The notes: generated by a model not told the origin, from the sequence alone. A stretch of 60,447 nt of DNA, filler included, from an uncultured Myxococcia bacterium (GCA_964617105.1; 6 parts of 6 records of this genome joined end to end with filler, not necessarily neighbours in it); one strand, 5' to 3'. Positions 1 to 60,447 are shown, counted from the first letter of the whole stretch. Program-made: numbers and translations.

Positions 1-339
1 AAGGTTGGAGCGAAAATGTCTATGTTTACCCGGGGTTGTTTGGCGGGTAGCGGGGTGTTTTTTATCTCCCACAAGGGAGAGGTTTTTCCCTGCGGTTATC
101 TTCCCGTGCAAGCTGGCAAGGTTCCCGAGCAAAATTTGGCCCGCATCTGGGAAAATTCGCCGGTGTTTAATAGATTGCGGGATATTGACCAGTTAAAAGG
201 CAAGTGCGGTGCCTGCCCATACAAACAGGTCTGTATGGGCTGCCGGGCCCGGGCCTATTTTCAATCCGGCGACTACATGGATGAGGAACCCATGTGTTCT
301 TATGAGTTGCCCAAGAAAGATGAGTTGTCAAAAAGATAA
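1..339 (+). CDS. Radical SAM/SPASM protein, C-terminal fragment (Ahb/NirJ heme-biosynthesis-like)
   Basis: GCLAG...ISHKGEVFPCGYL and KGKCGACPYKQVCMGCRARA SPASM Cys motifs; 5' end outside the window. Confidence 0.75.
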   Translation, partial: KVGAKMSMFTRGCLAGSGVFFISHKGEVFPCGYLPVQAGKVPEQNLARIWENSPVFNRLRDIDQLKGKCGACPYKQVCMGCRARAYFQSGDYMDEEPMCSYELPKKDELSKR

Positions 340-560
340 GCCGTGGGCAGAAAAAATCTTCAAACGCCAGAAAGAGCACGCCGGCAAAAGCATCATGGCT
401 CGGGGAATGTGAGCCAAAACAATAAAACATAATAAAATGGTAAAAATGCCTCCACAAAAGACGGCATAATGTGCAGTAGCGAAAGTTTGACAAAAACTGC
501 AATTAATGCAATAAAGAAAATATATTGATGTAAATCAATAATCCCATATGGAGAGATTCA

Positions 561-1952
561 TTGAAAAAAGAAAATAATCGTTGCCAGGGTAATTTGCTAA
601 TAGTAGACGATGACCGTAAGATGCGGGAGATGATCTGCCAGGTTTTTTCCGTATCTAACTATAATATCAAAACAGCAGAGGATGGATTAAAAGCGCTGGA
701 GGCTATCAAATCTAACTGCTTTGACGTGGTAATAACCGATATGGTGATGCCCAATATGGGTGGTATCGAACTTTTAAGGATGATTAGAAAACTAAATCCC
801 GAAACCGTCACTATTATGATTACTGCTCACGGGGCAATTGAATCTGCAGTGGAGGCCATGCGGCAAGGTGCGTTTCACTACCTTACCAAACCGCTGGAGC
901 AGGAGAAACTGCGGAGTATTGTCAACATGGTGATGGACTCCAGGCGGCTAGTCAGGGAAAATAACCGGTTAAAGATGCAATTGGAGGATAAAAACAGTGG
1001 ACCTTTGATTATCGGTAATTCAACGCAAATAATCAGAACCAAGAGTCTAATCGATAAAATCGCGCCCTCTGATATTACCGTGCTGATCCAGGGTGAAAGC
1101 GGCACTGGCAAAGAGTTGGTGGCCCGGAGTATTCATCAAAAAAGCAAAAGGGCAAAAAATAATTTTGTGGCTATAAATTGTGCCGCCATTCCTCATAACC
1201 TGCTGGAGAGTGAACTTTTTGGATACAATAAGGGTGCATTTACCGGTGCGGACCAGCAGAAAAAAGGGTTGTTTGAAGAGGCTGATCAGGGCACTTTGTT
1301 CCTGGACGAGATTTCGGAAATAGATATTCAACTGCAGGCTAAGTTGCTCAGGGCTCTGCAAGAGGGTGAGATTCGTCGCCTGGGCAGTAACAGTGATGTT
1401 AAAGTGGATGTAAGGATAATCGCGGCCTCTAATCAGGATTTGAAAAAGATGCAGTCGGAAGGCAAAATGCGGCAAGATCTTTTTTATCGGCTCAATGTTA
1501 TGTCCTTTGTTCTTCCGCCTTTGCGGGAGCGGCGGGGAGATATTCCTTTATTGGCTTCCTATTTTCTGGATACAGTCTGCCATAGAAACCAGCGAGAGCG
1601 GATAACCCTGGGAAATAGGGTTGTTACTCAATTGTTAAAATACTCCTGGCCAGGCAATATCAGGGAGTTGCAGTCCGCCATAGAGTGCGGGGTAATCATG
1701 TGTGACGGCAGAGTATTGAAGCCGGAGCATATACCTTTGGAGCAGGGTAATAACCAGGTGGCGGAGAAGTTGAATCCCTATGATTTGGAGATTCCGGCAG
1801 AGGGGATCGATCTTGAGCAGGTGGAGATTTGCCTGATAAAAAAGGCGCTGGAAAGAGCGGACGGTAAATACCAGCAAGCAGCCAGTCTGCTGGGGCTGTC
1901 CTATAAAACCATGATCTACCGGGCCAAAAAATACCAACTTAAAAACAGGTAA
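561..1952 (+). CDS. Sigma-54-dependent response regulator (NtrC/AtoC family)
   Basis: Receiver domain (LIVDDD, DMVMP), Walker A GESGTGKE, GAFTGA, WPGNIREL, C-terminal Fis-type HTH. Confidence 0.95.
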   Translation: MKKENNRCQGNLLIVDDDRKMREMICQVFSVSNYNIKTAEDGLKALEAIKSNCFDVVITDMVMPNMGGIELLRMIRKLNPETVTIMITAHGAIESAVEAMRQGAFHYLTKPLEQEKLRSIVNMVMDSRRLVRENNRLKMQLEDKNSGPLIIGNSTQIIRTKSLIDKIAPSDITVLIQGESGTGKELVARSIHQKSKRAKNNFVAINCAAIPHNLLESELFGYNKGAFTGADQQKKGLFEEADQGTLFLDEISEIDIQLQAKLLRALQEGEIRRLGSNSDVKVDVRIIAASNQDLKKMQSEGKMRQDLFYRLNVMSFVLPPLRERRGDIPLLASYFLDTVCHRNQRERITLGNRVVTQLLKYSWPGNIRELQSAIECGVIMCDGRVLKPEHIPLEQGNNQVAEKLNPYDLEIPAEGIDLEQVEICLIKKALERADGKYQQAASLLGLSYKTMIYRAKKYQLKNR

Positions 1953-1960
1953 TAAAAAAA

Positions 1961-3544
1961 ATGACAAAAGAAAATCAGTTAAGTATTCAAGATTCCGAAA
2001 AGAATCAGGAAAACCAGGCCAAGACCCCCACCTCTTCTGGCATTGATAAGCGTAAATATCGAAGGATTGAGATTCGGGAGACCATCAGGATCTACCACGA
2101 TTCCAACACCTATGAGGAGTATTTTGGTGATGTTAGTTTAGGTGGCTGCATGATCTATTCCTACCGGCCAATCGGGACCGGTCAAAAGGTGGAGATTGGG
2201 GTAATTCTGGCCGATTTGAAGGAGATGCGGATTTTAGGAACGGTGAAGAGAGAAAAGGAGTTACAGGAGTCCAACGATTTCTTGACCGGCAGAAAGAGAG
2301 TGGTGTGCAAACATTGTGGCTGGCAGGGTTTTTGGCTTAATTATGGCGAAAACAGCATCAAATTTGTTACTGACAATCATAAGTTTAAACCTTTTGAGCA
2401 TATAATCTCTTTTGACAGCATGGTTTTTGCCTGTCCCAGGTGTGAACATGAACTGGAACATTCCCGGCATCCATACTATGAACTGGGTGTAAAGTTTGAT
2501 GAACTTAACCAGATCCAGTTAGACAAAATGGTAAATTATGTCAAGAACAATCTGCAGGGCTTAGAACCGCCACCGGAGGCTTCCAAGACAAAGACAGGTA
2601 GAATAAACAGGCGGGCAGCCAGGATAGACGTAGGTTATGTGCCCATGGATGTTACCAGCATTTTTGAAGATGGCATCTCTTTGCACGAGACTTATATCAA
2701 AAACATCAGTAGCGGCGGCATGTTTTTATATTCAAATTCAGATTTGCAGTTAAACCAGGAGTTCAGGCTGCAGTTGGGCCTGAAGGGGCAAAAAAATAAG
2801 TTTTTTATCAACTCCATGGTGATGCATAAAAAGATGAATCGCCGCAGTAAAAGTCAAAAGTTTGGTTATGGGATCAAATTTACCCATTTTGATCAGCAAA
2901 CCAAACAGAAGTTGGAAAAATTCATCCGCGCTTTAACTGAAAAAGATTATAAAAAATATATTACCAAAAAGCGGTTTTTCCGCAATCTTTTACAGTCGGT
3001 TGCGGTAGGTTTAAACACCTATATTGCCGGAGTGGTAACCGGCATAGTGGCCACTGCCGCCTTTTTCGGCTTGTTTAAGGGGATTGACCAGACTCTTCTG
3101 TTTGTTCGCACTCCAACTAAGCAGGCCGTTCAGGTGGATCCCAAATTGACCACCGGCCTTCAAAACATGAAAAAGATGTTTAAAAACAAGCGGGATCATA
3201 GGTTGATCGAAATGAACAAAGAACAGTTCAATTTAATGACTAATACCGATTTTGTTACCCAGGAGGAGTTGCAGGCCGAAGAGTATACCGCGGTGTTCAG
3301 CCCAAATAATGCCAATTTTATCCCGGAGATGGGGGATAGGCAAAAATTCGCCGCCAATGAGTTGGAGCGCAGCCAACAGGCCATGGAGGAGTTGAAGGAA
3401 AAGTACGACAAAACCATGTTCCACGGTATATATCAGGATAAAGGTGTAGGAATGCCTAAAATAGCGGAAGAGATGCAGGAGAAAATGGTGCAACTCAATC
3501 TAAAGATGATCTATCTGCAGGATATTGTAGATTTTGAACCCTGA
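1961..3544 (+). CDS. Tandem PilZ-domain membrane protein with a Zn-ribbon-like insertion
   Basis: RKYRR...DVSLGG and RRAAR...NISSGG PilZ motifs; CKHC...CPRC inside the first domain; one hydrophobic helix. Confidence 0.75.
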   Translation: MTKENQLSIQDSEKNQENQAKTPTSSGIDKRKYRRIEIRETIRIYHDSNTYEEYFGDVSLGGCMIYSYRPIGTGQKVEIGVILADLKEMRILGTVKREKELQESNDFLTGRKRVVCKHCGWQGFWLNYGENSIKFVTDNHKFKPFEHIISFDSMVFACPRCEHELEHSRHPYYELGVKFDELNQIQLDKMVNYVKNNLQGLEPPPEASKTKTGRINRRAARIDVGYVPMDVTSIFEDGISLHETYIKNISSGGMFLYSNSDLQLNQEFRLQLGLKGQKNKFFINSMVMHKKMNRRSKSQKFGYGIKFTHFDQQTKQKLEKFIRALTEKDYKKYITKKRFFRNLLQSVAVGLNTYIAGVVTGIVATAAFFGLFKGIDQTLLFVRTPTKQAVQVDPKLTTGLQNMKKMFKNKRDHRLIEMNKEQFNLMTNTDFVTQEELQAEEYTAVFSPNNANFIPEMGDRQKFAANELERSQQAMEELKEKYDKTMFHGIYQDKGVGMPKIAEEMQEKMVQLNLKMIYLQDIVDFEP

Positions 3545-3602
3545 CCAACACGCCCCACCAGGAACTGTCTGACCAGGTTGGATAGCGGTGAGAATTTGTT
3601 TG

Positions 3603-4853
3603 TCAGTAATCCGCCCCCATCTCATCCTGCCGGCTCACTTTGGCCCGGAAACCCCGGTTAATTTTAATAGTAAGAAGTAGCCATCCCACCAGGATCATCC
3701 CGGTAATCAGGGATACAGTAAAAGATCCTCCCAAGGCTACAAAAATCATCAAAATTAGGGAGGCGCCCACCTTGGCGGTACGGTAAGTGAGCATATCCAC
3801 AATCGATTTGCCAGCGGTTTTCTCCCGGTAAGTCAGGGGGATATACAGAATCTCTTTTGCGGCCCTGAAGATAGAGTAGTCAAAAGATTTACTGGCATTT
3901 TTAAGGACAGATACGGTTAGCAAACCTGGCGCGATGGTAAAAGATACCAGGCAGCTTCCCAAAAGAAATGGAACTCCCAGCAGGGTTATGGGTACACTCA
4001 ACAGACGAAGTATTGGCCCGGTAAGTGAGTGTAATACTACAGTTACCAGAGAGATAGATGCATAAACTTTGCCTATAATCCCGGTACGCTGGTCGGTATC
4101 GGGGTAAACACTCTCTACAATGGTGTTGAATTGATAATCTATCAGGGTGATGGCAATCTGCACCAGAGCCACTAGCCCCAGCATTAATAATAGGTATGAA
4201 CTTCTGCGAACCACCTTGACACCATTGGAGATCCCATAGGATGAGATCGCTTTTTCTTGCTTGACTGCCGAACCACCGCCCGCCAATTTGGCAAAGGGAA
4301 TACTGCCAAACCAAACCAGTAGCAGGATTGGCACCGCTGTCCATAGAGTTGCCACCGACCCAATTTCTTTGGCCAATACCCCCACCAGTAAACTGCCGGT
4401 TATGGCGCCCACAGCACCGCAGCCCCCAAAAAGCCCATAAACCCAGCGGGCGGTCTTGATGGGGAATATATGGTTTGTATAACTAAAAAAAATTTCCGTC
4501 AGGATAACTATATAGATATCTTTCCAGATATATAGGGCATAGTGTACCCCCGGCGCCTTGGCCCATCGGGCCAATAGCAAAAGCCCCAGCAAAATAGCAC
4601 TGATTCCGGCGGTATTGCCTAATAACGGCAGAAGAGCTTTTTTAGTGACGTAGCGGTTGTAGATTACCACCACCAAAACCACAGTGATAGCCAGTAAAAG
4701 CCAGACCATTGGCAGGGCTTTGCTGGAGTGGGTTTTAAGGAAAAGAGATTCGGTGGATGGCCGGACGATGGCATAGCTCCACTGTAGAAAAAATGCCATG
4801 ATACTTAGGCCTATAATCCGGATTAGGGTGGAGCTTCTCGGAGAACTATTCAT
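3603..4853 (-). CDS. MFS-type Npt1/Npt2 (TLC, ATP/ADP translocase-like) nucleotide transporter
   Basis: About 12 hydrophobic helices; YAIVRPSTESLF and KSFDYSIFRAAKEILYIPL...KSIVD...YRTAK motifs typical of NTT-like proteins. Confidence 0.75.
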   Translation of the reverse strand: MNSSPRSSTLIRIIGLSIMAFFLQWSYAIVRPSTESLFLKTHSSKALPMVWLLLAITVVLVVVIYNRYVTKKALLPLLGNTAGISAILLGLLLLARWAKAPGVHYALYIWKDIYIVILTEIFFSYTNHIFPIKTARWVYGLFGGCGAVGAITGSLLVGVLAKEIGSVATLWTAVPILLLVWFGSIPFAKLAGGGSAVKQEKAISSYGISNGVKVVRRSSYLLLMLGLVALVQIAITLIDYQFNTIVESVYPDTDQRTGIIGKVYASISLVTVVLHSLTGPILRLLSVPITLLGVPFLLGSCLVSFTIAPGLLTVSVLKNASKSFDYSIFRAAKEILYIPLTYREKTAGKSIVDMLTYRTAKVGASLILMIFVALGGSFTVSLITGMILVGWLLLTIKINRGFRAKVSRQDEMGADY

Positions 4854-4863
4854 GGTGGTTGAG

Positions 4864-5670
4864 TTAATATCTATATATATGGTTGCCGAACTCTACCGGC
4901 TCAGCAGAAGTTAAAAACTCTACAGCAATCTCTTCAAAAATCTTTTTGGACTTTTGCAGTGCATCGGCAATGCTCTGGGGGTGATGTCGTTCCCTCTCCC
5001 CCTGGCCGATCGAATATTTGTGTCCAACAACTACTGCCGCTGTGGGGATCTCCAGTTCATTGGCCAGAACTACTTCGGGCGCCAGGGTCATTGAATTGAC
5101 CTGGGCCCCCATAGAGGCCCAAAACCGGTTTTCTACTTTGGTTTTGTTGCGCGGCCCCTGGGCATAGGCAAAAACCAATCCAGGAAAAAGGGGCCAGCCC
5201 TTTTGAGATAACATCTTCTCCACTTGCATTCCCAGAGCCTTTGAGAACAAGCCCTGGTCGAGAACCAGGTGTCCCTGCCCTTTGGCAGGCTCGGTGAACA
5301 TGGTGCAGGCACTACCATCAGGGAGACGGTTATCAGGCATTAACAGATCATTGACCAGGATAGGGGTATCCAGGGGGACTTTGCTGTCCAGCACTCCCAC
5401 CGAGCTGGTTACCAGGAGGGCGCGGCAGCCAACCTCCTGCAGAGCAGCCGCCTGGGTCCGAAAAGGGATTTGGTTGGGTAAATAGTGATGGGGAGCGCCA
5501 TGGCGGAACAGTATCCAACCTGTCCGGCCATTTATCCCGGTCGGGTCTTTTATTGGATAACGGAACAGGGTGATTTCACCAAAGGCGGTATTAACTTTCT
5601 CGGCGATTAGTTTTTTGGAATCCAGACAGGGCTCTTCGCAGGCACTGCCCAGGATTACGGCCGTAGTCAT
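4864..5670 (-). CDS. MTAP/purine nucleoside phosphorylase family protein
   Basis: TAFG, FRHG..H..LPNQIPFR, SSVGVL, GPR..T..E, MTLAPEVVLANELEI motifs. Confidence 0.8.
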   Translation of the reverse strand: MTTAVILGSACEEPCLDSKKLIAEKVNTAFGEITLFRYPIKDPTGINGRTGWILFRHGAPHHYLPNQIPFRTQAAALQEVGCRALLVTSSVGVLDSKVPLDTPILVNDLLMPDNRLPDGSACTMFTEPAKGQGHLVLDQGLFSKALGMQVEKMLSQKGWPLFPGLVFAYAQGPRNKTKVENRFWASMGAQVNSMTLAPEVVLANELEIPTAAVVVGHKYSIGQGERERHHPQSIADALQKSKKIFEEIAVEFLTSAEPVEFGNHIYRY

Positions 5671-5810
5671 TTTAAATTATTCTTTCATACAGATAAAATT
5701 TGGCGATATTTTTTAAGAACATCTTCTTTTTGAGCAATTATTCATAGAATGAGATGAAGATCAATTTATTTTTTAAGTTATTTCTTAAAGTAACCTCTTT
5801 CATCGGACGG

Positions 5811-5839
5811 TTGACAAAAGATTATTAGTTTAATATTAT
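5811..5839 (+). promoter_or_regulatory. Sigma-70-type promoter of the XRE/oxidoreductase operon
   Basis: TTGACA (5811-5816), 17 nt spacer, TATTAT (5834-5839); SD GGAGG before ATG 5898. Confidence 0.7.
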
Positions 5840-5897
5840 TATAGTCTTTCTTTAATTAGTAAGCGTTTTCAATTTGCCTATATGGAGGGTCTCCAAG

Positions 5898-6479
5898 ATG
5901 ACTGTGGAAGTTTCCGATTTGAAAATAGGGGAAAAAATCAGCCGATTTCGTCAAAGCGCCGGTATTAGTGTGGATGAACTGGCCGTTAAAATTAGCGTCA
6001 CCCCGGCGGTTATGCAGCAAATAGAAAGAGATGTGGTGCAACCAACCATCGCCGCTCTGTTGAAGATATCAAAATATTTCAAAATAGATATGAGCAACTT
6101 TTTTGAGGCGGAGAAACCCAAAAAAATTGAGGTGCTGAGAAAAGAGGAGCGCCGAAAAGTTAAGCGTGACCGGGGCACCAAAGATAATCCCCTTAGTTAT
6201 AGTTACGAAGCCCTGGCTTCACCTTCCAACAAGCATATGCTTCCCTACCTGGTGGAATTTGACGTGGGGGTGGAAGAGGAGGTGGAACCATTGAGCCACG
6301 AAGGAGAAGAATTTTTATATGTCCTGGAAGGAGAGTTGGACATTCATGTTGATAACGAAGTTATCCGTCTCCATCCTGGAGACAGTCTATATTTTGATAG
6401 TTCAATGCCTCACTCCCTCCAGGGAAGCGGTAAAATAAATCCCAGGGCAATTGCCGTGGTCTATCCAGAAAAGAAATAG
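5898..6479 (+). CDS. XRE-family HTH regulator with cupin domain
   Basis: N-terminal HTH (IGEKISRFR...IERD...PTI), C-terminal [12 protein letters not shown]...GDSLYFDS cupin. Confidence 0.9.
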
Positions 6480-6489
6480 GGAGATTGAG

Positions 6490-7038
6490 ATGATAGAGTT
6501 AAGATTTCATGGCCGGGGAGGGCAAGGGGCAGTGGTAGCCTCCAAGATTTTTGCCGAGGCACTTTTTTATGAAGATAAATTCGTTCAATCGTTTCCCGCT
6601 TTTGGGGTTGAACGGCGAGGTGCACCCGTTACCGCCTTTACCAGAATAGATGATAAACCCATCAGGTTGAGAACCAATATCTACCAACCTGATCATATCG
6701 TGGTTTTGGATCCAACCCTGATAGATACCACCGATGTAACCGCCGGCCTTAAGGAGGGCGGGATAGTGTTAATCAATATTGACCGGGAGCCCTCTACCTA
6801 TACCAGGTTATCGGGATTCAAGGTGGCAACTGTTGACGCCAACCTGATAGCCACCGAATACCGCCTGGGTTCTCCCGCCTATCCTATTGTCAATACCGCT
6901 ATTTTAGGGGCTCTGTCCAGGGTCACCGAATTGGTGGGAATAGAGTCGGTATGCAAAGCCATCAGTAAAAGTGTTCCCACGAAGCCGGAAGCCAACTCCG
7001 AGGCTGCCCGGAAGGCTTTTAACCAGGTTTTGTATTGA
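6490..7038 (+). CDS. porC: 2-oxoacid:acceptor oxidoreductase gamma subunit
   Basis: [28 protein letters not shown]. Confidence 0.9.
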
Positions 7039-7101
7039 TTTTCAGAATTTACATAAATGGCAACCTAGTATTAGCAAAGTATTAGCAAAATTGGGTGAAA
7101 A

Positions 7102-8910
7102 ATGGATTATAAAAACAAACCGATAATTTTCAACTCCGAACAAGATATGCCCTATCTTCCAGTTTCATCAGGCTCCATGCTCTGGAACAAAACTGGCAGT
7201 TGGCGCTATTTGCGGCCGGTGCATCAAAATTATCTTTCTCCTTGTCAGGCCGGCTGTCCTACCGCCAACAATATCGAATCATGGATCAGGTATATAGAAA
7301 TTGGCGATTATCCACAGGCGTTGAAAATATTGCGCACAGAAAATCCTTTTCCGGGAATATGCGGACGGGTCTGTTTTCATCCCTGTCAGGAGTCTTGCAA
7401 CCGTGGACAATACGATGGTGAAGTCTCTATTAACAATCTGGAGAGATTCCTTTCGGAGCAGGAGCAAGAGAAAGCCGTTACTCCGGATAATTTTTTTTCT
7501 GACACCGGTTTCAAGGTGGGAGTAGTGGGCGGAGGGCCGGCTGGATTGGCCTGCGCCTACCATGCCCGCCGTCTTGGCCACCAGGTGGTGTTGTTTGAAA
7601 CCAATGCCGAGGCCGGTGGTATTTGCCGTTACGGTATCCCATCATACCGGCTGCCCCGATATGTTTTGCAGCGGGAGATCACTATGCTGCGGGAGATGGG
7701 CATTGAACTTAAGGTTAACACCAGAGTGGGCCGTGATATAACCTGGGAGGAATTGGAGCAGCAATTCGATGCCGTGTTTATTGCCACCGGCGTCTGGAAG
7801 AGCCGTAAAATGATGATCGATAACGAAGATGCTCAGGGAGTGATGCCGGGGTTGAAATTTCTCTACCAGGTGGCCAATGGAGAGGTTCCTCCTTTGGGTA
7901 AAAATATTCTGGTAATTGGTGGAGGCAATACCGCGTTGGATACAGCCCGCACCGCTTTGCGGCTGGCGGCTCCCCAGGGTGGAAAAGTATATGTGGTATA
8001 TAGACGCTCCCGGGAAGAGATGCCTGCTTTTGCGGCAGAATTGAAAGAGGCGGACAGGGAGGGTATCGAATTTATTATGCTTACTGCTCCCGAACGGGTG
8101 CTGGTGGAGGATGGCAAAGTTATTGGCCTGGAATGTGCCAAGATGAGGTTGGGCGAACCGGATGACAGTGGCCGCCGACGCCCGGTTAAAGTGGACGGCA
8201 GTGAGCACGTAATGGAGGCGGATAATATTTTTGCCGCCATTGGTGAGCAGTTGGATGAACAGATGATCCCCGATGGCCTGGAACTCCACTGGGGTAAAGC
8301 AGTAGTCGATGACACCGGGCTTACCTCCAGGAAAAAATGGTTTGCCGGCGGTGATATGATCGACCAGCCCCACTCGGTGGTGGATGCTCTGGGCTCTGGT
8401 AAGCGAGCCGCTATTGTGATGGATTGTATGCACCGCGGCCTCGATTTTTCCCAAATCAAAGAGACCATCGGCATAGGTTCAAAGGGCGTTCTTTCCATGC
8501 GCAATTATGTTATGACTTTGCAAGAGGAAACCATTGAGGATGGTAAGGAAGTTTTGCCTTATGAGAAGATAAACCGCTTTTATTTTGAGAGTAGCCAACG
8601 CGGAAAAATGCCCAAATTGACTCTAAAACAGCGTTTGGGAACTGGTGGTGATGATTCCATCGCTGCAACTTCTAAAGAGGTAAATTTGGGGTTAAGCAGG
8701 GACGCTGCCTTGCATGATAGTTTACGCTGTTTTCATTGTGGTCAGTGTACTATGTGTGATACTTGCCTGATATACTGTCCCGAGGTGTCTATAAGGCGCC
8801 AGGTAAGTGAATATGGCTATCACATTGACTTGGATTATTGCAAGGGTTGTGGGCTTTGCGTAAAGGAATGCCCCCGTGGTTGTATCATTATGGAAAAGGA
8901 ATTGAGGTAA
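7102..8910 (+). CDS. GltD/NfnB-like NAD(P)H-FAD Fe-S oxidoreductase fused with the 2-oxoacid oxidoreductase delta subunit
   Basis: N-terminal TGSWRYLRPV, PCQAGCP...CGRVCFHPC..C, GGGPAG and GGGNTA dinucleotide motifs, C-terminal CTMCDTCLIYCP...CKGCGLCVKECP. Confidence 0.85.
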   Translation: MDYKNKPIIFNSEQDMPYLPVSSGSMLWNKTGSWRYLRPVHQNYLSPCQAGCPTANNIESWIRYIEIGDYPQALKILRTENPFPGICGRVCFHPCQESCNRGQYDGEVSINNLERFLSEQEQEKAVTPDNFFSDTGFKVGVVGGGPAGLACAYHARRLGHQVVLFETNAEAGGICRYGIPSYRLPRYVLQREITMLREMGIELKVNTRVGRDITWEELEQQFDAVFIATGVWKSRKMMIDNEDAQGVMPGLKFLYQVANGEVPPLGKNILVIGGGNTALDTARTALRLAAPQGGKVYVVYRRSREEMPAFAAELKEADREGIEFIMLTAPERVLVEDGKVIGLECAKMRLGEPDDSGRRRPVKVDGSEHVMEADNIFAAIGEQLDEQMIPDGLELHWGKAVVDDTGLTSRKKWFAGGDMIDQPHSVVDALGSGKRAAIVMDCMHRGLDFSQIKETIGIGSKGVLSMRNYVMTLQEETIEDGKEVLPYEKINRFYFESSQRGKMPKLTLKQRLGTGGDDSIAATSKEVNLGLSRDAALHDSLRCFHCGQCTMCDTCLIYCPEVSIRRQVSEYGYHIDLDYCKGCGLCVKECPRGCIIMEKELR

Positions 8911-8914
8911 ATAA

Positions 8915-10058
8915 ATGAAAAAAGTTATTGTTGGCAACCATGCAGTTTCTTATGGGGTGCAACTGGCCAGAGCTCAGGTCTTAGCCGCCTATCCAATCAC
9001 TCCCCAGTCATCGGTGGTGGAGGAATTATCGGAGATATGTGCTGATGGCAAACTGGACGCCAGGTTTATCAAAGTTGAGTCGGAGCACTCCGCCATGGCC
9101 ACTATAATAGGAGCCTGCTCCACCGGTGTGCGGGCTTTTACCGCCACCAGTTCCCAGGGTTTGGCCCTGATGCACGAGTTACTTCACTGGGCTAGTGGCG
9201 CCCGCCTGCCTTTGGTCATGGCCAATGTCAATCGGGCTTTGGGACCGGGATGGAATATCTGGGCCGACCAACTGGATTCACTTTCACAGCGCGATACCGG
9301 GTGGATGCAAGTCTATTGCGAAGATAACCAGGAGGTGTTGGATGCCACCATTCAGGCCTTTAGGATTGCTGAACTTGTCAATTTACCTATGATGATAACC
9401 TTTGACGCTTTTTTTCTTTCCCATACCTCGGAAGTGGTGGATATTCCCGACCAGGAAGAGGTGGACAGATTTTTACCCAAGTATGACCCGGAGTTTTTTC
9501 TCAATACCAAAGATCCCCGCTCTTTTGGTGCTCTTACTTCGCCGGATCATTACATGGAGATGCGCTATAAAATCCAGTCCGGCATGGATAAGGCCCTAAA
9601 GGTGAGTAAAGAGGTCTTTCAAGAGTTTAACCAGATTTTTGGCCGCCAGTATGACCTGGTGGAAAAGTATAAAATGGATGATGCCCAGGTGGTTTTGGTT
9701 ACTGCTGGCACGGTTACATCCACTAGTAAAGAGGTGGTGGATGAGTTGCGCGACAAGGGGGAGAAAGTGGGCCTCCTGAAGATCAGGATGTTTAGACCAT
9801 TCCCGGCCGAAGAGATACTAGAGGCTTTAAAAGGGAGAAAGAAAGTCCTGGTTTTGGACCGCAATATGAGTCCTGGTTTGGGCGGTATTTTTGCCCAGGA
9901 GGTAAAGGCGGTGGTGGGCAGATACACTCCGGTACATGGTTTTGTAGCCGGTCTGGGTGGAAGGGATATCACTCCGGATGCTATCAAACAAGTGATAAGC
10001 AAAGGCAAAGAGTTAGAGGATCAGGACACTCAAATCAATTGGGTGGGACTGCACTCTT
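8915..10058 (+). CDS. porA: 2-oxoacid:acceptor oxidoreductase alpha subunit (stop codon lost at contig end)
   Basis: AAYPITPQ, VESEHSA, TATSSQGLALMHE, FRPFP, GLGGRD. Confidence 0.92.
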
Positions 10059-10158
10059 NNNNNNNNNNNNNNNNNNNNNNNNNNNNNNNNNNNNNNNNNN
10101 NNTTAATTAATTAANNNNNNNNNNNNNNNNNNNNNNNNNNNNNNNNNNNNNNNNNNNN
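10059..10158. other. Artificial contig linker (N-TTAATTAATTAA-N)
   Basis: 100-nt N spacer containing a six-frame stop 12-mer; repeated identically at four other places. Confidence 0.98.
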
Positions 10159-11472
10159 TTACCTCTATATACCGATAAAATCTTATACATTATCATCGAT
10201 GAATACGACTTATTCGCCAATGAACTTTTGGCATTTAAGCCCAATAAATTTAAGCAACATTTTGGCTCTACCGGTTTTGTCCGTAAATTTTATGAACAGA
10301 TAAAAGAGGGAACTAAAAAAGGTGTTGTTGACCGTATTTTCATCACCGGGGTCACTCCCATTGCGCTGGATAGCCTGTCGAGTGGATTCAATGTTACCAC
10401 TAATCTTTCTAACTCGATAAAACTTAACCGAATGATGGGATTTACCTTGATTGAAGTCGGCCGAATTGTAAATGAAATTTCCCAGGAATGTTCAAAAATA
10501 GATAAAAACCAATTATTGTCAGATTTGGTCAATTTTTATGATGGCTACAAATTCAATAGAGAAGCCAAAGAAAGTATATTTAACCCTGATATGATTCTTT
10601 ATTTTGTCAATCACCTGCTACGTGAAGAAATGTGCAAATACCCCGACAACCTGATCGATAAAAACATTATCTCCGATTACACAAAAATCCAACAGATGTT
10701 CAAAATCGGGGATTATGAGAAAAATCTGGGAAAACTGGATGAATTGCTAAAAGAGAAGCAATTGATTGTTAAACTTACCGATGTGAATTTATTGGATAAA
10801 GACAGGGTAAAAAAATTTACAACCAGTGATTTTGTTAGTCTGCTTTTTTATTTAGGGATAATTACCATAAAAGAACCTTATGGTGCTAATCTCAAATTAA
10901 AAATTCCCAATTATTGCATCGAGCAACTATATCTTGAATTTTTTATCCACATAATTGAGGAAAGAACAAACGCCAAGATTGATACTACCAAACTAGACAA
11001 TTGTATCTTTGAAATTTCTCAAAATGGAAATATCAAACCCCTGGTAAAGATGGTTGAGAGTTTTCTGCATAGTCTCTCCTTCCGTGATTTTCAGAAATTT
11101 GACGAAAAATATGTCAAACTGGCAATTTTCGCTTATCTTTCCCTGACCAATTTGTATATCACCAAGACCGAGTATGAAGTCGAGGATGGCTATATCGACC
11201 TGGCACTTTTAGAGCGCTCACCTTATGATGTAAATTATCAGTTTGGCTTTGAGTTGAAATATATAAAAATGGTAGATGACAAGCAGGATAAAAAGAAAAT
11301 AAGGGAGACTCTCTACAATAAAGCATTGGAACAGCTGAAAAAATACCGCCAATCGGATGAGTTTTCAAAAATGAAAAACCTGAAAACCTACATCCTGATT
11401 TTCGTTGGTGATAAATGTGAAGTCTGTGAGGAGGTGACTACATCTAGCAAGTCGCTCATGTTATCCTGTTAG
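10159..11472 (+). CDS. AAA-ATPase-like / PD-(D/E)XK nuclease (DUF1703-type) protein, 5'-truncated by the contig edge
   Basis: Frame open from the contig start (…IIIDEYD Walker B); IFITGVTP, YDGYKF, FNP; C-terminal EYEVEDGYIDL...FELKY. Confidence 0.88.
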   Translation, partial: LPLYTDKILYIIIDEYDLFANELLAFKPNKFKQHFGSTGFVRKFYEQIKEGTKKGVVDRIFITGVTPIALDSLSSGFNVTTNLSNSIKLNRMMGFTLIEVGRIVNEISQECSKIDKNQLLSDLVNFYDGYKFNREAKESIFNPDMILYFVNHLLREEMCKYPDNLIDKNIISDYTKIQQMFKIGDYEKNLGKLDELLKEKQLIVKLTDVNLLDKDRVKKFTTSDFVSLLFYLGIITIKEPYGANLKLKIPNYCIEQLYLEFFIHIIEERTNAKIDTTKLDNCIFEISQNGNIKPLVKMVESFLHSLSFRDFQKFDEKYVKLAIFAYLSLTNLYITKTEYEVEDGYIDLALLERSPYDVNYQFGFELKYIKMVDDKQDKKKIRETLYNKALEQLKKYRQSDEFSKMKNLKTYILIFVGDKCEVCEEVTTSSKSLMLSC

Positions 11473-11572
11473 AATTTATCTCATGCCAATATTTCTTGTC
11501 CACGGTTTTGTGAAACATGGTAAAATGCGTTGAAAGTTATGGAATAACTGGTTAGAAGCCAAAGGATAAAAA

Positions 11573-12508
11573 ATGCCCATATTTGAAATAACAGAAGACA
11601 AACTCTTTCCAGTAGAACAAAAGAATTTCTCACGTGAAAAGCAATTACAATCTCTGATTGAAAACAATCTTGAGGAGGTTTTCAATTGTCGCTTTGTGGC
11701 AACGGAATTTTCAACAGGTGCTCAACATGCAGGAAGAATTGATAGTCTCGCACTATCGGAAGAAAATAATCCTGCTATTATTGAATACAAAATAGTAGAA
11801 TCATCGGAACTAATAAATCAAAGCCTATTCTATCTACATTGGATTCAAGATCATAAAGGAAATTTTGAAATTGCAGTTCAAAAAACTCTTGGAAACGTGG
11901 CTAAGGTTGACTGGACAGATGTTCGAGTAATCTGTATAGCTCCAAATTACAAAAAATATGATCTTCATGCTGTCCAGGTCATGGGTGCAAACATTGAATT
12001 ATGGAAGTACCGCCTATTTACAAACAATTCCTTATATATGGAAGAAGTACTACACAATACAAAATCAACAGCAATAATTTCTCAATCATCTAATAAAAAC
12101 CCCGTTATGGTTGAAGCAGGCAAAAAAGCCGCGCAGGTGAGAGCAACAGCCACCTACACACTTGAAGAACATCTTAAAGGTAAGTCAAAAGAAATCCAAG
12201 AACTCATGCACGAAATTCGTGAATTTGTTACGGGATTAGATTCAGCAATAGAAGAGGTGCCCAAAAAGTGTTATATAGCTTATAAATCATCTAAAAATAT
12301 CGTATGTATGGAAGCAAAAAGCAAAAATATTAAGATATTCGTTAAACTAAAGCCTTCTGAGGTTCTTGAGCCACCAAAGAGTTATCGAGATGTAAGTGAA
12401 ATTGGTCATTCAGGTACTGGCGAAGTGGAATTCACTATCTCAACACCAGAAGAATTTGAAGAAACAAAGAAGTACATTGAACTGGCATACAACAAGATCG
12501 GTGGCTAA
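11573..12508 (+). CDS. NucS-like (DUF91) endonuclease domain plus DUF5655 domain protein
   Basis: EKQLQ...GRIDSLAL.E...AIIEYK...QSLFY nuclease motif; C-terminal EEVPKKCYIAYK...RDVSEIGHSGTG. Confidence 0.8.
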   Translation: MPIFEITEDKLFPVEQKNFSREKQLQSLIENNLEEVFNCRFVATEFSTGAQHAGRIDSLALSEENNPAIIEYKIVESSELINQSLFYLHWIQDHKGNFEIAVQKTLGNVAKVDWTDVRVICIAPNYKKYDLHAVQVMGANIELWKYRLFTNNSLYMEEVLHNTKSTAIISQSSNKNPVMVEAGKKAAQVRATATYTLEEHLKGKSKEIQELMHEIREFVTGLDSAIEEVPKKCYIAYKSSKNIVCMEAKSKNIKIFVKLKPSEVLEPPKSYRDVSEIGHSGTGEVEFTISTPEEFEETKKYIELAYNKIGG

Positions 12509-12520
12509 TACAATAAAGGT

Positions 12521-13366
12521 CTACAATATGTACTTGTCTATTATGTAATTGTCTATTATTGATGTAAAATCACTTTTATGCTCATGATAGCGATCCAGTT
12601 TTCCCCGCCCCTGGGTGTCGCCTACATAAACCCAATTGGATGCCTTGTAACTGGCCCCATCAAACCGTTGCCGCTCCACAAAGGTCTCGAACAGAACCGG
12701 ACGGTAATTATACCTGGCCTCCCAGTCATCAGGCAGCCTCCTTGAAACCATGGATAAGATACGCGAGGCCAAATTTTTGGATTTCACCCAGGGCAGTATC
12801 AAAAAGCGGGCATTGTTCACCACCAGATGAAGGTTATCCTTACGGCAATCTGTGCTCCAGCCGATATAATGGTCCCGGGGGGCTGTCTTCCAGGCCGCGG
12901 CACCAAAACCCAATGCCGCCAATATCTCCTCTTTATGCTTGACAAAATACCGCAACTGGGCACCTGGCAACGGTTTGTATCCCAGGTAATGATAGCGGTC
13001 TATCAGTTCATTCCACAGTTTGGATGAAAACTTGTCTGTAACCAATTCTATATCCAGGGCAAACGCCCCTGCCGGCTTGATTATATCCGGCTTTGCTTCG
13101 CCAAACAGCGTCCGTTGAACAGGGACTTTGGCATTACATATATATTTTCGTTTTGGGGGTGGCAGTTTTATCAATCCATCTTTTTCCATGCGCAGCAATG
13201 CCACACGGCAACTCATGTCCTTCAAGGTTCCATTGGGCTTTAGCCAGTCGAAAGCCGTGCAGACCTGTCTTGAAATTTCATTGCGGCCCTTTTGGGAGTA
13301 TTTCACGATGATCTGCTTGATCTGCTCGAGTTCGGATTGTGAAAAATCCCGCCCGGAATAACGCAT
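12521..13366 (-). pseudogene. DUF4338 (DruA-like, often IS-associated) protein with the conserved C-terminus apparently replaced
   Basis: RYHYLGY...GAQLRY, RDHYIGW, NNARFLILPWV, LFETFVE, YKASNW..G.TQGRGK; then AT-rich unrelated-looking tail after HEHK. Confidence 0.7.
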
Positions 13367-13470
13367 GCCTGGTTCACCCTGTTTCCATAATGATCTGATT
13401 TCCCGATGTTAAATGCATTATACCAAAACGAAAATTGCGTGTTCAGCAGAGGCTTTCGACATGTGGCAAA

Positions 13471-13560
13471 TTTCAACCTCGAGGCAACCCGGGTGCGCTG
13501 GTTCTCCGCTGCAGGCTTCGCTCCGCCCCAGGGCACCCGGGTTGTCTATCAGGCCTGAAA
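13471..13560. repeat. REP-like GC-rich hairpin
   Basis: AGGCAACCCGGGTGCGCTGG (13482-13501) pairs with CCAGGGCACCCGGGTTGTCT (13528-13547), 18/20; outer TTTCA/TGAAA. Confidence 0.7.
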
Positions 13561-13580
13561 ACATACTGACCTTTAATTTG

Positions 13581-13806
13581 CTAAGCCGCTTTTACAAGTG
13601 AACGCATCATCTCCTCTCTGCCAGCCTTTATATGGCCGACTGCCATAGATAACATCACTATCAAGGCCAAACCGACTTTGAATTTCATCTTGGCCATTCC
13701 CCTTATGGTATGTTGCTCAAAACCAAAACTAACATCCAACCGGCTGTTCACCCGCTCTACCGCACTCCGGTAATTATACTTGGCAGCCCAGGCATAACTG
13801 CTCCTG
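13581..13806 (-). mobile_element. C-terminal remnant of a DDE transposase (IS4/IS5/IS1182-like)
   Basis: YNYRSAVERVNSRLD YREK-type motif and IRGMAKMK...LALIVML; no N-terminal part. Confidence 0.7.
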
Positions 13807-14633
13807 GCTGCCAATTCCGATCTGCGAAAGGATGAACAAAACGATGAAATTCTCCGGTTTGTTGATTTCTGGAAAGAACGGACAGGCCGCCTTCCAGAAG
13901 AACTCATTTTTGATTCAAAACTTACGACCTATGAAAATCTGAATAATCTCAACCAAATGAAAATTCAATTTATTACTCTGCGAAGACGTTCCAAAAAAAT
14001 GCTTCAAGCGATAAACCAAAAACCCGAATCTGCCTGGAGACGGATTCAACTTGAAGGTGTTTCAAGGATCTACCGGACCCCGAAAATTCTGGATGAAAAA
14101 ATAGCCCTCAAAGATTATTCAGGTCCTTTACGACAATTGACAATTAAAGATTTGGGGCACGAAGAACCGACCATTTTAATTACAAATCAACTTAAACGTT
14201 CCCCTCGCAAACTCATTACACGGTATGCCAAGAGAATGCTCATCGAAAATGGCATCGCCGATGGCATTGATTTTTTCCACATGGATTCTCTGTCCTCCGC
14301 AGTGGCTATGAAAGTAAACTGTGATCTTCAACTTACGCTCATGGCTAGCAACCTCTATAAGGTCTTTGGTGCTAAAATTGGTAACGGCTATACAACAGCC
14401 AAATCAAGACATAGTTTCAGAGATTTCATCGATGCATCGGCAACGATAAAAATAACGAAAAATAACATCATTGTTCGTTTTCAAAAACGGGCTCACAACC
14501 CTTTATTGCTGTCCGCCGGGTTTGAAGAAAGTGATGTAAAAATCCCCTGGCTCGGTGGCAATAAAAAATTGCAACTTATATTTGGCTAAATCCGCCATGG
14601 TGTTAACTTAATAAACTAACATGGGAATCCAGG
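13807..14633 (+). mobile_element. 3' half of a DDE transposase (IS1380-like) with a candidate right terminal repeat
   Basis: Frame open from 13807 (ANSDLRKDEQNDEILRF...LIFDSKLTTY) to stop 14589; YAKRMLIENGI motif; GGGAATCCAGG at 14623-14633 resembles IS1380-type CCT.GATTC termini. Confidence 0.65.
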
Positions 14634-14762
14634 CTGGTCATTGTATTTGTTTTACCTGTCTGTCCAATCAATTTTTTAAAATATTTTTGTTGGCTGGTTC
14701 AGCAGAACATGCTAACATATTGTAAGGATAGAAAGATTCTGTACCATTGTAAAGAGTTAATC

Positions 14763-16520
14763 ATGAAAATCCCTTACGGTGAATCGAATTTTGAAAAGAT
14801 AGTGACCAACAATTACTATTATATCGATAGAACCCATTACATCGAGATGTTGGAGAATTTAAACGAGAATTATCTTGTATTCCTCCGCCCTCGACGGTTT
14901 GGCAAGTCGTTGTTTTGTTCGATGCTGAGTTACTATTATGATGTTCAATACAAGGACCGGTTTGAGGAATTATTCGGCAATTTTTATATTGGGAAAAAGC
15001 CGACTGATAGGAAAAATAATTATCTTGTACTGAAATTAAATTTTAGTGGGATAAGTACAGATTCAAATGAGAGGCTTTTTAACAGTTTTAGAGAAAAAAT
15101 ACGCGACGCTATAGAAAATTGTCTTAAGAAGTATGATTATACTGGTGACATAATTGCTAATTTAAAATCACCAACTTATGAACCAGCAGATATTATAAGG
15201 AAATTTCTTAATTTTATTAATTCTGAAGTTGTGTATCAACTTTATATCCTTATCGATGAATATGATCTTTTCGCAAATGAACTATTGGCTTTTCAACCCA
15301 ATGAATTTCAAAAACACTTTAGTTCTACCGGTTTTATCAGAAAATTCTATGAACAGATAAAAGAAGGAACAGAGAATGCTGTAGTTGACAAGATTTTTAT
15401 TACTGGCGTAACCCCCATTGCCCTAGATAGCCTCTCAAGTGGGTTCAATATTACCGAAAACCTTTCAACTGCCATTGAATTTAACGAAATGATGGGATTT
15501 AAAGAGGATGAGGTAAAAAAAATTGTATTAGAGATTAAAAAGGAATGTCCAAAAACCGATTCAGATAAAATGTTTAATGATCTAGTTAGGTTCTATGATG
15601 GTTACAAGTTCAACCATGAAGCAGAGGCAAGGGTTTTTAATCCCGAAATGATCCTATATTTTGTCAGCCAATACACCAGGAGTGGCAAGTGTAAATACCC
15701 CGATAACATAGCTGGCAAAAACATGATCTCCGATTACACCAAAATCCAGCAGATGTTCAAAGTTGGGGATTATGAAAAGAATCTAAAAATTATTGACGAA
15801 CTTTTAAATAAAGGCGAAGTTAAATCCTCACTCATAGACAACGATTTAATTACTGAAAATACTAATTGGGAATTTAATGGCGAGGAAAAATTCATCAGTT
15901 TGATTTTTTTCCTGGGCATTATTAGTATAGAAAGGTCCGATGGTGAGGATATTGTATTTAAGATACCCAATTATGTTATAGAAAAATTATATCTAAATTT
16001 TTTTATAAGTATTATTCAGGAAAAAACTGACATTGACATTAATGTCAGGGCACTCAAGACTGCAATAAGCGCCATGGCCCATAAGGGAGAAGTGGTTTTA
16101 TTTGTCAGTACTGTGGAGAAACTTCTTACGCATCTTTCCAATCGTGACTACATCAAGTTTGACGAGAAATATGTAAAGTTGCTAATATTTTCATATCTGT
16201 CATTGACTCGGATGTATGTAACCAAGAGTGAATATGAGGTTGAGGATGGTTATATTGACCTGCTGATGTTTAGGCGTCCTCCCTATAATGCAAAATACCA
16301 GTTTGCGTTTGAGGTGAAATACCTGAAAAAGAAGGAGATGAAAAAAGACCTGTCCGCCTTAGCCTTGGCGAAGGCGGATGCATTGGAGCAGATACAGAAA
16401 TATCGTAAGTCTGATGAATTTTCCACAATGGAAAACCTAAAAACCTATATATTGATTTTCATTGGGGATAAATGTGAGGTTTGTGAAAAGGTGAATGATG
16501 AAATCAACCCTGTTAAATAA
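14763..16520 (+). CDS. AAA-ATPase-like / PD-(D/E)XK nuclease (DUF1703-type) protein, full length
   Basis: MKIPYGESNF, YYIDRT, RPRRFGKS Walker A, LIDEYD, GYIDL...FEVKY. Confidence 0.92.
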   Translation: MKIPYGESNFEKIVTNNYYYIDRTHYIEMLENLNENYLVFLRPRRFGKSLFCSMLSYYYDVQYKDRFEELFGNFYIGKKPTDRKNNYLVLKLNFSGISTDSNERLFNSFREKIRDAIENCLKKYDYTGDIIANLKSPTYEPADIIRKFLNFINSEVVYQLYILIDEYDLFANELLAFQPNEFQKHFSSTGFIRKFYEQIKEGTENAVVDKIFITGVTPIALDSLSSGFNITENLSTAIEFNEMMGFKEDEVKKIVLEIKKECPKTDSDKMFNDLVRFYDGYKFNHEAEARVFNPEMILYFVSQYTRSGKCKYPDNIAGKNMISDYTKIQQMFKVGDYEKNLKIIDELLNKGEVKSSLIDNDLITENTNWEFNGEEKFISLIFFLGIISIERSDGEDIVFKIPNYVIEKLYLNFFISIIQEKTDIDINVRALKTAISAMAHKGEVVLFVSTVEKLLTHLSNRDYIKFDEKYVKLLIFSYLSLTRMYVTKSEYEVEDGYIDLLMFRRPPYNAKYQFAFEVKYLKKKEMKKDLSALALAKADALEQIQKYRKSDEFSTMENLKTYILIFIGDKCEVCEKVNDEINPVK

Positions 16521-16718
16521 GAAAAATTACCAATCTCAACCTGGAGTCCACTTTGCAGAGAATTTCTCAGAACATCCATCAACCCATGATAATCACTACG
16601 CTATCTCGCAATTCACAAGTTCCCACCAGCCATCAACCACCCCAAAACCGGTTCGAGCACAGGCGTGCAGCGGGGAGCCACTCTAAAAAGGGCAGGGTAA
16701 CGCCTCCCAACTGGTTTA

Positions 16719-16763
16719 CAAGAGAGCCCGGAGAGCCTTGAATAGGCGCTTCGGGCTCTCTTG
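16719..16763. terminator. Strong hairpin, possible terminator
   Basis: CAAGAGAGCCCG...CGGGCTCTCTTG perfect 12-bp outer stem plus imperfect inner stem, followed by CGTTTTG. Confidence 0.45.
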
Positions 16764-17312
16764 CGTTTTGGGGGAAAGATCGGAGACGGGGGTGGCGCTG
16801 TTTGGCGGCCGCGGCGAAATACTCGTGATAACGGGTGGTTAGCGGTGGGTTGTCAAGGTTGGCCACTGCCCATCTGGTTCGATTTCACTGAAATGTCTGC
16901 CTCAATTCTGCCACAATTTCACTGGGTATTCCTCTTTTTGGCCAGTCTTAGCCCGGTTTCTGTCAGTCTCAACCGGTCTCAGAAATAGAGACCAAAAACA
17001 ATGTCATCTCACATTAACCACAAAAATCACGTAAATTATACCAGGCATTTTGAGGCTCTCCGAAGAGTCTCTGTTTCTCTGGGTTAGGCTTGCCTAAAGT
17101 GGTTAACAGGGCTGTTAACCGGTTTGAAAATGGGATTTTAGGGGGTGGAGTGGTTAACAGGGGATGGCTGTTAACCATCGGGGAACATGTTGATATTGTT
17201 GGGCAATTTGGATGGTGTTTTTGAGGTGTTTCGGTGGGCGTAAATGGGGGAATTGGGTGTGGTGTTATTCAGCAGGGGCGTCTGTGTGTGTCACCATAAC
17301 GACATAGGTGAG

Positions 17313-17625
17313 TCAACGCGGGGAGCCCCCTCCTCCGGAGGAGGGGGCTGAACAATTCACATTATGGCCTCCGATTCTTTTACTTGCTTCCTCTGCCCGG
17401 TAACTCTTTACTTCACCAGGTATTTCAAGAATTGTGGCGTGGTGTACAAGTCTATCTATAGCGCTCTATAGGCGCTCCCCAATTAATCTGGAGGGGACTG
17501 AATAGGTGTTGAAATTTACCCTGATTGTGCTCCATTCACTAACTCGCTTCTCTTCTTCTCGATACAATGGCAATTTGGTCACACGTAAATCCTTCATCAC
17601 AGCCACCTCTTCCTGTAACAGTGGC
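17313..17625 (-). mobile_element. IS21-family remnant: istA fragment joined to the istB C-terminus
   Basis: Minus-strand translation LLQEEVAVMKDL...RVSEWSTIRVNFNTYSVPSRLIGERL* then, same frame, SAIDRLVHHATILEIPGEVKSYR; not in the ORF track. Confidence 0.8.
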
Positions 17626-17840
17626 CGGAAATTTAGGCTTTTAGAAAGTGCTTTGCGGAAATGGGAAAACTAACTACTTGAGAAAGCAGAAGAGACTCAC
17701 GTTTGCTATGGTTGTGTTGCCCAATGGGGCTGGTGCCATTGCCGTAATTTTTTATAAAATGCAAAAAAAAACGATGGCTTTGTGGGATAGAAAGAGCATT
17801 GGGGGGCAAGTATCAAACAAATAAAACAATTTCATTTGAT

Positions 17841-18719
17841 CTAAGGTTCCCATGATGGACTAACGTATAGAGAAACGGACATTCTCACTGAAGTATAGTT
17901 CTTGGGTCTTTTCCCATCTGATACATCTACAATTACTGTTAGAAAATTATCAAAACCTCTTTTTACATCGTCAAATCTGTTGCCAAAGAAATTTTCATCC
18001 AAATTAACAATAAATGTGTCTCCGGTACTAATTTTATGCTTTTTCCCTGGCTCTTCATCTCCATCGAATTTACCCAAGAACTCTTCCTCTTCATAGATCC
18101 ACCATTTGTAACTGACGATATCATTAGTGTCTTTGTCAATCGCTTTTACTTTGAAAATTAGTTCATCGCCTATTTTTACAATATATCTTTCGTCTTTCTT
18201 ATATGGGATATATTTTTTGGAGGGAGATGTTCCATCTGAATAACCCCAATCAAAAAAAACTATCTCAGGTTCGTTATTTACCAGTTCATCAGGAGTGAGT
18301 GTGTTAGGATAGTTATCCTTCTTTTCTTTATAATGTTTTACTGATAGGTTTAAGTAGTTCAAAAGATCTTTCTCGCCTTTAAAACGATAACCTGGGTGTT
18401 GGTATCGCTCCAGTTTTTTCTCTAGTGATTCTTTTTCTTTAGAATCTGGCTTTTCTTCTTTTGGAGCAGTGCCACTATCTTGACTATTTTGTTCAACTTT
18501 GGATTTTTTAGAGCGGATAAATAAGTTGGTAACCTTTTTCCCTGTCCTAGGCTTTTGTTTTTTGCCAATTGCACTTTCTAATTTCTGCACTCTCTTATTT
18601 GTTGAGACTGTCGGGTCTTTTTTAAGCTCATTATTGGTTGGGTGGTCTTTGGTTTTATAGACGGCAACTATGGAGAATATTATTATGAAAGAGATTAGTA
18701 TAAGAGATTTATTGGCCAT
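17841..18719 (-). CDS. Hypothetical membrane-anchored or secreted protein (Lys-rich linker, possible Ig-like C-terminal domain)
   Basis: N-terminal hydrophobic segment; AT-rich; KVKAIDKD...VSYKWW pattern. Confidence 0.6.
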   Translation of the reverse strand: MANKSLILISFIIIFSIVAVYKTKDHPTNNELKKDPTVSTNKRVQKLESAIGKKQKPRTGKKVTNLFIRSKKSKVEQNSQDSGTAPKEEKPDSKEKESLEKKLERYQHPGYRFKGEKDLLNYLNLSVKHYKEKKDNYPNTLTPDELVNNEPEIVFFDWGYSDGTSPSKKYIPYKKDERYIVKIGDELIFKVKAIDKDTNDIVSYKWWIYEEEEFLGKFDGDEEPGKKHKISTGDTFIVNLDENFFGNRFDDVKRGFDNFLTVIVDVSDGKRPKNYTSVRMSVSLYVSPSWEP

Positions 18720-18759
18720 ATTAAATCTGAAGCCCCATCTATCATTATAAAAGAAGCTT

Positions 18760-18977
18760 GCTTATTTATCCCCCCGACCGGCTTCGAGACTCAAAAGAGC
18801 CCTACCACAAGCCGGGGAGAAGGTTGTTCTTTGCCCAATTCCAGCCGGTCAAAATGACCCGGAACGGGGGCGGGACAGGAGAGCTGGTCAATGCCTTGGT
18901 GCACGGAGGCGGAGTCCGTAAACGCCGCCTGACTGGCTATTTTGCCGCCTATTTGGCGGTTGCAATGAATTCAGAGT
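18760..18977 (-). ncRNA. GC-rich structured segment 3' of the DGR template repeat (candidate DGR-RNA spacer)
   Basis: Several hairpins on the minus strand: CCGCC-aaata-GGCGG, AGGCGGcgtttacggactCCGCCT, CCGGGTCAttttGACCGG, CCGGCTT...AAGCCGG. Confidence 0.5.
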
Positions 18978-19091
18978 ACGAAAGCCAAGGTTGTTGTTGC
19001 GGTTGCCAGGCGAGTTGTTGTTGCGATTCGCCGAGCGGCAGTTCTTGGCGTTATTGTTCCAACTGCCCCCGCGTTTAACCCGGTTCGAGCC
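18978..19091 (-). repeat. DGR template repeat (TR) for an FGE-sulfatase/CLec-type target
   Basis: Conceptual translation GSNRVKRGGSWNNNAKNCRSANRNNNSPGNRNNNLGFR; 13 of 38 codons are AAC/AAT and only three other codons (AAA, AAG, AGT) contain any A. Confidence 0.93.
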
Positions 19092-19094
19092 ATT

Positions 19095-19595
19095 TTATTC
19101 TCCTGCCCACATATGTGCGTCAGCCAAAATAGACCGGCGCAGCAGGGCTTTTATTGTTCTGTGGTCAATTGAATCGAAAAATTTGTGGATATCGTTTTTT
19201 AGAAAGCAGCGGTATTTCTGGCAAAAATATTGTGCTCTGGCCAGGGCGCGATGGGTCCCTTTTTCTTTGCGGCAGGCATAACTGTCATGGATGGAGAATT
19301 TCTCGAAAATCGGCTCCACAAGGTTGCACACGCTGTGGTGAACCACTCTGTCTCTAAAGTCGGCCGCCGCTATCAACCGGGTCTTTGGATCGTTCACGAT
19401 GAACATCCTGTACGGCTGCGGTCTGTAACTCCCCGCTAAAATTTCCCGTTGCAGTTGCAGGACATTAGGCTCAACTCGAAACAGGAAGGAGGTGGCCTGT
19501 TTTGTGCAGAGTTTTCCCTTTGCCGCCTTATAAGCGCATTTCACTAGTTGGTTGAAATCTACTGTTTTTTCAAAAAGATTTCCGTATCGCTTCAT
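19095..19595 (-). pseudogene. DGR reverse transcriptase, N-terminal 166 aa only
   Basis: MKRYGNLF, YRPQPYRMFIVNDPKTRLI..ADFRDRVVHH, SYACRKEKGTHRA, LKNDIHKFFDSIDH; stops before the GxPxG..SQ and YxDD motifs; ATG overlaps the avd stop (ATGA). Confidence 0.9.
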
Positions 19596-19936
19596 GGTTC
19601 TAATTGCTGTTGCTGCCATCCACCCACTTGTTTTCCCGCTTCGTCGAGCAGACGGTTAAGATGGTCATAACCCTTGTGATCCAGATATTTTCTCTCATGG
19701 CAAAGTCCCGAGAGGACCCGCAGTTTTTCGATGTTCAGGTTGACAGTTTTTAAAAGTGAATACTTGCCACCAGAATAACAGACTTCCACTATCTTTTCCA
19801 AAACATCCAGGGCCAGGTTGTCTAATCGGTTTGAAAAAGTAAAGCGCACCTTTTTGGGAAACTTTTCTGTTTTTTGCAGCAAATATTTTATTACTTTTAT
19901 CCAGCATATATAAAGAGGCAGTTGTTCATGGCTCAT
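19592..19936 (-). CDS. avd: DGR accessory variability determinant (Avd, four-helix bundle)
   Basis: 114 aa, basic; EKFPKKVRFTFSNRL, LNIEKLRVL..LC, EAGKQVGGW; directly upstream of the RT. Confidence 0.9.
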   Translation of the reverse strand: MSHEQLPLYICWIKVIKYLLQKTEKFPKKVRFTFSNRLDNLALDVLEKIVEVCYSGGKYSLLKTVNLNIEKLRVLSGLCHERKYLDHKGYDHLNRLLDEAGKQVGGWQQQQLEP

Positions 19937-20190
19937 TATTGCGACTCCGGCTGTGGCTGCTCATAACCATTCTCTGACATCGGCCTGGGCAGGCTCTCAG
20001 AATCTTTAAAATCTCCTGATATCTGAGCATTGGCTCTAACTATATTTAAAATGGCCTCTCCAAACTGCCTTGCTTTGTTTTCTCCGATTCCTTCGATTTT
20101 CTGCAAGGCAGACAATGTCTGGGGTTTTTCCCTGGCAATAAGGGCCATTTGCTGGTTTTTGCAAATAACATACAGGGGCACACCATCCTG
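19936..20190 (-). CDS. HRDC-domain protein (DGR accessory), 5'-truncated by the contig edge
   Basis: GVPLYVICKNQQMALIAREKPQTLSALQKIEGIGENKARQFGEAIL; stop overlaps the avd start (TAATG). Confidence 0.85.
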   Translation of the reverse strand, partial: QDGVPLYVICKNQQMALIAREKPQTLSALQKIEGIGENKARQFGEAILNIVRANAQISGDFKDSESLPRPMSENGYEQPQPESQ

Positions 20191-20290
20191 NNNNNNNNNN
20201 NNNNNNNNNNNNNNNNNNNNNNNNNNNNNNNNNNTTAATTAATTAANNNNNNNNNNNNNNNNNNNNNNNNNNNNNNNNNNNNNNNNNNNN

Positions 20291-21097
20291 TAGTGCTGAT
20301 ATAAATGTGATTGCGCTGATCGGAGAGCGGGGCCGTGAGGTGCTGGAGTTCGTGGAAAGAGATCTGGGGCCCGAGGGGATGGCCAGATCGGTGGTGGTGG
20401 TGGCTACCAGCGACAGTTCTCCGGTGGTAAGGATGAGAGGGGCTTTTTTAGCCACCTGTATGGCCGAATATTTTCGACTGCAGGGTAAAGATGTGCTGCT
20501 GATGATGGACTCCCTTACCCGTTTTGCTATGGCCCAGCGAGAGATAGGTCTCTCAATAGGTGAACCGCCAACCACCAAGGGCTATACCCCTTCGGTGTTT
20601 GCCTTGCTGCCTAAATTTTTGGAACGATGCGGTACCCTCAATCTTCAAAACGGCACTGTTGCCAGTATTACCGGTCTATATACTGTACTGGTTGACGCCG
20701 ATGATATGAATGAGCCAATTGCCGATGCTGCCCGCTCAATCCTGGATGGTCATATTGTACTTTCCAGAGACTTAGCCCATCATAACCATTACCCGGCTNN
20801 NNNNNNNNNNNNNNNNNNNNNNNNNNNNNNNNNNNNNNNNNNNNNNNNNNNNNNATGACCGTGGTGGCCGGAGAGGATCAAAAAAAATTGGCCGGCCTGA
20901 CCAGGGAAACTATGGCGAGTTATAGTCAAGCAGAAGATTTGATCAATGTGGGTGCCTACGTAAAGGGCAGTAATCCAAAAATTGACTTTTCTATTGAAAA
21001 AATAGATGCTATAAATCAATTTTTACGCCAGGGTATCTTTGAAAATGTTGGGATGGAACAATCTTTACAAATATTGGAACACATTTTTGCTGAATAG
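20291..21097 (+). CDS. fliI: Flagellar export ATPase, partial, with an internal sequencing gap at 20799-20854
   Basis: [66 protein letters not shown]. Confidence 0.88.
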
Positions 21098-21173
21098 TTG
21101 CCACCCGAATTCTCGCAACGAAGTTAATTCTCGGAAGGCAACTGCTAATATTATTAAGTTATAAAAAAAGACC

Positions 21174-21797
21174 ATGAATAGAGAGACTAATAATCGCTTT
21201 TTAAGGGACAGACTAATTCCCGGATGGATACCGGCAGTTTTGTTTTGCTGCTTTTTATCAACCAGCTTTTTATCCTTATCCGCTTTCGCTCAGATCACTA
21301 CCCAGGAAAATGATGAGAGGGAACCAGAAAGTATCTCCGATGTGCTCCGTTCACCCTGGGATGCCAATCTGTTCAATGCTATCGCCAAGGAGCGGGACCG
21401 GTTGAAACTAAAAGAAAAGGAGTTGCAGGAGAAGGAACAGCGGCTCGACCAATTAAAGCAGGAGATAGAAGTCCAGGTGGCCCAGTTGGAAAAATATCGA
21501 AAAATGATTGAAGACGAGCGCAAAGAGATTGTCAAACTCTACAAAGACCAGGAGCCTAAACGGCAGAAAAAGATCAAAATCCTGGTAAAGATGTATCAAA
21601 ATATGAAAGCAGAGGAGGCGGCCAAAGTACTCCCCTCCATGGACGTGGAACTGGTGGTGGATATTTTGTCCCGTCTAAAAGCCAAAAACTCCGGTAAAAT
21701 CATGGAAAAACTGGAAGCCAAACTAGCCGCATCTTTAAGCGAAAAAATCGCCAAAGTAAAAGAGATAAAAAAGATCAAGCAGAAATCGCCCTATTAG
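21174..21797 (+). CDS. MotE/YlxF-like flagellar protein (coiled coil plus MgtE-N-like helical domain)
   Basis: Signal/TM segment, coiled coil, LVKMYQNMKAEEAAKVL...ILSRLKAKNSGKIM; downstream of fliI. Confidence 0.7.
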   Translation: MNRETNNRFLRDRLIPGWIPAVLFCCFLSTSFLSLSAFAQITTQENDEREPESISDVLRSPWDANLFNAIAKERDRLKLKEKELQEKEQRLDQLKQEIEVQVAQLEKYRKMIEDERKEIVKLYKDQEPKRQKKIKILVKMYQNMKAEEAAKVLPSMDVELVVDILSRLKAKNSGKIMEKLEAKLAASLSEKIAKVKEIKKIKQKSPY

Positions 21798-21818
21798 ATG
21801 TCCGTCCGGACACTGTTA

Positions 21819-24800
21819 TCACATTGCGAAACCACCTAGGTCAATACAATAACCACCGGCACATTCAAATCCGGGTTGGCATTCAGAACTAGAGGCACAG
21901 CCAGTATAACTGCCGGTTATACATTGACCACCACCTTGACCACCGCTATTTATGCAAATCTGGCCGGTGGAGCAATCGGCATTACTGGTGCAACCGGATG
22001 AGGTTCCAGTGACACAATCGCCATCCTGGCAGACCTGGCCAGTGGAGCAATCACTATCATCCATGCAAGAGCCCCCTTCATCTATACATTCGCCGCCCTG
22101 GCAGATTTGACCTTCACCGCAATCATCATCTGTATTACATTCTGGCGTCGGCCCCTCGCTCATCATACACTCTCCTTCTGAGCAAATTTGACCTTCACCG
22201 CAATCTGAATCACTGGTGCATCCGGCAGTTACCGTATCAAGGGCGCAAAGTCCTGTATTCTCATTACATATCTCACCTTCTTCGCAGTCAGCGTTACTAG
22301 CACAGGGTTCGATACAGACAGAATTGCCGCCAGCGGGCAGATGACAGATTGTGGTATCAGTACAAGTGTATTCCGGCATACCACCAGATATCAGGCACGA
22401 CTCCCCGGTTTGTTGGTGACCTTCAAGAATAGGTTGCCAACAAACACCCCAGTCATGAATAGGGTATCCTGAACAGGTCTGGTTATTTTTACAAGAATAG
22501 TTTGCGGTTCTGGAACAGATTTTAGCACATTTACCAGAGGCGCATATATAGCCATCCTTGCAGCGTTGATTGGCTGGCAGCAATGCTCCTCCCTGTTCAG
22601 TTGAACAGGTTGCATTCTGACCTAAAAGAGCATCGGTTGGAAATGCACAAAAGCCCTCATTTTGAGAACCGCCAAATAGACAGATTTTATTATTTAAACA
22701 ACCACTGTAAGGAAATGGGGCTTTGCCAGGATGGCATAACTCCCCACAAAGACCCCAGGTAGATACCGTTTCATTAGACAAATATGGATGGATGCAGGAA
22801 AACCCTTGGCCGCATTGATTGCCGGTTTGAGCCGGGTCACAGAGAGAGTGGCATTCACCCAAATAGCAGAAAGAGCCGGCAGCACATGCCTTGGCATCAT
22901 TGGTCGGATCCGGACAAGCCTGCCCTGGTAAGATAGCCAAAGAATCTTCGACTGAAGGAGCATAAACGCACATATTGGCACTACTCATCTTACCACTGGT
23001 GGGGTAACAGGTCCCGTTAGAGCCACAACTGCCTGGGTTCTTTAAATCACAAATTCTTGAGCATACTCCATATGACGAAGTTGGTTGCCCAGATGCATCC
23101 ACCGCCCAGTTGCAAGTGTTATACTCGGGATCACTACAGCCTCCGGTCTGTCCGGCCTGACAATATTTAGTGCAAATTCCATTAGAGCAAAACAAGCCCG
23201 GCTGGCAATCACCATCTTTGCCCAAATTATTTGCATCACAGGCCTGGCCAATCGATTTCAGTTCCGATAATGGTTTACTCAAATCGTTACAAAGAGAAAC
23301 ATTATTATAACTGGTGGGATAGCAGGTGGCGTGGCTGGCTCCCTTGTCAGCACAATCTTGATTAAAAAGATCACACTGCGCCTGGTTGATACAAATGCCG
23401 TAGTTGGGAGTTTGCAAATTATCGGGCCAGCAGGTCTGGTTAGTGGCACAGGAGTTTAGATTAGTTTTATTACAGGTTTTAAAGCATTGGTGCTCACCTG
23501 CTTTTGCATTAGGCAGACAAATTGATCCAGCCTGGCAATCGGAACTAACCACACTTTGAGCGCCCCACAAGTCTAAACTCTGGGCAACACCGCACTTTTC
23601 GCCTGGCAGTTTACTGCCCAAAGCATCCAGGCATTTTCCTCCAAAAGTGGTTGGCCAACAGGTTTGGTCAGCCTGGCAATTATCGCTGGCAATCTCCTCT
23701 GTATTGGGATCACAAACCATAATTTGTTCATTGCTGCTTTTTACCAGTCTAAAGCCACCCTTTACCGGGCCATAGCCATAATTATCCTGGGCGTCTGGGT
23801 TTACCGGGTGACGAAAAGCAAAGCGGCACTGATGGGACCCACCGATAACCGAACCCCCTCTCAAGATTCGTTCTGTTCCGGTGGTGGGACCAAGGGGATC
23901 GGTAAGTTGCAAATCATTATATGGTCCGTATAGATCCCATACCCACTCGGAAACATTGCCGATCATATCGTATAAGAGGAGATTATTGGCCTTTTTGCCG
24001 CCAACTTTTTGTAGTGAACTGTAGCCATCGCACCAGGCAACTTGGGAAATATTATTGTAGTCTAACTCTGCGGCTTCTCCCGCCCGGGCAGCATATTCCC
24101 ACTCCGCTTCGGTGGGAAGACGATAACCCTGGCAATCTAGACCTTTAAAAGTTACCTGAGCACATTTCATCCCCTCTCCCGGCTTACCAATACAGTCAGA
24201 TAAAGTGTAGCACTCCTCCAACCCATAATATTTAGACTTTATGTTGGCAAAGGCCAAAGCCTCGTAAAAAGTTACCTTAACCGGGCAATTTTTTTCGATA
24301 CACAATTCGCTTTCGTCTCCTTCAAGGTAGTAACCTGGACCATTTTCACCGTCATCATCTTCTTCTTCACATTCTACACACGGTGGCCCATCGACGTTAC
24401 CGTCCGAGTGGCCATCTCCTTCGCTACCCTGGTTACCTTCCTCACTGTAGTGCCCAAAAGCCCAACTCCAAAGTCTATTGGTTACTTCATATCTGGAGGT
24501 AAAAAAACTGCGGGTGATTAAAACTTGATGTTGCGGTTTTTCAATCTCTGGTTGAGAGACAGATTCGAAAGATGAACCCATATTGAACATTCCGGCAGGA
24601 ATTTTGGCATAAGTAGAGCCCCAGCCGGTTAAAGCCGGTGCATAACCAATATAGTGATTGGTTTTAATATCACCAACTTGCAGTTCGGTTCCCCAACAGT
24701 AGAGCCCTTTTTCCGGCATACTGATCCCGCAGGTAAAATTGCTGCCTGCCGAGATGGACTGCCAGGTTAATTCACCAATCTTCTGGGGTTGAGGCCGGTG

Positions 24801-27800
24801 TTCCTGGGTGTTATCACCTAACTGTCCGGCGCCATTTTCGCCCCAGCACCAGAGAGAGTTATCCTCCTGGATGCCGCAACTATGAAATTCACCCAAACTG
24901 ATAGCCAACCATTTTTTATCATCTAACAATAGGGTGGGTATATCTTTATCAACTTCAACACCAAAACCAATTTGCCCATAACCGCCACTGCCCCAGCAGA
25001 AAAGTTGGCCAGATTCTTTAATAGCGCAACTGTGATTATCTCCCACATCCAAATCTTTATAGGGGCCAGCCCCCACTTTTTTGGGAACTTTAGTCTCGAT
25101 TGTGGCTGCCAAGCCTAGCGCCCCAGCACTGCTGTAGCCCCAGCACCAGAGCGAGCCATCATTTTGGATGCCGCAGGTGTAATATGAGCCGGGAGCCACT
25201 TTTTTCCATTTGGCGGTGCCAACCTGGGCCGGCTTATCCCGAAGACGATAGTCATTCAGGCCCAATTGCCCCATATCGTTATTACCCCAGCACCAAAGAG
25301 TCTGATCCGCTTTAATGGCGCAAGTGATGCCACCGCCTGCCTCTACCGACAGCCAGCCGGTTTGTGCCAGAGGAGTAAAGATGCTCTGGTCACTCACCTG
25401 CCCAACTCCCAATTGTCCATAACTGTTGTTACCAGTACAATAGAGTGAACCATCATTGTTTAGGATACAGGAGTGGTAAAAGCCGGCGCCAATATTTATC
25501 GCCGGCTCTTTGGCAGTAGTGCTAAGCCAATAATACCTATCGGTGTTGCCCATCCCCAGTTGTCCATAGTCATTTCCGCCCATACACCACCATTTACCAT
25601 CCATTGAATTGAGGGCACAAACATGGTTATGTCCGGCAGAAACAGATTTCCAGGATGGACCGACACATTCTTGCCATTTTTTGTTTTCATAAAATTGCAA
25701 ATTTCGTGGTTCATCAGGACAGGCGCGAACCGAAGTTTTACAGTGTCCATCTTGTTGAATAAATGGGTAAAAAGAATTACTTTCCAGGCAAGAAACCAAT
25801 TGGCACTCAGACCATTGGTCATTACTCCAGGATTGCTTCCCAACACCATAGATAATGTGGCATTCCCTGCTATTACTTACACAATGGTTATTTTCGACAT
25901 GATAATCAGCAATACAGGTTTCTATTTCACATTCGCTCCAGGCATTAGCCTGGCTATCCCAAGTTTTTTGCCCGGTCCCAAACTCCATATCACAACTTTG
26001 CTCGTTGTCTTCACAGCGTTTGCTAACCTGCCCAATGTGTTGAGTTTCTGAGCAGAGTTGACATTTGCTCCAGGAAGAGGCTGCATCATCCCAGGTCTGA
26101 AAACCTTTATTCTTGTAGCAGATGCGGACAGATGGCTGGCAACGGCCAAATTCCAGATGAAATCCGCGGTTACAGAATTGAACTTTGCACTGGCCATAAT
26201 GCTCTTTTCCACTGTCCCATAAAGCGATTCCCTGGCCATTTTCAATAGAGCAAAAATTAGTATCGCTAACACAAGATTGTTGCACTCCACTCTGGTTGGC
26301 TTCCAGGTGAAATCCCTGGTTGCACCGTTCGGTAATACAGTCGGACCAGGTTGATGTTTGGCTGTCCCAAATTCGTTTGCCCACACCATTTGCCACCTGA
26401 CAAATGGTGTGATTGTTTACACAACTCATTTGAGATTGTGTGACCTCCACATGCTGATCATCATCACAGGTAATACAGGGATCCCAGTCATTTTCATTCC
26501 AGGTTTGATAGCCCTGGCCAGAATGGCAGAGTTTAAGGTCAGATTGGCATTGATCACTGGAAACATGAAAATATTGGTCACAACTCTCTATCTGGCAGGG
26601 ACCATAGGCTTCGTTCTTATCACTCCAAACTTTTTTGCCTTTACCATTAATGATTGGGCAAGATTGGATATTGCTAACACAACCTTTGTCCTCTTCGTGA
26701 TAACCAGGGTCACAAATATTTTCACAGTCATCACCGATTTTGTTGCCATTTTTATCTTCCTGATTAGCATTGGCTATGGTGGGACAATTATCCAAAGAGA
26801 AACGAATTCCGTCTCCATCTTCATCAATATCAGCAGGCACTCCAAAAAACACCGGACTTGGAGCAGATAGATTATTGACCTGGTCAAAGGCTCTGGCGGT
26901 CAGGCGGGTGAGTTTTCCAGGTTTAATCCAGGGGGCTTGCAAAAACAGTTCAAACACCTGAACACCGGAGGGATCTGTAGATAGAACGCCTGAAGACAAA
27001 AGAGTTTTTACTCTGTCCTCAAAAGGTGATTCACTGCCGCCCTGGAATAGAAATCCCGCAATATCAGAAGTGCCGCCACTAAAAAACAGGGCCACTTTGA
27101 GACCCCGTTCACCTGGCGTTACTCGGGTTTTTGGATCCCAAATCATCTTGGGTGCGGTTTGATCCAAGGTTATGGTCAAGAAAAAAGGTGCAGAAAAGCG
27201 GCCGGAACGATCTATCACCCGGACAAAAAATAGTTTGCTGCCGTCGGTCCCGGGGCTTGGAAGGTTATAGGCAAATTGGGAATCATCAATCCAGGGTTGA
27301 GAGGTTGAATCTACAAAAGACATATCCTTGGCTATTTGATAAGAGGCAATGCCGCTGCCAATCTTATCGTTGGCCTTGATCTCAATCATAACCTTTGGGC
27401 TGGTGGTGCTGGTGGTAGAGGGGGAGCCATCAGCCAGTTTGCCGTGAACTAAAGCCTGAACAATTACCGGATCTTTTAAATCAACAACAGTTTTTACCCC
27501 CACCGATTCTATCAGTTTATCTGTGCCATCAAAAAAATTTATGGTAAGCGTTTTTAGCCCTTCTGTATTGGAGAGGGTAACCTCTTTACGGGTTACGGCT
27601 GCTAATTGCAGCGGCGTATTGTCCAGCAAATCGCCCCGAATAGTTAGTTTTTGGGCGCCAGGAGGCAAATTGATAAGCAAGGTAACCTGGTTGGACTGCA
27701 CATAACGCCCCTCTTCGATCACCACTTTGGCAATAGGCACATAAGTTGGGTCAAATTCAATTTTAGCAGAGGTTACAGCATCGTTGCCGGCAAAATCAAT

Positions 27801-30290
27801 GGCTTTTAAAAACAACTGCTTTACCCCTTTTTTATCGGGTAAAGTAACAGTGTGCGACTGGGCCATCTTGATCTCTATTGGATCTTTAAAAGTGTTATCA
27901 CTATCAACTAAGAGTTTATCTATACCTATATTATCCTCTGCCGTGGCAAAAACCGAAACCTCTCGTTGATTGGTTTTGATAGCCCCCCCATTGATACGCA
28001 AACTCAGCGAAGAAGGTTTCTCCCGGTCCAGAACAATGCTGCACTCCGCACCTTTCTCTATTTGGTTGCCAGCCTTATCTTTAAAAGATACAAAGATACT
28101 CTTTTTTCCATCTTGAGGGCTAAGGCGAAAATCGGTCTCCGGTTTTGTAGGATCAAAACTTTGCCAGGGCAATGAATCCATTGGCAGAGTCTCGCCAATA
28201 CGCACCAGGCTCAAATCTGCATCACCAACAACTTTCACTTTTACCGCCGAATCTCTGGTATATTTTACCCCTTTGTTCACAACACAAGAGCCTTTCGAAA
28301 TTTTAGCATCCCACTCGATACTGGCGCTAAAAATATCGGTAATATTTCCCGAAACACTCTTTAATCTGGCATAAATAGTCTTTTTACCCTGAATTCCCTG
28401 GAGCATATATTTGAAATTGGTCTTAAAGGTTTGAAAGTTATAAGGAGGTTTTTGGAGGTCATCCTGGTTTTCAGAGATAGTCATTAGATGGGCGCCAAAA
28501 TTATCGCCCACAAAAATACTTAGATTGACAATACCGCGCTCATCCCGGCAAAAAATGTTGCTACCATCGATTAGCATGGTGGGTTTGGCATCTGGAGTGC
28601 CCAAAAAAAGTGACAAGTCAGATACTGCCGACATATTACCGGCCTGATCGCGATAGCGAACAAAGAGATTATAGACACCCTGTTTATCGGAAGATAATTT
28701 ATAGTCTACTTTTAAGGGATTTTGGCCGTATTTATTGCTTTGTAAATTATTCTTAAAGTTAAAATCTTCGGCAATATCGTAAAAATCTGCCCCAGAAGCC
28801 CGCAAAAGCAGATAGAGTTGGCTTTTGGCAACAATATTTTTAGCAAAGGGTTTACCCTGGCTATCTACCAATTCTACCGGCTTAATCACATCCGGCTGGG
28901 GAGAAGTTTGATCCAATTTCAGGTTTAGTTTTGCCCCATGTAAATTGCCGGCCCGATCATAAATGCAAACCGTAAGTTCTTTGTCCCCATCCACTTTTGG
29001 CAAGATATGGCGGGTTTTACCACTCTCTGGAAGAGCGTTTGATTTTAAAGAATCACATGACAGGTCCCCATCTCCCACCGCAAAAAAATCTGCCTTAAGC
29101 GCGCCAAGTTCAATCTCAATATCCCTGGTTCTCACCTCTATTTTGCCTCCAACCACTTTAGGAAATCCCGGTTTAAAGGTAGGCGGAGTAATATCGTATT
29201 CTATTTCCAGACTCGCTATCTCCGACATATTGCCAGCGAGATCAGATACTTTGACATAGATGTTTTTTTTATCTTCACTAATTTTTTTGCCAGATTTATC
29301 TTTGTTTAAATACCAGGTCTGATTGAGATCAAAATCGCGGCCAATGGCATTGGTAAACTTCTCATCTTCACTAATAAAAATCTGGTTTAGCATATTCAGG
29401 TTATCTTCAGCCTCTATCTCCAGGTTCACCCTCCCCTGTTTATCGTTTATAGCTTCCCGGTTATTCCTCTCGCCGAGGCTAGTAATTTGAGGTTTAATAG
29501 TGTCTAAAATAATCGAGGCCACAAATATTTTACTTTTTTGACAGGCAAAGCCTCTATAGAGGACATATACCAATTTTTTTCCGTCGCCCTCCGACTTTAT
29601 TTCATAATCAACATCAGCCTGATAGGGGATCCATTCATCATCATTGATTTGGTCTTCCTTTTCAAATTGCTGCTCCCGAATTACCACATCTTTTACCGGA
29701 TTACCAAACGAGTGGAGCAAAAGCACTACCTTCCGGGTAGAGGTAACCTCTATTCTTTTTAAGCTCTGGTCCTCATCCCGCCGGGCAAACTCCACCACAC
29801 CGGTAACTTTTTTCATTTTGAGATCGGTAAGGGTCACCGGAGCACCCTCCTGGATATCAACCTGTTGTTTGTTGCTCTTATTAGGAGCAAAAGAGTTTTT
29901 AACCAACTCCACCTCATATTTTCCGGTTGGCAAATTGGGCATGGAAAAGGAGCCATCGGGATTGTTGGTGGTGGAAAACTGTTTTTGACTTTCAGTTTTG
30001 CTCTCCGGTGTGCAGGAGGAGGAGTCAGATACCAGGGCTGCAGTTAAAGAATTGCTGGCAGCATTCACCGTTCTAATAAAAGTTATACGCACACCGCTAT
30101 TATCTATCTCAGGAAATCCATCTTCATCTTCCAGCAGGACAAAACCTTTTAAAGAACCGGTTTTATAGCGGAGACTTTTTTTACCAATATCGAGATCTTC
30201 ACCTATTCCCAGCGGCAATTTTTCTCTAATGGCAATAAAGTTTTTCCTCTCGATACTCAAAAGATAATCTCCAGGGGTTATACCGCTAAT
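21819..30290 (-). CDS. Giant (>=2823 aa) multidomain surface protein: Ig/cadherin-like repeats, TSP3-like motif, Cys-rich repeats, RCC1/BLIP-II repeats, FGE-sulfatase (CLec) domain, Cys-rich tail
   Basis: Frame open to the contig edge; repeated D.AGN...LD.T.P; DNCPTIAN..Q.D..G..IGD.C; LWCWG.N..GQLG repeats; RLPTEAEWEYAAR...LYDMIGNVSEWVWD; C..D.DC..GQ.C repeats. Confidence 0.9.
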   Translation of the reverse strand: MSGITPGDYLLSIERKNFIAIREKLPLGIGEDLDIGKKSLRYKTGSLKGFVLLEDEDGFPEIDNSGVRITFIRTVNAASNSLTAALVSDSSSCTPESKTESQKQFSTTNNPDGSFSMPNLPTGKYEVELVKNSFAPNKSNKQQVDIQEGAPVTLTDLKMKKVTGVVEFARRDEDQSLKRIEVTSTRKVVLLLHSFGNPVKDVVIREQQFEKEDQINDDEWIPYQADVDYEIKSEGDGKKLVYVLYRGFACQKSKIFVASIILDTIKPQITSLGERNNREAINDKQGRVNLEIEAEDNLNMLNQIFISEDEKFTNAIGRDFDLNQTWYLNKDKSGKKISEDKKNIYVKVSDLAGNMSEIASLEIEYDITPPTFKPGFPKVVGGKIEVRTRDIEIELGALKADFFAVGDGDLSCDSLKSNALPESGKTRHILPKVDGDKELTVCIYDRAGNLHGAKLNLKLDQTSPQPDVIKPVELVDSQGKPFAKNIVAKSQLYLLLRASGADFYDIAEDFNFKNNLQSNKYGQNPLKVDYKLSSDKQGVYNLFVRYRDQAGNMSAVSDLSLFLGTPDAKPTMLIDGSNIFCRDERGIVNLSIFVGDNFGAHLMTISENQDDLQKPPYNFQTFKTNFKYMLQGIQGKKTIYARLKSVSGNITDIFSASIEWDAKISKGSCVVNKGVKYTRDSAVKVKVVGDADLSLVRIGETLPMDSLPWQSFDPTKPETDFRLSPQDGKKSIFVSFKDKAGNQIEKGAECSIVLDREKPSSLSLRINGGAIKTNQREVSVFATAEDNIGIDKLLVDSDNTFKDPIEIKMAQSHTVTLPDKKGVKQLFLKAIDFAGNDAVTSAKIEFDPTYVPIAKVVIEEGRYVQSNQVTLLINLPPGAQKLTIRGDLLDNTPLQLAAVTRKEVTLSNTEGLKTLTINFFDGTDKLIESVGVKTVVDLKDPVIVQALVHGKLADGSPSTTSTTSPKVMIEIKANDKIGSGIASYQIAKDMSFVDSTSQPWIDDSQFAYNLPSPGTDGSKLFFVRVIDRSGRFSAPFFLTITLDQTAPKMIWDPKTRVTPGERGLKVALFFSGGTSDIAGFLFQGGSESPFEDRVKTLLSSGVLSTDPSGVQVFELFLQAPWIKPGKLTRLTARAFDQVNNLSAPSPVFFGVPADIDEDGDGIRFSLDNCPTIANANQEDKNGNKIGDDCENICDPGYHEEDKGCVSNIQSCPIINGKGKKVWSDKNEAYGPCQIESCDQYFHVSSDQCQSDLKLCHSGQGYQTWNENDWDPCITCDDDQHVEVTQSQMSCVNNHTICQVANGVGKRIWDSQTSTWSDCITERCNQGFHLEANQSGVQQSCVSDTNFCSIENGQGIALWDSGKEHYGQCKVQFCNRGFHLEFGRCQPSVRICYKNKGFQTWDDAASSWSKCQLCSETQHIGQVSKRCEDNEQSCDMEFGTGQKTWDSQANAWSECEIETCIADYHVENNHCVSNSRECHIIYGVGKQSWSNDQWSECQLVSCLESNSFYPFIQQDGHCKTSVRACPDEPRNLQFYENKKWQECVGPSWKSVSAGHNHVCALNSMDGKWWCMGGNDYGQLGMGNTDRYYWLSTTAKEPAINIGAGFYHSCILNNDGSLYCTGNNSYGQLGVGQVSDQSIFTPLAQTGWLSVEAGGGITCAIKADQTLWCWGNNDMGQLGLNDYRLRDKPAQVGTAKWKKVAPGSYYTCGIQNDGSLWCWGYSSAGALGLAATIETKVPKKVGAGPYKDLDVGDNHSCAIKESGQLFCWGSGGYGQIGFGVEVDKDIPTLLLDDKKWLAISLGEFHSCGIQEDNSLWCWGENGAGQLGDNTQEHRPQPQKIGELTWQSISAGSNFTCGISMPEKGLYCWGTELQVGDIKTNHYIGYAPALTGWGSTYAKIPAGMFNMGSSFESVSQPEIEKPQHQVLITRSFFTSRYEVTNRLWSWAFGHYSEEGNQGSEGDGHSDGNVDGPPCVECEEEDDDGENGPGYYLEGDESELCIEKNCPVKVTFYEALAFANIKSKYYGLEECYTLSDCIGKPGEGMKCAQVTFKGLDCQGYRLPTEAEWEYAARAGEAAELDYNNISQVAWCDGYSSLQKVGGKKANNLLLYDMIGNVSEWVWDLYGPYNDLQLTDPLGPTTGTERILRGGSVIGGSHQCRFAFRHPVNPDAQDNYGYGPVKGGFRLVKSSNEQIMVCDPNTEEIASDNCQADQTCWPTTFGGKCLDALGSKLPGEKCGVAQSLDLWGAQSVVSSDCQAGSICLPNAKAGEHQCFKTCNKTNLNSCATNQTCWPDNLQTPNYGICINQAQCDLFNQDCADKGASHATCYPTSYNNVSLCNDLSKPLSELKSIGQACDANNLGKDGDCQPGLFCSNGICTKYCQAGQTGGCSDPEYNTCNWAVDASGQPTSSYGVCSRICDLKNPGSCGSNGTCYPTSGKMSSANMCVYAPSVEDSLAILPGQACPDPTNDAKACAAGSFCYLGECHSLCDPAQTGNQCGQGFSCIHPYLSNETVSTWGLCGELCHPGKAPFPYSGCLNNKICLFGGSQNEGFCAFPTDALLGQNATCSTEQGGALLPANQRCKDGYICASGKCAKICSRTANYSCKNNQTCSGYPIHDWGVCWQPILEGHQQTGESCLISGGMPEYTCTDTTICHLPAGGNSVCIEPCASNADCEEGEICNENTGLCALDTVTAGCTSDSDCGEGQICSEGECMMSEGPTPECNTDDDCGEGQICQGGECIDEGGSCMDDSDCSTGQVCQDGDCVTGTSSGCTSNADCSTGQICINSGGQGGGQCITGSYTGCASSSECQPGFECAGGYCIDLGGFAM

Positions 30291-30390
30291 NNNNNNNNNN
30301 NNNNNNNNNNNNNNNNNNNNNNNNNNNNNNNNNNTTAATTAATTAANNNNNNNNNNNNNNNNNNNNNNNNNNNNNNNNNNNNNNNNNNNN

Positions 30391-31286
30391 TGTTCCTACA
30401 CATCACCGGACGGCGTGAAGATGGCTATCACCTGCTGTCCAGCCTGATGACGCCCGTTAACTTATACGACATCCTGATCGTGGAAAAGGCTGAAAAAGGG
30501 GTTACCATCGATTGTCCCGGTTACCGCCAAATAAACCAGGGAAATATATGTGAAAAAGCGGCAGAAAAGTTCCTTCAGCAAACCGCTATTAAATCGGGCC
30601 TGAAAATCACCCTGTTTAAAAATATCCCCCTGGGAGCGGGCCTGGGCGGAGGTTCATCGGACGCAGCCTTTACCTTGGCTGCCCTGCAGGAAATATTTGG
30701 AAATCCACTGGCCGCTGATAAACTTGAGCATTTGGCCGCTTCCATCGGCGCAGATGTCCCCTTTTTCCTCCATGGCCAGCCGGCAATGGTCACTGGAGTC
30801 GGTGAAAAAATCGAACTTCTGGATGATTGGGAGAAACTGACCCATTTAACCCTCTTATTGGTCAAACCAAATTTTTCTATATCAACTGTCCAGGTATATA
30901 AGGCATACAGAAATTTAGAGTTGACAAAATCAACTGGAAATGATAACAAATCTCAGCTAAGACTTTTACGCTCTATAAATGATTATTGCCTTTATGGCAA
31001 TGATTTAGAAACCGTTTGTCTGCCTAAATACCCGGAACTTGTGGAAATCAAAGACAAGTTAACCCAGGGAGGCGCTTTAAAAGCGCTTATGAGCGGCAGC
31101 GGTTCTGCGGTTTTTGGCATATTTGATTCCCAGGAAACCGCCCGGCGGCAATTAGCCCAGTTTACCGCCACCGATAAACAGTATTGGACGAAAATTGTTA
31201 AAATTGCTGGGGCGTCGTCAAGTGGTAAGACACAGGGTTTTGGTCCCTGCATCGCGGGTTCGAGTCCTGCCGCCCCAGCCATCTAA
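30391..31286 (+). CDS. ispE: 4-diphosphocytidyl-2-C-methyl-D-erythritol kinase (5'-truncated)
   Basis: LHITGRREDGYHLL, KNIPLGAGLGGGSSDAA, GADVPFF, MSGSGS. Confidence 0.93.
31208..31281 (+). tRNA. tRNA-Gln (UUG)
   Basis: Acceptor TGGGGCG/CGCCCCA, anticodon arm CAGGG-TTTTGGT-CCCTG, GGTTCGAGTCC T-arm, encoded CCA. Confidence 0.96.
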
Positions 31287-31295
31287 ATTGTGTTC

Positions 31296-31348
31296 ACCTA
31301 AAGTGAGCGATTTTATGAGGACTCCCATAATTTTCGCTCACTTCAGGT
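31296..31348 (+). other. Hairpin between tRNA-Gln and rplY
   Basis: AAGTGAGCGA (31301-31310) pairs with TCGCTCACTT (31334-31343), extended by ACCT/AGGT. Confidence 0.5.
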
Positions 31349-31366
31349 AGGATAGGGAGAGATTAA

Positions 31367-32005
31367 ATGGAACAGATCAATATCAAACCTTTCATCAGAA
31401 AAAGTACCGGAAAATCATACGCGAAAAAATTGCGGGCCAAAGGATTCGTCCCGGCTATCTGTTACCGCCAGGGAAAAGAGAACCTGATGTTGGAATTAGC
31501 CTATAGCGACATTGATAAAATACTGCGGTCAACCATGAAACTCAACAGTATTATCAATCTTGATTTGTCTGAATATGATCTTCCGCAAAAAAGAGTAATT
31601 ATCAAGGGTACCCAGCACCATCCTTTGGTTGACAATATGCTGCACCTGGATTTTCTGGAGATCGAAAAGAATGAGAAGATCAAAATCAAATTACCTCTAA
31701 TTCTAAACGGTAAACCCGAAGGGGTTAAGATGGGAGGCATATTGCAGCAGACCCGGCGCAGCATTATGATTGAGGCTCTGCCCGAGAATATCCATCCTAA
31801 CATTCAGGTAGATATTAGTGAAATGGAACTTGGAGACACCATGCATGTGTCTGATTTGACCTTGCCTGATGGCATAATTCCCATCTATACCGGCGATTAT
31901 TCCATTGCTTCTATTATAGCGCCGGACGTGGAAGAAGAGGAAGTGGAAGTGGAAGAAGAGGAAACGGAAGTGGAAGTGGAAGAAGAGGAGGCTACCGAGG
32001 AATAA
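31367..32005 (+). CDS. rplY: 50S ribosomal protein L25/Ctc
   Basis: GKSYAKKLRAKGFVPAICY, HLDF, GVKMGG; acidic repeat tail. Confidence 0.93.
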   Translation: MEQINIKPFIRKSTGKSYAKKLRAKGFVPAICYRQGKENLMLELAYSDIDKILRSTMKLNSIINLDLSEYDLPQKRVIIKGTQHHPLVDNMLHLDFLEIEKNEKIKIKLPLILNGKPEGVKMGGILQQTRRSIMIEALPENIHPNIQVDISEMELGDTMHVSDLTLPDGIIPIYTGDYSIASIIAPDVEEEEVEVEEEETEVEVEEEEATEE

Positions 32006-32025
32006 ATTTGTTAAGTTGGCAGATT

Positions 32026-32634
32026 ATGAAAAGACTGATCGTCGGTTTGGGAAATCCTGGAAAAAAATATCAACTAAACCGCCATAATATCGGTTTTAAC
32101 ATTATTGACCAATATTTGATTGGCAAAGGGGCCGGCAAAAAAATATCTTGGAAAAACAAGTTTAATGGCAAAATATTCCTCTGGTCAGAAAAGGAAACTA
32201 TCTTTTTCAAGCCGCAAACTTTTATGAATTTGAGCGGAAAAGCGGTTGAGCAAGCGGCAAATTTTTATAAACTATTGCCGGAAGATATATTGATTATACA
32301 CGATGATCTAGACCTGACCACCGCCAGAATAAAATTTAAAAAAGGTGGCGGCGTTGGAGGACATAGAGGTTTGGAATCTATTGCCGATTACATTGACAGT
32401 TTTCAGTTCAATCGGCTTCGATTCGGAATCGGCCGTCCTGCTCAGGTAAATCAGTCTACCGAGTCCCAGTTAGAGGATAAAAGGGAATCTATCAGCAACT
32501 ACGTATTGTGCGATTTTGATTCCAGCGAAGAGAAGGTAGTAGAAACCATAATCCCTTCCTTAATTGAAGCCATAGACTTCTATTTTAATAATGATATAGA
32601 AGCCACAATGAATAAATATAATAGGTTAAGTTAA
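32026..32634 (+). CDS. pth: Peptidyl-tRNA hydrolase
   Basis: LIVGLGNPG..Y..NRHNIGF, KPQTFMNLSG, HDDLDL, GGHRGL. Confidence 0.95.
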   Translation: MKRLIVGLGNPGKKYQLNRHNIGFNIIDQYLIGKGAGKKISWKNKFNGKIFLWSEKETIFFKPQTFMNLSGKAVEQAANFYKLLPEDILIIHDDLDLTTARIKFKKGGGVGGHRGLESIADYIDSFQFNRLRFGIGRPAQVNQSTESQLEDKRESISNYVLCDFDSSEEKVVETIIPSLIEAIDFYFNNDIEATMNKYNRLS

Positions 32635-32678
32635 TAGTCATCATAAATTAGAACATTCAAACAGGAGGAAAAAAAGAG

Positions 32679-34715
32679 ATGCAAAATTACTTTTATTTAG
32701 TTCTGGGTGTCGGGGCTCTGGCCCTGTTTTTTGCGGTCATAAAGGCTGTCTGGGTTAAAAACCAGGAAATGGGTACTGACCGCATGAAAGAGATCGCTGG
32801 CTATATTAAAGAGGGCGCCATGGCCTTTTTGCAGAAAGAATATTCTGTTTTGGCCATTTTCGTGGTAGTGGTAGCGGTTCTTTTGGCCGTCGCTAACCAT
32901 GGTAAAGCAGACAGTTCCTGGATGATTGCCATCTCTTTTATTTTTGGTGCTGTCTGTTCCGGCATGGCCGGTTTTTTTGGCATGCATGTGGCTACCGATG
33001 CCAACGTGCGCACCACCAACGCTGCCCGGACCAGCCTCAATGAGGCCCTGCTCATCGCCTTCAACGGCGGCGCCGTCATGGGAATGGCCGTGGTAGGACT
33101 GGGCGTGCTGGGAATCGGCACCCTGATGTTGGTTTACACCAATATGTGGAGCGACATGGACAAAGTCTTATCCGTGGTGGCTGGTTTCTCCCTGGGGGCT
33201 TCATCTATCGCCTTGTTCGCCAGAGTGGGCGGTGGAATATACACCAAGGCCGCAGATGTGGGCGCTGACCTGGTGGGTAAAGTGGAAGCCGGTATCCCGG
33301 AAGATGACCCCCGCAACCCGGCGGTTATCGCTGATAACGTGGGTGACAATGTGGGTGACGTGGCCGGTATGGGCGCTGACCTGTTTGAATCTTATGTGGG
33401 TGCCATCATCGGCTCCATGATCCTGGGCTGGGCCTCAGGCAATATCAATGCAGTAATTTTACCTCTTTTACTGGCTGGTACCGGAATTATCGTTTCCATT
33501 ATTGCCACTTTTTTTGTTAAAACCAAAGAGGGTGGAAATCCCCAAAATGCTCTGAATATTGGCACTTTTGCCGCCGGCGCCCTGATGCTGGTGTTTGCCT
33601 ACTTTGTTATCCAGGCTATCATACCGGGAAAGATTGGTTACGAAGGTGTGTATGCAGAATATACTGGCAATGGTGTTTTTATGGCCACCATCGCCGGCTT
33701 AATTGCCGGTATCCTGGTGGGAGTAACCACTGAGTATTTCTGCTCCAAGGACCGTCCCCCGGTACAGAATATCGCCGAAGCCTCCAATACCGGTGCTGCA
33801 ACCAACATCATTCAAGGCCTGGCAGTTGGCATGAGATCCACTGCTTTACCCTTGATTTTTATCGCTGCGGCCATTGTAGTGGCTTACAACTTTGCCGGTC
33901 TCTACGGAATAGCCATTTCTGCTCTGGGTATGCTCTCAACCACTGGGATCCAGTTGGCGGTTGACGCCTACGGTCCGGTGGCCGACAATGCCGGCGGTAT
34001 TGCCGAGATGAGTGAATTACCCCCCGAAGTACGGGGCAGAACTGACAAACTGGATGCCGTTGGTAATACCACTGCCGCCATTGGTAAAGGTTTCGCTATC
34101 GGCTCCGCTGCTTTGACCGCGTTGTCACTGTTTGCTGCTTACAAAACCAAAGTTGGCATCACCGAATTGGATATCACCCAACCGGTTATTATGGCTGGAG
34201 TGCTATTAGGCGCCATGCTACCTTTCCTCTTCTCCTCCATGGCCATGGAGGCTGTGGGCAAGGCTGCCAATGCCATGATCGAAGAAGTACGCCGCCAATT
34301 TAGAGAAATCCCCGGCCTGATGGAAGGCAAAGCCACAGCAGAATACGCCACCTGTGTAGAAATTTCCACCACTTCGGCCATCAAACAGATGGTGCTTCCG
34401 GGGTTGATGGCAATATCCGTACCGGTAGTGGTTGGTTTTGTTGATAAAGACGCCCTGGGTGGATTGCTGGCCGGTGTAACCGTTAGTGGTGTTCTCATGG
34501 CAATTTTTATGGCCAACGCTGGTGGTGCCTGGGATAACGCCAAGAAATATATTGAAGAAGGCGCTCATGGCGGTAAGGGATCTGATGCACACAAAGCCGC
34601 TGTTATCGGCGATACCGTGGGCGATCCTTTCAAAGATACCGCTGGTCCCTCCCTTAATATTCTAATCAAGTTAATGTCAGTGGTGGCTGTAGTTATCGCA
34701 CCGCTAATCAAATAG
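32679..34715 (+). CDS. hppA: Membrane-integral pyrophosphatase, K+-dependent, probably Na+-translocating
   Basis: [42 protein letters not shown] (K+-dependent Ala), DLFESY gate Glu, [10 protein letters not shown]. Confidence 0.95.
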
Positions 34716-34723
34716 AACTTTAT

Positions 34724-34777
34724 ATTCCTTGCCCCTGTCTGCAATGCAGTAGACGGGGGCTAAAAGCCCGAAAGGAT
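34724..34777 (+). promoter_or_regulatory. S6:S18 ribosomal-protein leader RNA
   Basis: TTCCTT-GCCCC...GGGGGC-TAAAAG-CCCG-AAAGGA directly before rpsF; stem, CCG motif and SD-sequestering stem match the known rpsF leader. Confidence 0.7.
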
Positions 34778-34782
34778 AAATC

Positions 34783-35163
34783 ATGATAAATTATTTACGA
34801 CAATACGAAACCATAGTTATCTACAAGCCCGATCTTAATGACGATAGTTTGCAGAAAATGCAGGACCGCGTCACCAGCATTGTGGAAAAAAACCATGGCA
34901 AAATGATCACCGTCAACAAGTTAGGCAAAAGAAAACTGGCCTACCAGGTTAAAAAACAAACACTAGCCCATTACCTCCACTATGTCTACTTGGGCGAAGG
35001 CCCGCTCACCAGACTTTTAGCCGAAGATTTAAAAAACTTTGACCAGGTTATGAAACATATGACTATAATCATAAAAGATAGAGTCAATCCCGACGATCCC
35101 AGTGACATTGAAGAGAACATTTTTGTTCCCCGGCGGGAAGACTCTGGTGAAGGTTTCGAATAA
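34783..35163 (+). CDS. rpsF: 30S ribosomal protein S6
   Basis: RQYETIVIYKPDL, GKRKLAYQVKK. Confidence 0.93.
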   Translation: MINYLRQYETIVIYKPDLNDDSLQKMQDRVTSIVEKNHGKMITVNKLGKRKLAYQVKKQTLAHYLHYVYLGEGPLTRLLAEDLKNFDQVMKHMTIIIKDRVNPDDPSDIEENIFVPRREDSGEGFE

Positions 35164-35235
35164 ACAATGCGCCTGGCAATCCAAACTAACAAAACTGGAG
35201 ATTAACGCCGGCTAAATTATCAGGAGGTTTAAATA

Positions 35236-35469
35236 ATGCGAAATAAGGTCTATCATCGTAAAAAGATTTGCCGTTTTTGTGCTGATGAAAAATTATCCAT
35301 CGACTATAAAAATGTATCTATTCTCAGACATTTTATTACCGAACGGGGCAAAATAATCCCCAGGAGAATTTCTGGCAATTGCGCCAAGCACCAGAGAAAA
35401 CTTACTATTGCCATAAAAAGAGCAAGGGAGATCGCTTTTATCCCCTATACTGCAGTTCACCAGTTGTAA
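35236..35469 (+). CDS. rpsR: 30S ribosomal protein S18 (Zn-binding type)
   Basis: [31 protein letters not shown]. Confidence 0.96.
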
Positions 35470-35480
35470 AAGGAGCGGAA

Positions 35481-36032
35481 ATGAAAGTTATTTTAATAGA
35501 AGATGTTCCTAACCTGGGTAAAATCGGAGATATTACCACCGTGGCCAATGGGTACGGTAGAAATTTTTTATTACCCAAACAGTTTGCTATTTCAGCCGAC
35601 AAAAAAAACCTAAAACGGTTTGAGCACCAAAAAAGGTTGGTGGAATTAAAAAAGGCTCAGCAGAGAAAAGAGGCCCAGTCTTTAAAAGACAAACTGGTCT
35701 CAACTTCCTTTACTATTGCCTGTAAAGTAGGTGAGCAGAACAAACTATACGGTTCGGTAACTGCCCAGGATATTGAAAAAATCATCCATAGCGAAGGAAT
35801 TAAAGAAATTTCCCGTCGCGATATCATACTTGAGAAGCCCATCAAAGAGATTGGTATTTTCAATGTGGATGTCAAAATCCATGCCGAAGTAAGCACCAAA
35901 ATCAAGTTATATGTGGTACCTGATTCAAGAGATCCAGAGGAGATGGAACCGAAAAAAAGTACGGAAGAAAATGTAGAAGGTGTAGATGAAGGAACCAACG
36001 AAGATGGACGCCACCAAGATTCTACCCTATAA
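35481..36032 (+). CDS. rplI: 50S ribosomal protein L9
   Basis: MKVILIEDVPNLGKIGD..VANGYGRNFLLP, KLYGSVT; SD AAGGAG before ATG 35481. Confidence 0.95.
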   Translation: MKVILIEDVPNLGKIGDITTVANGYGRNFLLPKQFAISADKKNLKRFEHQKRLVELKKAQQRKEAQSLKDKLVSTSFTIACKVGEQNKLYGSVTAQDIEKIIHSEGIKEISRRDIILEKPIKEIGIFNVDVKIHAEVSTKIKLYVVPDSRDPEEMEPKKSTEENVEGVDEGTNEDGRHQDSTL

Positions 36033-37371
36033 TTTAGAGGCTGAAAAATCTGTCTTGGGAGGGATTCTTCTAGACCAATCCCTCTTTTCCAGTGTCAGCC
36101 AAACCCTAAATAAACCCGATTTTTTCTACCTGGAAAATTATCAAATTATTTTCAGGGCCATCTATGATCTGGCGGCGGACCACCAACCTATAGATATAAT
36201 CAGCCTTTCCGACAAGTTAAAAAAACTGGACTGCCTGGAAAAACTGGGCGGTATCGCTTTTCTCAATTCTCTTACCGATGACGTGGTTGCCTCTGAGCCC
36301 AACGTCAATTTTCATGCCGAGATAATCCGGGAAAAATATATTCGCCGCGAGTTAAATAGTGTAGGTCATGATATATCTTCTATCAGTTGTAATCAAACCA
36401 TAGATTTTGAAGATTGTATCAACCAGTCACAGCAACTTGTTTTTGAAGTCACTAAAGAAAAAAGCCAAAAAAGCATGGTTCCATTGAACCAGGTTATTAA
36501 AAAAAACAGAGAGTATATCGATAAACTACTAAAAGGTGACGCATCTTTGGCCGGCCTGGAAACAGGATATAAAGACCTGGATAATCTGCTGAGTGGCGGG
36601 TTTCAAAAATCGACCCTGATTATCCTGGCGGCTCTTACTTCTGTGGGTAAGACCACCCTTGCCTTAAATATTGCTGCCAATGTGGCCAATCGAGGGATTG
36701 GTGTCGGGGTATTCTCCCTGGAAATGTCGGCCGAAGAATTAGGTTTAAGATTATGGGCATCAGAGGCCAGGGTGAATATCGGTAAATTCAGAAGAGGAGA
36801 ACAAACTGCCAAAGAATCCTCCAAATTAGTCAAATACGCCCACAAGATGGGACAACTTCCCATCCACATTGATGACTCGAGTAAATCTTTGATGACTTTA
36901 ATGGGTAACGCCAGACAACTGTTGGCAAAGCATAATAATGTGGGTTTAATTGTTATTGATTATCTGCAGTTAATGGAATATGGTATTTCTCCCACCGGAC
37001 AGTCAAAAAAGTTTGAGAATTTTCAAAGAGAAGTTGCCACTATCTCACGCGCCTTGAAATTATTGGCAAATGAACTAAAAGTCCCCTTGCTGGTTCTATC
37101 GCAATTAAGCAGAAAGCCCATTGAAAGGGGGAAAGATAAGCGACCCATGCTGTCAGATCTACGTGATTCAGGAGCTATTGAGCAAGATGCAGATATGGTG
37201 ATCTTTCTTCACCGTGACGATTACTTTGACAAAGAAAAAAAAGAAAATGATGCGCAAAGCACCACTTCAGAAGTTATTATTCAGAAAAACCGTAACGGCC
37301 AAACCGGTACCATCAAGTTGAATTTTTTCAGCCAATTTACCCGATTTGATGCCCATGAACCCAACTATTAA
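35986..37371 (+). CDS. dnaB: Replicative DNA helicase
   Basis: PYNLEAEKSVLG, FSLEMS, IDYLQLM, LSQLSR, RPMLSDLRDSGAIEQDAD, KNRNG; start may be 36004. Confidence 0.95.
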   Translation: MKEPTKMDATKILPYNLEAEKSVLGGILLDQSLFSSVSQTLNKPDFFYLENYQIIFRAIYDLAADHQPIDIISLSDKLKKLDCLEKLGGIAFLNSLTDDVVASEPNVNFHAEIIREKYIRRELNSVGHDISSISCNQTIDFEDCINQSQQLVFEVTKEKSQKSMVPLNQVIKKNREYIDKLLKGDASLAGLETGYKDLDNLLSGGFQKSTLIILAALTSVGKTTLALNIAANVANRGIGVGVFSLEMSAEELGLRLWASEARVNIGKFRRGEQTAKESSKLVKYAHKMGQLPIHIDDSSKSLMTLMGNARQLLAKHNNVGLIVIDYLQLMEYGISPTGQSKKFENFQREVATISRALKLLANELKVPLLVLSQLSRKPIERGKDKRPMLSDLRDSGAIEQDADMVIFLHRDDYFDKEKKENDAQSTTSEVIIQKNRNGQTGTIKLNFFSQFTRFDAHEPNY

Positions 37372-37485
37372 AATTAGTATTCAACCCTTTATTGAAATCC
37401 CGGGAATTCTTTTCATTCTTAAAGCTTGCAATGTCAACCTAAATATGGTTGTATATTTCATCTATTAACCCTTAATTAATAAGGT

Positions 37486-37836
37486 ATGGCTACTATGGAA
37501 ATTGAAACCATTGACAAAGGTGGATATACAATTGTCAAATTAAATGGTGTTCTAACCGGAGTCGATAACGCCCGCCAGGTTAAAAAAGTATGGGACGCCC
37601 TGGATGGTGATGATAGAAATACCGTAATTGTGGACCTGAAAGATATCACTTTTGCTGACAGTACCGGCATCGCCACCTTGATAGTTGGTTACAAGAAGAT
37701 GAAGCAGAAAGGTGGTAACCTGTTTATTGCCAACTCCAACAGCACCATCAAAGATATATTTAGAGTAACCAAACTGGATGTGGTTTTTAAACTGTTTGAT
37801 TCTGTGTCCAAGGCAGAACAGCATATTAGCAATTAA
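37486..37836 (+). CDS. STAS anti-sigma-factor antagonist
   Basis: IVDLKDITFADSTGIATL with phosphorylatable Ser; IFRVTKLD. Confidence 0.9.
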   Translation: MATMEIETIDKGGYTIVKLNGVLTGVDNARQVKKVWDALDGDDRNTVIVDLKDITFADSTGIATLIVGYKKMKQKGGNLFIANSNSTIKDIFRVTKLDVVFKLFDSVSKAEQHISN

Positions 37837-37902
37837 AGCCTGTTCAGCAAATAAATTTTCCCAAATTTTATTCAGAATCACCCCCAACTATTTGGATGCG
37901 AT

Positions 37903-38838
37903 ATGAGTACGGATAAAAGCAAAAAGCATATTTTAGTAGTTGACGATGAAGATGTTTACGTGACCATGCTTGGTAACCTGGTAAGACGTGATGGATACCA
38001 GGTAACCACTGCATCTAATGGTAAACAAGCCCTGGAACTAGTCAACCAGCATAAAATAGACTTAATCCTCAGCGATGTCAATATGCCCTATATGAACGGT
38101 CTGGAACTATTGGAGGAGATCCATAATTCTACCGAGCAAATACCAATAATGTTTGTTACTGGTTTAGAGGATGCCCAGGAGATTATCAAGGCATTCCGGC
38201 TGGGAGTAGCCAATATAATCAGCAAACCCTTTGAAATAGAACAGATACTACATACCATAGAGCGTTTCTTCAACGCTCAAAAAGAGTTCTTATCGGAAAC
38301 AGATTTTGAGTCTAACTTTTTACAACGAGAAACCAGCGAATTTATACTACCAACCAATTTTGAAACCATCGGCAAAATAAACGCTTTTATTCTAACAAAA
38401 TTAAGCCGCCGAAAAGTGTTTACCGAAAACGACCTCCTTTCTATTAAGTTGTCTCTTTACGAAATCATCCACAACGCGATGAAACATGGAAACCTGGAGA
38501 TCGATTACCAGGAAGAGTCGGATATCTACGAAAAAAAAGGGACCGTAGAAGATATTATCACCAAAAAATTAGAAAATCCGGAATTACGCAATCGAAAGGT
38601 TTCCATTGTTTTAAGACAATTGGAAGACCGGGCGGAGATAGAAATTAACGATCAGGGACCAGGCTTCGACCATACCAACCTGCCCGATCCAACCGTGCCG
38701 GAAAATCTGCTGCTGGAACACGGTCGCGGTATCCTTCTAACCAGACTCCACATGGATGATGTTTACTTCAACCAAAAAGGGAACCAAATTACTCTGGTAA
38801 AAAATTACACCACCACTCTGCCCGCTTTACATAAGTAA
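37903..38838 (+). CDS. Receiver domain fused to an RsbW-like HATPase (anti-sigma kinase)
   Basis: ILVVDDE...DVNMP receiver; EIIHNAMKHGN, INDQGPGFD, LPDPT.PENL..EHGRGI. Confidence 0.88.
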   Translation: MSTDKSKKHILVVDDEDVYVTMLGNLVRRDGYQVTTASNGKQALELVNQHKIDLILSDVNMPYMNGLELLEEIHNSTEQIPIMFVTGLEDAQEIIKAFRLGVANIISKPFEIEQILHTIERFFNAQKEFLSETDFESNFLQRETSEFILPTNFETIGKINAFILTKLSRRKVFTENDLLSIKLSLYEIIHNAMKHGNLEIDYQEESDIYEKKGTVEDIITKKLENPELRNRKVSIVLRQLEDRAEIEINDQGPGFDHTNLPDPTVPENLLLEHGRGILLTRLHMDDVYFNQKGNQITLVKNYTTTLPALHK

Positions 38839-39453
38839 TTTTAACTGTTTCTTTATCTCCCCAAATATAAAATCGATATCATCCTGCCCTTCTACTATAC
38901 AAAGATTCTCTATCTTTTCCTGAATAAAAACTTGGCGGTATTGTTTATCTAATTTATTTTGAAACTCCAGTTTTTCGTATATCTCCAACTGCTCTTTTCT
39001 CGATTTCACTCTATGGCCGGCTGTTTTAGCATCCAGGGTAAGAAAAATAGTCAGATCTGGCATAAACCTCAAGGCTCTGGCATTTAATCGCTGCACCAGG
39101 CTATAGAGTTTGCTGACCCCATCTCCCCCCTGATAGGCCATGGATGAAGCCACATACCGATCGGATATTACCCACTTCCCCTGTTCCAATGCCGGAATAA
39201 TAGTTGCATCCAGATGCTCCAGGCGGTCGGCTGCAAAAAGCATGGCTATGATTTCTGTGCCCTTTTCCCCTTCCGGCAAATAGTGCTGGCCTGATAAATA
39301 GCCTCGAATGGTGTTTCCAATGGGACCTTCGGTGGGTTCAGCAGTCAACAGGCAAGATAATCCAGATTTTTCCAGATATTGGCTAATTCTTTTTGCCTGA
39401 GTAGTGGTGCCAGAACCGTCTATCCCTTCCAAAACAATAAATTTTCCGGTCAT
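38827..39453 (-). CDS. tmk: Thymidylate kinase
   Basis: FIVLEGIDGSGTTTQ, LFAADR.EH, ISDRY..SSMAYQG, PDLT. Confidence 0.93.
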   Translation of the reverse strand: MTGKFIVLEGIDGSGTTTQAKRISQYLEKSGLSCLLTAEPTEGPIGNTIRGYLSGQHYLPEGEKGTEIIAMLFAADRLEHLDATIIPALEQGKWVISDRYVASSMAYQGGDGVSKLYSLVQRLNARALRFMPDLTIFLTLDAKTAGHRVKSRKEQLEIYEKLEFQNKLDKQYRQVFIQEKIENLCIVEGQDDIDFIFGEIKKQLKLLM

Positions 39454-39503
39454 CTCATCCCCTCAGTTTTCCCCTTACCTTTTGATGATATGCAATTGGG
39501 CAG

Positions 39504-40366
39504 TTAGTGCCCTACCCGTCTGTCCGGTGGCGACACCAGGCTCAAAATCTGCCTGATTTTTTGAGAATTGGCTGGCCGGCTAATGGCTTTTACCTCCTCA
39601 ATGATTAGCGTAATCTGGTCCAGCAGGTTTTGCCCTTCCAGGTAGTTATAAAATCGTTTCTTTATTTCGCGGGCGGTCTTGCCACTGTGGGAGGGAAAAC
39701 TGCTGACAAAAAGAATTCTCAACCGATTTTGTGATTCGTGGATCAATTGATATTGCTTTAGACCTTCAATTTCTAAAAAAAGCACTTCAAAAGCAATAGG
39801 AGGATAGGTATGATATTTCCCCTGTTGATCATGCAAATAAAAGATGTCATCGGTGCGGCCATGCACCTGGATCACTGGCAATTGGATTCCGCAACCGCAT
39901 TTTTCCCCGGTAAAAGTAACTGAATCGGTTAATTCATACCGGATAATCGGTTGTATATAATTTAGCAGATTGGTGATTAAAATTTTATGAGAGGGCTGTC
40001 CCGAAGGAACCGGTCGATTGTTCTCATCAACCCCTTCGATTATGCAAAAATCTGAATTCAGGTGCAATCTTCCATGACAACACTGGTTGGCCAACACCAG
40101 GCATTCGCTGGTGCCATAAGACTCACTGATAAAGGCATTTTTAAAGGCATTACCAATAATTTTCCTGGTTCGGGGGCTTAATGGTTCGCTGCCCAGGGAG
40201 ATAAACTCCGGATCTATTTTCAGGCTTCCCTCCATCTTGGCATAAGCCAGTAATTCAAAATGGGTAGGATATCCGTGTAAAAAGTGGGGCTGGAATTTAT
40301 TTAATTGGGTCACAATGGTATCAAGTTTTTCCAGGATGGAAAAATTTTCAATATCGGTTATCAACT
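39504..40366 (-). CDS. Phenylacetate-CoA ligase/CapK-like adenylate-forming enzyme, 5'-truncated
   Basis: GYPT, SYGTSEC, LITNL.N..QPIIRYELTD, HGRTDD. Confidence 0.85.
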
Positions 40367-40466
40367 NNNNNNNNNNNNNNNNNNNNNNNNNNNNNNNNNN
40401 NNNNNNNNNNTTAATTAATTAANNNNNNNNNNNNNNNNNNNNNNNNNNNNNNNNNNNNNNNNNNNN

Positions 40467-40933
40467 TATATACTTTTTTCAATCAGTTCTTTTCATCCGG
40501 TTTTGGTTCAGCCCATCTGAAGGCGGGTACCCCTGCCCCTGTTTTTTCCCTATTGAGGTTAAATGGCGTGGGAAAACAGTCGCTTGAGGACTTTAAAGGC
40601 AAAGTTGTGGTGCTAAATTTTTTCGCCACCTGGTGCTCATCGTGCAGGCAGCAGATGCCCGACCTTATCCGTTTGCATAATCAGGCCGGTCTGGATAATC
40701 TGGTTGTTGTCGGTATCAGCGGCGATAGTTCGCTGACCGAAATTAGAGATTATCTCGGTCAAAAGAAGATTAACTTTCCTGTTTTTCTCGGAAATGATAA
40801 GGCATTTAAAGATTTTGGCGTAAAAGTATTGCCGACAACCTATCTAATCAATGGCAGCGGAGTGATCAAGGGCGGTGTTCAGGGGCAGATTGGGTATGAT
40901 AATTTGTTAGCGGAAATCGGGAAATTGGAATGA
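40467..40933 (+). CDS. TlpA-family thiol:disulfide oxidoreductase, 5'-truncated
   Basis: SLEDFKGKVVVLNFFATWCSSC, LPTTYLIN. Confidence 0.85.
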
Positions 40934-40994
40934 ACCATTGGCAAAGTGATTGGCCGGGTGGTCGACACCCCATCCTTCCGGCTCTTAATACAAT

Positions 40995-41023
40995 TTGACA
41001 TAATACCAGGTGATGTATATATT
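40995..41023 (+). promoter_or_regulatory. Sigma-70-type promoter of rseP (predicted leaderless transcript)
   Basis: TTGACA 40995-41000, 17 nt spacer, TATATT 41018-41023; ATG at 41030. Confidence 0.6.
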
Positions 41024-41029
41024 ATCTGA

Positions 41030-42754
41030 ATGACTATAATCTATGCAATAATACTACTAGGTGTCTTGATATTCGTTCATGAGTTGGGTCATTTTATCTT
41101 TGCCAAACTTGCGGATATTAAGGTGGATTGTTTTTCTCTGGGATTTGGTCCCAAACTGGTGGGTTTCAAACGGGGAGAAACTGAATACTGTATCTCTGCC
41201 TTTCCTCTGGGAGGGTATGTGAAGATGCTGGGCGAGGACCCTGATGAGGAGATAGATCCTAAGGACCGGGGGCGGGCTTTTACCGACAAGTCCAAGGGGT
41301 GGCGAGCCATTATTCTGGTAGCCGGCCCCATGTTCAACCTGATTTTGCCCATCATTATCTATTTTTTCTATTTTTGGGGTATTCAGCAATACCCTTCTAC
41401 GCACATCAATGTGGTGATACCGGGCAAACCGGCTTTTAAGGCTGGACTGCAGCCCGGCGATCAAATTATGGCGGTTCAGGGAAAAGAGGTGAAGCTCTGG
41501 TCTCAGTTAACCGAAGAGATCGGTAAAGCATACGACCAGGATATCAGCCTGAGAATCAAGCGTGGGGATGAAATTCTGGCCATCAAGGTGAAACCTGAAA
41601 CCATAAAAGCAAAAAATGTTTTCGGCCAGGATAAGAAATCGGGCAAAATAGGTGTTAGTCACGCCAGGTTGTCAGCCAGCATTGGAATCACCAGCCCCAA
41701 TTCCCTGGCCTTTCAGGCGGGATTGCGTACTTTTGATTTGGTTAAAGAGATAAATGGCCAGCCGGTTGAGGATTTTTTCATACTGAAGAGTTTGCTGGCC
41801 GCTAATAAAGATGACAAAATCTCTTTTAAGGTGGAAAGAGCGAGCAGTCCGCCCAAAGGCCAGATTCCCAAAAACAGCCCTCAAAACCAACAGGATATCC
41901 GTAAAAATGCGGCCAAAGTTGAGGACTCGAAATCAATAATCAGCCTGGATTTGGTTATACCGCCCGATCTATCAGCCCAGGCAGATAGGTCTCCTGATTT
42001 TGCTTCGGTTTTAGGGATAGAGAGCTCTTCGCCCTATATTTTTACTGTTCAGAAGGGCACCCTGGCTGCTCAGCAAGGATTGCTCAAAGGGGATCGGCTA
42101 ATCAGTCTAAATGGCCAGCCCATTCAATATTGGTGGACAGTAGAGGAGATTCTGGCCAAAAATGGCAACCACCAGGCGGCAATAAAATTCAGGAGAGCCG
42201 GCCAACTATTTAGCCAGCAGTTTAGCATTCTTCAAAAAGAGAAGGACGATAAATACGGACGTCGCTATCAAGAACACAATTTTGGTGCCCGGGGGAAGAT
42301 TACCTTTTTACCCGGGGAGATGATTGAGGTCAAACTCGGTCCTTTGGAGGCAGCGGCCAAGTCTTTTAACCAGGCTTTTAGGGTAATGGAAGTGATGCTC
42401 AAAGCTATATCCTTTCTGATAAGCGGTGATATCCCTTTGAAATCCCTGGGTGGTCCTATTATGATTTTTGATATCGCCGGTAAAGCGGCCAGGGAAGGGT
42501 GGAGCCAATATTTGTGGATCATGGCCCTGATAAGCATAAATTTAGGGCTTTTAAACCTCTTTCCCATCCCAGTATTAGACGGTGGGCATTTGTTGCTTCT
42601 GGGGGTTGAGGTGGTTACAAGGAAACCTCTCAGCATGAAGATCCGGCAGGTCACCAATACCATTGGCATCACTCTGCTGTTTTTGTTGATGCTGTTTGCC
42701 TTTGTCAACGATATAAAGCGATATTGGAACGATATAATTGGATATTTTCAATGA
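41030..42754 (+). CDS. rseP: RIP metalloprotease RseP with three PDZ-like domains
   Basis: HELGH, FSLGFGP, PLGGYVKM, AGPMFN, NLFPIPVLDGG. Confidence 0.95.
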   Translation: MTIIYAIILLGVLIFVHELGHFIFAKLADIKVDCFSLGFGPKLVGFKRGETEYCISAFPLGGYVKMLGEDPDEEIDPKDRGRAFTDKSKGWRAIILVAGPMFNLILPIIIYFFYFWGIQQYPSTHINVVIPGKPAFKAGLQPGDQIMAVQGKEVKLWSQLTEEIGKAYDQDISLRIKRGDEILAIKVKPETIKAKNVFGQDKKSGKIGVSHARLSASIGITSPNSLAFQAGLRTFDLVKEINGQPVEDFFILKSLLAANKDDKISFKVERASSPPKGQIPKNSPQNQQDIRKNAAKVEDSKSIISLDLVIPPDLSAQADRSPDFASVLGIESSSPYIFTVQKGTLAAQQGLLKGDRLISLNGQPIQYWWTVEEILAKNGNHQAAIKFRRAGQLFSQQFSILQKEKDDKYGRRYQEHNFGARGKITFLPGEMIEVKLGPLEAAAKSFNQAFRVMEVMLKAISFLISGDIPLKSLGGPIMIFDIAGKAAREGWSQYLWIMALISINLGLLNLFPIPVLDGGHLLLLGVEVVTRKPLSMKIRQVTNTIGITLLFLLMLFAFVNDIKRYWNDIIGYFQ

Positions 42755-43491
42755 ACGTACTGGCCTTTGACACCTCCACTCCCTTTGCCACTTATGCTCT
42801 TTCCCGGGACAGACAGATGCTGGCCACCCACATCTCTCAACCGGGCCGCAATCACTCCAGCCGAATTGTAGAGACTATCGGCCAGATGTTGCAAAAAAGT
42901 GGTATGGAACTAAAGGATATTGACCTGGTGGTATCGGGTGGGGGACCTGGGGCTTTTACCGGATTACGGGTGGGGTTGGCGGCGGCCAAGGCGTTGGCCT
43001 ATGGGCTGGGGGTGAAATTTAAGGGGATCTCCTCTTTAGCTGCCTGTGCCATGAATGCGCCTGCGAGTATAACTACTGAACCAAAAGAGAGCAGCGCCTT
43101 TTTGGTTTGTCCACTTTTAGACGCCAGGAAAAAGCAGGTTTATACTGCTCTTTATAAAAAAAACAATGATGATTTAACTCAGGTGACCGGGGAGATGGCC
43201 ATGGCGCCTGAAAAATTGCTCAGCCAATTGACAGGTCTTATGCAACCGGTTTATTGTCTGGGCACCGGTCTTACCGAATATTTGCCCCGGTTTGAGGAGT
43301 TAAAGGGAAGAAGCAATATTCTTTTTGACCTGGATTTACCCCAAATTCCCAGGGCGGAAAAGATGATTCTTTTGGCTCTGGCAGATGTTGATAATGACCG
43401 ATTTGATGACCCCAAAACGTTTAATCCGCGCTATTTGCGAAAATCGGATGCGGAACTGAACCTCCTTAATGTTCAAAATCATGGAGATTAA
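42751..43491 (+). CDS. tsaB: tRNA threonylcarbamoyladenosine biosynthesis protein TsaB
   Basis: MNVLAFDTST, HS, GPGAFTGLRVG, DARKKQVY, P.YLR. Confidence 0.93.
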   Translation: MNVLAFDTSTPFATYALSRDRQMLATHISQPGRNHSSRIVETIGQMLQKSGMELKDIDLVVSGGGPGAFTGLRVGLAAAKALAYGLGVKFKGISSLAACAMNAPASITTEPKESSAFLVCPLLDARKKQVYTALYKKNNDDLTQVTGEMAMAPEKLLSQLTGLMQPVYCLGTGLTEYLPRFEELKGRSNILFDLDLPQIPRAEKMILLALADVDNDRFDDPKTFNPRYLRKSDAELNLLNVQNHGD

Positions 43492-43493
43492 TA

Positions 43494-43985
43494 ATGATCG
43501 ACTTGCGGGTAATTAAAATTATAATTTTGTGTTTTTTGTGGACCGCCGTTGCTATTATAGGCGGGTGCGCTACCAGCAGCAATATGCTCTATATCAACCA
43601 GACCTACCGGGCTCAACAGATAGTGCCGCTTTCTGATGAAACTGTAATAGCCTTAAACAGCGGCGAAACTATAGACCTAAAAAAGATTGCCCGCCAGGAA
43701 GAGAAGATGCCGGCCCGGGTGCGGGTGATAAAGGTGCACGGCACTTTTTTAGTAACTGGTGACGGCATGGCCAAAATCTGGAAAATTGTTCCGGAAGAGG
43801 AAGATAAGGCAAAATTTAGCAAATTATCTTTGCTTTCAGCTGATGTTCTATTCAGCCGCCCCAAGTTCAAGGGGAGTTTTAACAGCAATTGTGTAAAGTT
43901 TTATTGGCAAGAGCGGGGCCAGAGGCGGATGGTATTTATCGATAGTCAGGGTAATTGGGATCAAGATAAGTGTCCGGCCGATTAA
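43494..43985 (+). CDS. Hypothetical lipoprotein
   Basis: Hydrophobic N-terminus ending in IGGC. Confidence 0.55.
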   Translation: MIDLRVIKIIILCFLWTAVAIIGGCATSSNMLYINQTYRAQQIVPLSDETVIALNSGETIDLKKIARQEEKMPARVRVIKVHGTFLVTGDGMAKIWKIVPEEEDKAKFSKLSLLSADVLFSRPKFKGSFNSNCVKFYWQERGQRRMVFIDSQGNWDQDKCPAD

Positions 43986-44108
43986 AAAATCCGGATGCAT
44001 CTCCGCCAGCGTTGTTGCCGGCTTAAAAATTATCCTCGACGTATTACTTATACGACTGCGGTAATTTTTAAGCCGGCGCCTAGCTGGCGAAGCGCCTCCG
44101 GATTTTTT
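43984..44108. repeat. 125-bp imperfect palindrome (REP-like), with a partial second copy at 44124-44199
   Basis: AAAAAATCCGGA/TCCGGATTTTTT, CGCCAGC/GCTGGCG and perfect GCCGGCTTAAAAATTA/TAATTTTTAAGCCGGC arms. Confidence 0.85.
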
Positions 44109-44226
44109 GTTTAATTAGGTAATGGATGCATTTCCGCCAGCGGACGCTGAAAGTGATCCCTTTAGGGATGTTGCAGAACCTAAAATCATCCTCGACGTAG
44201 AAGAACATGAGTTTATTGGATTTATT

Positions 44227-45633
44227 ATGAAATATCTTATCAGCTATTCTGTTTTTGTTATTATCTTTATCACCTCGATTCTGCCGGTTCAGGGTCAAAT
44301 ACAACAAGTGATGGACCTGGATGACATGCTGGATCAAGCCAACCTGATGGAGAATGCCGGGGATTGCCAGGGGGCTTATGAAAAGTATGATGAGATGCAG
44401 TTATACCTAGAAACTGAAACTATTGCTGACAAGCGGGCTCGAAGTAACTTAAAGGCCATCATCACCAACAAGTTTAACAGCCTGCAGGAGTGTTACAACG
44501 CCTGTAGTCCTGACGAGGAGGAGCGGCTGATGTTCGAGAAGGCCAGCCAATACTACGAGCAGGGCCAAGATAGGCGGGCAGTGGTTATTGTCAAGCGGCT
44601 GCTAACCGGCAAGGATACCCGCTGCCGGTTTTATCAGGAAGTAAAGGGGTTTTTGGGCCAGATAGCCCCCGAAGAGGTAGACCAGATACCGGCTGATTTG
44701 GATCCCTGCCTGGGTGCTGATGACGCAGAACAGGAGATAACTGAGTTGGAAAAGCAGCTGGCCAAGGTGAAAAAGGTGGCGGCTCGGGGTAAGAAGCGGA
44801 GCAAATCTGGCCAATACCGGCAGATCCACCGGCTGTTGAGAAGTTTTTGGCAATTGGAAAATCTGCAGGAAAAAATATTTGCTCTCCGGGAGCAGTTTTT
44901 AGACTGTGATAAAGTTTATAACCGCCTAAAGAGCGATTCTGGTACTATCAAAATAGTTAACCAAAATTTAGGGAAGATGATCGTCTCGGCTTACAAATAT
45001 CGGGTGTCTGGATTGAAAGCCCGCCTGTCTAAATTGTCCGACTCCATGAAGAAAAAAGATGGACAGATAGATAACCAGCAAAAACAGTTATCAGTTCTGC
45101 ACAATCAATTGAAAAATATGCAGACTTTCAGCGAAGAGGTTTTAAGTGATCTTCTGGCTTTGGCTGATATAAACAGCATAAAAATGACTACCAATGTGGA
45201 GGGTGAGGAGGTGGAATTGCCCACCTCAATGTTGGAGAAAGTGGTGAGTGACCAGGGACAGGTTTTGAATATCCTTTCGAGCAAGTTTCCAGAATATTTT
45301 AAAGATGGCGTTAATCGAGAAGGACTCAAGCGGCATCGCCTGGTTCTCTCCAGGATGGCGGAACTGATGGAACGTTTTGGCGAGAGAGAGCCCAGCCAGA
45401 CCATGGAGTTGAATAAAACCCGCCAACAGGTTTCTGCTACCATCGCCATGGTAGATAACTTGTTGACCCAATATAAGACCGAAGATAGCGGTAAAATCGG
45501 CCAAACTAGTGATATATCCTCTTCAACCAGCATTTTGATTTGGTCTTTGGCGGCATTGCTGTTGTTTCTGGTGGTGATTGTCGCCTTTTATTATCAACAT
45601 AAAAAGCGGCAAAAGATCAGTAAATGGAAGTAA
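44227..45633 (+). CDS. Hypothetical exported helical/coiled-coil protein with a C-terminal TM anchor
   Basis: Signal-like MKYLISYSVFVII...; TPR-like and coiled-coil segments; C-terminal hydrophobic helix plus KKRQK. Confidence 0.6.
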   Translation: MKYLISYSVFVIIFITSILPVQGQIQQVMDLDDMLDQANLMENAGDCQGAYEKYDEMQLYLETETIADKRARSNLKAIITNKFNSLQECYNACSPDEEERLMFEKASQYYEQGQDRRAVVIVKRLLTGKDTRCRFYQEVKGFLGQIAPEEVDQIPADLDPCLGADDAEQEITELEKQLAKVKKVAARGKKRSKSGQYRQIHRLLRSFWQLENLQEKIFALREQFLDCDKVYNRLKSDSGTIKIVNQNLGKMIVSAYKYRVSGLKARLSKLSDSMKKKDGQIDNQQKQLSVLHNQLKNMQTFSEEVLSDLLALADINSIKMTTNVEGEEVELPTSMLEKVVSDQGQVLNILSSKFPEYFKDGVNREGLKRHRLVLSRMAELMERFGEREPSQTMELNKTRQQVSATIAMVDNLLTQYKTEDSGKIGQTSDISSSTSILIWSLAALLLFLVVIVAFYYQHKKRQKISKWK

Positions 45634-46790
45634 AGTCTTATCCCATCCAATTGAATTGCAAGGGGATTCCCTTTGATATGGGGGAGTGCCAGGGCCGGGA
45701 GTTGAAAAAGATCTTAGAAAAGGTCTTTCTGCCGGTCTTAAAGCAGAACTGTAACCGTTATCTTGGGTTGCCGGAATGGGTACCCACCCGGATAACAGTC
45801 AAACTTTTAAAGCGTTTTTCTGTAGAGATGCTTCGCGATATCGTGTTGAAGGATATGCCTGCCCAGGCTATGCGCATAAAAGGTTTATCCCATGGCTCCG
45901 GCATTGGGGAGAGAGATTTTTACCTGGCCATGGTTTTGGATATTCTTCTCCTTCAGGTGTTATTTTCTCCAGGAGCCAGCGGTTGCACCACCGCCCTGGT
46001 GCTGCCCGAGAGAAATCGGGAGAGAAAAACTGTTTTACTTAATAATTTTGATTACTTTTTGACTAGCCAGGAGATGAACCTGGTTCGCCATAGCATACCC
46101 ACTGTAGGATTTAGCAGTTGGGAGGTTTTACAGGCGCCTATGGCTGGCTGCCATTTTGGGGTTAACCAGCAGGGTTTGGCTATCTCCTGCAACAGTTGTT
46201 TTTCTGCGAAAAAATTAAAGATGTCCCTTCCGGCTAGCCTGCTTATGCAGCATGCTTTACAGAATTGCGTTACCACTGGGGAAGTGGTGGAACTCTTTAA
46301 AAAGATTGATAACTGCAGTCCGGCGATTTTGACCATGGTGGATAAACAGGGTCATGCCTGTTGCCTGGAGAAATCTCAAAGCCTTCAGGCTGTACGTTTT
46401 CCCAAAGATGGTTTGTTGGTAAGCACCAACCATTTTCTCTGTCCTGAGATGATGGAAGTGGATATACCTCACGATGCCCGATTCTCTTTCTTTTCCACTA
46501 TTCAAAGGGGAGAAAGGTTACACCTATCTTCAGAAATGCGCCACTCCAGGCTGCGGGAGTTAATTTGCACCTGCACCGAGATAGAAAAAGAGATATCCAT
46601 AAGCCTTCTACTTGATTTTTTTAAAGATCACGGGGGGCAACTCCACGGAAACGACAATACCATCTGCCGGCATGGGCCTATATTTTCCACCATAACTTCT
46701 ATGGCAGTGGTATTGGAAGATATGAAAATAATGGTCACCGGATGCGCGCCCTGTGAGGGGGAATACACCATCCTGCCGATTATGGATTGA
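45624..46790 (+). CDS. C45-family Ntn-hydrolase (acyl-CoA:6-APA acyltransferase-like)
   Basis: GASG-CTT nucleophile site, NFDY, GVNQQGLAI..N, TNHF, TICRHG. Confidence 0.82.
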   Translation: MEVKSYPIQLNCKGIPFDMGECQGRELKKILEKVFLPVLKQNCNRYLGLPEWVPTRITVKLLKRFSVEMLRDIVLKDMPAQAMRIKGLSHGSGIGERDFYLAMVLDILLLQVLFSPGASGCTTALVLPERNRERKTVLLNNFDYFLTSQEMNLVRHSIPTVGFSSWEVLQAPMAGCHFGVNQQGLAISCNSCFSAKKLKMSLPASLLMQHALQNCVTTGEVVELFKKIDNCSPAILTMVDKQGHACCLEKSQSLQAVRFPKDGLLVSTNHFLCPEMMEVDIPHDARFSFFSTIQRGERLHLSSEMRHSRLRELICTCTEIEKEISISLLLDFFKDHGGQLHGNDNTICRHGPIFSTITSMAVVLEDMKIMVTGCAPCEGEYTILPIMD

Positions 46791-46835
46791 CAAAAACTAT
46801 CGATAGTGCTATTGTAATACGTATAGCATATCGAT
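46787..46835 (+). promoter_or_regulatory. vapBC promoter with overlapping operator palindrome
   Basis: TTGACA 46787-46792, 17 nt spacer, TATTGT 46810-46815; inverted repeat ATCGATAGTGCTAT...ATAGCATATCGAT (46799-46835). Confidence 0.72.
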
Positions 46836-46846
46836 GGAGGAGGGCC

Positions 46847-47053
46847 ATGAATACCGTTACTGTATCGCCAAAATATCAAATAGTCATTCCCAAACAAATC
46901 AGGGAATCTATGGGAATAATCTCCGGACAGAAAATTAAAATGCTAGTCTACCGTAATCGCATTGAACTGATTCCGATAAAATCTCTTGAAAAAATGAAAG
47001 GATTTTTAAAAGGTATCAATACAGAAGTAACCAGAGAAAAAGATAGATTATGA
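46847..47053 (+). CDS. vapB: AbrB/MazE-type antitoxin
   Basis: MNTVTVSPKYQIVIPKQIRE; SD GGAGG; overlaps the toxin start. Confidence 0.85.
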   Translation: MNTVTVSPKYQIVIPKQIRESMGIISGQKIKMLVYRNRIELIPIKSLEKMKGFLKGINTEVTREKDRL

Positions 47054-47421
47054 ATATTGTCGATTCGTCTGCCTGGCTTTCCTATTTTGCCGGAGATGGT
47101 AATGCGGAAATATTTTCTGAACCGATAACCAAAATTGATCAATTATTGGTGCCAAGCATTACTTTGACAGAAGTTTTTAAATGTATTTTGCGTCAACGAA
47201 ATGAAAATCTGGCCCTGGAAGCAATTGCCCATATGGAACAGGGGCAAGTGATTGAACTGGACAGCAGATTGTCCATCGATGCTGCTTACTATGGCGTTAA
47301 CTATAAGTTGCCTTTGGCGGACAGCATTATATATGCCACTGCTATTATGTATAATGCGACCATCTGGACCCAAGACGTCGATTTCAAATCATTTGACAAT
47401 GTCAGATATTTTAGCCGGTGA
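47050..47421 (+). CDS. vapC: PIN-domain toxin
   Basis: MNIVDSSAWL, EV, LPLADSIIYATA, TQD.DF. Confidence 0.9.
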   Translation: MNIVDSSAWLSYFAGDGNAEIFSEPITKIDQLLVPSITLTEVFKCILRQRNENLALEAIAHMEQGQVIELDSRLSIDAAYYGVNYKLPLADSIIYATAIMYNATIWTQDVDFKSFDNVRYFSR

Positions 47422-48399
47422 TTATTGTAACAGCATCTCGGCGCTTCGCTGAAAAACCTGCTCTTCAACCCCCATGGCTTTTTTTATCGCCACATCCCGA
47501 TCAAAATAATTGGTTATTTTTCTTAATTTTATAATCTCTTTTAGCGGCAGCCGCGCCAAACAGGCTTCGGCAAAAACCGGCACCGGAAAATCTGATCCAT
47601 AGATCAGGCGGTTAGCGATTTTTGAGTTAACTAGTTTTTTCAAGTACAAGGTCCTGGAGAGGGAGTTAAAGGCGGAGATATCACCGTACAGATTTGGATA
47701 AGCGGCCAGCATCTTTACAAAAAACGGAAAATACTCTTTAAGGTGTCCAAAGCCCGAAGTGCCGCAATGAGCGGCAATTACCGTAACTCCTTCATCTAGC
47801 GCCCTTCGGAGCCGGGCCGGGTCACCATATTTTTGGTTAATTGGACATATAGAATGTTCAAAGCCGGTATGGCTCAACAGGGGCAAGTTTAGTTTTGCCA
47901 TTTGGCGAAAGAAGGGGCTAAATTGTTTTTTTGAGAGGTCGATATCCATGGAATTGGGCAACAATTTTACCAGCAAGGCTCCTTTCTCTGCCGCGGTTTC
48001 CAACTCCGGTTGCCAATCGCGCCGGGCCGGATTGATGGATGGCCCCGGATAGAGACCAGGATGGCGGTTGCAGACTTTATAGAGGTATTGATTGGATACA
48101 TAGAGATCGGTGCGCTGCCAATCTATCTTGCCATTGATATCATAGACGCCATCCATGGCCAGCAATACTCCGCCATCTAAATTCTGGCTGGAGTCTATAA
48201 GCTCCACAAGTTTATCGGCAAAAAGAGTATCCAGGGTAAGGTCATCACCCTGGTTGTCTATCTCCTGAATACCCTTTATTCCCAAGTAAAGGGGGGCAAA
48301 CTTAAACAGCAGGCTTTTTTTTAGACGGTCGGACACATAGCATTGGTGAGTGCGGTTATTGGTGCCCACCAGGTGAATATGACAGTCCAGGTATCCCAT
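47422..48399 (-). CDS. Amidohydrolase-family protein
   Basis: DCHIH, LLSHTG.E, IAAHCG, YGDIS, YGSDFP. Confidence 0.87.
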   Translation of the reverse strand: MGYLDCHIHLVGTNNRTHQCYVSDRLKKSLLFKFAPLYLGIKGIQEIDNQGDDLTLDTLFADKLVELIDSSQNLDGGVLLAMDGVYDINGKIDWQRTDLYVSNQYLYKVCNRHPGLYPGPSINPARRDWQPELETAAEKGALLVKLLPNSMDIDLSKKQFSPFFRQMAKLNLPLLSHTGFEHSICPINQKYGDPARLRRALDEGVTVIAAHCGTSGFGHLKEYFPFFVKMLAAYPNLYGDISAFNSLSRTLYLKKLVNSKIANRLIYGSDFPVPVFAEACLARLPLKEIIKLRKITNYFDRDVAIKKAMGVEEQVFQRSAEMLLQ

Positions 48400-48404
48400 A
48401 AAAA

Positions 48405-49826
48405 CTAATCCAACAAACCGTACTTACGGGCTTTTTCCCGAAGAGTAGTGCGGCCTATTTTGGCCAATTTGGAGGCTGCCAAAAGGTTGTTGTTGGTTTT
48501 GAGTAGCAGTTTTTTCAAGTATTCCTGCTCAAAGTTGTCCCGGGCTTGGAAAAAGGGGATGGAGATATCGGTGTCCAAAGCCAGTTTTTTATGGTTTTTG
48601 GCTTTTTGACCGGAGTTGATAATTTTTGAAACCGAAGGCAGAAAGGGCATATCCTGGAGTTTCAAGACCGGAGGCCGGCCAAAGATTATCCCTTTTTCAA
48701 TATTGTTTTCCAACTCTCTAATATTGCCGGGCCAATGATAGTTGCATAGAGATTCGTTTAGAGCAGGTTCAATGGTATTAAAGTATTTACGATGGATTCG
48801 GGAATATTTGTAGAGAAAAAAGGAGGCCAGGCGGGGGATCTCCTCTGTTCTTTCCCTGAGGGCCGGTATCTGCAGAAGGACAACATTCAACCGGAAATAG
48901 AGATCCTCGCGGAACTTATTTTTTTTCACCTCCTCTTCCAGGATTCGGTTGGTGGCAGCCACCACCCTGGTATTCACCTTGATACTGGCATTGCCTCCAA
49001 CTTTTCTGACCTCCCCCTCCTGTAAAACCCGCAGCAATTTAGCCTGCATAAAAAAGGAAGTTTCGCCTATTTCATCTAAAAAAAGGCTCCCATTTTTTGC
49101 CACCTGAAAGAGGCCATCCCTGGCCTTTTTGGCATCGGTGAAAGCACCTTTTTCATATCCAAAAAGTTCACTTTCCAGCAAGTTATCGGGCAAAGCAGCA
49201 CAGTTTAAAGGGATAAATACCTCCTGCTTCCGGTCGCTGAGGAAGTGGATGGCTTTGGCCACTATCTCTTTACCAGTGCCGGTTTCTCCCTGGATTAAAA
49301 CCCTGGTCGGGAGTTTAGCTACCATTTTGATTTTGTGGATAATATCCTCCATGGAGCGGCAGGTACCCAAAATATCTGACAAATCCAACTCTTCGAAAAC
49401 CTGGGCTGGCTGGCTATCCAGTTTCATCAACTTGGAAAAAATATCTTCTTCAGCCGACAGTTCGCAGTATTGGGCCAGGTTTTTCTTTACTACTTCAGTA
49501 AAATGGTCTATCTCAAAGGGCTTGGTCAGGTAATCATCGGCCCCGGCTTTCATTAGTTTTACAGCGGTAATATCGTCCGTACCAGTGGTTAGGATTATTA
49601 CCAGGCTGCTGGGATGAAAATTCTTGATAAACTTTAATAGTTCAAAGACATTAATAGACTCAACCTTGTGGTCCAACAGTACCAAATGGGGAGAGTATTT
49701 TTCGAACATGGAGATGGCTTCAACCCCATTGAATGCCCAAAATATCTCATAATTTTCAAGTCCCAGCAAATGGTCGGTCAACTCGATTTGATCTATACTT
49801 TTATCAACAATCAGTATGCGATGCAT
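48405..49826 (-). CDS. Sigma-54-dependent response regulator
   Basis: Receiver, GETGTGKE, GAFTDA, WPGNIRELEN, Fis HTH. Confidence 0.93.
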   Translation of the reverse strand: MHRILIVDKSIDQIELTDHLLGLENYEIFWAFNGVEAISMFEKYSPHLVLLDHKVESINVFELLKFIKNFHPSSLVIILTTGTDDITAVKLMKAGADDYLTKPFEIDHFTEVVKKNLAQYCELSAEEDIFSKLMKLDSQPAQVFEELDLSDILGTCRSMEDIIHKIKMVAKLPTRVLIQGETGTGKEIVAKAIHFLSDRKQEVFIPLNCAALPDNLLESELFGYEKGAFTDAKKARDGLFQVAKNGSLFLDEIGETSFFMQAKLLRVLQEGEVRKVGGNASIKVNTRVVAATNRILEEEVKKNKFREDLYFRLNVVLLQIPALRERTEEIPRLASFFLYKYSRIHRKYFNTIEPALNESLCNYHWPGNIRELENNIEKGIIFGRPPVLKLQDMPFLPSVSKIINSGQKAKNHKKLALDTDISIPFFQARDNFEQEYLKKLLLKTNNNLLAASKLAKIGRTTLREKARKYGLLD

Positions 49827-49874
49827 CTTTTTTCCATTTTTAGTTTCGTGCCTAATTCGTTTCCGTCCGGGAAT

Positions 49875-50413
49875 TCACTTCGTAGCAGAAGGGGGGTTTC
49901 GGACAGGAACTAATTCATCTACAAAGAGCAGTGCCGCTCCTCTGGGGATCGCCATTACACATCTCTGACAGCATAGATGAATAGCCAGCACCAATCATAT
50001 CTCTTACTCTGGATTCTATGTTGACTCCGCCGACATAGGCTTCCAGGCAACCTCGGCGTTGGCATCCGCATGGCCGGCCCTGGGGTTTGACCATAATATG
50101 TCCCAATTCACCGGCCAGTTGGTTATGGCCGCTGTAACATTGGCCATTGATTATCAAGCCGGAACCAACCCCTGAACCCCAAAATACTGCCAGCATATCT
50201 TGGTAGCCTTTCCCCTTTCCCCATTTGAATTCACCAAAGGTGATAGCATTGAGGTCATTATAAAGATTAATCTTAAGGGGAATTTGTTTTTGCAGCAGGG
50301 CTAAAAAATCTACATCTTGCCAACCCATATTGGGGGCCACATGGATTATTTTTTCCGGACCTTTCAATTGAGCGGCTATCCCCAGCCCCAATCCCACGAT
50401 GTTTTCCGGTTTT
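49875..50413 (-). pseudogene. ROK-family sugar kinase (glucokinase-like), 5'-truncated by the contig edge and with an internal deletion/frameshift
   Basis: NDLNA..FGE, GSGVGSG, AGELGH, CGCQRRGCLEAY; frame ends after GDPQR while the terminal GAALL motif follows at once in another frame (49940-49875). Confidence 0.75.
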
Positions 50414-50513
50414 NNNNNNNNNNNNNNNNNNNNNNNNNNNNNNNNNNNNNNNNNNNNTTAATTAATTAANNNNNNNNNNNNNNNNNNNNNNNNNNNNNNN
50501 NNNNNNNNNNNNN

Positions 50514-51785
50514 GCATAATTGGGCCATCGATTTTTTGGCAATATGGGTGGATAATAGGTCAATCGATATTTTAGCGCCCACATTAGCCCTGATTAATTC
50601 ACGATTGGGCACATTTTGACCGCCTATCCGGTGGGCCAGGGCGATACCGCTGAAAACTGTAGTGCTATACGCGGCCGCCTCGGTATTAGTCAGAGGATTT
50701 TGATAATATTTGTAACTCTCATCCGCCTGGTAATGTTGTTTGGCAAAATCAAGCACCCAACTTTTAACCCGCTCACATTTCTGGTTGACTTTCACCTGCT
50801 CCTGGTTTTTGATCAGCAGCCGGTATTCCTGTTCTATACAGCGGGGATGAAAATAGCCGGTTTCAAAACCGTGAACCGGCAGCACTCTGCCCTGCAGGCA
50901 AACCCAAGCCTCGTCTACTGCTGCCCAGTCTTCTTCACTGGAAGAGCCATAAGCCTGATCCAAAAGGTAATAATAGCGGACATACTCCTCGCGCTCATTC
51001 TTTATCTCTGGCTTCTCCTTCCTGGTTCCATCTTCCTCTTTTTCCGTTTTTCCGTTTTTCTTCACCAGAGCCTTTTCGTCCAGAGCCCTCAGTTGGAAAA
51101 TCATCTGGCTGATAGCTCTCCGTGTGGCCTGGATTTCATATTTGAAGGCTATATGGTAGGGGACAAGTTTCCATGATTGCAGATCATCTGGGTCACCCTC
51201 AATTATGGAATACCAAAAAGAACAATCGTAAAGTTGTTGCAGCCGCTGTTCCAGACGTTGAGGTTCAGTCAGTTTCAATTGGCTGATTTTCTGTCCTATT
51301 GGCGAGAACAACACATCCTCCATCCACTGTCGATTCAATTCATCAACAGCCTGGGCTAATTCCAGAGAGTTGTCCAACATCACCAAATAGTGCTCCCGTC
51401 CACTGGGCTCAAATAGAAGATCGGCAGTAAAAGGATGCTCTTTATTCAGGATTACTCTGGAAATTATGTTTCTTTGAATATTAGCGGTAAGATTGGAGAG
51501 TTCATAAAGAGCCAAATACTTATTCGGGTGTTCGTTCACTTTAGGGACCAGACCGAAATTGCGCTGGGCAACCGCCATCCGGGCCGCTTTTTCATAATTG
51601 CCGAACCATTTCCAACAGGCTTGTATTCGTTTATCATCCATAATTTGGCAGATGGCAATGTCGTTTAATTTTACACAGAATCGGTCACCTGACAGATCTT
51701 TAAGTTGGTCCAGGTTCTCTGGAACAAATGACTTGTAACCAGGTACAGGAGGAAAATCGCTTGGCTCATTTTTATGGTTCGACAT
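50514..51785 (-). CDS. Peptidase M49 (DPP III)/CiaB-like protein, 3'-truncated by the contig edge
   Basis: W..VDEAWV....PVHGFETGY and GGQNVPNRELIRANVGAKI resemble the M49/CiaB E.Y and (N/V)(L/V)PN.E...G.K segments; metal motif would lie beyond the gap. Confidence 0.5.
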
Positions 51786-51893
51786 AATAATCTCCCAATT
51801 TTTTATAATAAAAGGTAAAAAAAATTAACTATTCTATCTATTGCCGATTGTCAAGTGCTCACTAAAATATGGCAGGACTCTGGCTGTTTTTTG

Positions 51894-52334
51894 TCAACCA
51901 GGGATTAAAATACGGGAAGTTTTTTTCTCTTTTTTAAAGTTATTATAATCTTCCAGGATTTTTGGGTGATCAAAGCATAAATTCCCGGGCAAGTCGGTCA
52001 GAGAAAATAATTTTGCTTCGGCAGCATCATCGCCCCCTTTGGGAATTCCCTCTGCCCGGGCCAAAAACACCACGCTAACTGTATGGAAACGGGGATCTCT
52101 ATTGGGATCCGAATAAGTATTAAACTGCTGGATTAGAGTGATTTCCAGTCCGGTTTCTTCCCGGGCTTCCCGGCGGGCGGCATTTTCAACCGATTCGCCA
52201 TAGTCCACAAATCCCCCCGGTAGAGCCCAGCCGTGCGGTTCATTTTTCCTCTTAATCAGCACCACCTTTTGCTTTTCCATTTCAATTATTATATCCACGG
52301 TTAAAAAAGGATTTTTCGGTTGTTGTCCCATCAC
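51894..52334 (-). CDS. Nudix hydrolase (ADP-ribose pyrophosphatase-like)
   Basis: [28 protein letters not shown] Nudix box; [12 protein letters not shown]. Confidence 0.93.
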
Positions 52335-54890
52335 TTACTCCATAAAATTTTCAAACATGCTCAATTGTACCGGTTTGGGGGCGGCTTTTTTCCCATAGGT
52401 GGTTTTTTCCAGTTTTTTTAACTGCGCTTCTATGTCACCTATATACCTGGAAACCCGGCTATTTTTCCCCTGACCATACAACCACCGTTTTTTGGCGCTG
52501 GTTAAAAATATTTTTCCCCTGGCCGGAGGCATTGAGAATGGTTTTGGTAGAACGGTAGTTGGCCTGCAGAAAATGGATATCAGCACCAATAAAATCTTTG
52601 GCAAAGGTGTTAAAATAGGATGGTTCGGCTCCTCTAAAACCATAGATAGCCTGATCCGGATCGCCAATGGCGCACAGGTTTATCCCTGGTTGAACAAAAG
52701 TGAGCAGCAACTGGTGCTGGAGATAGTTAATGTCCTGGTATTCATCAACAAATATCCATTTAAATGGATGAAAGTGAGGTTGAAGGTTACCTCCATTATC
52801 CACCATTCCAGGCCACGGTTGATAATGGCTTAAAAAATTGGCAATAGAGGGGATTTTATCCCAGTCAACTTCTCTTTTGGTAGCCAAATATTGGGCTGCC
52901 TGAAGAGTTCTGATTAGCAGGTCATCGAAGTCTAAGATATTATGGGCCCGGCAATATTCGGTGTAAGTCAAAGCCAGATGGTGCAACTCAGTATCCCCGG
53001 TTTGATTTTTTCCTGGCAAACCGGGCATGATCAGCTTTCCTTTGGCCAGACTAATCTGGCTTAAATAATTATTAACCTTGCTCTTTTTGGCTTTGGGTAG
53101 AAGAGGAGAGAGAATTTCCCGCTGATCATCCCGGTTTAGCAGAGTAAATTCCAAAGGTTGGTATCCTGGCCGGGTTTGCTTTAAAAACTTGATAGCAAAG
53201 GTGTGAAAGGTGCCGCTGAATATAGCGGAAACCATCTTCTCTCCCAACAGGTCATTTAACCTTTGCTCCATCTCAGAAGCGGCTTTGTTGGTGAAGGTAA
53301 GGGCGGCTATCTCATCTCCAAATGCCCTTTTATTTTCCAGCAGGTGCGCTATGCGGCAGGTGAGGGTTCTGGTTTTGCCAGTGCCCGGTCCGGCTTTTAT
53401 CAACAAGTGTTCTCCCTGGTGCTCCACCGCGGTTTGTTGCAAGGTATTAAGTTCAATACCCGGGGGAGAATTAGAAATTTCCCCCTCTTTTTTTAAGGGT
53501 TTTGAATTTGGTTTGTCCGCTTTTTGGATCTCTGCATTTGGAGTTTTAATATGGCGGTAGGTTGTTTCGGTTTTTTTTTTGACTGTATTGGCGGAAAAGA
53601 GAGTCCTTTGGCCGCCGGCCCTCTCTAATTCTTCCGGCTCAAACACTTTGATGATCCCATATTCGCCATCGTAACCGCCCAGGGCTTTAATTTTAGCCTT
53701 TCTGATCCTTTCTATCCCCTGGGCCAGCAGAGTGCCACCCGAATGTTTCAAATCGTTTAATGCGGTTTCCCGAAGTATGTTTAGTTCCGGGCCCAAATTA
53801 TATATAAGTTGAGTATATGACTTGTTCACAGTTTTGGTCTTGGGCCCTTTACCAAGGATTTCTGACAACACTCCTTTTAGCGCCACCAGGGTTTGAAATG
53901 GCCTGGCATCTGGGGGTTTATGATCTGGCTGCCGGTCGGCCAACTCCTCAACCCTGTGTAGAACTCCCACTGTAACCGGTCGGCCGCAAACCGGACACCT
54001 GCCATCATTTTTTGGGTATCAGCCGGTTCAAGACGCGCATGGCATTTGCGATGGCCGTCGAGGTGGTATTTGCCCTCTTGGGGAAAAAATTCTATTGTGC
54101 CCATAAAATGGCGATTCTCTTTGGCCAGGGCGGCTCGCACTGCATTAAAGGATAGGGGGCAGCAAAAGAGATTGGCTTCACGTCCCAGGTTTTCTGGAGA
54201 ATGGGCATCTGAATTGGAGATCAGGGTGTAGGGGTCCAGGGAGGAGAGCCGCCAATTCATGGCAGGATCAGAGGAGAGCCCGGTTTCAACCGCAAATATA
54301 TGTTGGCTCAAATCGCCGTAACATTCCTGGATAGAATCGAAACCCGACTTGGAGCCCAAGGCAGAGAACCAGGGAGTCCAAATATGAGCGGGCACCAGGT
54401 AACTTTGGGGAGAGGAATCCAACACAATGGTCAGTAAATCTTGGCTGTCAAGGCCTAAAATGGGACGCCCGTCCGATTTGATGTTACCGATTCTGTCCAG
54501 GTGGAACCGGATGTAGTCCACCGCCTTGAAATCTGGTACTACCAGTAGATTGTGCACTTTGCGCACCTTGCCGTCCCGTTTGTAGATACAACTTATCTCC
54601 GCGGTAAGGATAAAATCTACTTTTCCCCGGCAAGCAGGAAACTCTTTCGCCACCGCATCACTTTTATATTCCTTTTTTAATTGAAACAGACCAGGATAAG
54701 ATGGCTCCAATTTAGTGGTAATTTCTTGATACCAGGCAGGATGAGTAAAATCTCCAGTGCCTACCAATCTAATTCCTTTCAGTTGAGACCAGTAATTAAA
54801 CATCTCCAGGTTGCATTGCTTGCTGGTTGCCCGTGAAAAACAAGAGTGGACATGAAAATCGGCCACAAAGGATTTCGATTTGGTTTCCAT
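52335..54890 (-). pseudogene. PHP/endonuclease-Q domain fused to a UvrD/REP helicase, broken by a frameshift and an internal deletion
   Basis: ADFHVHS.FSRATS, SNSDAHS, GKYHLDGHRKC; frameshift in the A6 run at 54008-54013; [31 protein letters not shown]; then jumps at about 52522 to the extreme C-terminus ([13 protein letters not shown]...SRY). Confidence 0.85.
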
Positions 54891-56803
54891 TAAAATTTTA
54901 TCCCCATATAGACAGGCAAATTGATAAAATAACTCCGGCCGCCACTAAAGATGGCCTGCATCTCGGCGATTACCCCCAGGAAAATATTGTCCCAACCATA
55001 TTCAATTCCAGCAGAGATTTCAACCCCAGCCTGGAGGCGGTGAAAATCACCGGCGTCAGCCATTTTCACCAACTCGGGCCGGTTTTGGGAGCGGTAAGAT
55101 ATCTTTCCATTATTATAACGGCCATATTTTACCAGGCCGGCCAGACCGCAAAAAGGCGATAATCTCCGGTTACCTCCAGGATAAACTAAATAAAGGCCGG
55201 GAGCCCAGATAATAGAGAAAAAATCGCTGGCCAGCCGGTTGTCACTTTCTGCCTCTGGCAATGATGGCTGAAAATTCTCATATCTCAGGTTATCAAAGTG
55301 AGAGATCTCAAATTTGTTAAAAAGTGTCCACCAACCAGCAGCGGGCTGAAAAGAGATTGCCAGCCACAGAGCGGTGCCCCTTTGAAAATATAACTGGTTG
55401 GCATTGCTATCTTGCGGTCCGTCTATCCAGCCCAAAGCCGGTCCCAGGGAAAGGGCCAGTGAATAGTTGCCCATTTTTTGCTGTTCTTCCCTTTTTATCG
55501 CCGAATCTATTTGTAGTTGGAAAAATTTGTTCATATTTTTTAATTCTATCTGCCATCTGTTTTTAGCAAAGATGACCCCCTTAGGCGGATTCCCTTTCCT
55601 CAGCAAATAGGCGCCGAATTTATGCAGTAGAGGGAGATTTGTTCCTGCCCGCTCTATTTTTAGAATACCCAGTGGCTCCAAATCGACCCTTTTTTTATCT
55701 TTGCCGATTGTTTTTAGCCGGGCGGCGGACAAATAGGTGTTCCCAGCTTTATCTTTGGAAAAGGAATAGAGCAACGCCACCTTTCTCATTGCCAATCTAT
55801 TTAACGCTGCCAGGCCGTAATCCAAAGGAAACTGAACCGGATTTCCATTTTCAATGCTCAAGGCCTTTTCCAGTTTCGGTTCCACCCAAAATTGCTGCCG
55901 CGCTGTTTTGGGAAATACGGTTATTATCCTCTGTAGTCCCCATGTTTGTTTATATTTTTAGGCTAAAAGGTATTTTCCCGGCAATACCGGAGTAGCAATT
56001 GGCGGTTGTCCAACTTTTTTACCTTCCAAATAGAGTTCTATTTCTTTGGTCCAACTGTTAATTTCTAACACTACCTTTTGGCTATCAGCATACTTTTTTT
56101 GGGAGATGGTAAGCGATTTTATCATTGAAGGACTAAGTTGGCTTTTATCTGGCTGAAAATCGGGATCAATACTTAAAATATCTAAAAATAATTGTATTAA
56201 TTTTTCCTGTTTCCGACTGGAGTAGTAGCAGTGCACCAACATCTCCCGTAACTTTTTCATTGCCAGCCATTTTTTCTCCGAGGCTTCAGTTTTCAGCCTG
56301 ATGCCATGGTAAATATCAACCAGTTTTTCAGTAGCATTCATCGCCTCGGTTCCCTTTTGGTTCCAGAAAATATCCCGTTGCTTTTGTGCTTGCTGGAGCA
56401 GGAAATCCAGGTTGTCCATCTGTCCATTAAGAGGACTTCCTCCCACTAAATATTTCCATATTTCGGCTTTACTCATTGGCTGGCGCCCAGTTATTTTTTT
56501 AATAACCGAAGCAAAATCGAGACTAACTTGTTCCTGGTTCTCTATTGGTTCAGAATTGGGCAACTCCATCACTAAAATGGGAGTATTGGCCTGGATTTTA
56601 AGTGGAAAAATAACAATAAGCAGGCTGAAAAATAGGTAGGCGAGTTTGCCTCCAATAGGGGCTGGTAGATGGACACTTGGTATTTTCACGAAAATAACCG
56701 CAAAATAAAAGGGTATTTTTAAGATATGATTTAAAAAAAAGTTTACCCCAATAAACAATAATTGCCAAGTAGCGTCTTTCAATAATTTTTTTGAATAGCC
56801 CAT
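54890..56803 (-). pseudogene. PEGA-domain exported protein with a beta-barrel-like C-terminus, interrupted by one in-frame TAA
   Basis: ORFs 56803-55958 and 55885-54890 are in the same frame and the 24 codons between them are open; LYLEGKKVGQPP...VLPGKY PEGA motif; C-terminal MGIKF; start uncertain. Confidence 0.65.
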
Positions 56804-56943
56804 ATTAATAATTATCTTGACTTACCCAGAATAGATATGTTATTCTTTGAGATCTACAGTAACGTGTAACCTGTTGATATCTTACGGCAAATTGTTGCTG
56901 CCGTTTGATGGTATTACCAAGTAACCTTAAAAAGAGGTATACC

Positions 56944-59900
56944 ATGAAAAAATTATTCAGTCTGAAATTGTTATGTGTTCTCGTCCTTTTGGCGGCATTT
57001 ATGACCAATTGCGCCGGAGGCAGCGGTGGCTGCATAAACAAGAAACTCTCCTACAAAATCACCCCGACTCCCAATACTACCCGCATGGGAGTCACCAAAG
57101 ACGGGCTGACCATCGTCTTTAAACATCTTAAAGAGTTGATCATCAACAGCCTGGAGTCCAAAGAAAATGCAGACGGTTTTATCGAAATTCCGGTGGACAG
57201 CATCTTGATTGAAGATAAATTTACCACTCTTGGTCAGGAGGCAAAATACAAAGTTACCCTGGAAGATCCTGTTTTTCTGCTGAAGTGGGAGGATGTAAAA
57301 GTTGATATCAGCAAACAGTTCACCGGTAACCAGGTAAACACCGGCGCCCGGGTGATGATGTCCATCGAAAACGCCAAAATTGCTCTTAGCCAAGATATGC
57401 ATCTTAAAGGGGATATTTCAATCAATGCCTGTACCCTTTTTCCCTTTTTAAAACCTCTGTTGAAAGATTGCGATTTAAGTCTTATTGATGTGGCTTGCCC
57501 CATCTCAAACGGCCTTTCGGTTCGTGAAGGAGGCAAAGAAGAGTTTATCGCCGGGTATCTCAGCGCCACCGCTAATATTTTGGTTAATATAGACCGGACT
57601 ATCGACCCCAATACCGGCTTGCCCAAGGGTACCTTTAAAGTTCGTCCTATCATCAGTTCTCTGGATATCAAAGACTTGAAATTCAAGGTTGAATCCAGTG
57701 GAGAAAAAGTCTGCCAAAATAAAGCCTGTGACGATAACGAATGGGTGCTCAATTTGGCCGGGAAAGACGAGTGCTGGGAGTGTGAGCAACTGTGCCCCTA
57801 CCTGAGCAAGGGTTCTGATTTGGTTGTGCAGGTGGGTAAATATTTAAAAGGGGCCAATAAGTATCTTCTTGGAGCCGCCCTGTCGGGTGCAATTCGTAAC
57901 GCTTTTTCCGGCTTAAACGGCAAATCTCTGGTGTTGCAAGACGAGGGAAACATTAATGAAATGGCCCGCAAGGATAACCGACTCCCCTTCAAGGGAAGCA
58001 AAATGGGATTTTTGTATACACCCAATGAGATAGAGGTCAATTGTGGGACTAGATTTTGTATAGCCCCAGATATCTTGAAAACTCTGGAGTTGACCTTTGA
58101 TGGCGGTATGGATTCCAGGCCGGTTACCAGGTGCGCTCCAATACCTAAAGAATATATTGCCGACCCAGAACAATATGTTAAAAACACTTTTAAAACCACG
58201 GCGCCGCCAGATTTGACCGGAGTGGACCCCCAGGGTAATCCCTATCATGCAGCTGCCAGTTTTGCCCGGGCATTTTTCGAAAGAGGCCTCTTTTCACTGT
58301 ACATAGGAGGTAACTTATGTGTTAGTATTTACTCCGAGGATATTGAGCAGGCTTCTGATATAAAAATCAACTCCCAGGCTATTACTCTGCTGATACCGGA
58401 GTTAAAAGAGTTGCTGCCTGATAATGCTCGAATCCTAATGAGAATGAATCCATCCAAAATGCCTAGTTTTAGAATGACTCAGACGGTTAAAACTGTGGGG
58501 AATTATCAAGTTTATGTCCCCACTATGCAAATTTCGTTTGAAAAAATGGGGCTCTCTTTATACGCCTATATATTTGACCGCTACACCAGGCTGTTCCATT
58601 TTGAGTTCGACTTGAACATAGAGGCGCAAATGTCTATTCTGCCAAACCGGGAGATGGAATTCAATGTTCATGTTGTGGATGTTAAAAACATCAAGCAAAC
58701 CTACCACGAATTTGTCAAAAACCTGGATGCCACCAACCTGATTAAAAATACCGTGGATATGACTTTGGGTATGTTTTTGAAAGACAGCCTGACTTTCCCG
58801 GTGGAGGTGGAGAAATCCTTACAAAATTATCTGGGAGTCCCGGTTAGTGTTAAAATCAGCAACCTGGGTCTGGAAGGCAAGGGACAAGTCAAAGACTATG
58901 TCACTCTCTATCTAAACTTTGAAGAGTGTCAGGGAGGCAAATGCCAAAACATGATTATGGCAGCGGCGGAAACAAAGGCCAGGTTAGAAAAGGAAGTAGA
59001 GATGGTCTACGATAAAAATGGTTACCTGGTGCCGGATGGAAAAATAGTGATTCATACTGAATCTCAAGAGGAAAATCAGGAGTATCAATATCGGGTGGAT
59101 GGACTCTACTGGTCTAGTTTTCAGCAGGGAGGACAAATAGAAGTTGAATCATCTATGCTGAAGTTGCCTGGCCGCCACCTGGTAGAGGTCAGATCCAGGT
59201 ATGCCGGACATTATAATTCTCTGGATCAAACGCCGGTCAGAATTACGGTAATTGTCGATCCCTTTGCCCCCAGCCTGGAAGTGTTTCCGGTGCCAGAGGG
59301 GATAAGATTATTGGGCAAAGATAACCTCTTCAACCAATCCGAATTAACTTACTCCTACAACCTGTTTGACGCTGACGGAATTAAGGTTCAAAGTAGTGAT
59401 TTCAACTCTCAGGATCTTATTTCCCAGGCACAATTGAAAGAGGTCGATTGGCTGGAGGCCAGAGTTATGGATCCCAAGGGAAATATAAGTGGAGTAGTTA
59501 CTTATAAACTTGCTGCCCAGAACCAGTTACCAGTTGCCATTGAGGAGATCGACCCCGCCAGCAAGGTTCAGGAACCGGAAATTAATTCGGTCTATGTTGA
59601 TGCGAATAATTTGCAGAATTTTAACCTGACCGGTCAGGGAGATAACCGTGCTTCCTCATCCGGTGGATGCCACCATCTGCAATTGTCAGATAAAATACCA
59701 TATAGTTCCATCATATTTTTAGGATTGGCTCTGCTGATTCCCATTTTAATACCTCTTTTCTCTCGGATTAGAGCCAGGAGTTGCCTGTTTGCCACCTTAT
59801 TTTTAGCCATGACTTTGAGCGGTTGTGATTGCGATGAAACGCCTCTTAAAACCTACACCCAGTTCGGTGAATGTCCTTCTAATAAGATTTTAATCCGGGG

Positions 59901-60447
59901 TGAATGTGAAAATAAGTTCTGTGATCCGGAGGATCCTCTCTCTTGCTGCCCAGGACGTTTTTGCAGCAGTGAAGGCAAATGTGTATTGGAAACCTACACC
60001 TGCGAGAATGATTCTCAATGCCCCAGCAAGGGACAAACCTGCCAGGAGTTTGAAGAGCGTAACATGTGTCTGTATAAATCCTGTGCCAGCGCCGACCAAT
60101 GCCAGCGCGGCCAATTTTGTTTCTCTCACAGCTGTATCAGCGATATTCCCTGCAACGGTAAATGTCCCAATTCTAATGTTTGTGTAGCAGCCACCAACAA
60201 ATGCTATCCTGTGCAAGGTTACGGTTGTGACCGGGAATGTGGCAGCGGCGAAATCCTGGTGTTGGCTGACCCGGAAAATATGACCGGCCCTACTTGCGGC
60301 AGCCTGGTTTGTCGTTGCGAGAAGACTAAAACTCAACAGGAAGGAAGAGTCGGCCCTCACAGCGCCATGGCCATTGGTAAAAATGCCATCTACGTGAGCG
60401 CCTATGATGACCACTTTGGCGATTTGGCCCTCCTCTTTTTTGACCGC
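56944..60447 (+). CDS. Large (>=1168 aa) lipoprotein with an internal MYXO-CTERM-like anchor and a second lipoprotein signal; runs off the window end
   Basis: Translated by hand with no stop from ATG 56944 (SD AAGAGG) to 60447; MKK...AFMTN-C23; SSSGGC909-TM-RIRAR; LFATLFLAMTLSG-C961; Cys-rich region afterwards; absent from the ORF track. Confidence 0.9.
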   Translation, partial: MKKLFSLKLLCVLVLLAAFMTNCAGGSGGCINKKLSYKITPTPNTTRMGVTKDGLTIVFKHLKELIINSLESKENADGFIEIPVDSILIEDKFTTLGQEAKYKVTLEDPVFLLKWEDVKVDISKQFTGNQVNTGARVMMSIENAKIALSQDMHLKGDISINACTLFPFLKPLLKDCDLSLIDVACPISNGLSVREGGKEEFIAGYLSATANILVNIDRTIDPNTGLPKGTFKVRPIISSLDIKDLKFKVESSGEKVCQNKACDDNEWVLNLAGKDECWECEQLCPYLSKGSDLVVQVGKYLKGANKYLLGAALSGAIRNAFSGLNGKSLVLQDEGNINEMARKDNRLPFKGSKMGFLYTPNEIEVNCGTRFCIAPDILKTLELTFDGGMDSRPVTRCAPIPKEYIADPEQYVKNTFKTTAPPDLTGVDPQGNPYHAAASFARAFFERGLFSLYIGGNLCVSIYSEDIEQASDIKINSQAITLLIPELKELLPDNARILMRMNPSKMPSFRMTQTVKTVGNYQVYVPTMQISFEKMGLSLYAYIFDRYTRLFHFEFDLNIEAQMSILPNREMEFNVHVVDVKNIKQTYHEFVKNLDATNLIKNTVDMTLGMFLKDSLTFPVEVEKSLQNYLGVPVSVKISNLGLEGKGQVKDYVTLYLNFEECQGGKCQNMIMAAAETKARLEKEVEMVYDKNGYLVPDGKIVIHTESQEENQEYQYRVDGLYWSSFQQGGQIEVESSMLKLPGRHLVEVRSRYAGHYNSLDQTPVRITVIVDPFAPSLEVFPVPEGIRLLGKDNLFNQSELTYSYNLFDADGIKVQSSDFNSQDLISQAQLKEVDWLEARVMDPKGNISGVVTYKLAAQNQLPVAIEEIDPASKVQEPEINSVYVDANNLQNFNLTGQGDNRASSSGGCHHLQLSDKIPYSSIIFLGLALLIPILIPLFSRIRARSCLFATLFLAMTLSGCDCDETPLKTYTQFGECPSNKILIRGECENKFCDPEDPLSCCPGRFCSSEGKCVLETYTCENDSQCPSKGQTCQEFEERNMCLYKSCASADQCQRGQFCFSHSCISDIPCNGKCPNSNVCVAATNKCYPVQGYGCDRECGSGEILVLADPENMTGPTCGSLVCRCEKTKTQQEGRVGPHSAMAIGKNAIYVSAYDDHFGDLALLFFDR

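Follow-up and report, generated by a model that had tools for sequence, protein, structure and literature searches.

Layout of the cassette at the end of a contig

The window, i.e. the whole stretch of DNA that was analysed (60,447 nt), carries a cassette of a diversity-generating retroelement (DGR), in which the genes HRDC, avd and RT (reverse transcriptase) and a template repeat (TR) all lie on the minus strand, head to tail. The features are as follows, in window coordinates.

19936-20190, minus strand: 3' part of the HRDC accessory gene (84 codons plus stop), its 5' end cut by the end of contig 2
19592-19936, minus strand: avd, complete, 114 aa (Pfam bAvd, E 7e-15)
19095-19595, minus strand: RT remnant, 166 codons plus stop, N-terminal region kept and catalytic half missing
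19095-19112, minus strand: putative deletion junction, the last alignable Trp (W) followed by AGE-stop; breakpoint approximate, placed from alignment A1 (below)
~19095 to ~18967 (core 18978-19091), minus strand: TR, recognised by homology to the TRs of relatives
18907-18930, minus strand: predicted stem-loop of 9 bp with two bulged bases and a UACG tetraloop, from the fold of the window sequence
18770-18820, minus strand: predicted long terminal hairpin with GGUAG (18802-18806) in an internal loop, from the fold

The initial annotation, made from the sequence, had described three translationally coupled minus-strand genes with TAATG and ATGA overlaps, which proved exact by ORF coordinates and by Pfam and NCBIfam matches. 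The HRDC stop TAA and the avd ATG have one base in common (TAATG), and the avd TGA overlaps the RT ATG at 19595 (ATGA). The avd product scored 82.7 bits against the NCBIfam equivalog DivGenRetAVD (cut-off 80) and was 41-57% identical to the Avd of L002-L006, L009 and L016, which are loci of the comparison set described below. The HRDC ORF matched Pfam HRDC (E 2.5e-14) at profile positions 19-68 of 68; the match starts only at position 19, so that the contig end truncates not just the gene but also the domain. When read from the first start codon, the HRDC ORFs of relatives were 149-331 aa long in 10 of the 11 loci listed, the exception being L021 (53 aa), and the two longest pass through the variable repeat (VR) in another frame. 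An N-terminal stretch common to these ORFs is missing from the HRDC of the window. Of the accessory proteins by which a DGR is recognised (Avd and/or HRDC), both were found, in agreement with the annotation of HRDC and Avd as accessories of a DGR.

It was found that the window consists of six pieces with five linkers of the form N44-TTAATTAATTAA-N44 between them, which were also detected as repeat family D1. The pieces measure 10,058, 10,032, 10,000, 9,976, 9,947 and 9,934 nt and are contigs of a draft assembly ordered by length. The cassette occupies the right-hand end of piece 2 (10159-20190). This piece is a whole contig, since the database entry of the RT remnant gives 10,032 nt, the same length, for the longest contig. 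The linker Ns begin at 20191, and contig 2 ends at 20190, inside the HRDC gene. Sequence past 20190 is positionally unrelated to the cassette. Since it belongs to other contigs joined by an artificial linker, adjacency arguments across linkers are invalid; a window can be unrelated contigs strung together. This had escaped the initial annotation, so its statements that the genes are followed by the repeat and that the window holds no VR carry less weight. Beyond 20190 there are a flagellar-type region, by our own reading, and a 2813-aa RCC1/FGE-sulfatase protein.

The other genes of contig 2 encode two paralogous PD-(D/E)XK/AAA-ATPase-like proteins, one DUF5655 protein and one DruA homologue. 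Fragments of DDE transposases and a C-terminal fragment of a Mu transposase are also present, and no phage structural genes were found on the contig. The transposase fragments mark a decaying neighbourhood and were counted in favour of decay of the cassette. A 292-aa protein encoded downstream (17841-18719) was considered as a member of the cassette and set aside, as it matched no Pfam or NCBIfam family and had no homologue beside the DGRs of relatives.

The template repeat, its relatives and the expected target

The cassette was compared with the 80 closest related loci from public genomes (best RT identity 53%), 52 of which carry a TR/VR pair whose mismatches fall at TR adenines in at least 75% of cases. 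The order HRDC-avd-RT was shared by 10 of the 80 loci; six of these have TR/VR pairs, with the VR upstream of HRDC in five. The five (L002, L004, L005, L006 and L020) are MAGs labelled uncultured bacterium, Deltaproteobacteria, Nitrospirae, Acidobacteria and Desulfobulbaceae, and the sixth (L009), with its VRs downstream instead, is the MAG of a Thermoplasmata archaeon. These syntenic relatives resemble the window in the arrangement HRDC-avd-RT-TR, in a TR that overlaps or abuts the RT stop, in TR identity (71-86%) and in having the same 3' RNA hairpins. They differ from it in that their RTs are full length (332-360 aa) and only 46-53% identical to that of the window, and in that cognate VRs are present, with 14-25 mismatches specific to A.

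The TR core (18978-19091, minus strand) comprises 114 nt or 38 codons, with 13 AAY codons (11 AAC and 2 AAT), 22 codons free of A, and 32 adenines in all; these counts agreed on recount with those given earlier. The adenines fall at codon positions 1, 2 and 3 in the ratio 16/15/1, and the core is A-rich with AAY codons, as is required of a DGR template. Homology to the TRs of relatives indicated that the TR probably extends slightly beyond the core, from ~19095 to ~18967. The segment had been called a repeat, but it is present as a single copy within the window, and its identity as a TR comes from this homology. It was 68-86% identical to seven validated TRs versus 56-66% to their VRs, and the peptide that it encodes matched Pfam FGE-sulfatase at positions 212-254 of 255 (E 9e-7, 29.2 bits, cut-off 23.3). 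The targets of the relatives were FGE-sulfatase-domain proteins in seven of seven cases. Judged by these comparisons, the A-rich segment is indeed a TR, for a predicted FGE-sulfatase/CLec-type target, as had been proposed.

Similarity scores, together with the A-biased TR/VR pairs of relatives, place the RT in the DGR clade and not with group II intron or retron RTs, as had been expected. The best match of the RT remnant among solved structures was the Bordetella RT (bRT, 8ub7_A), aligned over residues 3-159 of 328 (E 1e-30, 109 bits); the highest-scoring group II intron RT reached 45 bits, and matches to the RTs of group II introns and retrons had E 1e-10 or weaker. In NCBIfam, no DGR-RT family was obtained for the remnant or for its full-length relative P0001, which matched group II intron, retron and DRT models only, all below threshold. 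The remnant scored 71 bits against TIGR04416 (group II intron RT/maturase, cut-off 300) and 21 bits against retron_St85_RT (cut-off 235), and Rfam yielded no intron or retron RNA.

That the best NCBIfam model is a group II intron RT/maturase, and that the A-rich segment occurs only once in the window, would fit another explanation, in which the segment is not a template but the 3' end of a (pseudo)target or chance low-complexity sequence, and the RT a fragment of a retron or group II intron. The segment, however, has A at 120 of the 131 sites at which the TRs of relatives have A and their VRs differ, it is 10-20 percentage points closer to TRs than to VRs, and it is placed where the TRs of relatives are. 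With bRT as by far the best structural match and no intron or retron RNA from Rfam, this explanation is extremely improbable and can be considered effectively refuted.

It had been reported that no VR is visible in the window, and three search methods confirmed this, each returning only the TR itself or chance similarity. An ungapped scan that tolerated non-A mismatches up to 25% recovered the TR alone, as did a search with an A-to-N motif allowing up to 3 mismatches (one match). Gapped blastn with word size 7 gave as the best other match 31 nt at 74% identity (35156-35186, E 0.16), which was rejected as a chance match. A 43-nt A-to-N motif had no matches in 596 Gb of genomes, TR included, a set that does not contain the source genome. 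As a target, the FGE-sulfatase domain inside the 2813-aa protein (21819-30260) was rejected: it lies on a different contig, shares only 36% protein identity with the TR peptide and has no match at the DNA level.

The relatives point to where the VR should be found. Measured from the position aligned with 20190, the VR ends 471 nt upstream in L002, 439 nt in L004, 358 nt in L005, 530 nt in L006 and 394 nt in L020. With the VR 358-530 nt upstream in five syntenic relatives, that of the window is expected just off the contig, most likely 0.36-0.53 kb past 20190; the earlier suggestion that targets lie beyond the contig edge is in line with this. In all seven relatives examined, the VR encodes the very C-terminus of a protein with an FGE-sulfatase domain; the stop codon follows the VR end by 4-10 nt or, in L006, lies 4 nt inside the VR. 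Past activity of the window cassette is suggested by homology to these loci.

The architecture is one that has been catalogued already. HRDC genes were reported in 14 of 372 DGRs, about half of which also have avd (Wu et al., Nucleic Acids Res 2018, PMC5758913); in that survey the HRDC-containing DGRs are Architecture C, and avd-RT-TR is Architecture B2. The window shares with these the combination of HRDC and avd, the order avd-RT-TR on one strand, and a TR coding for the C-terminal strand region of the FGE-sulfatase/CLec fold. The curated set of the survey is described as putatively functional elements, which differs from the window with its 166-aa RT remnant and no visible VR or target.

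The cassette was also compared with the DGR of Bordetella phage BPP-1 (mtd-avd-TR-Sp-brt; AY029185.2). The N-terminal half of its RT was 40% identical to that of the window by tblastn, and it likewise has an Avd homologue, an AAY-rich TR and, according to the preprint on its RNA (10.1101/2023.10.23.563531), a bulged tetraloop stem-loop shortly after the TR. In BPP-1, the TR lies between avd and RT, whereas in the window it comes after the RT and overlaps its end. The window differs further in its extra HRDC gene, in a target family that is FGE-sulfatase and not the Mtd tail fibre, in being chromosomal with no phage genes on the contig, and in its broken RT.

Conserved RNA hairpins downstream of the template repeat

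Between the TR and the next gene there are 230 nt of non-coding DNA whose form is conserved. The fold energy of the window sequence was unexceptional (z -1.33), so the case for an RNA structure is built on covariation and not on fold energy. For the stem-loop at 18907-18930, compensatory changes were observed at 11 of the 12 predicted pairs in 10 aligned sequences. In the preprint cited above (bioRxiv 10.1101/2023.10.23.563531), 207 of 278 DGRs that contain Avd were predicted to carry 'Avd-binding stem-loops' just 3' of the TR, commonly with 9 bp, flipped-out bases and tetraloops, among which UNCG is frequent. The predicted stem-loop of the window has the form of these elements, which makes it a candidate Avd-binding site by analogy.

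The second hairpin, at 18770-18820, was found to recur in its design, with GGUAG, in 18 further loci, which comprise MAGs and isolates labelled as several bacterial groups and one archaeon, and it sits 110-180 nt after the TR. Its arms are only 32% identical across loci. Plain MAFFT alignment followed by RNAalifold gave 0 pairs, as the 3' arms were misaligned; the pairing of each hairpin's own arms was for this reason compared with that of arms swapped between loci. Own arms formed a mean of 10.5 consecutive pairs versus 5.9 for swapped arms, indicating that base pairing is maintained while the sequence changes. A search of Rfam with E up to 1 found no family for either hairpin, only three chance microRNA matches.

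In BPP-1, the priming region is reported to involve pairing of Sp 53-56 with TR 118-121 (10.1101/2023.10.23.563531). By analogy, GGUA was examined for pairing with one constant site close to the 3' end of the TR. A match of at least 4 bp was present near the TR 3' end in 12 of the 19 loci, but at inconsistent positions, and the idea was dropped. The 100 nt analysed in the same preprint do not reach the GGUAG hairpin, and DGR RNAs of the RT-TR architecture may have in it a functional element that is as yet undescribed. Studies of how DGR cDNA synthesis is primed and stopped may gain modestly from the two hairpins, which together form a conserved 3' RNA domain of the HRDC/avd-RT-TR lineage.

The truncated RT and its junction with the template repeat

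The RT remnant retains FRDRVVHH and the aspartate motif DxxKFFDSIDH, and it matched Pfam RVT_1 (E 3e-7) at only profile positions 8-87 of 205. A database search limited to longer proteins gave 3,121 relatives; among the 120 listed, nearly all are 323-345 aa long, and the closest (P0001) is 66% identical. The remnant aligned to residues 1-163 of relatives of 335-341 aa. In alignment A1, which comprises the remnant and 21 full-length relatives, homology extends from M1 to ~163-166, the last alignable residue being a Trp common to seven relatives. The motifs PIGNLTSQ and RYMDD are present in all 21 relatives, in columns that are nearly invariant (at least 90%) across A1, and both are absent from the remnant, as is the thumb. 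It therefore lacks all that identifies a complete RT ([I/L/V]GxxxSQ of motif 4, YxDD of motif 5 and the thumb). When five full-length relatives were compared with the window by tblastn, residues 1-152 to 1-163 matched 19595-19104; the C-terminal half was found nowhere else in the 60-kb window (nothing else at E<0.1, other matches E>1). About 170 codons (~0.5 kb) of the RT are missing. The picture of a clean, complete cassette does not hold, as the RT is without everything after residue ~166, YMDD included.

The 3' end of the RT gene was then compared with those of relatives. The stop codon of the remnant (19095-19097) abuts the TR, which starts at ~19095. A TR that overlaps or abuts the RT stop was found in 28 of the 52 loci with TR/VR pairs (80 loci in all); in L005, for example, the RT ends with ...APTG-stop within the start of the TR. 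The remnant ends with ...MWAGE-stop, resembling its closest relative P0001 (...LRAGE-stop). With the same RT-stop/TR layout in relatives and a P0001-like ending, the native 3' end of the RT gene appears to be kept. This suggests an in-frame internal deletion that spared the last RT codons, although the +1 frame offers a competing likeness: at the junction it reads GRRIKWLEPG-stop, which resembles P0002 and P0022 (...GQGH[E/K]WLEPG), a likeness that is in part forced by the conserved TR start.

We favour a recent internal deletion of the RT in an otherwise intact chromosomal DGR, to which we assign a probability of about 0.7. The ancestral locus would have had the layout target(VR)-HRDC-avd-RT-TR on the chromosome. 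In intact relatives, the RT, the TR and the structured 3' RNA are on one transcript; RT-Avd copies the TR to cDNA with misincorporation opposite adenines, and the cDNA takes the place of the VR, which encodes the C-terminal end of a protein with the FGE-sulfatase/C-type-lectin fold; the gene of this protein lies immediately upstream of HRDC. An internal deletion of ~0.5 kb would have removed RT residues ~167 to ~335, with the nucleotide-selecting motif IGNLTSQ, YMDD and the thumb, and joined the first 163-166 residues to the last few codons, right before the TR. The undamaged state of avd, of the TR (all AAY codons) and of the 3' RNA hairpins makes the loss look recent. With the contig ending inside HRDC, neither the target gene nor the VR can be seen.

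As assembled, the cassette would be predicted to be unable to make cDNA or to mutate its target by itself. It had been proposed that the host diversifies, or once diversified, ligand-binding domains; the latter fits the locus as assembled, and present diversification does not. In the assembled sequence the polymerase is broken, and to call the locus a clean DGR would overstate how far the organism is capable of targeted hypermutation.

The flawless avd, TR and 3' RNA might also mean that the cassette is intact in the organism, and that the missing 0.5 kb is due to an error of assembly or to the assembly of a minority variant with the deletion. Contig 2, of only 10,032 nt, breaks off 0.4 kb before the place expected for the VR, and TR/VR repeats and VR heterogeneity commonly break assemblies at such places. 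A misjoin between TR and VR, however, would exchange the flanks of the repeats and not fuse the middle of the RT to its native 3' end, and the junction retains the native RT-end/TR arrangement of relatives. Truncation of DGR RTs is frequent in other genomes too, also where the assembly is from long reads (L016, for example). The cluster of the remnant (P0121) has two member sequences on two contigs, which are perhaps not independent. We consider an artefact of this kind unlikely.

The same undamaged parts would fit equally well a cassette in use with an RT supplied from elsewhere, i.e. a working non-autonomous cassette whose TR is copied in trans by a second, intact DGR RT of the genome. The avd gene is complete, and the rest of HRDC, the 166 codons of the RT, the TR adenines and both hairpins are without further damage. 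A second RT was not found in the 60 kb available, and the RNA of Bordetella is reported to envelop its own RT-Avd with many specific contacts (10.1101/2023.10.23.563531), so that an RT acting in trans would have to be closely related. A recent deletion is the simpler account of the undamaged parts, and action in trans is rather improbable. The corresponding notion of a 'satellite' DGR, in which the cassette's own RT is dead and its TR RNA, Avd and HRDC are served by a related RT in trans, is as doubtful; if it were true, one polymerase would diversify targets from several templates.

Decayed RTs were also observed among the relatives, which is consistent with the favoured reading of an internal deletion. 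In L016, L041, L066 and L074, homology to the RT is lost after ~155-178 residues. The sequence passes into unrelated DNA in L041 and L074, is interrupted by a stop codon in L066, and runs in L016 into unrelated sequence that is IS-like by eye. A programmed truncation at one recurrent site was rejected, as the causes differ among the four; any pattern of recurrent truncation is in addition weakened by the search for relatives, which selected for retained RT N-termini. Four relatives with differently decayed RTs indicate that RT loss from DGRs is commonplace, and the locus in the window is one more case of DGR cassette decay.

A conserved hairpin downstream of the template repeat

It was found that the template repeat (TR) of the window is followed on the minus strand by a long hairpin, which carries GGUAG/GGUAA in an internal loop and then a small inner hairpin. 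The same element was observed in related DGR loci from public genomes (L numbers, each with its own coordinates).

Hairpin positions
18770-18820 (-), window
8280-8349, L002
6036-6105, L004
2878-2947, L020
8298-8367, L027
14 more loci

About 110-180 nt separate the TR from this hairpin, whose form is kept, with covarying arms, in DGRs from many phyla. A search of Rfam returned no family for it. A preprint on DGR RNA elements (bioRxiv 10.1101/2023.10.23.563531) analyses the first 100 nt after the TR, and the GGUAG/GGUAA hairpin falls beyond that stretch.

The HRDC-avd-RT-TR cassette as in the window was also present in a MAG with an archaeal label.

L009 (Thermoplasmata archaeon by label)
3475-5139, 7059-7185 and 11436-11497, cassette and variable repeats (VRs)

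Its two VRs are both downstream, in contrast to a single upstream VR.

Truncated reverse transcriptases and a decaying neighbourhood

Besides the window, four relatives have lost all of the RT beyond its first 155-178 residues.

RT reduced to its N-terminal part
7001-7513, L016
1047-1565, L041
82-603, L066
7001-7507, L074

The L066 RT was ended by a stop codon, and those of L041 and L074 continue into unrelated DNA; that of L016 also runs into unrelated sequence, which appeared IS-like by eye.

The surroundings of the window DGR are a decaying mobile-element neighbourhood.

Other genes on the contig of the cassette
10228-11472 (+) and 14709-16520 (+), paralogous pair, PDDEXK_9 in both, AAA-ATPase_like additionally in the second
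12521-13366 (-), DruA (Druantia) homologue (E 2e-47)
11573-12508 (+), adjoining DUF5655 protein
13581-14589 and 16520-17840, fragments of DDE transposase and a C-terminal piece of a Mu transposase

The paralogues have segments in common, with an identity of 77-79%, and these are always offset by 5057 nt. The Mu-transposase fragment spans 46 aa (17466-17606), in an ORF-poor stretch of 1.3 kb.

Contig 3 and the joins of the window

One protein on contig 3 was considered as a target of the window TR.

21819-30260 (-), protein of 2813 aa that combines Ig-like domains and RCC1 repeats with an internal FGE-sulfatase domain (residues 1886-2173) and DUF7107/Dickkopf-like repeats rich in Cys

It was rejected, because its DNA contained no match to the TR.

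The six contigs, whose lengths fall from 10,058 to 9,934 nt, are separated by linkers, and neighbourhood across these is artificial.

N44-TTAATTAATTAA-N44 linkers
10059-10158
20191-20290
30291-30390
40367-40466
50414-50513

A run of 56 N on contig 3 (20799-20854) is without the linker motif and is presumably a masked stretch. It breaks an ORF (20307-21097) that, judged by eye only, looks like a secretion or flagellar-type ATPase.

Follow-up and report, generated by a model that had tools for sequence, protein, structure and literature searches.

A conserved joint between a MYXO-CTERM-like signal and an internal lipoprotein signal in a candidate two-lipoprotein precursor from an uncultured Myxococcia bacterium

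The lipobox of bacterial lipoproteins has the consensus [LVI][ASTVI][GAS]C. Membrane hairpins are a feature of viral envelope polyproteins, in which the second helix serves as the signal for the next protein, but they offer an analogy only: the host is eukaryotic, the enzyme is signal peptidase I, and there is no lipidation. Nearer at hand are the proteins of NCBIfam NF058595, called 'lipo-invert', whose true members carry near the C-terminus a hairpin of helix, RRRR, lipoprotein h-region and lipobox Cys; the term 'lipo-invert' was found in no paper of the searched literature. For the MYXO-CTERM sorting signal, the accessible text of Guo, Haft and Wall (2025; PMC11980579) reports that cleavage by MrtX is Cys-dependent and names Lgt as the authors' leading candidate for lipidation. 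Internal MYXO-CTERM motifs are described there as rare, the example being MXAN_5598, a proposed gene fusion whose N-terminal part is proposed to be still processed. The literature search returned neither an internal lipobox nor a bacterial polyprotein resolved by membrane sorting enzymes. A preliminary description of the locus studied here knew of no precedent for the processing it proposed. That view has to be narrowed, since internal MYXO-CTERM motifs and 'lipo-invert' hairpins are known, and it holds in that neither source, in the text accessible for PMC11980579, describes a full lipoprotein following directly.

The window, that is the whole stretch of DNA analysed (60,447 nucleotides, filler included, from the uncultured Myxococcia genome GCA_964617105.1), closes with a single plus-strand open reading frame at 56944..60447. 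From the ATG at 56944 it translates into 1168 residues with 0 stops and is still open at the window end, in agreement with the uninterrupted frame of at least 1168 codons claimed before; long-A fused relatives (defined below) are 1350-1776 aa in length. An in-frame TTG also lies upstream of the ATG, at 56905. The window has 44% G+C and holds flagellar gene remnants, and is in this unlike typical Myxococcota.

The elements of the joint, all on the plus strand, lie where the preliminary description had placed them. A lipoprotein-type signal, MKKLFSLKLLCVLVLLAAFMTN-C23 (56944..57012), opens the protein and ends M-T-N-C23; C23 is an invariant column in an alignment of 30 fused proteins, and the Asn at its -1 position is unusual. 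Far downstream, GGC909 (residues 907-909, 59662-59670) and a 13-residue spacer form the first part of a MYXO-CTERM-like signal (59662..59709). The 17-residue helix 1, IIFLGLALLIPILIPLF (residues 923-939, 59710..59760), follows and probably acts as a stop-transfer segment that crosses the membrane from the outside inwards; it leads to SRIRAR (residues 940-945, 59761..59778), by the predicted topology a cytoplasmic basic loop. The three-part MYXO-CTERM layout is thus present in the window, in an internal position and not at the extreme C-terminus. Immediately afterwards comes SCLFATLFLAMTLSG-C961, encoded at 59779-59826, in which helix 2, the h-region SCLFATLFLAMT, runs into the lipobox L-S-G-C961. 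With RIRAR as n-region, this stretch has the SPase II layout and is predicted to be lipidated; SRIRAR would then belong to both signals, ending the first and supplying the n-region to the second. The internal h-region has 12 residues, and 15 uncharged residues precede Cys961. A 19-residue hydropathy window above 1.4 picks out the N-terminal signal and residues 914-944, and a 15-residue window at 1.9 or more additionally picks out 947-961.

Is the joint real? Two ordinary adjacent genes could have been merged by a lost stop or frameshift at 59760-59800, and the contig depth at the joint is indeed only 3-6; no other support for such an error was found. Against it, Logan contigs of 4 runs from 2 studies of marine or seawater metagenomes, one run being maybe the window's own source, match the window across 58900-60447 and cover the joint (59607-59965) without a gap or a differing letter. 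The stop or frameshift that would have made two genes of the locus is absent from these contigs. Moreover, the same joint recurs in 50 further fusions of independent origin (ENA, JGI/IMG, NCBI, Logan), and an A module was found in the flanks of stand-alone B genes at 0 of 36 loci. The joint is real and not an assembly error; we regard the merged-gene explanation as barely credible.

The part before the joint, module A, had been suspected of being BPI/LBP-like with Ig-like domains, and structure prediction agrees. The AlphaFold2 model of residues 24-905 has a mean pLDDT of 84.5 and a pTM of 0.80. Its first part (about residues 42-663, 57067..58932) is a two-lobed BPI/LBP/CETP fold of the TULIP type, at the level of fold only, and lipid binding is putative. 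Foldseek against the PDB returned CETP (2obd, E 1e-15), BPI (1bp1, E 1.5e-14, TM (target) 0.64) and LBP (4m4d, E 2.3e-14), the matches to these three spanning E 1e-15 to 4e-13, while Pfam gave 0 matches for the module, BPI/LBP/CETP families included. The second part (about residues 673-858, 58960..59517) consists of predicted FN3/Ig-like beta-sandwich domains; the segments at model residues 656-832 are all-beta and match FN3 pairs and tissue factor. A low-confidence, probably disordered linker (about residues 861-906, 59524..59661) leads to the joint, with pLDDT below 50 at model residues 838-867 and 870-882.

Module B begins after C961 with a Cys-rich stalk (59827..60318; 23 Cys in residues 963-1125), after which GPHSAMAIG...YVSAYDDHFGDL belongs to the first beta-propeller strands (60319..60447), cut by the window end. 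It can be compared with a stand-alone lipoprotein, P0038, to which the window is 33% identical over 226 residues (E 4e-36), the last part of the window aligning with P0038 residues 200-245. TLSGCDCDE of the window aligns with TFGGCDCEE at P0038 residues 22-30, so that Cys26 of P0038 stands opposite C961 and the counterpart of the internal signal is N-terminal there. The stalk Cys columns are invariant in the B alignments. In the P0038 model (pLDDT 90.6) the propeller starts from about residue 214, and Foldseek matches the model to Photorhabdus PLL/PHL lectins (E 1e-11, TM (target) about 0.7); another relative, P0010, weakly matches the NCBIfam model beta_propeller_lectin. The probable propeller start of the preliminary description is thereby extended to a modelled Cys-rich stalk plus lectin-like propeller with putative sugar binding, of which the window contains only the first strands.

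How general is this arrangement? Searched with HMMER, 1.84 billion representatives yielded 750 matches at E <= 1e-3, and this family of 750 corresponds to no Pfam or NCBIfam family. By profile, the best 150 of the 750 together with the window comprise 76 A-only, 51 fused (window included) and 24 B-only proteins, P0041 having been moved by hand to A-only. By eye, the succession of Cys, spacer, helix, basic cluster, hydrophobic stretch and [GASN]C is present in all 46 members of at least 1150 aa, window included, helix 1 among these elements in 46/46, and a pattern for the whole joint matches 42 of the 46. As a control, unrelated Myxococcota DNA (596 kb) was searched with the same pattern: 5 of 1796 six-frame ORFs of at least 150 aa matched, and none had a convincing hairpin. 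The layout is therefore beyond chance. An alignment of 30 fused proteins, whose identity to the window is only about 20%, has 9 invariant columns, C23, C909 and C961 among them, and R941 and R943 are retained in at least 90% of the 30; both junction Cys are likewise invariant in a second set of 20 fused proteins. The residue at -3 of the internal Cys is L, F or V in 26/42 fused proteins and that at -1 is G or A in 39/42, where the pattern itself admitted only G, A, S and N. Judged from sequence, this context fits a lipobox.

The two halves also exist as separate genes, and each then carries its signal at the expected end: 65 of the 76 A-only proteins end in a Cys-helix-basic tail, and B-only proteins begin with the lipobox. 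At the N-terminus, 43/51 fused and 60/76 A-only proteins have a hydrophobic stretch that leads to [GASN]C. Since the C-terminal tail of A-only relatives comes together with an N-terminal lipobox, predicted anchoring of module A at both ends, earlier proposed for this one locus, appears to be the family norm. After the Arg cluster at least 223 residues follow in the window, and about 550-830 in full-length fused relatives. Fusions seem to be rare in the Myxococcota genome sample: among the matches listed for 401 genomes only one fusion was verified (in genome G008), and three other long frames from these genomes are A-only.

Does the first signal belong to MYXO-CTERM proper? The models TIGR03901 and TIGR03382 (curated cut-offs 20 and 15.85 bits) match neither the window protein nor fragments taken across the element, even up to an E of 10, so the likeness proposed earlier does not extend to a profile match of the window's own element. 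In some homologues it does. Of 17 fused proteins scanned, three (P0090, P0133, P0010) pass a cut-off internally, at the aligned position; of 23 scanned A-only proteins, five do so at the C-terminus. With the limit relaxed to E <= 1, these counts rise to 8/17 and 11/23, the remaining 9/17 fused proteins having no MYXO-CTERM match. By this measure the likeness to MYXO-CTERM seems equal in internal and terminal copies. G008, the only genome with a verified fusion, encodes an MrtX-like CPBP protein (101.7 bits, under the NF040593 cut-off of 180).

What, then, is the fate of the product? Our preferred reading, to which we give a probability of about 0.6, is that the product is a natural polyprotein: two lipoproteins made as a single precursor, which LspA and a myxosortase-type protease would then cut apart. 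That relatives conserve the joint so strictly makes it likely, with the same confidence, that two separately lipid-anchored proteins result. Under this proposal Sec would export module A, helix 1 would halt transfer with the Arg loop remaining in the cytoplasm, and helix 2 would re-initiate transfer so that module B is exported as well. Lgt would lipidate Cys961 and LspA would cut before it, freeing B as an ordinary lipoprotein. Cys909 would also be lipidated, and a myxosortase-type CPBP protease would cut after it, freeing A, lipid-anchored at both ends, for surface display. What would stay behind in the inner membrane is residues 910-960, a hairpin of about 51 residues. Most of the computational checks suggested in the preliminary description turned out favourably: its dual-signal interpretation, with a putative 1:1 release of two surface proteins, is in line with the layout, the invariance of the Cys residues, the split genes and the folds, and the part of it that fails is recognition of the window's element by the MYXO-CTERM models.

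That same failure would be natural if LspA alone acted. B would then be freed as a lipoprotein, A would stay in the inner membrane, tethered through its N-terminal lipid as well as the hairpin of helix 1, Arg loop and helix 2, and Cys909 would have another role or be inherited baggage. The 'lipo-invert' tail, thought to anchor proteins, points the same way: because its true members keep helix, RRRR and lipobox without a preceding Cys, such a hairpin can persist as a plain anchor. NF058595 matches the joint of 7/17 fused proteins, weakly (11-18 bits, at most 17.7, against a cut-off of 37); in the window it matches only the N-terminal signal, at 14.5 bits. However, a plain anchor does not account for a Cys909 that is invariant across proteins about 20% identical, nor for MYXO-CTERM cut-offs passed by the internal copies at the same rate as by the terminal copies of A-only proteins. 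We consider cleavage by LspA alone unlikely, though it is the strongest of the competitors.

Alternatively, nothing is cut at the joint, leaving a single large envelope protein that a two-helix hairpin holds in the inner membrane, with two domains in the periplasm. TIGR02226, an N-terminal double-transmembrane domain, does match the region weakly (E 0.037, 14.3 bits, cut-off 23), which shows only its two-helix look. Yet an uncut hairpin would need neither two invariant Cys nor a lipobox-like context, and the B-only relatives are ordinary lipoproteins with the Cys aligned to C961 while the A-only ones end at the Arg cluster. This uncut form is clearly improbable. A different route to two products is internal translation initiation just upstream of the second signal, with no cleavage of a precursor. 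By eye there is an AGGAG at 59776-59780, within the Arg-cluster codons, but no in-frame ATG lies between helix 1 and the h-region; the sole Met, M956, is inside the h-region. A Met near the basic cluster occurs in only 8/42 fused proteins, GTG and TTG starts being invisible in protein sequences, and the constantly open frame in every fusion would be left unexplained. Initiation of this kind is very unlikely.

The history of the family bears on the same choice. On FastTree trees of A and B the fused and split states interleave, with at least 5 state changes on the B tree (66 rows; 4 forced by starred branches) and 12 on the A tree (45 rows of fused and 54 of verified A-only proteins); both trees come from FastTree alone and are unrooted, and the window's B row is 32% filled. 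Such interleaving would be expected of modules with the same function whether fused or split, and sameness of function would require release from the hairpin. The interleaving of fused and A-only forms suggests the same final location for both, which argues against A being retained by LspA-only processing, and such frequent switches are hard to square with the different final locations of an uncut product.

What might the cell gain? Going further than cleavage itself, and on balance doubtfully, back-to-back mirror-image lipidation signals may form a genuine polyprotein joint in and around Myxococcota, at which two membrane proteases produce a doubly anchored BPI-like binder and a lectin-like lipoprotein acting together on glycolipids, for instance LPS of neighbour or prey cells, the hairpin being discarded. 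If this is true, both Cys residues could be substrates of a single lipid transferase, and the hairpin would be a portable module that leaves secreted-protein genes free to fuse and split. If the product is cut, it would be the first bacterial polyprotein found with resolution by membrane sorting enzymes; if nothing is cut, it would be a large hairpin-anchored envelope protein. Whichever holds, there is a large unnamed family of BPI/LBP-like surface proteins with two predicted anchors, one at each end, and its members are often joined to a lectin-like lipoprotein. This hints that predatory and social bacteria may handle lipid or LPS in a contact-dependent way. The fusions are also ready-made substrates for questions on myxosortase raised by the accessible text of PMC11980579: is a terminal tag needed, and which enzyme lipidates the Cys? 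In particular, does Lgt act on a MYXO-CTERM Cys in inverted topology?

Among known systems, module A shares its two lobes with BPI/LBP/CETP and with bacterial P47/OrfX proteins of TULIP fold (Foldseek E 1e-15 to 1e-13, TM (target) 0.41-0.64), with only about 12% identity and no Pfam match; unlike BPI/LBP/CETP it is bacterial, carries additional FN3/Ig-like domains and has a predicted lipid anchor at either end. For module B, the propeller modelled for the homologue P0038 matches in fold the Photorhabdus PLL/PHL and Chromobacterium CV39L lectins, from which module B differs by an identity of about 12%, the added Cys-rich stalk and the predicted lipid anchor. The second signal has the n-region, h-region and L-S-G-C of a bacterial lipoprotein signal (Lgt, LspA), N-terminal in the homologous B-only proteins, whereas in the window it begins at residue 940 with another membrane helix before it. 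True 'lipo-invert' members, lacking the Cys before helix 1 that the fused proteins have, continue for about 45 residues after the lipobox Cys, against a protein of about 600 residues in the fusions. The first signal resembles MYXO-CTERM as the accessible text of PMC11980579 presents it, with signature Cys, transmembrane helix and Arg-rich cytoplasmic stretch, and the TraA tail shown there is similar in spacing to its Cys, 13 residues, helix and SRIRAR; in the window the signal is internal and leads directly into another signal. MXAN_5598 shares the mid-protein position of the motif, but there an adhesin is followed by an outer-membrane barrel and OmpA domain, and it is a single gene for which that text mentions no following lipoprotein signal or family-wide conservation (PMC11980579). 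Both signals were known already, each studied at a protein end; what is new is the conserved precursor in which they stand back to back.

The frame that opens with the ATG at 56944 (+) runs to the window's end at 60447, giving 1168 codons in translation. Its product starts with a lipoprotein-type signal (MKKLFSLKLLCVLVLLAAFMTN-C23). The joint, read from the translation at residues 907-961, consists of GGC, HHLQLSDKIPYSS, IIFLGLALLIPILIPLF, SRIRAR and SCLFATLFLAMTLSG-C; it is followed by a stretch with 23 cysteines (residues 963-1125) and then by GPHSAMAIG...YVSAYDDHFGDL. These elements sit exactly where the preliminary description, which proposed a lipoprotein polyprotein cut at two signals, had placed them. 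Is the frame really continuous through the joint? Logan contigs from four runs of two studies, all marine or seawater metagenomes, each span 59607-59965 without a mismatch or gap, at a low depth of 3-6 and with one run that may be the window's own source. Thus a stop or frameshift within 59760-59800, named in the preliminary description as what would turn the frame into two ordinary genes, is absent from these contigs. No RNA dataset with the joint region appeared among the matches listed. In two public sequencing runs (X1 and X2) the contigs stop at 60442, five bases short of the window end, and the contig of a third (X3) continues beyond it; assemblies repeatedly break at the window end, within the propeller of module B, the part that follows the joint.

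A HMMER search over 1.84 billion protein representatives gave 750 relatives at E <= 1e-3, of which 349 reach E <= 1e-10 and 31 reach E <= 1e-30. Two half-profiles run on the window protein and the best 150 of the 750 relatives assigned 76 proteins to module A only (about 720-1000 aa when complete), 24 to module B only (about 570-735 aa) and 51, including the window's, to a fused class with both modules (1230-1776 aa when complete); one relative, P0041, was moved by hand to A-only since its B match is a short internal stretch. A word-index search with residues 860-1168 against proteins of 642-2044 aa had found no homologue, the family being recovered by the full HMMER search, and a metagenome scan with the window protein gave 47 pattern matches with none confirmed. 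The closest relative of the window protein is P0002 (775 aa), with 34% identity over residues 10-770 and a sister position to the window's module A on the A tree; both have Asn at position -1 of the N-terminal lipobox. P0002 ends where the BPI-like part closes, without Ig-like domains, tail or module B, and is either truncated or a genuinely shorter form.

The order of the joint is kept in all 46 proteins of at least 1150 aa, the region having been printed and read by eye: a Cys, usually as G/S-G-C; 2-16 spacer residues; a hydrophobic helix; an Arg cluster (Lys in A+T-rich members); a second hydrophobic stretch; and a lipobox-like x-x-[GAS]-C, after which the residues are acidic or small. Of these 46 proteins, 42 fit a strict pattern, as do three of five truncated fused fragments (P0089 and P0108 do not), while in 596 kb of unrelated Myxococcota DNA the pattern occurs in 5 of 1796 six-frame ORFs, none hairpin-like. 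In the alignment of the window protein with 29 fused relatives, which are about 20% identical to it, no more than nine columns are invariant, C23, C909 and C961 among them; R941 and R943 are conserved in at least 90%. Both junction cysteines are also invariant in a second alignment, of 20 fused proteins of one clade. Before the internal lipobox Cys of 42 fused proteins, 26 carry L, F or V at position -3 and 39 carry G or A at position -1, where the pattern itself allowed just G, A, S or N. The architecture of the preliminary description, with its expectation that Cys909 and Cys961 and the whole series from GGC to lipobox would be conserved in homologues, is therefore strongly backed by comparative data. 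Seven of ten representatives looked up are fusions, from sources comprising ENA, JGI/IMG, NCBI and Logan and on contigs of up to 110 kb. That the joint is an assembly artefact is hardly credible, being contradicted by the four-run contigs, the unbroken occurrence in long members and the fusions from independent sources. It is also very improbable that module B is made by internal initiation, because a Met lies near the basic cluster in only 8 of the 42 fusions and is absent there in the window.

Does the first half of the joint belong to the MYXO-CTERM class? For the window protein a Pfam scan gave no match and NCBIfam only a weak 'lipo-invert tail' match at the N-terminal signal. Fragments over the window's joint matched no MYXO-CTERM model at E up to 10 and weakly matched the two-helix model TIGR02226 (E 0.037). 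Judged solely by the models, the element in the window does not qualify as a MYXO-CTERM domain. Its spacing of Cys, 13 residues, helix and SRIRAR is similar to that of the TraA tail, as given in Guo, Haft and Wall 2025 (PMC11980579). To judge the family, an NCBIfam scan covered 23 proteins of the A-only class (76 in all) and 17 of the fused class (51 in all). TIGR03901 or TIGR03382 reached its curated cut-off in the terminal copy of 5/23 A-only proteins and in the internal copy of 3/17 fused ones (P0090, 829-856 of 1573; P0133, 818-848 of 1411; P0010, 703-728 of 1308), and matches at E <= 1 were obtained in 11/23 and 8/17, respectively. Within the family, internal copies are thus as MYXO-CTERM-like as terminal ones, and that of the window belongs to the divergent ones. 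The signal type first proposed holds for those three relatives, but the window's own copy goes unmatched.

Of the A-only proteins, 65/76 end in a Cys-helix-basic tail and the other 11 stop earlier, which may reflect truncated gene calls; by a simple pattern, an N-terminal lipoprotein-like signal is present in 60/76 A-only and 43/51 fused proteins. Module A would thus typically be equipped for anchoring at both ends, fused or not, judging from these sequence signals. The B-only proteins start with a lipoprotein signal. BLASTP aligned 957-TLSGCDCDE of the window with 22-TFGGCDCEE of P0038, a stand-alone B protein of 654 aa (33% identity over 226 residues, E 4e-36), which puts C961 on the lipobox Cys26. 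The prediction that the two halves occur elsewhere as separate genes was borne out, with the same signals at their ends, and so was the suggestion that module A carries anchor signals at both.

Where do the split genes lie? A set of 36 stand-alone B loci, found via the B-only alignment and hence biased toward such genes, comes wholly from MAGs, which with few exceptions carry the label Myxococcota, Myxococcales or Deltaproteobacteria. In none of the 36 does a module A ORF lie beside B within the flanks examined (up to 10 kb), the one weak match covering the Ig-like part only. In five genomes A and B are far apart, for example 1.1 Mb on one contig. Comparison of the window with four homologue loci revealed no conserved neighbours, the two matches seen being weak and unrelated. 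Of 401 sampled Myxococcota genomes, 158 contain a match to the window protein, and one true fusion was verified among the matches listed, a 1528-aa frame with the full joint in genome G008 (G008:C50). Three other candidates (G003:C16, G105:C20 and G163:C51) were rejected as A-only genes with long stop-free upstream stretches. Such genes in high-G+C Myxococcota (loci L097, L096 and L098) lie in frames whose stop-free length exceeds the gene by 300-600 codons, so open-frame length alone overstates fusions in genome search tables.

The two states are mixed in phylogeny. Quick, unrooted FastTree trees, from which gain and loss are not distinguishable, need at least five fused/split changes for module B (66 rows: 46 fused, 20 B-only), four of them forced by well-supported branches, and 13 for module A (107 rows, 20 fragments left out), nine of them forced; a recount with 54 tail-verified A-only against 45 fused rows gave 12 changes. 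The window's B row, only 32% filled, falls among the B-only proteins. This interleaving argues that each module may do the same job fused or split. It is easy to explain if both signals are cut and hard to explain if module B stays tied to an inner-membrane hairpin, and it is accordingly unlikely that the joint is not cut at all. We favour, with a probability of roughly 0.6, the hypothesis that the fused product is a polyprotein cut at both signals. Module A would be exported by Sec until helix 1 halts transfer, the Arg loop would be kept inside, and helix 2 would restart transfer. Lgt and LspA would then free module B at Cys961, lipidation of Cys909 with a myxosortase-type cut would free module A, and residues 910-960 would be thrown away as a hairpin peptide.

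What might the two products do? Module A of the window (residues 24-905), modelled with 59 relatives, reached a mean pLDDT of 84.5 and pTM of 0.80. For its first ~640 residues, Foldseek against the PDB gave cholesteryl ester transfer protein at E 1e-15, BPI at E 1.5e-14 (TM to target 0.64) and LPS-binding protein, with bacterial P47/OrfX proteins of the same fold class ranking next; its C-terminal part matched FN3 and Ig-like pairs, and the last ~45 residues before GGC909 have low confidence, as expected of a linker. The predicted structure hence agrees with the earlier guess of a BPI/LBP-like part plus Ig-like domains. Because the window holds just the first 207 residues of module B, P0038 was modelled instead, with 47 relatives. 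The model (pLDDT 90.6, pTM 0.86) has a Cys-rich stalk packed on a beta-propeller, and structurally it comes closest to the PLL/PHL lectins of Photorhabdus and the CV39L lectin of Chromobacterium (E ~1e-11, TM to target ~0.7). From these models we infer that module A may bind lipid and module B sugar.

The window, of 44% G+C and from marine metagenomes, is chromosomal DNA, since it encodes ribosomal proteins, DnaB and Pth. Genes for the gamma, delta-fused NAD(P)-binding and alpha subunits of a pyruvate/2-oxoacid:ferredoxin oxidoreductase (6451-10114, +) hint at an anaerobic or microaerobic lifestyle of this marine organism. Flagellar gene remnants are also present: the frames at 13957-14589 (+), 19095-19619 (-), 20307-20858 (+) and 21174-21797 (+) comprise a 183-aa FliI fragment matching only ~167-326 of FliI models and, near it, fragments of a group II intron reverse transcriptase and an IS1380 transposase and a weak match to an FlbB-like collar protein, and the region looks like a disrupted flagellar one. 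A giant surface or secreted protein is suggested by a 2813-aa ORF at 21819-30260 (-), in which RCC1 repeats and an FGE-sulfatase domain occur together with Big_13/CarboxypepD_reg-like domains, a TSP3 repeat and Cys-rich DUF7107/Dickkopf-like modules.

How does the joint compare with known systems? Abdul Halim et al. 2017 reportedly concerns an internal archaeosortase signal. According to the accessible sections of PMC11980579, MrtX is a CPBP-family protease responsible for Cys-dependent cleavage of MYXO-CTERM; the Cys is thought to be lipidated before cleavage, with Lgt as the authors' leading candidate, and the type II secretion system then carries the protein to the surface. The MrtX-like CPBP gene of G008 scores 101.7 bits, below the 180-bit cut-off. 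The same sections mention rare internal MYXO-CTERM motifs and discuss the one in MXAN_5598 (adhesin, then an outer-membrane barrel and an OmpA domain), which the authors regard as a probable gene fusion whose N-terminal part would still be processed; unlike in our family, they mention no lipoprotein signal after the motif. The Haft preprint (10.1101/2023.06.07.544157) makes no mention of an internal motif, lipoprotein signal, fusion, lipobox or polyprotein. Searches for 'lipo-invert', an internal lipobox or an internal lipoprotein/LspA signal peptide found no paper in a coverage that excludes most subscription journals, and those for a bacterial polyprotein with a lipobox gave three papers, whose titles and opening abstract lines did not bear on the question. 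The two signals are already known, as is the notion of an internal MYXO-CTERM, and a family-wide conserved MYXO-CTERM/lipoprotein-signal joint of two complete lipoproteins is undescribed in the literature searched.

A related profile is NF058595 ('lipo-invert putative C-terminal anchoring domain'), which matches the joint in 7/17 fused proteins, scoring 11-18 bits where the cut-off is 37. True members exceed the cut-off in 6/151 Myxococcota genomes, among them L076 (G094), L077 (G074), L078 (G060) and L080 (G034); their tails consist of a helix, RRRR, a lipoprotein-type h-region, a lipobox Cys, GGSGG and a beta-rich end of ~45 residues to the stop. The helix-Arg-lipobox hairpin is thus a recurring device in Myxococcota. 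A similar sub-cut-off tail follows an FN3-like region at loci L081 and L092. A 2325-aa ORF of genome G113 (L084:6483-13457, -), with SpvB, TcdB-middle, FG-GAP, RHS-repeat and PT-HINT domains, matches the helix, basic loop and lipobox pattern at residues 1760-1801, 524 residues before its end, which may be chance. The likeness in layout to 'lipo-invert' favours a doubtful alternative, by which LspA alone would cut and module A would remain anchored via the hairpin. Two features set the family apart from NF058595: a sorting Cys stands before helix 1, where true NF058595 tails have none, and the lipobox is followed by a whole second protein rather than by only ~45 residues.
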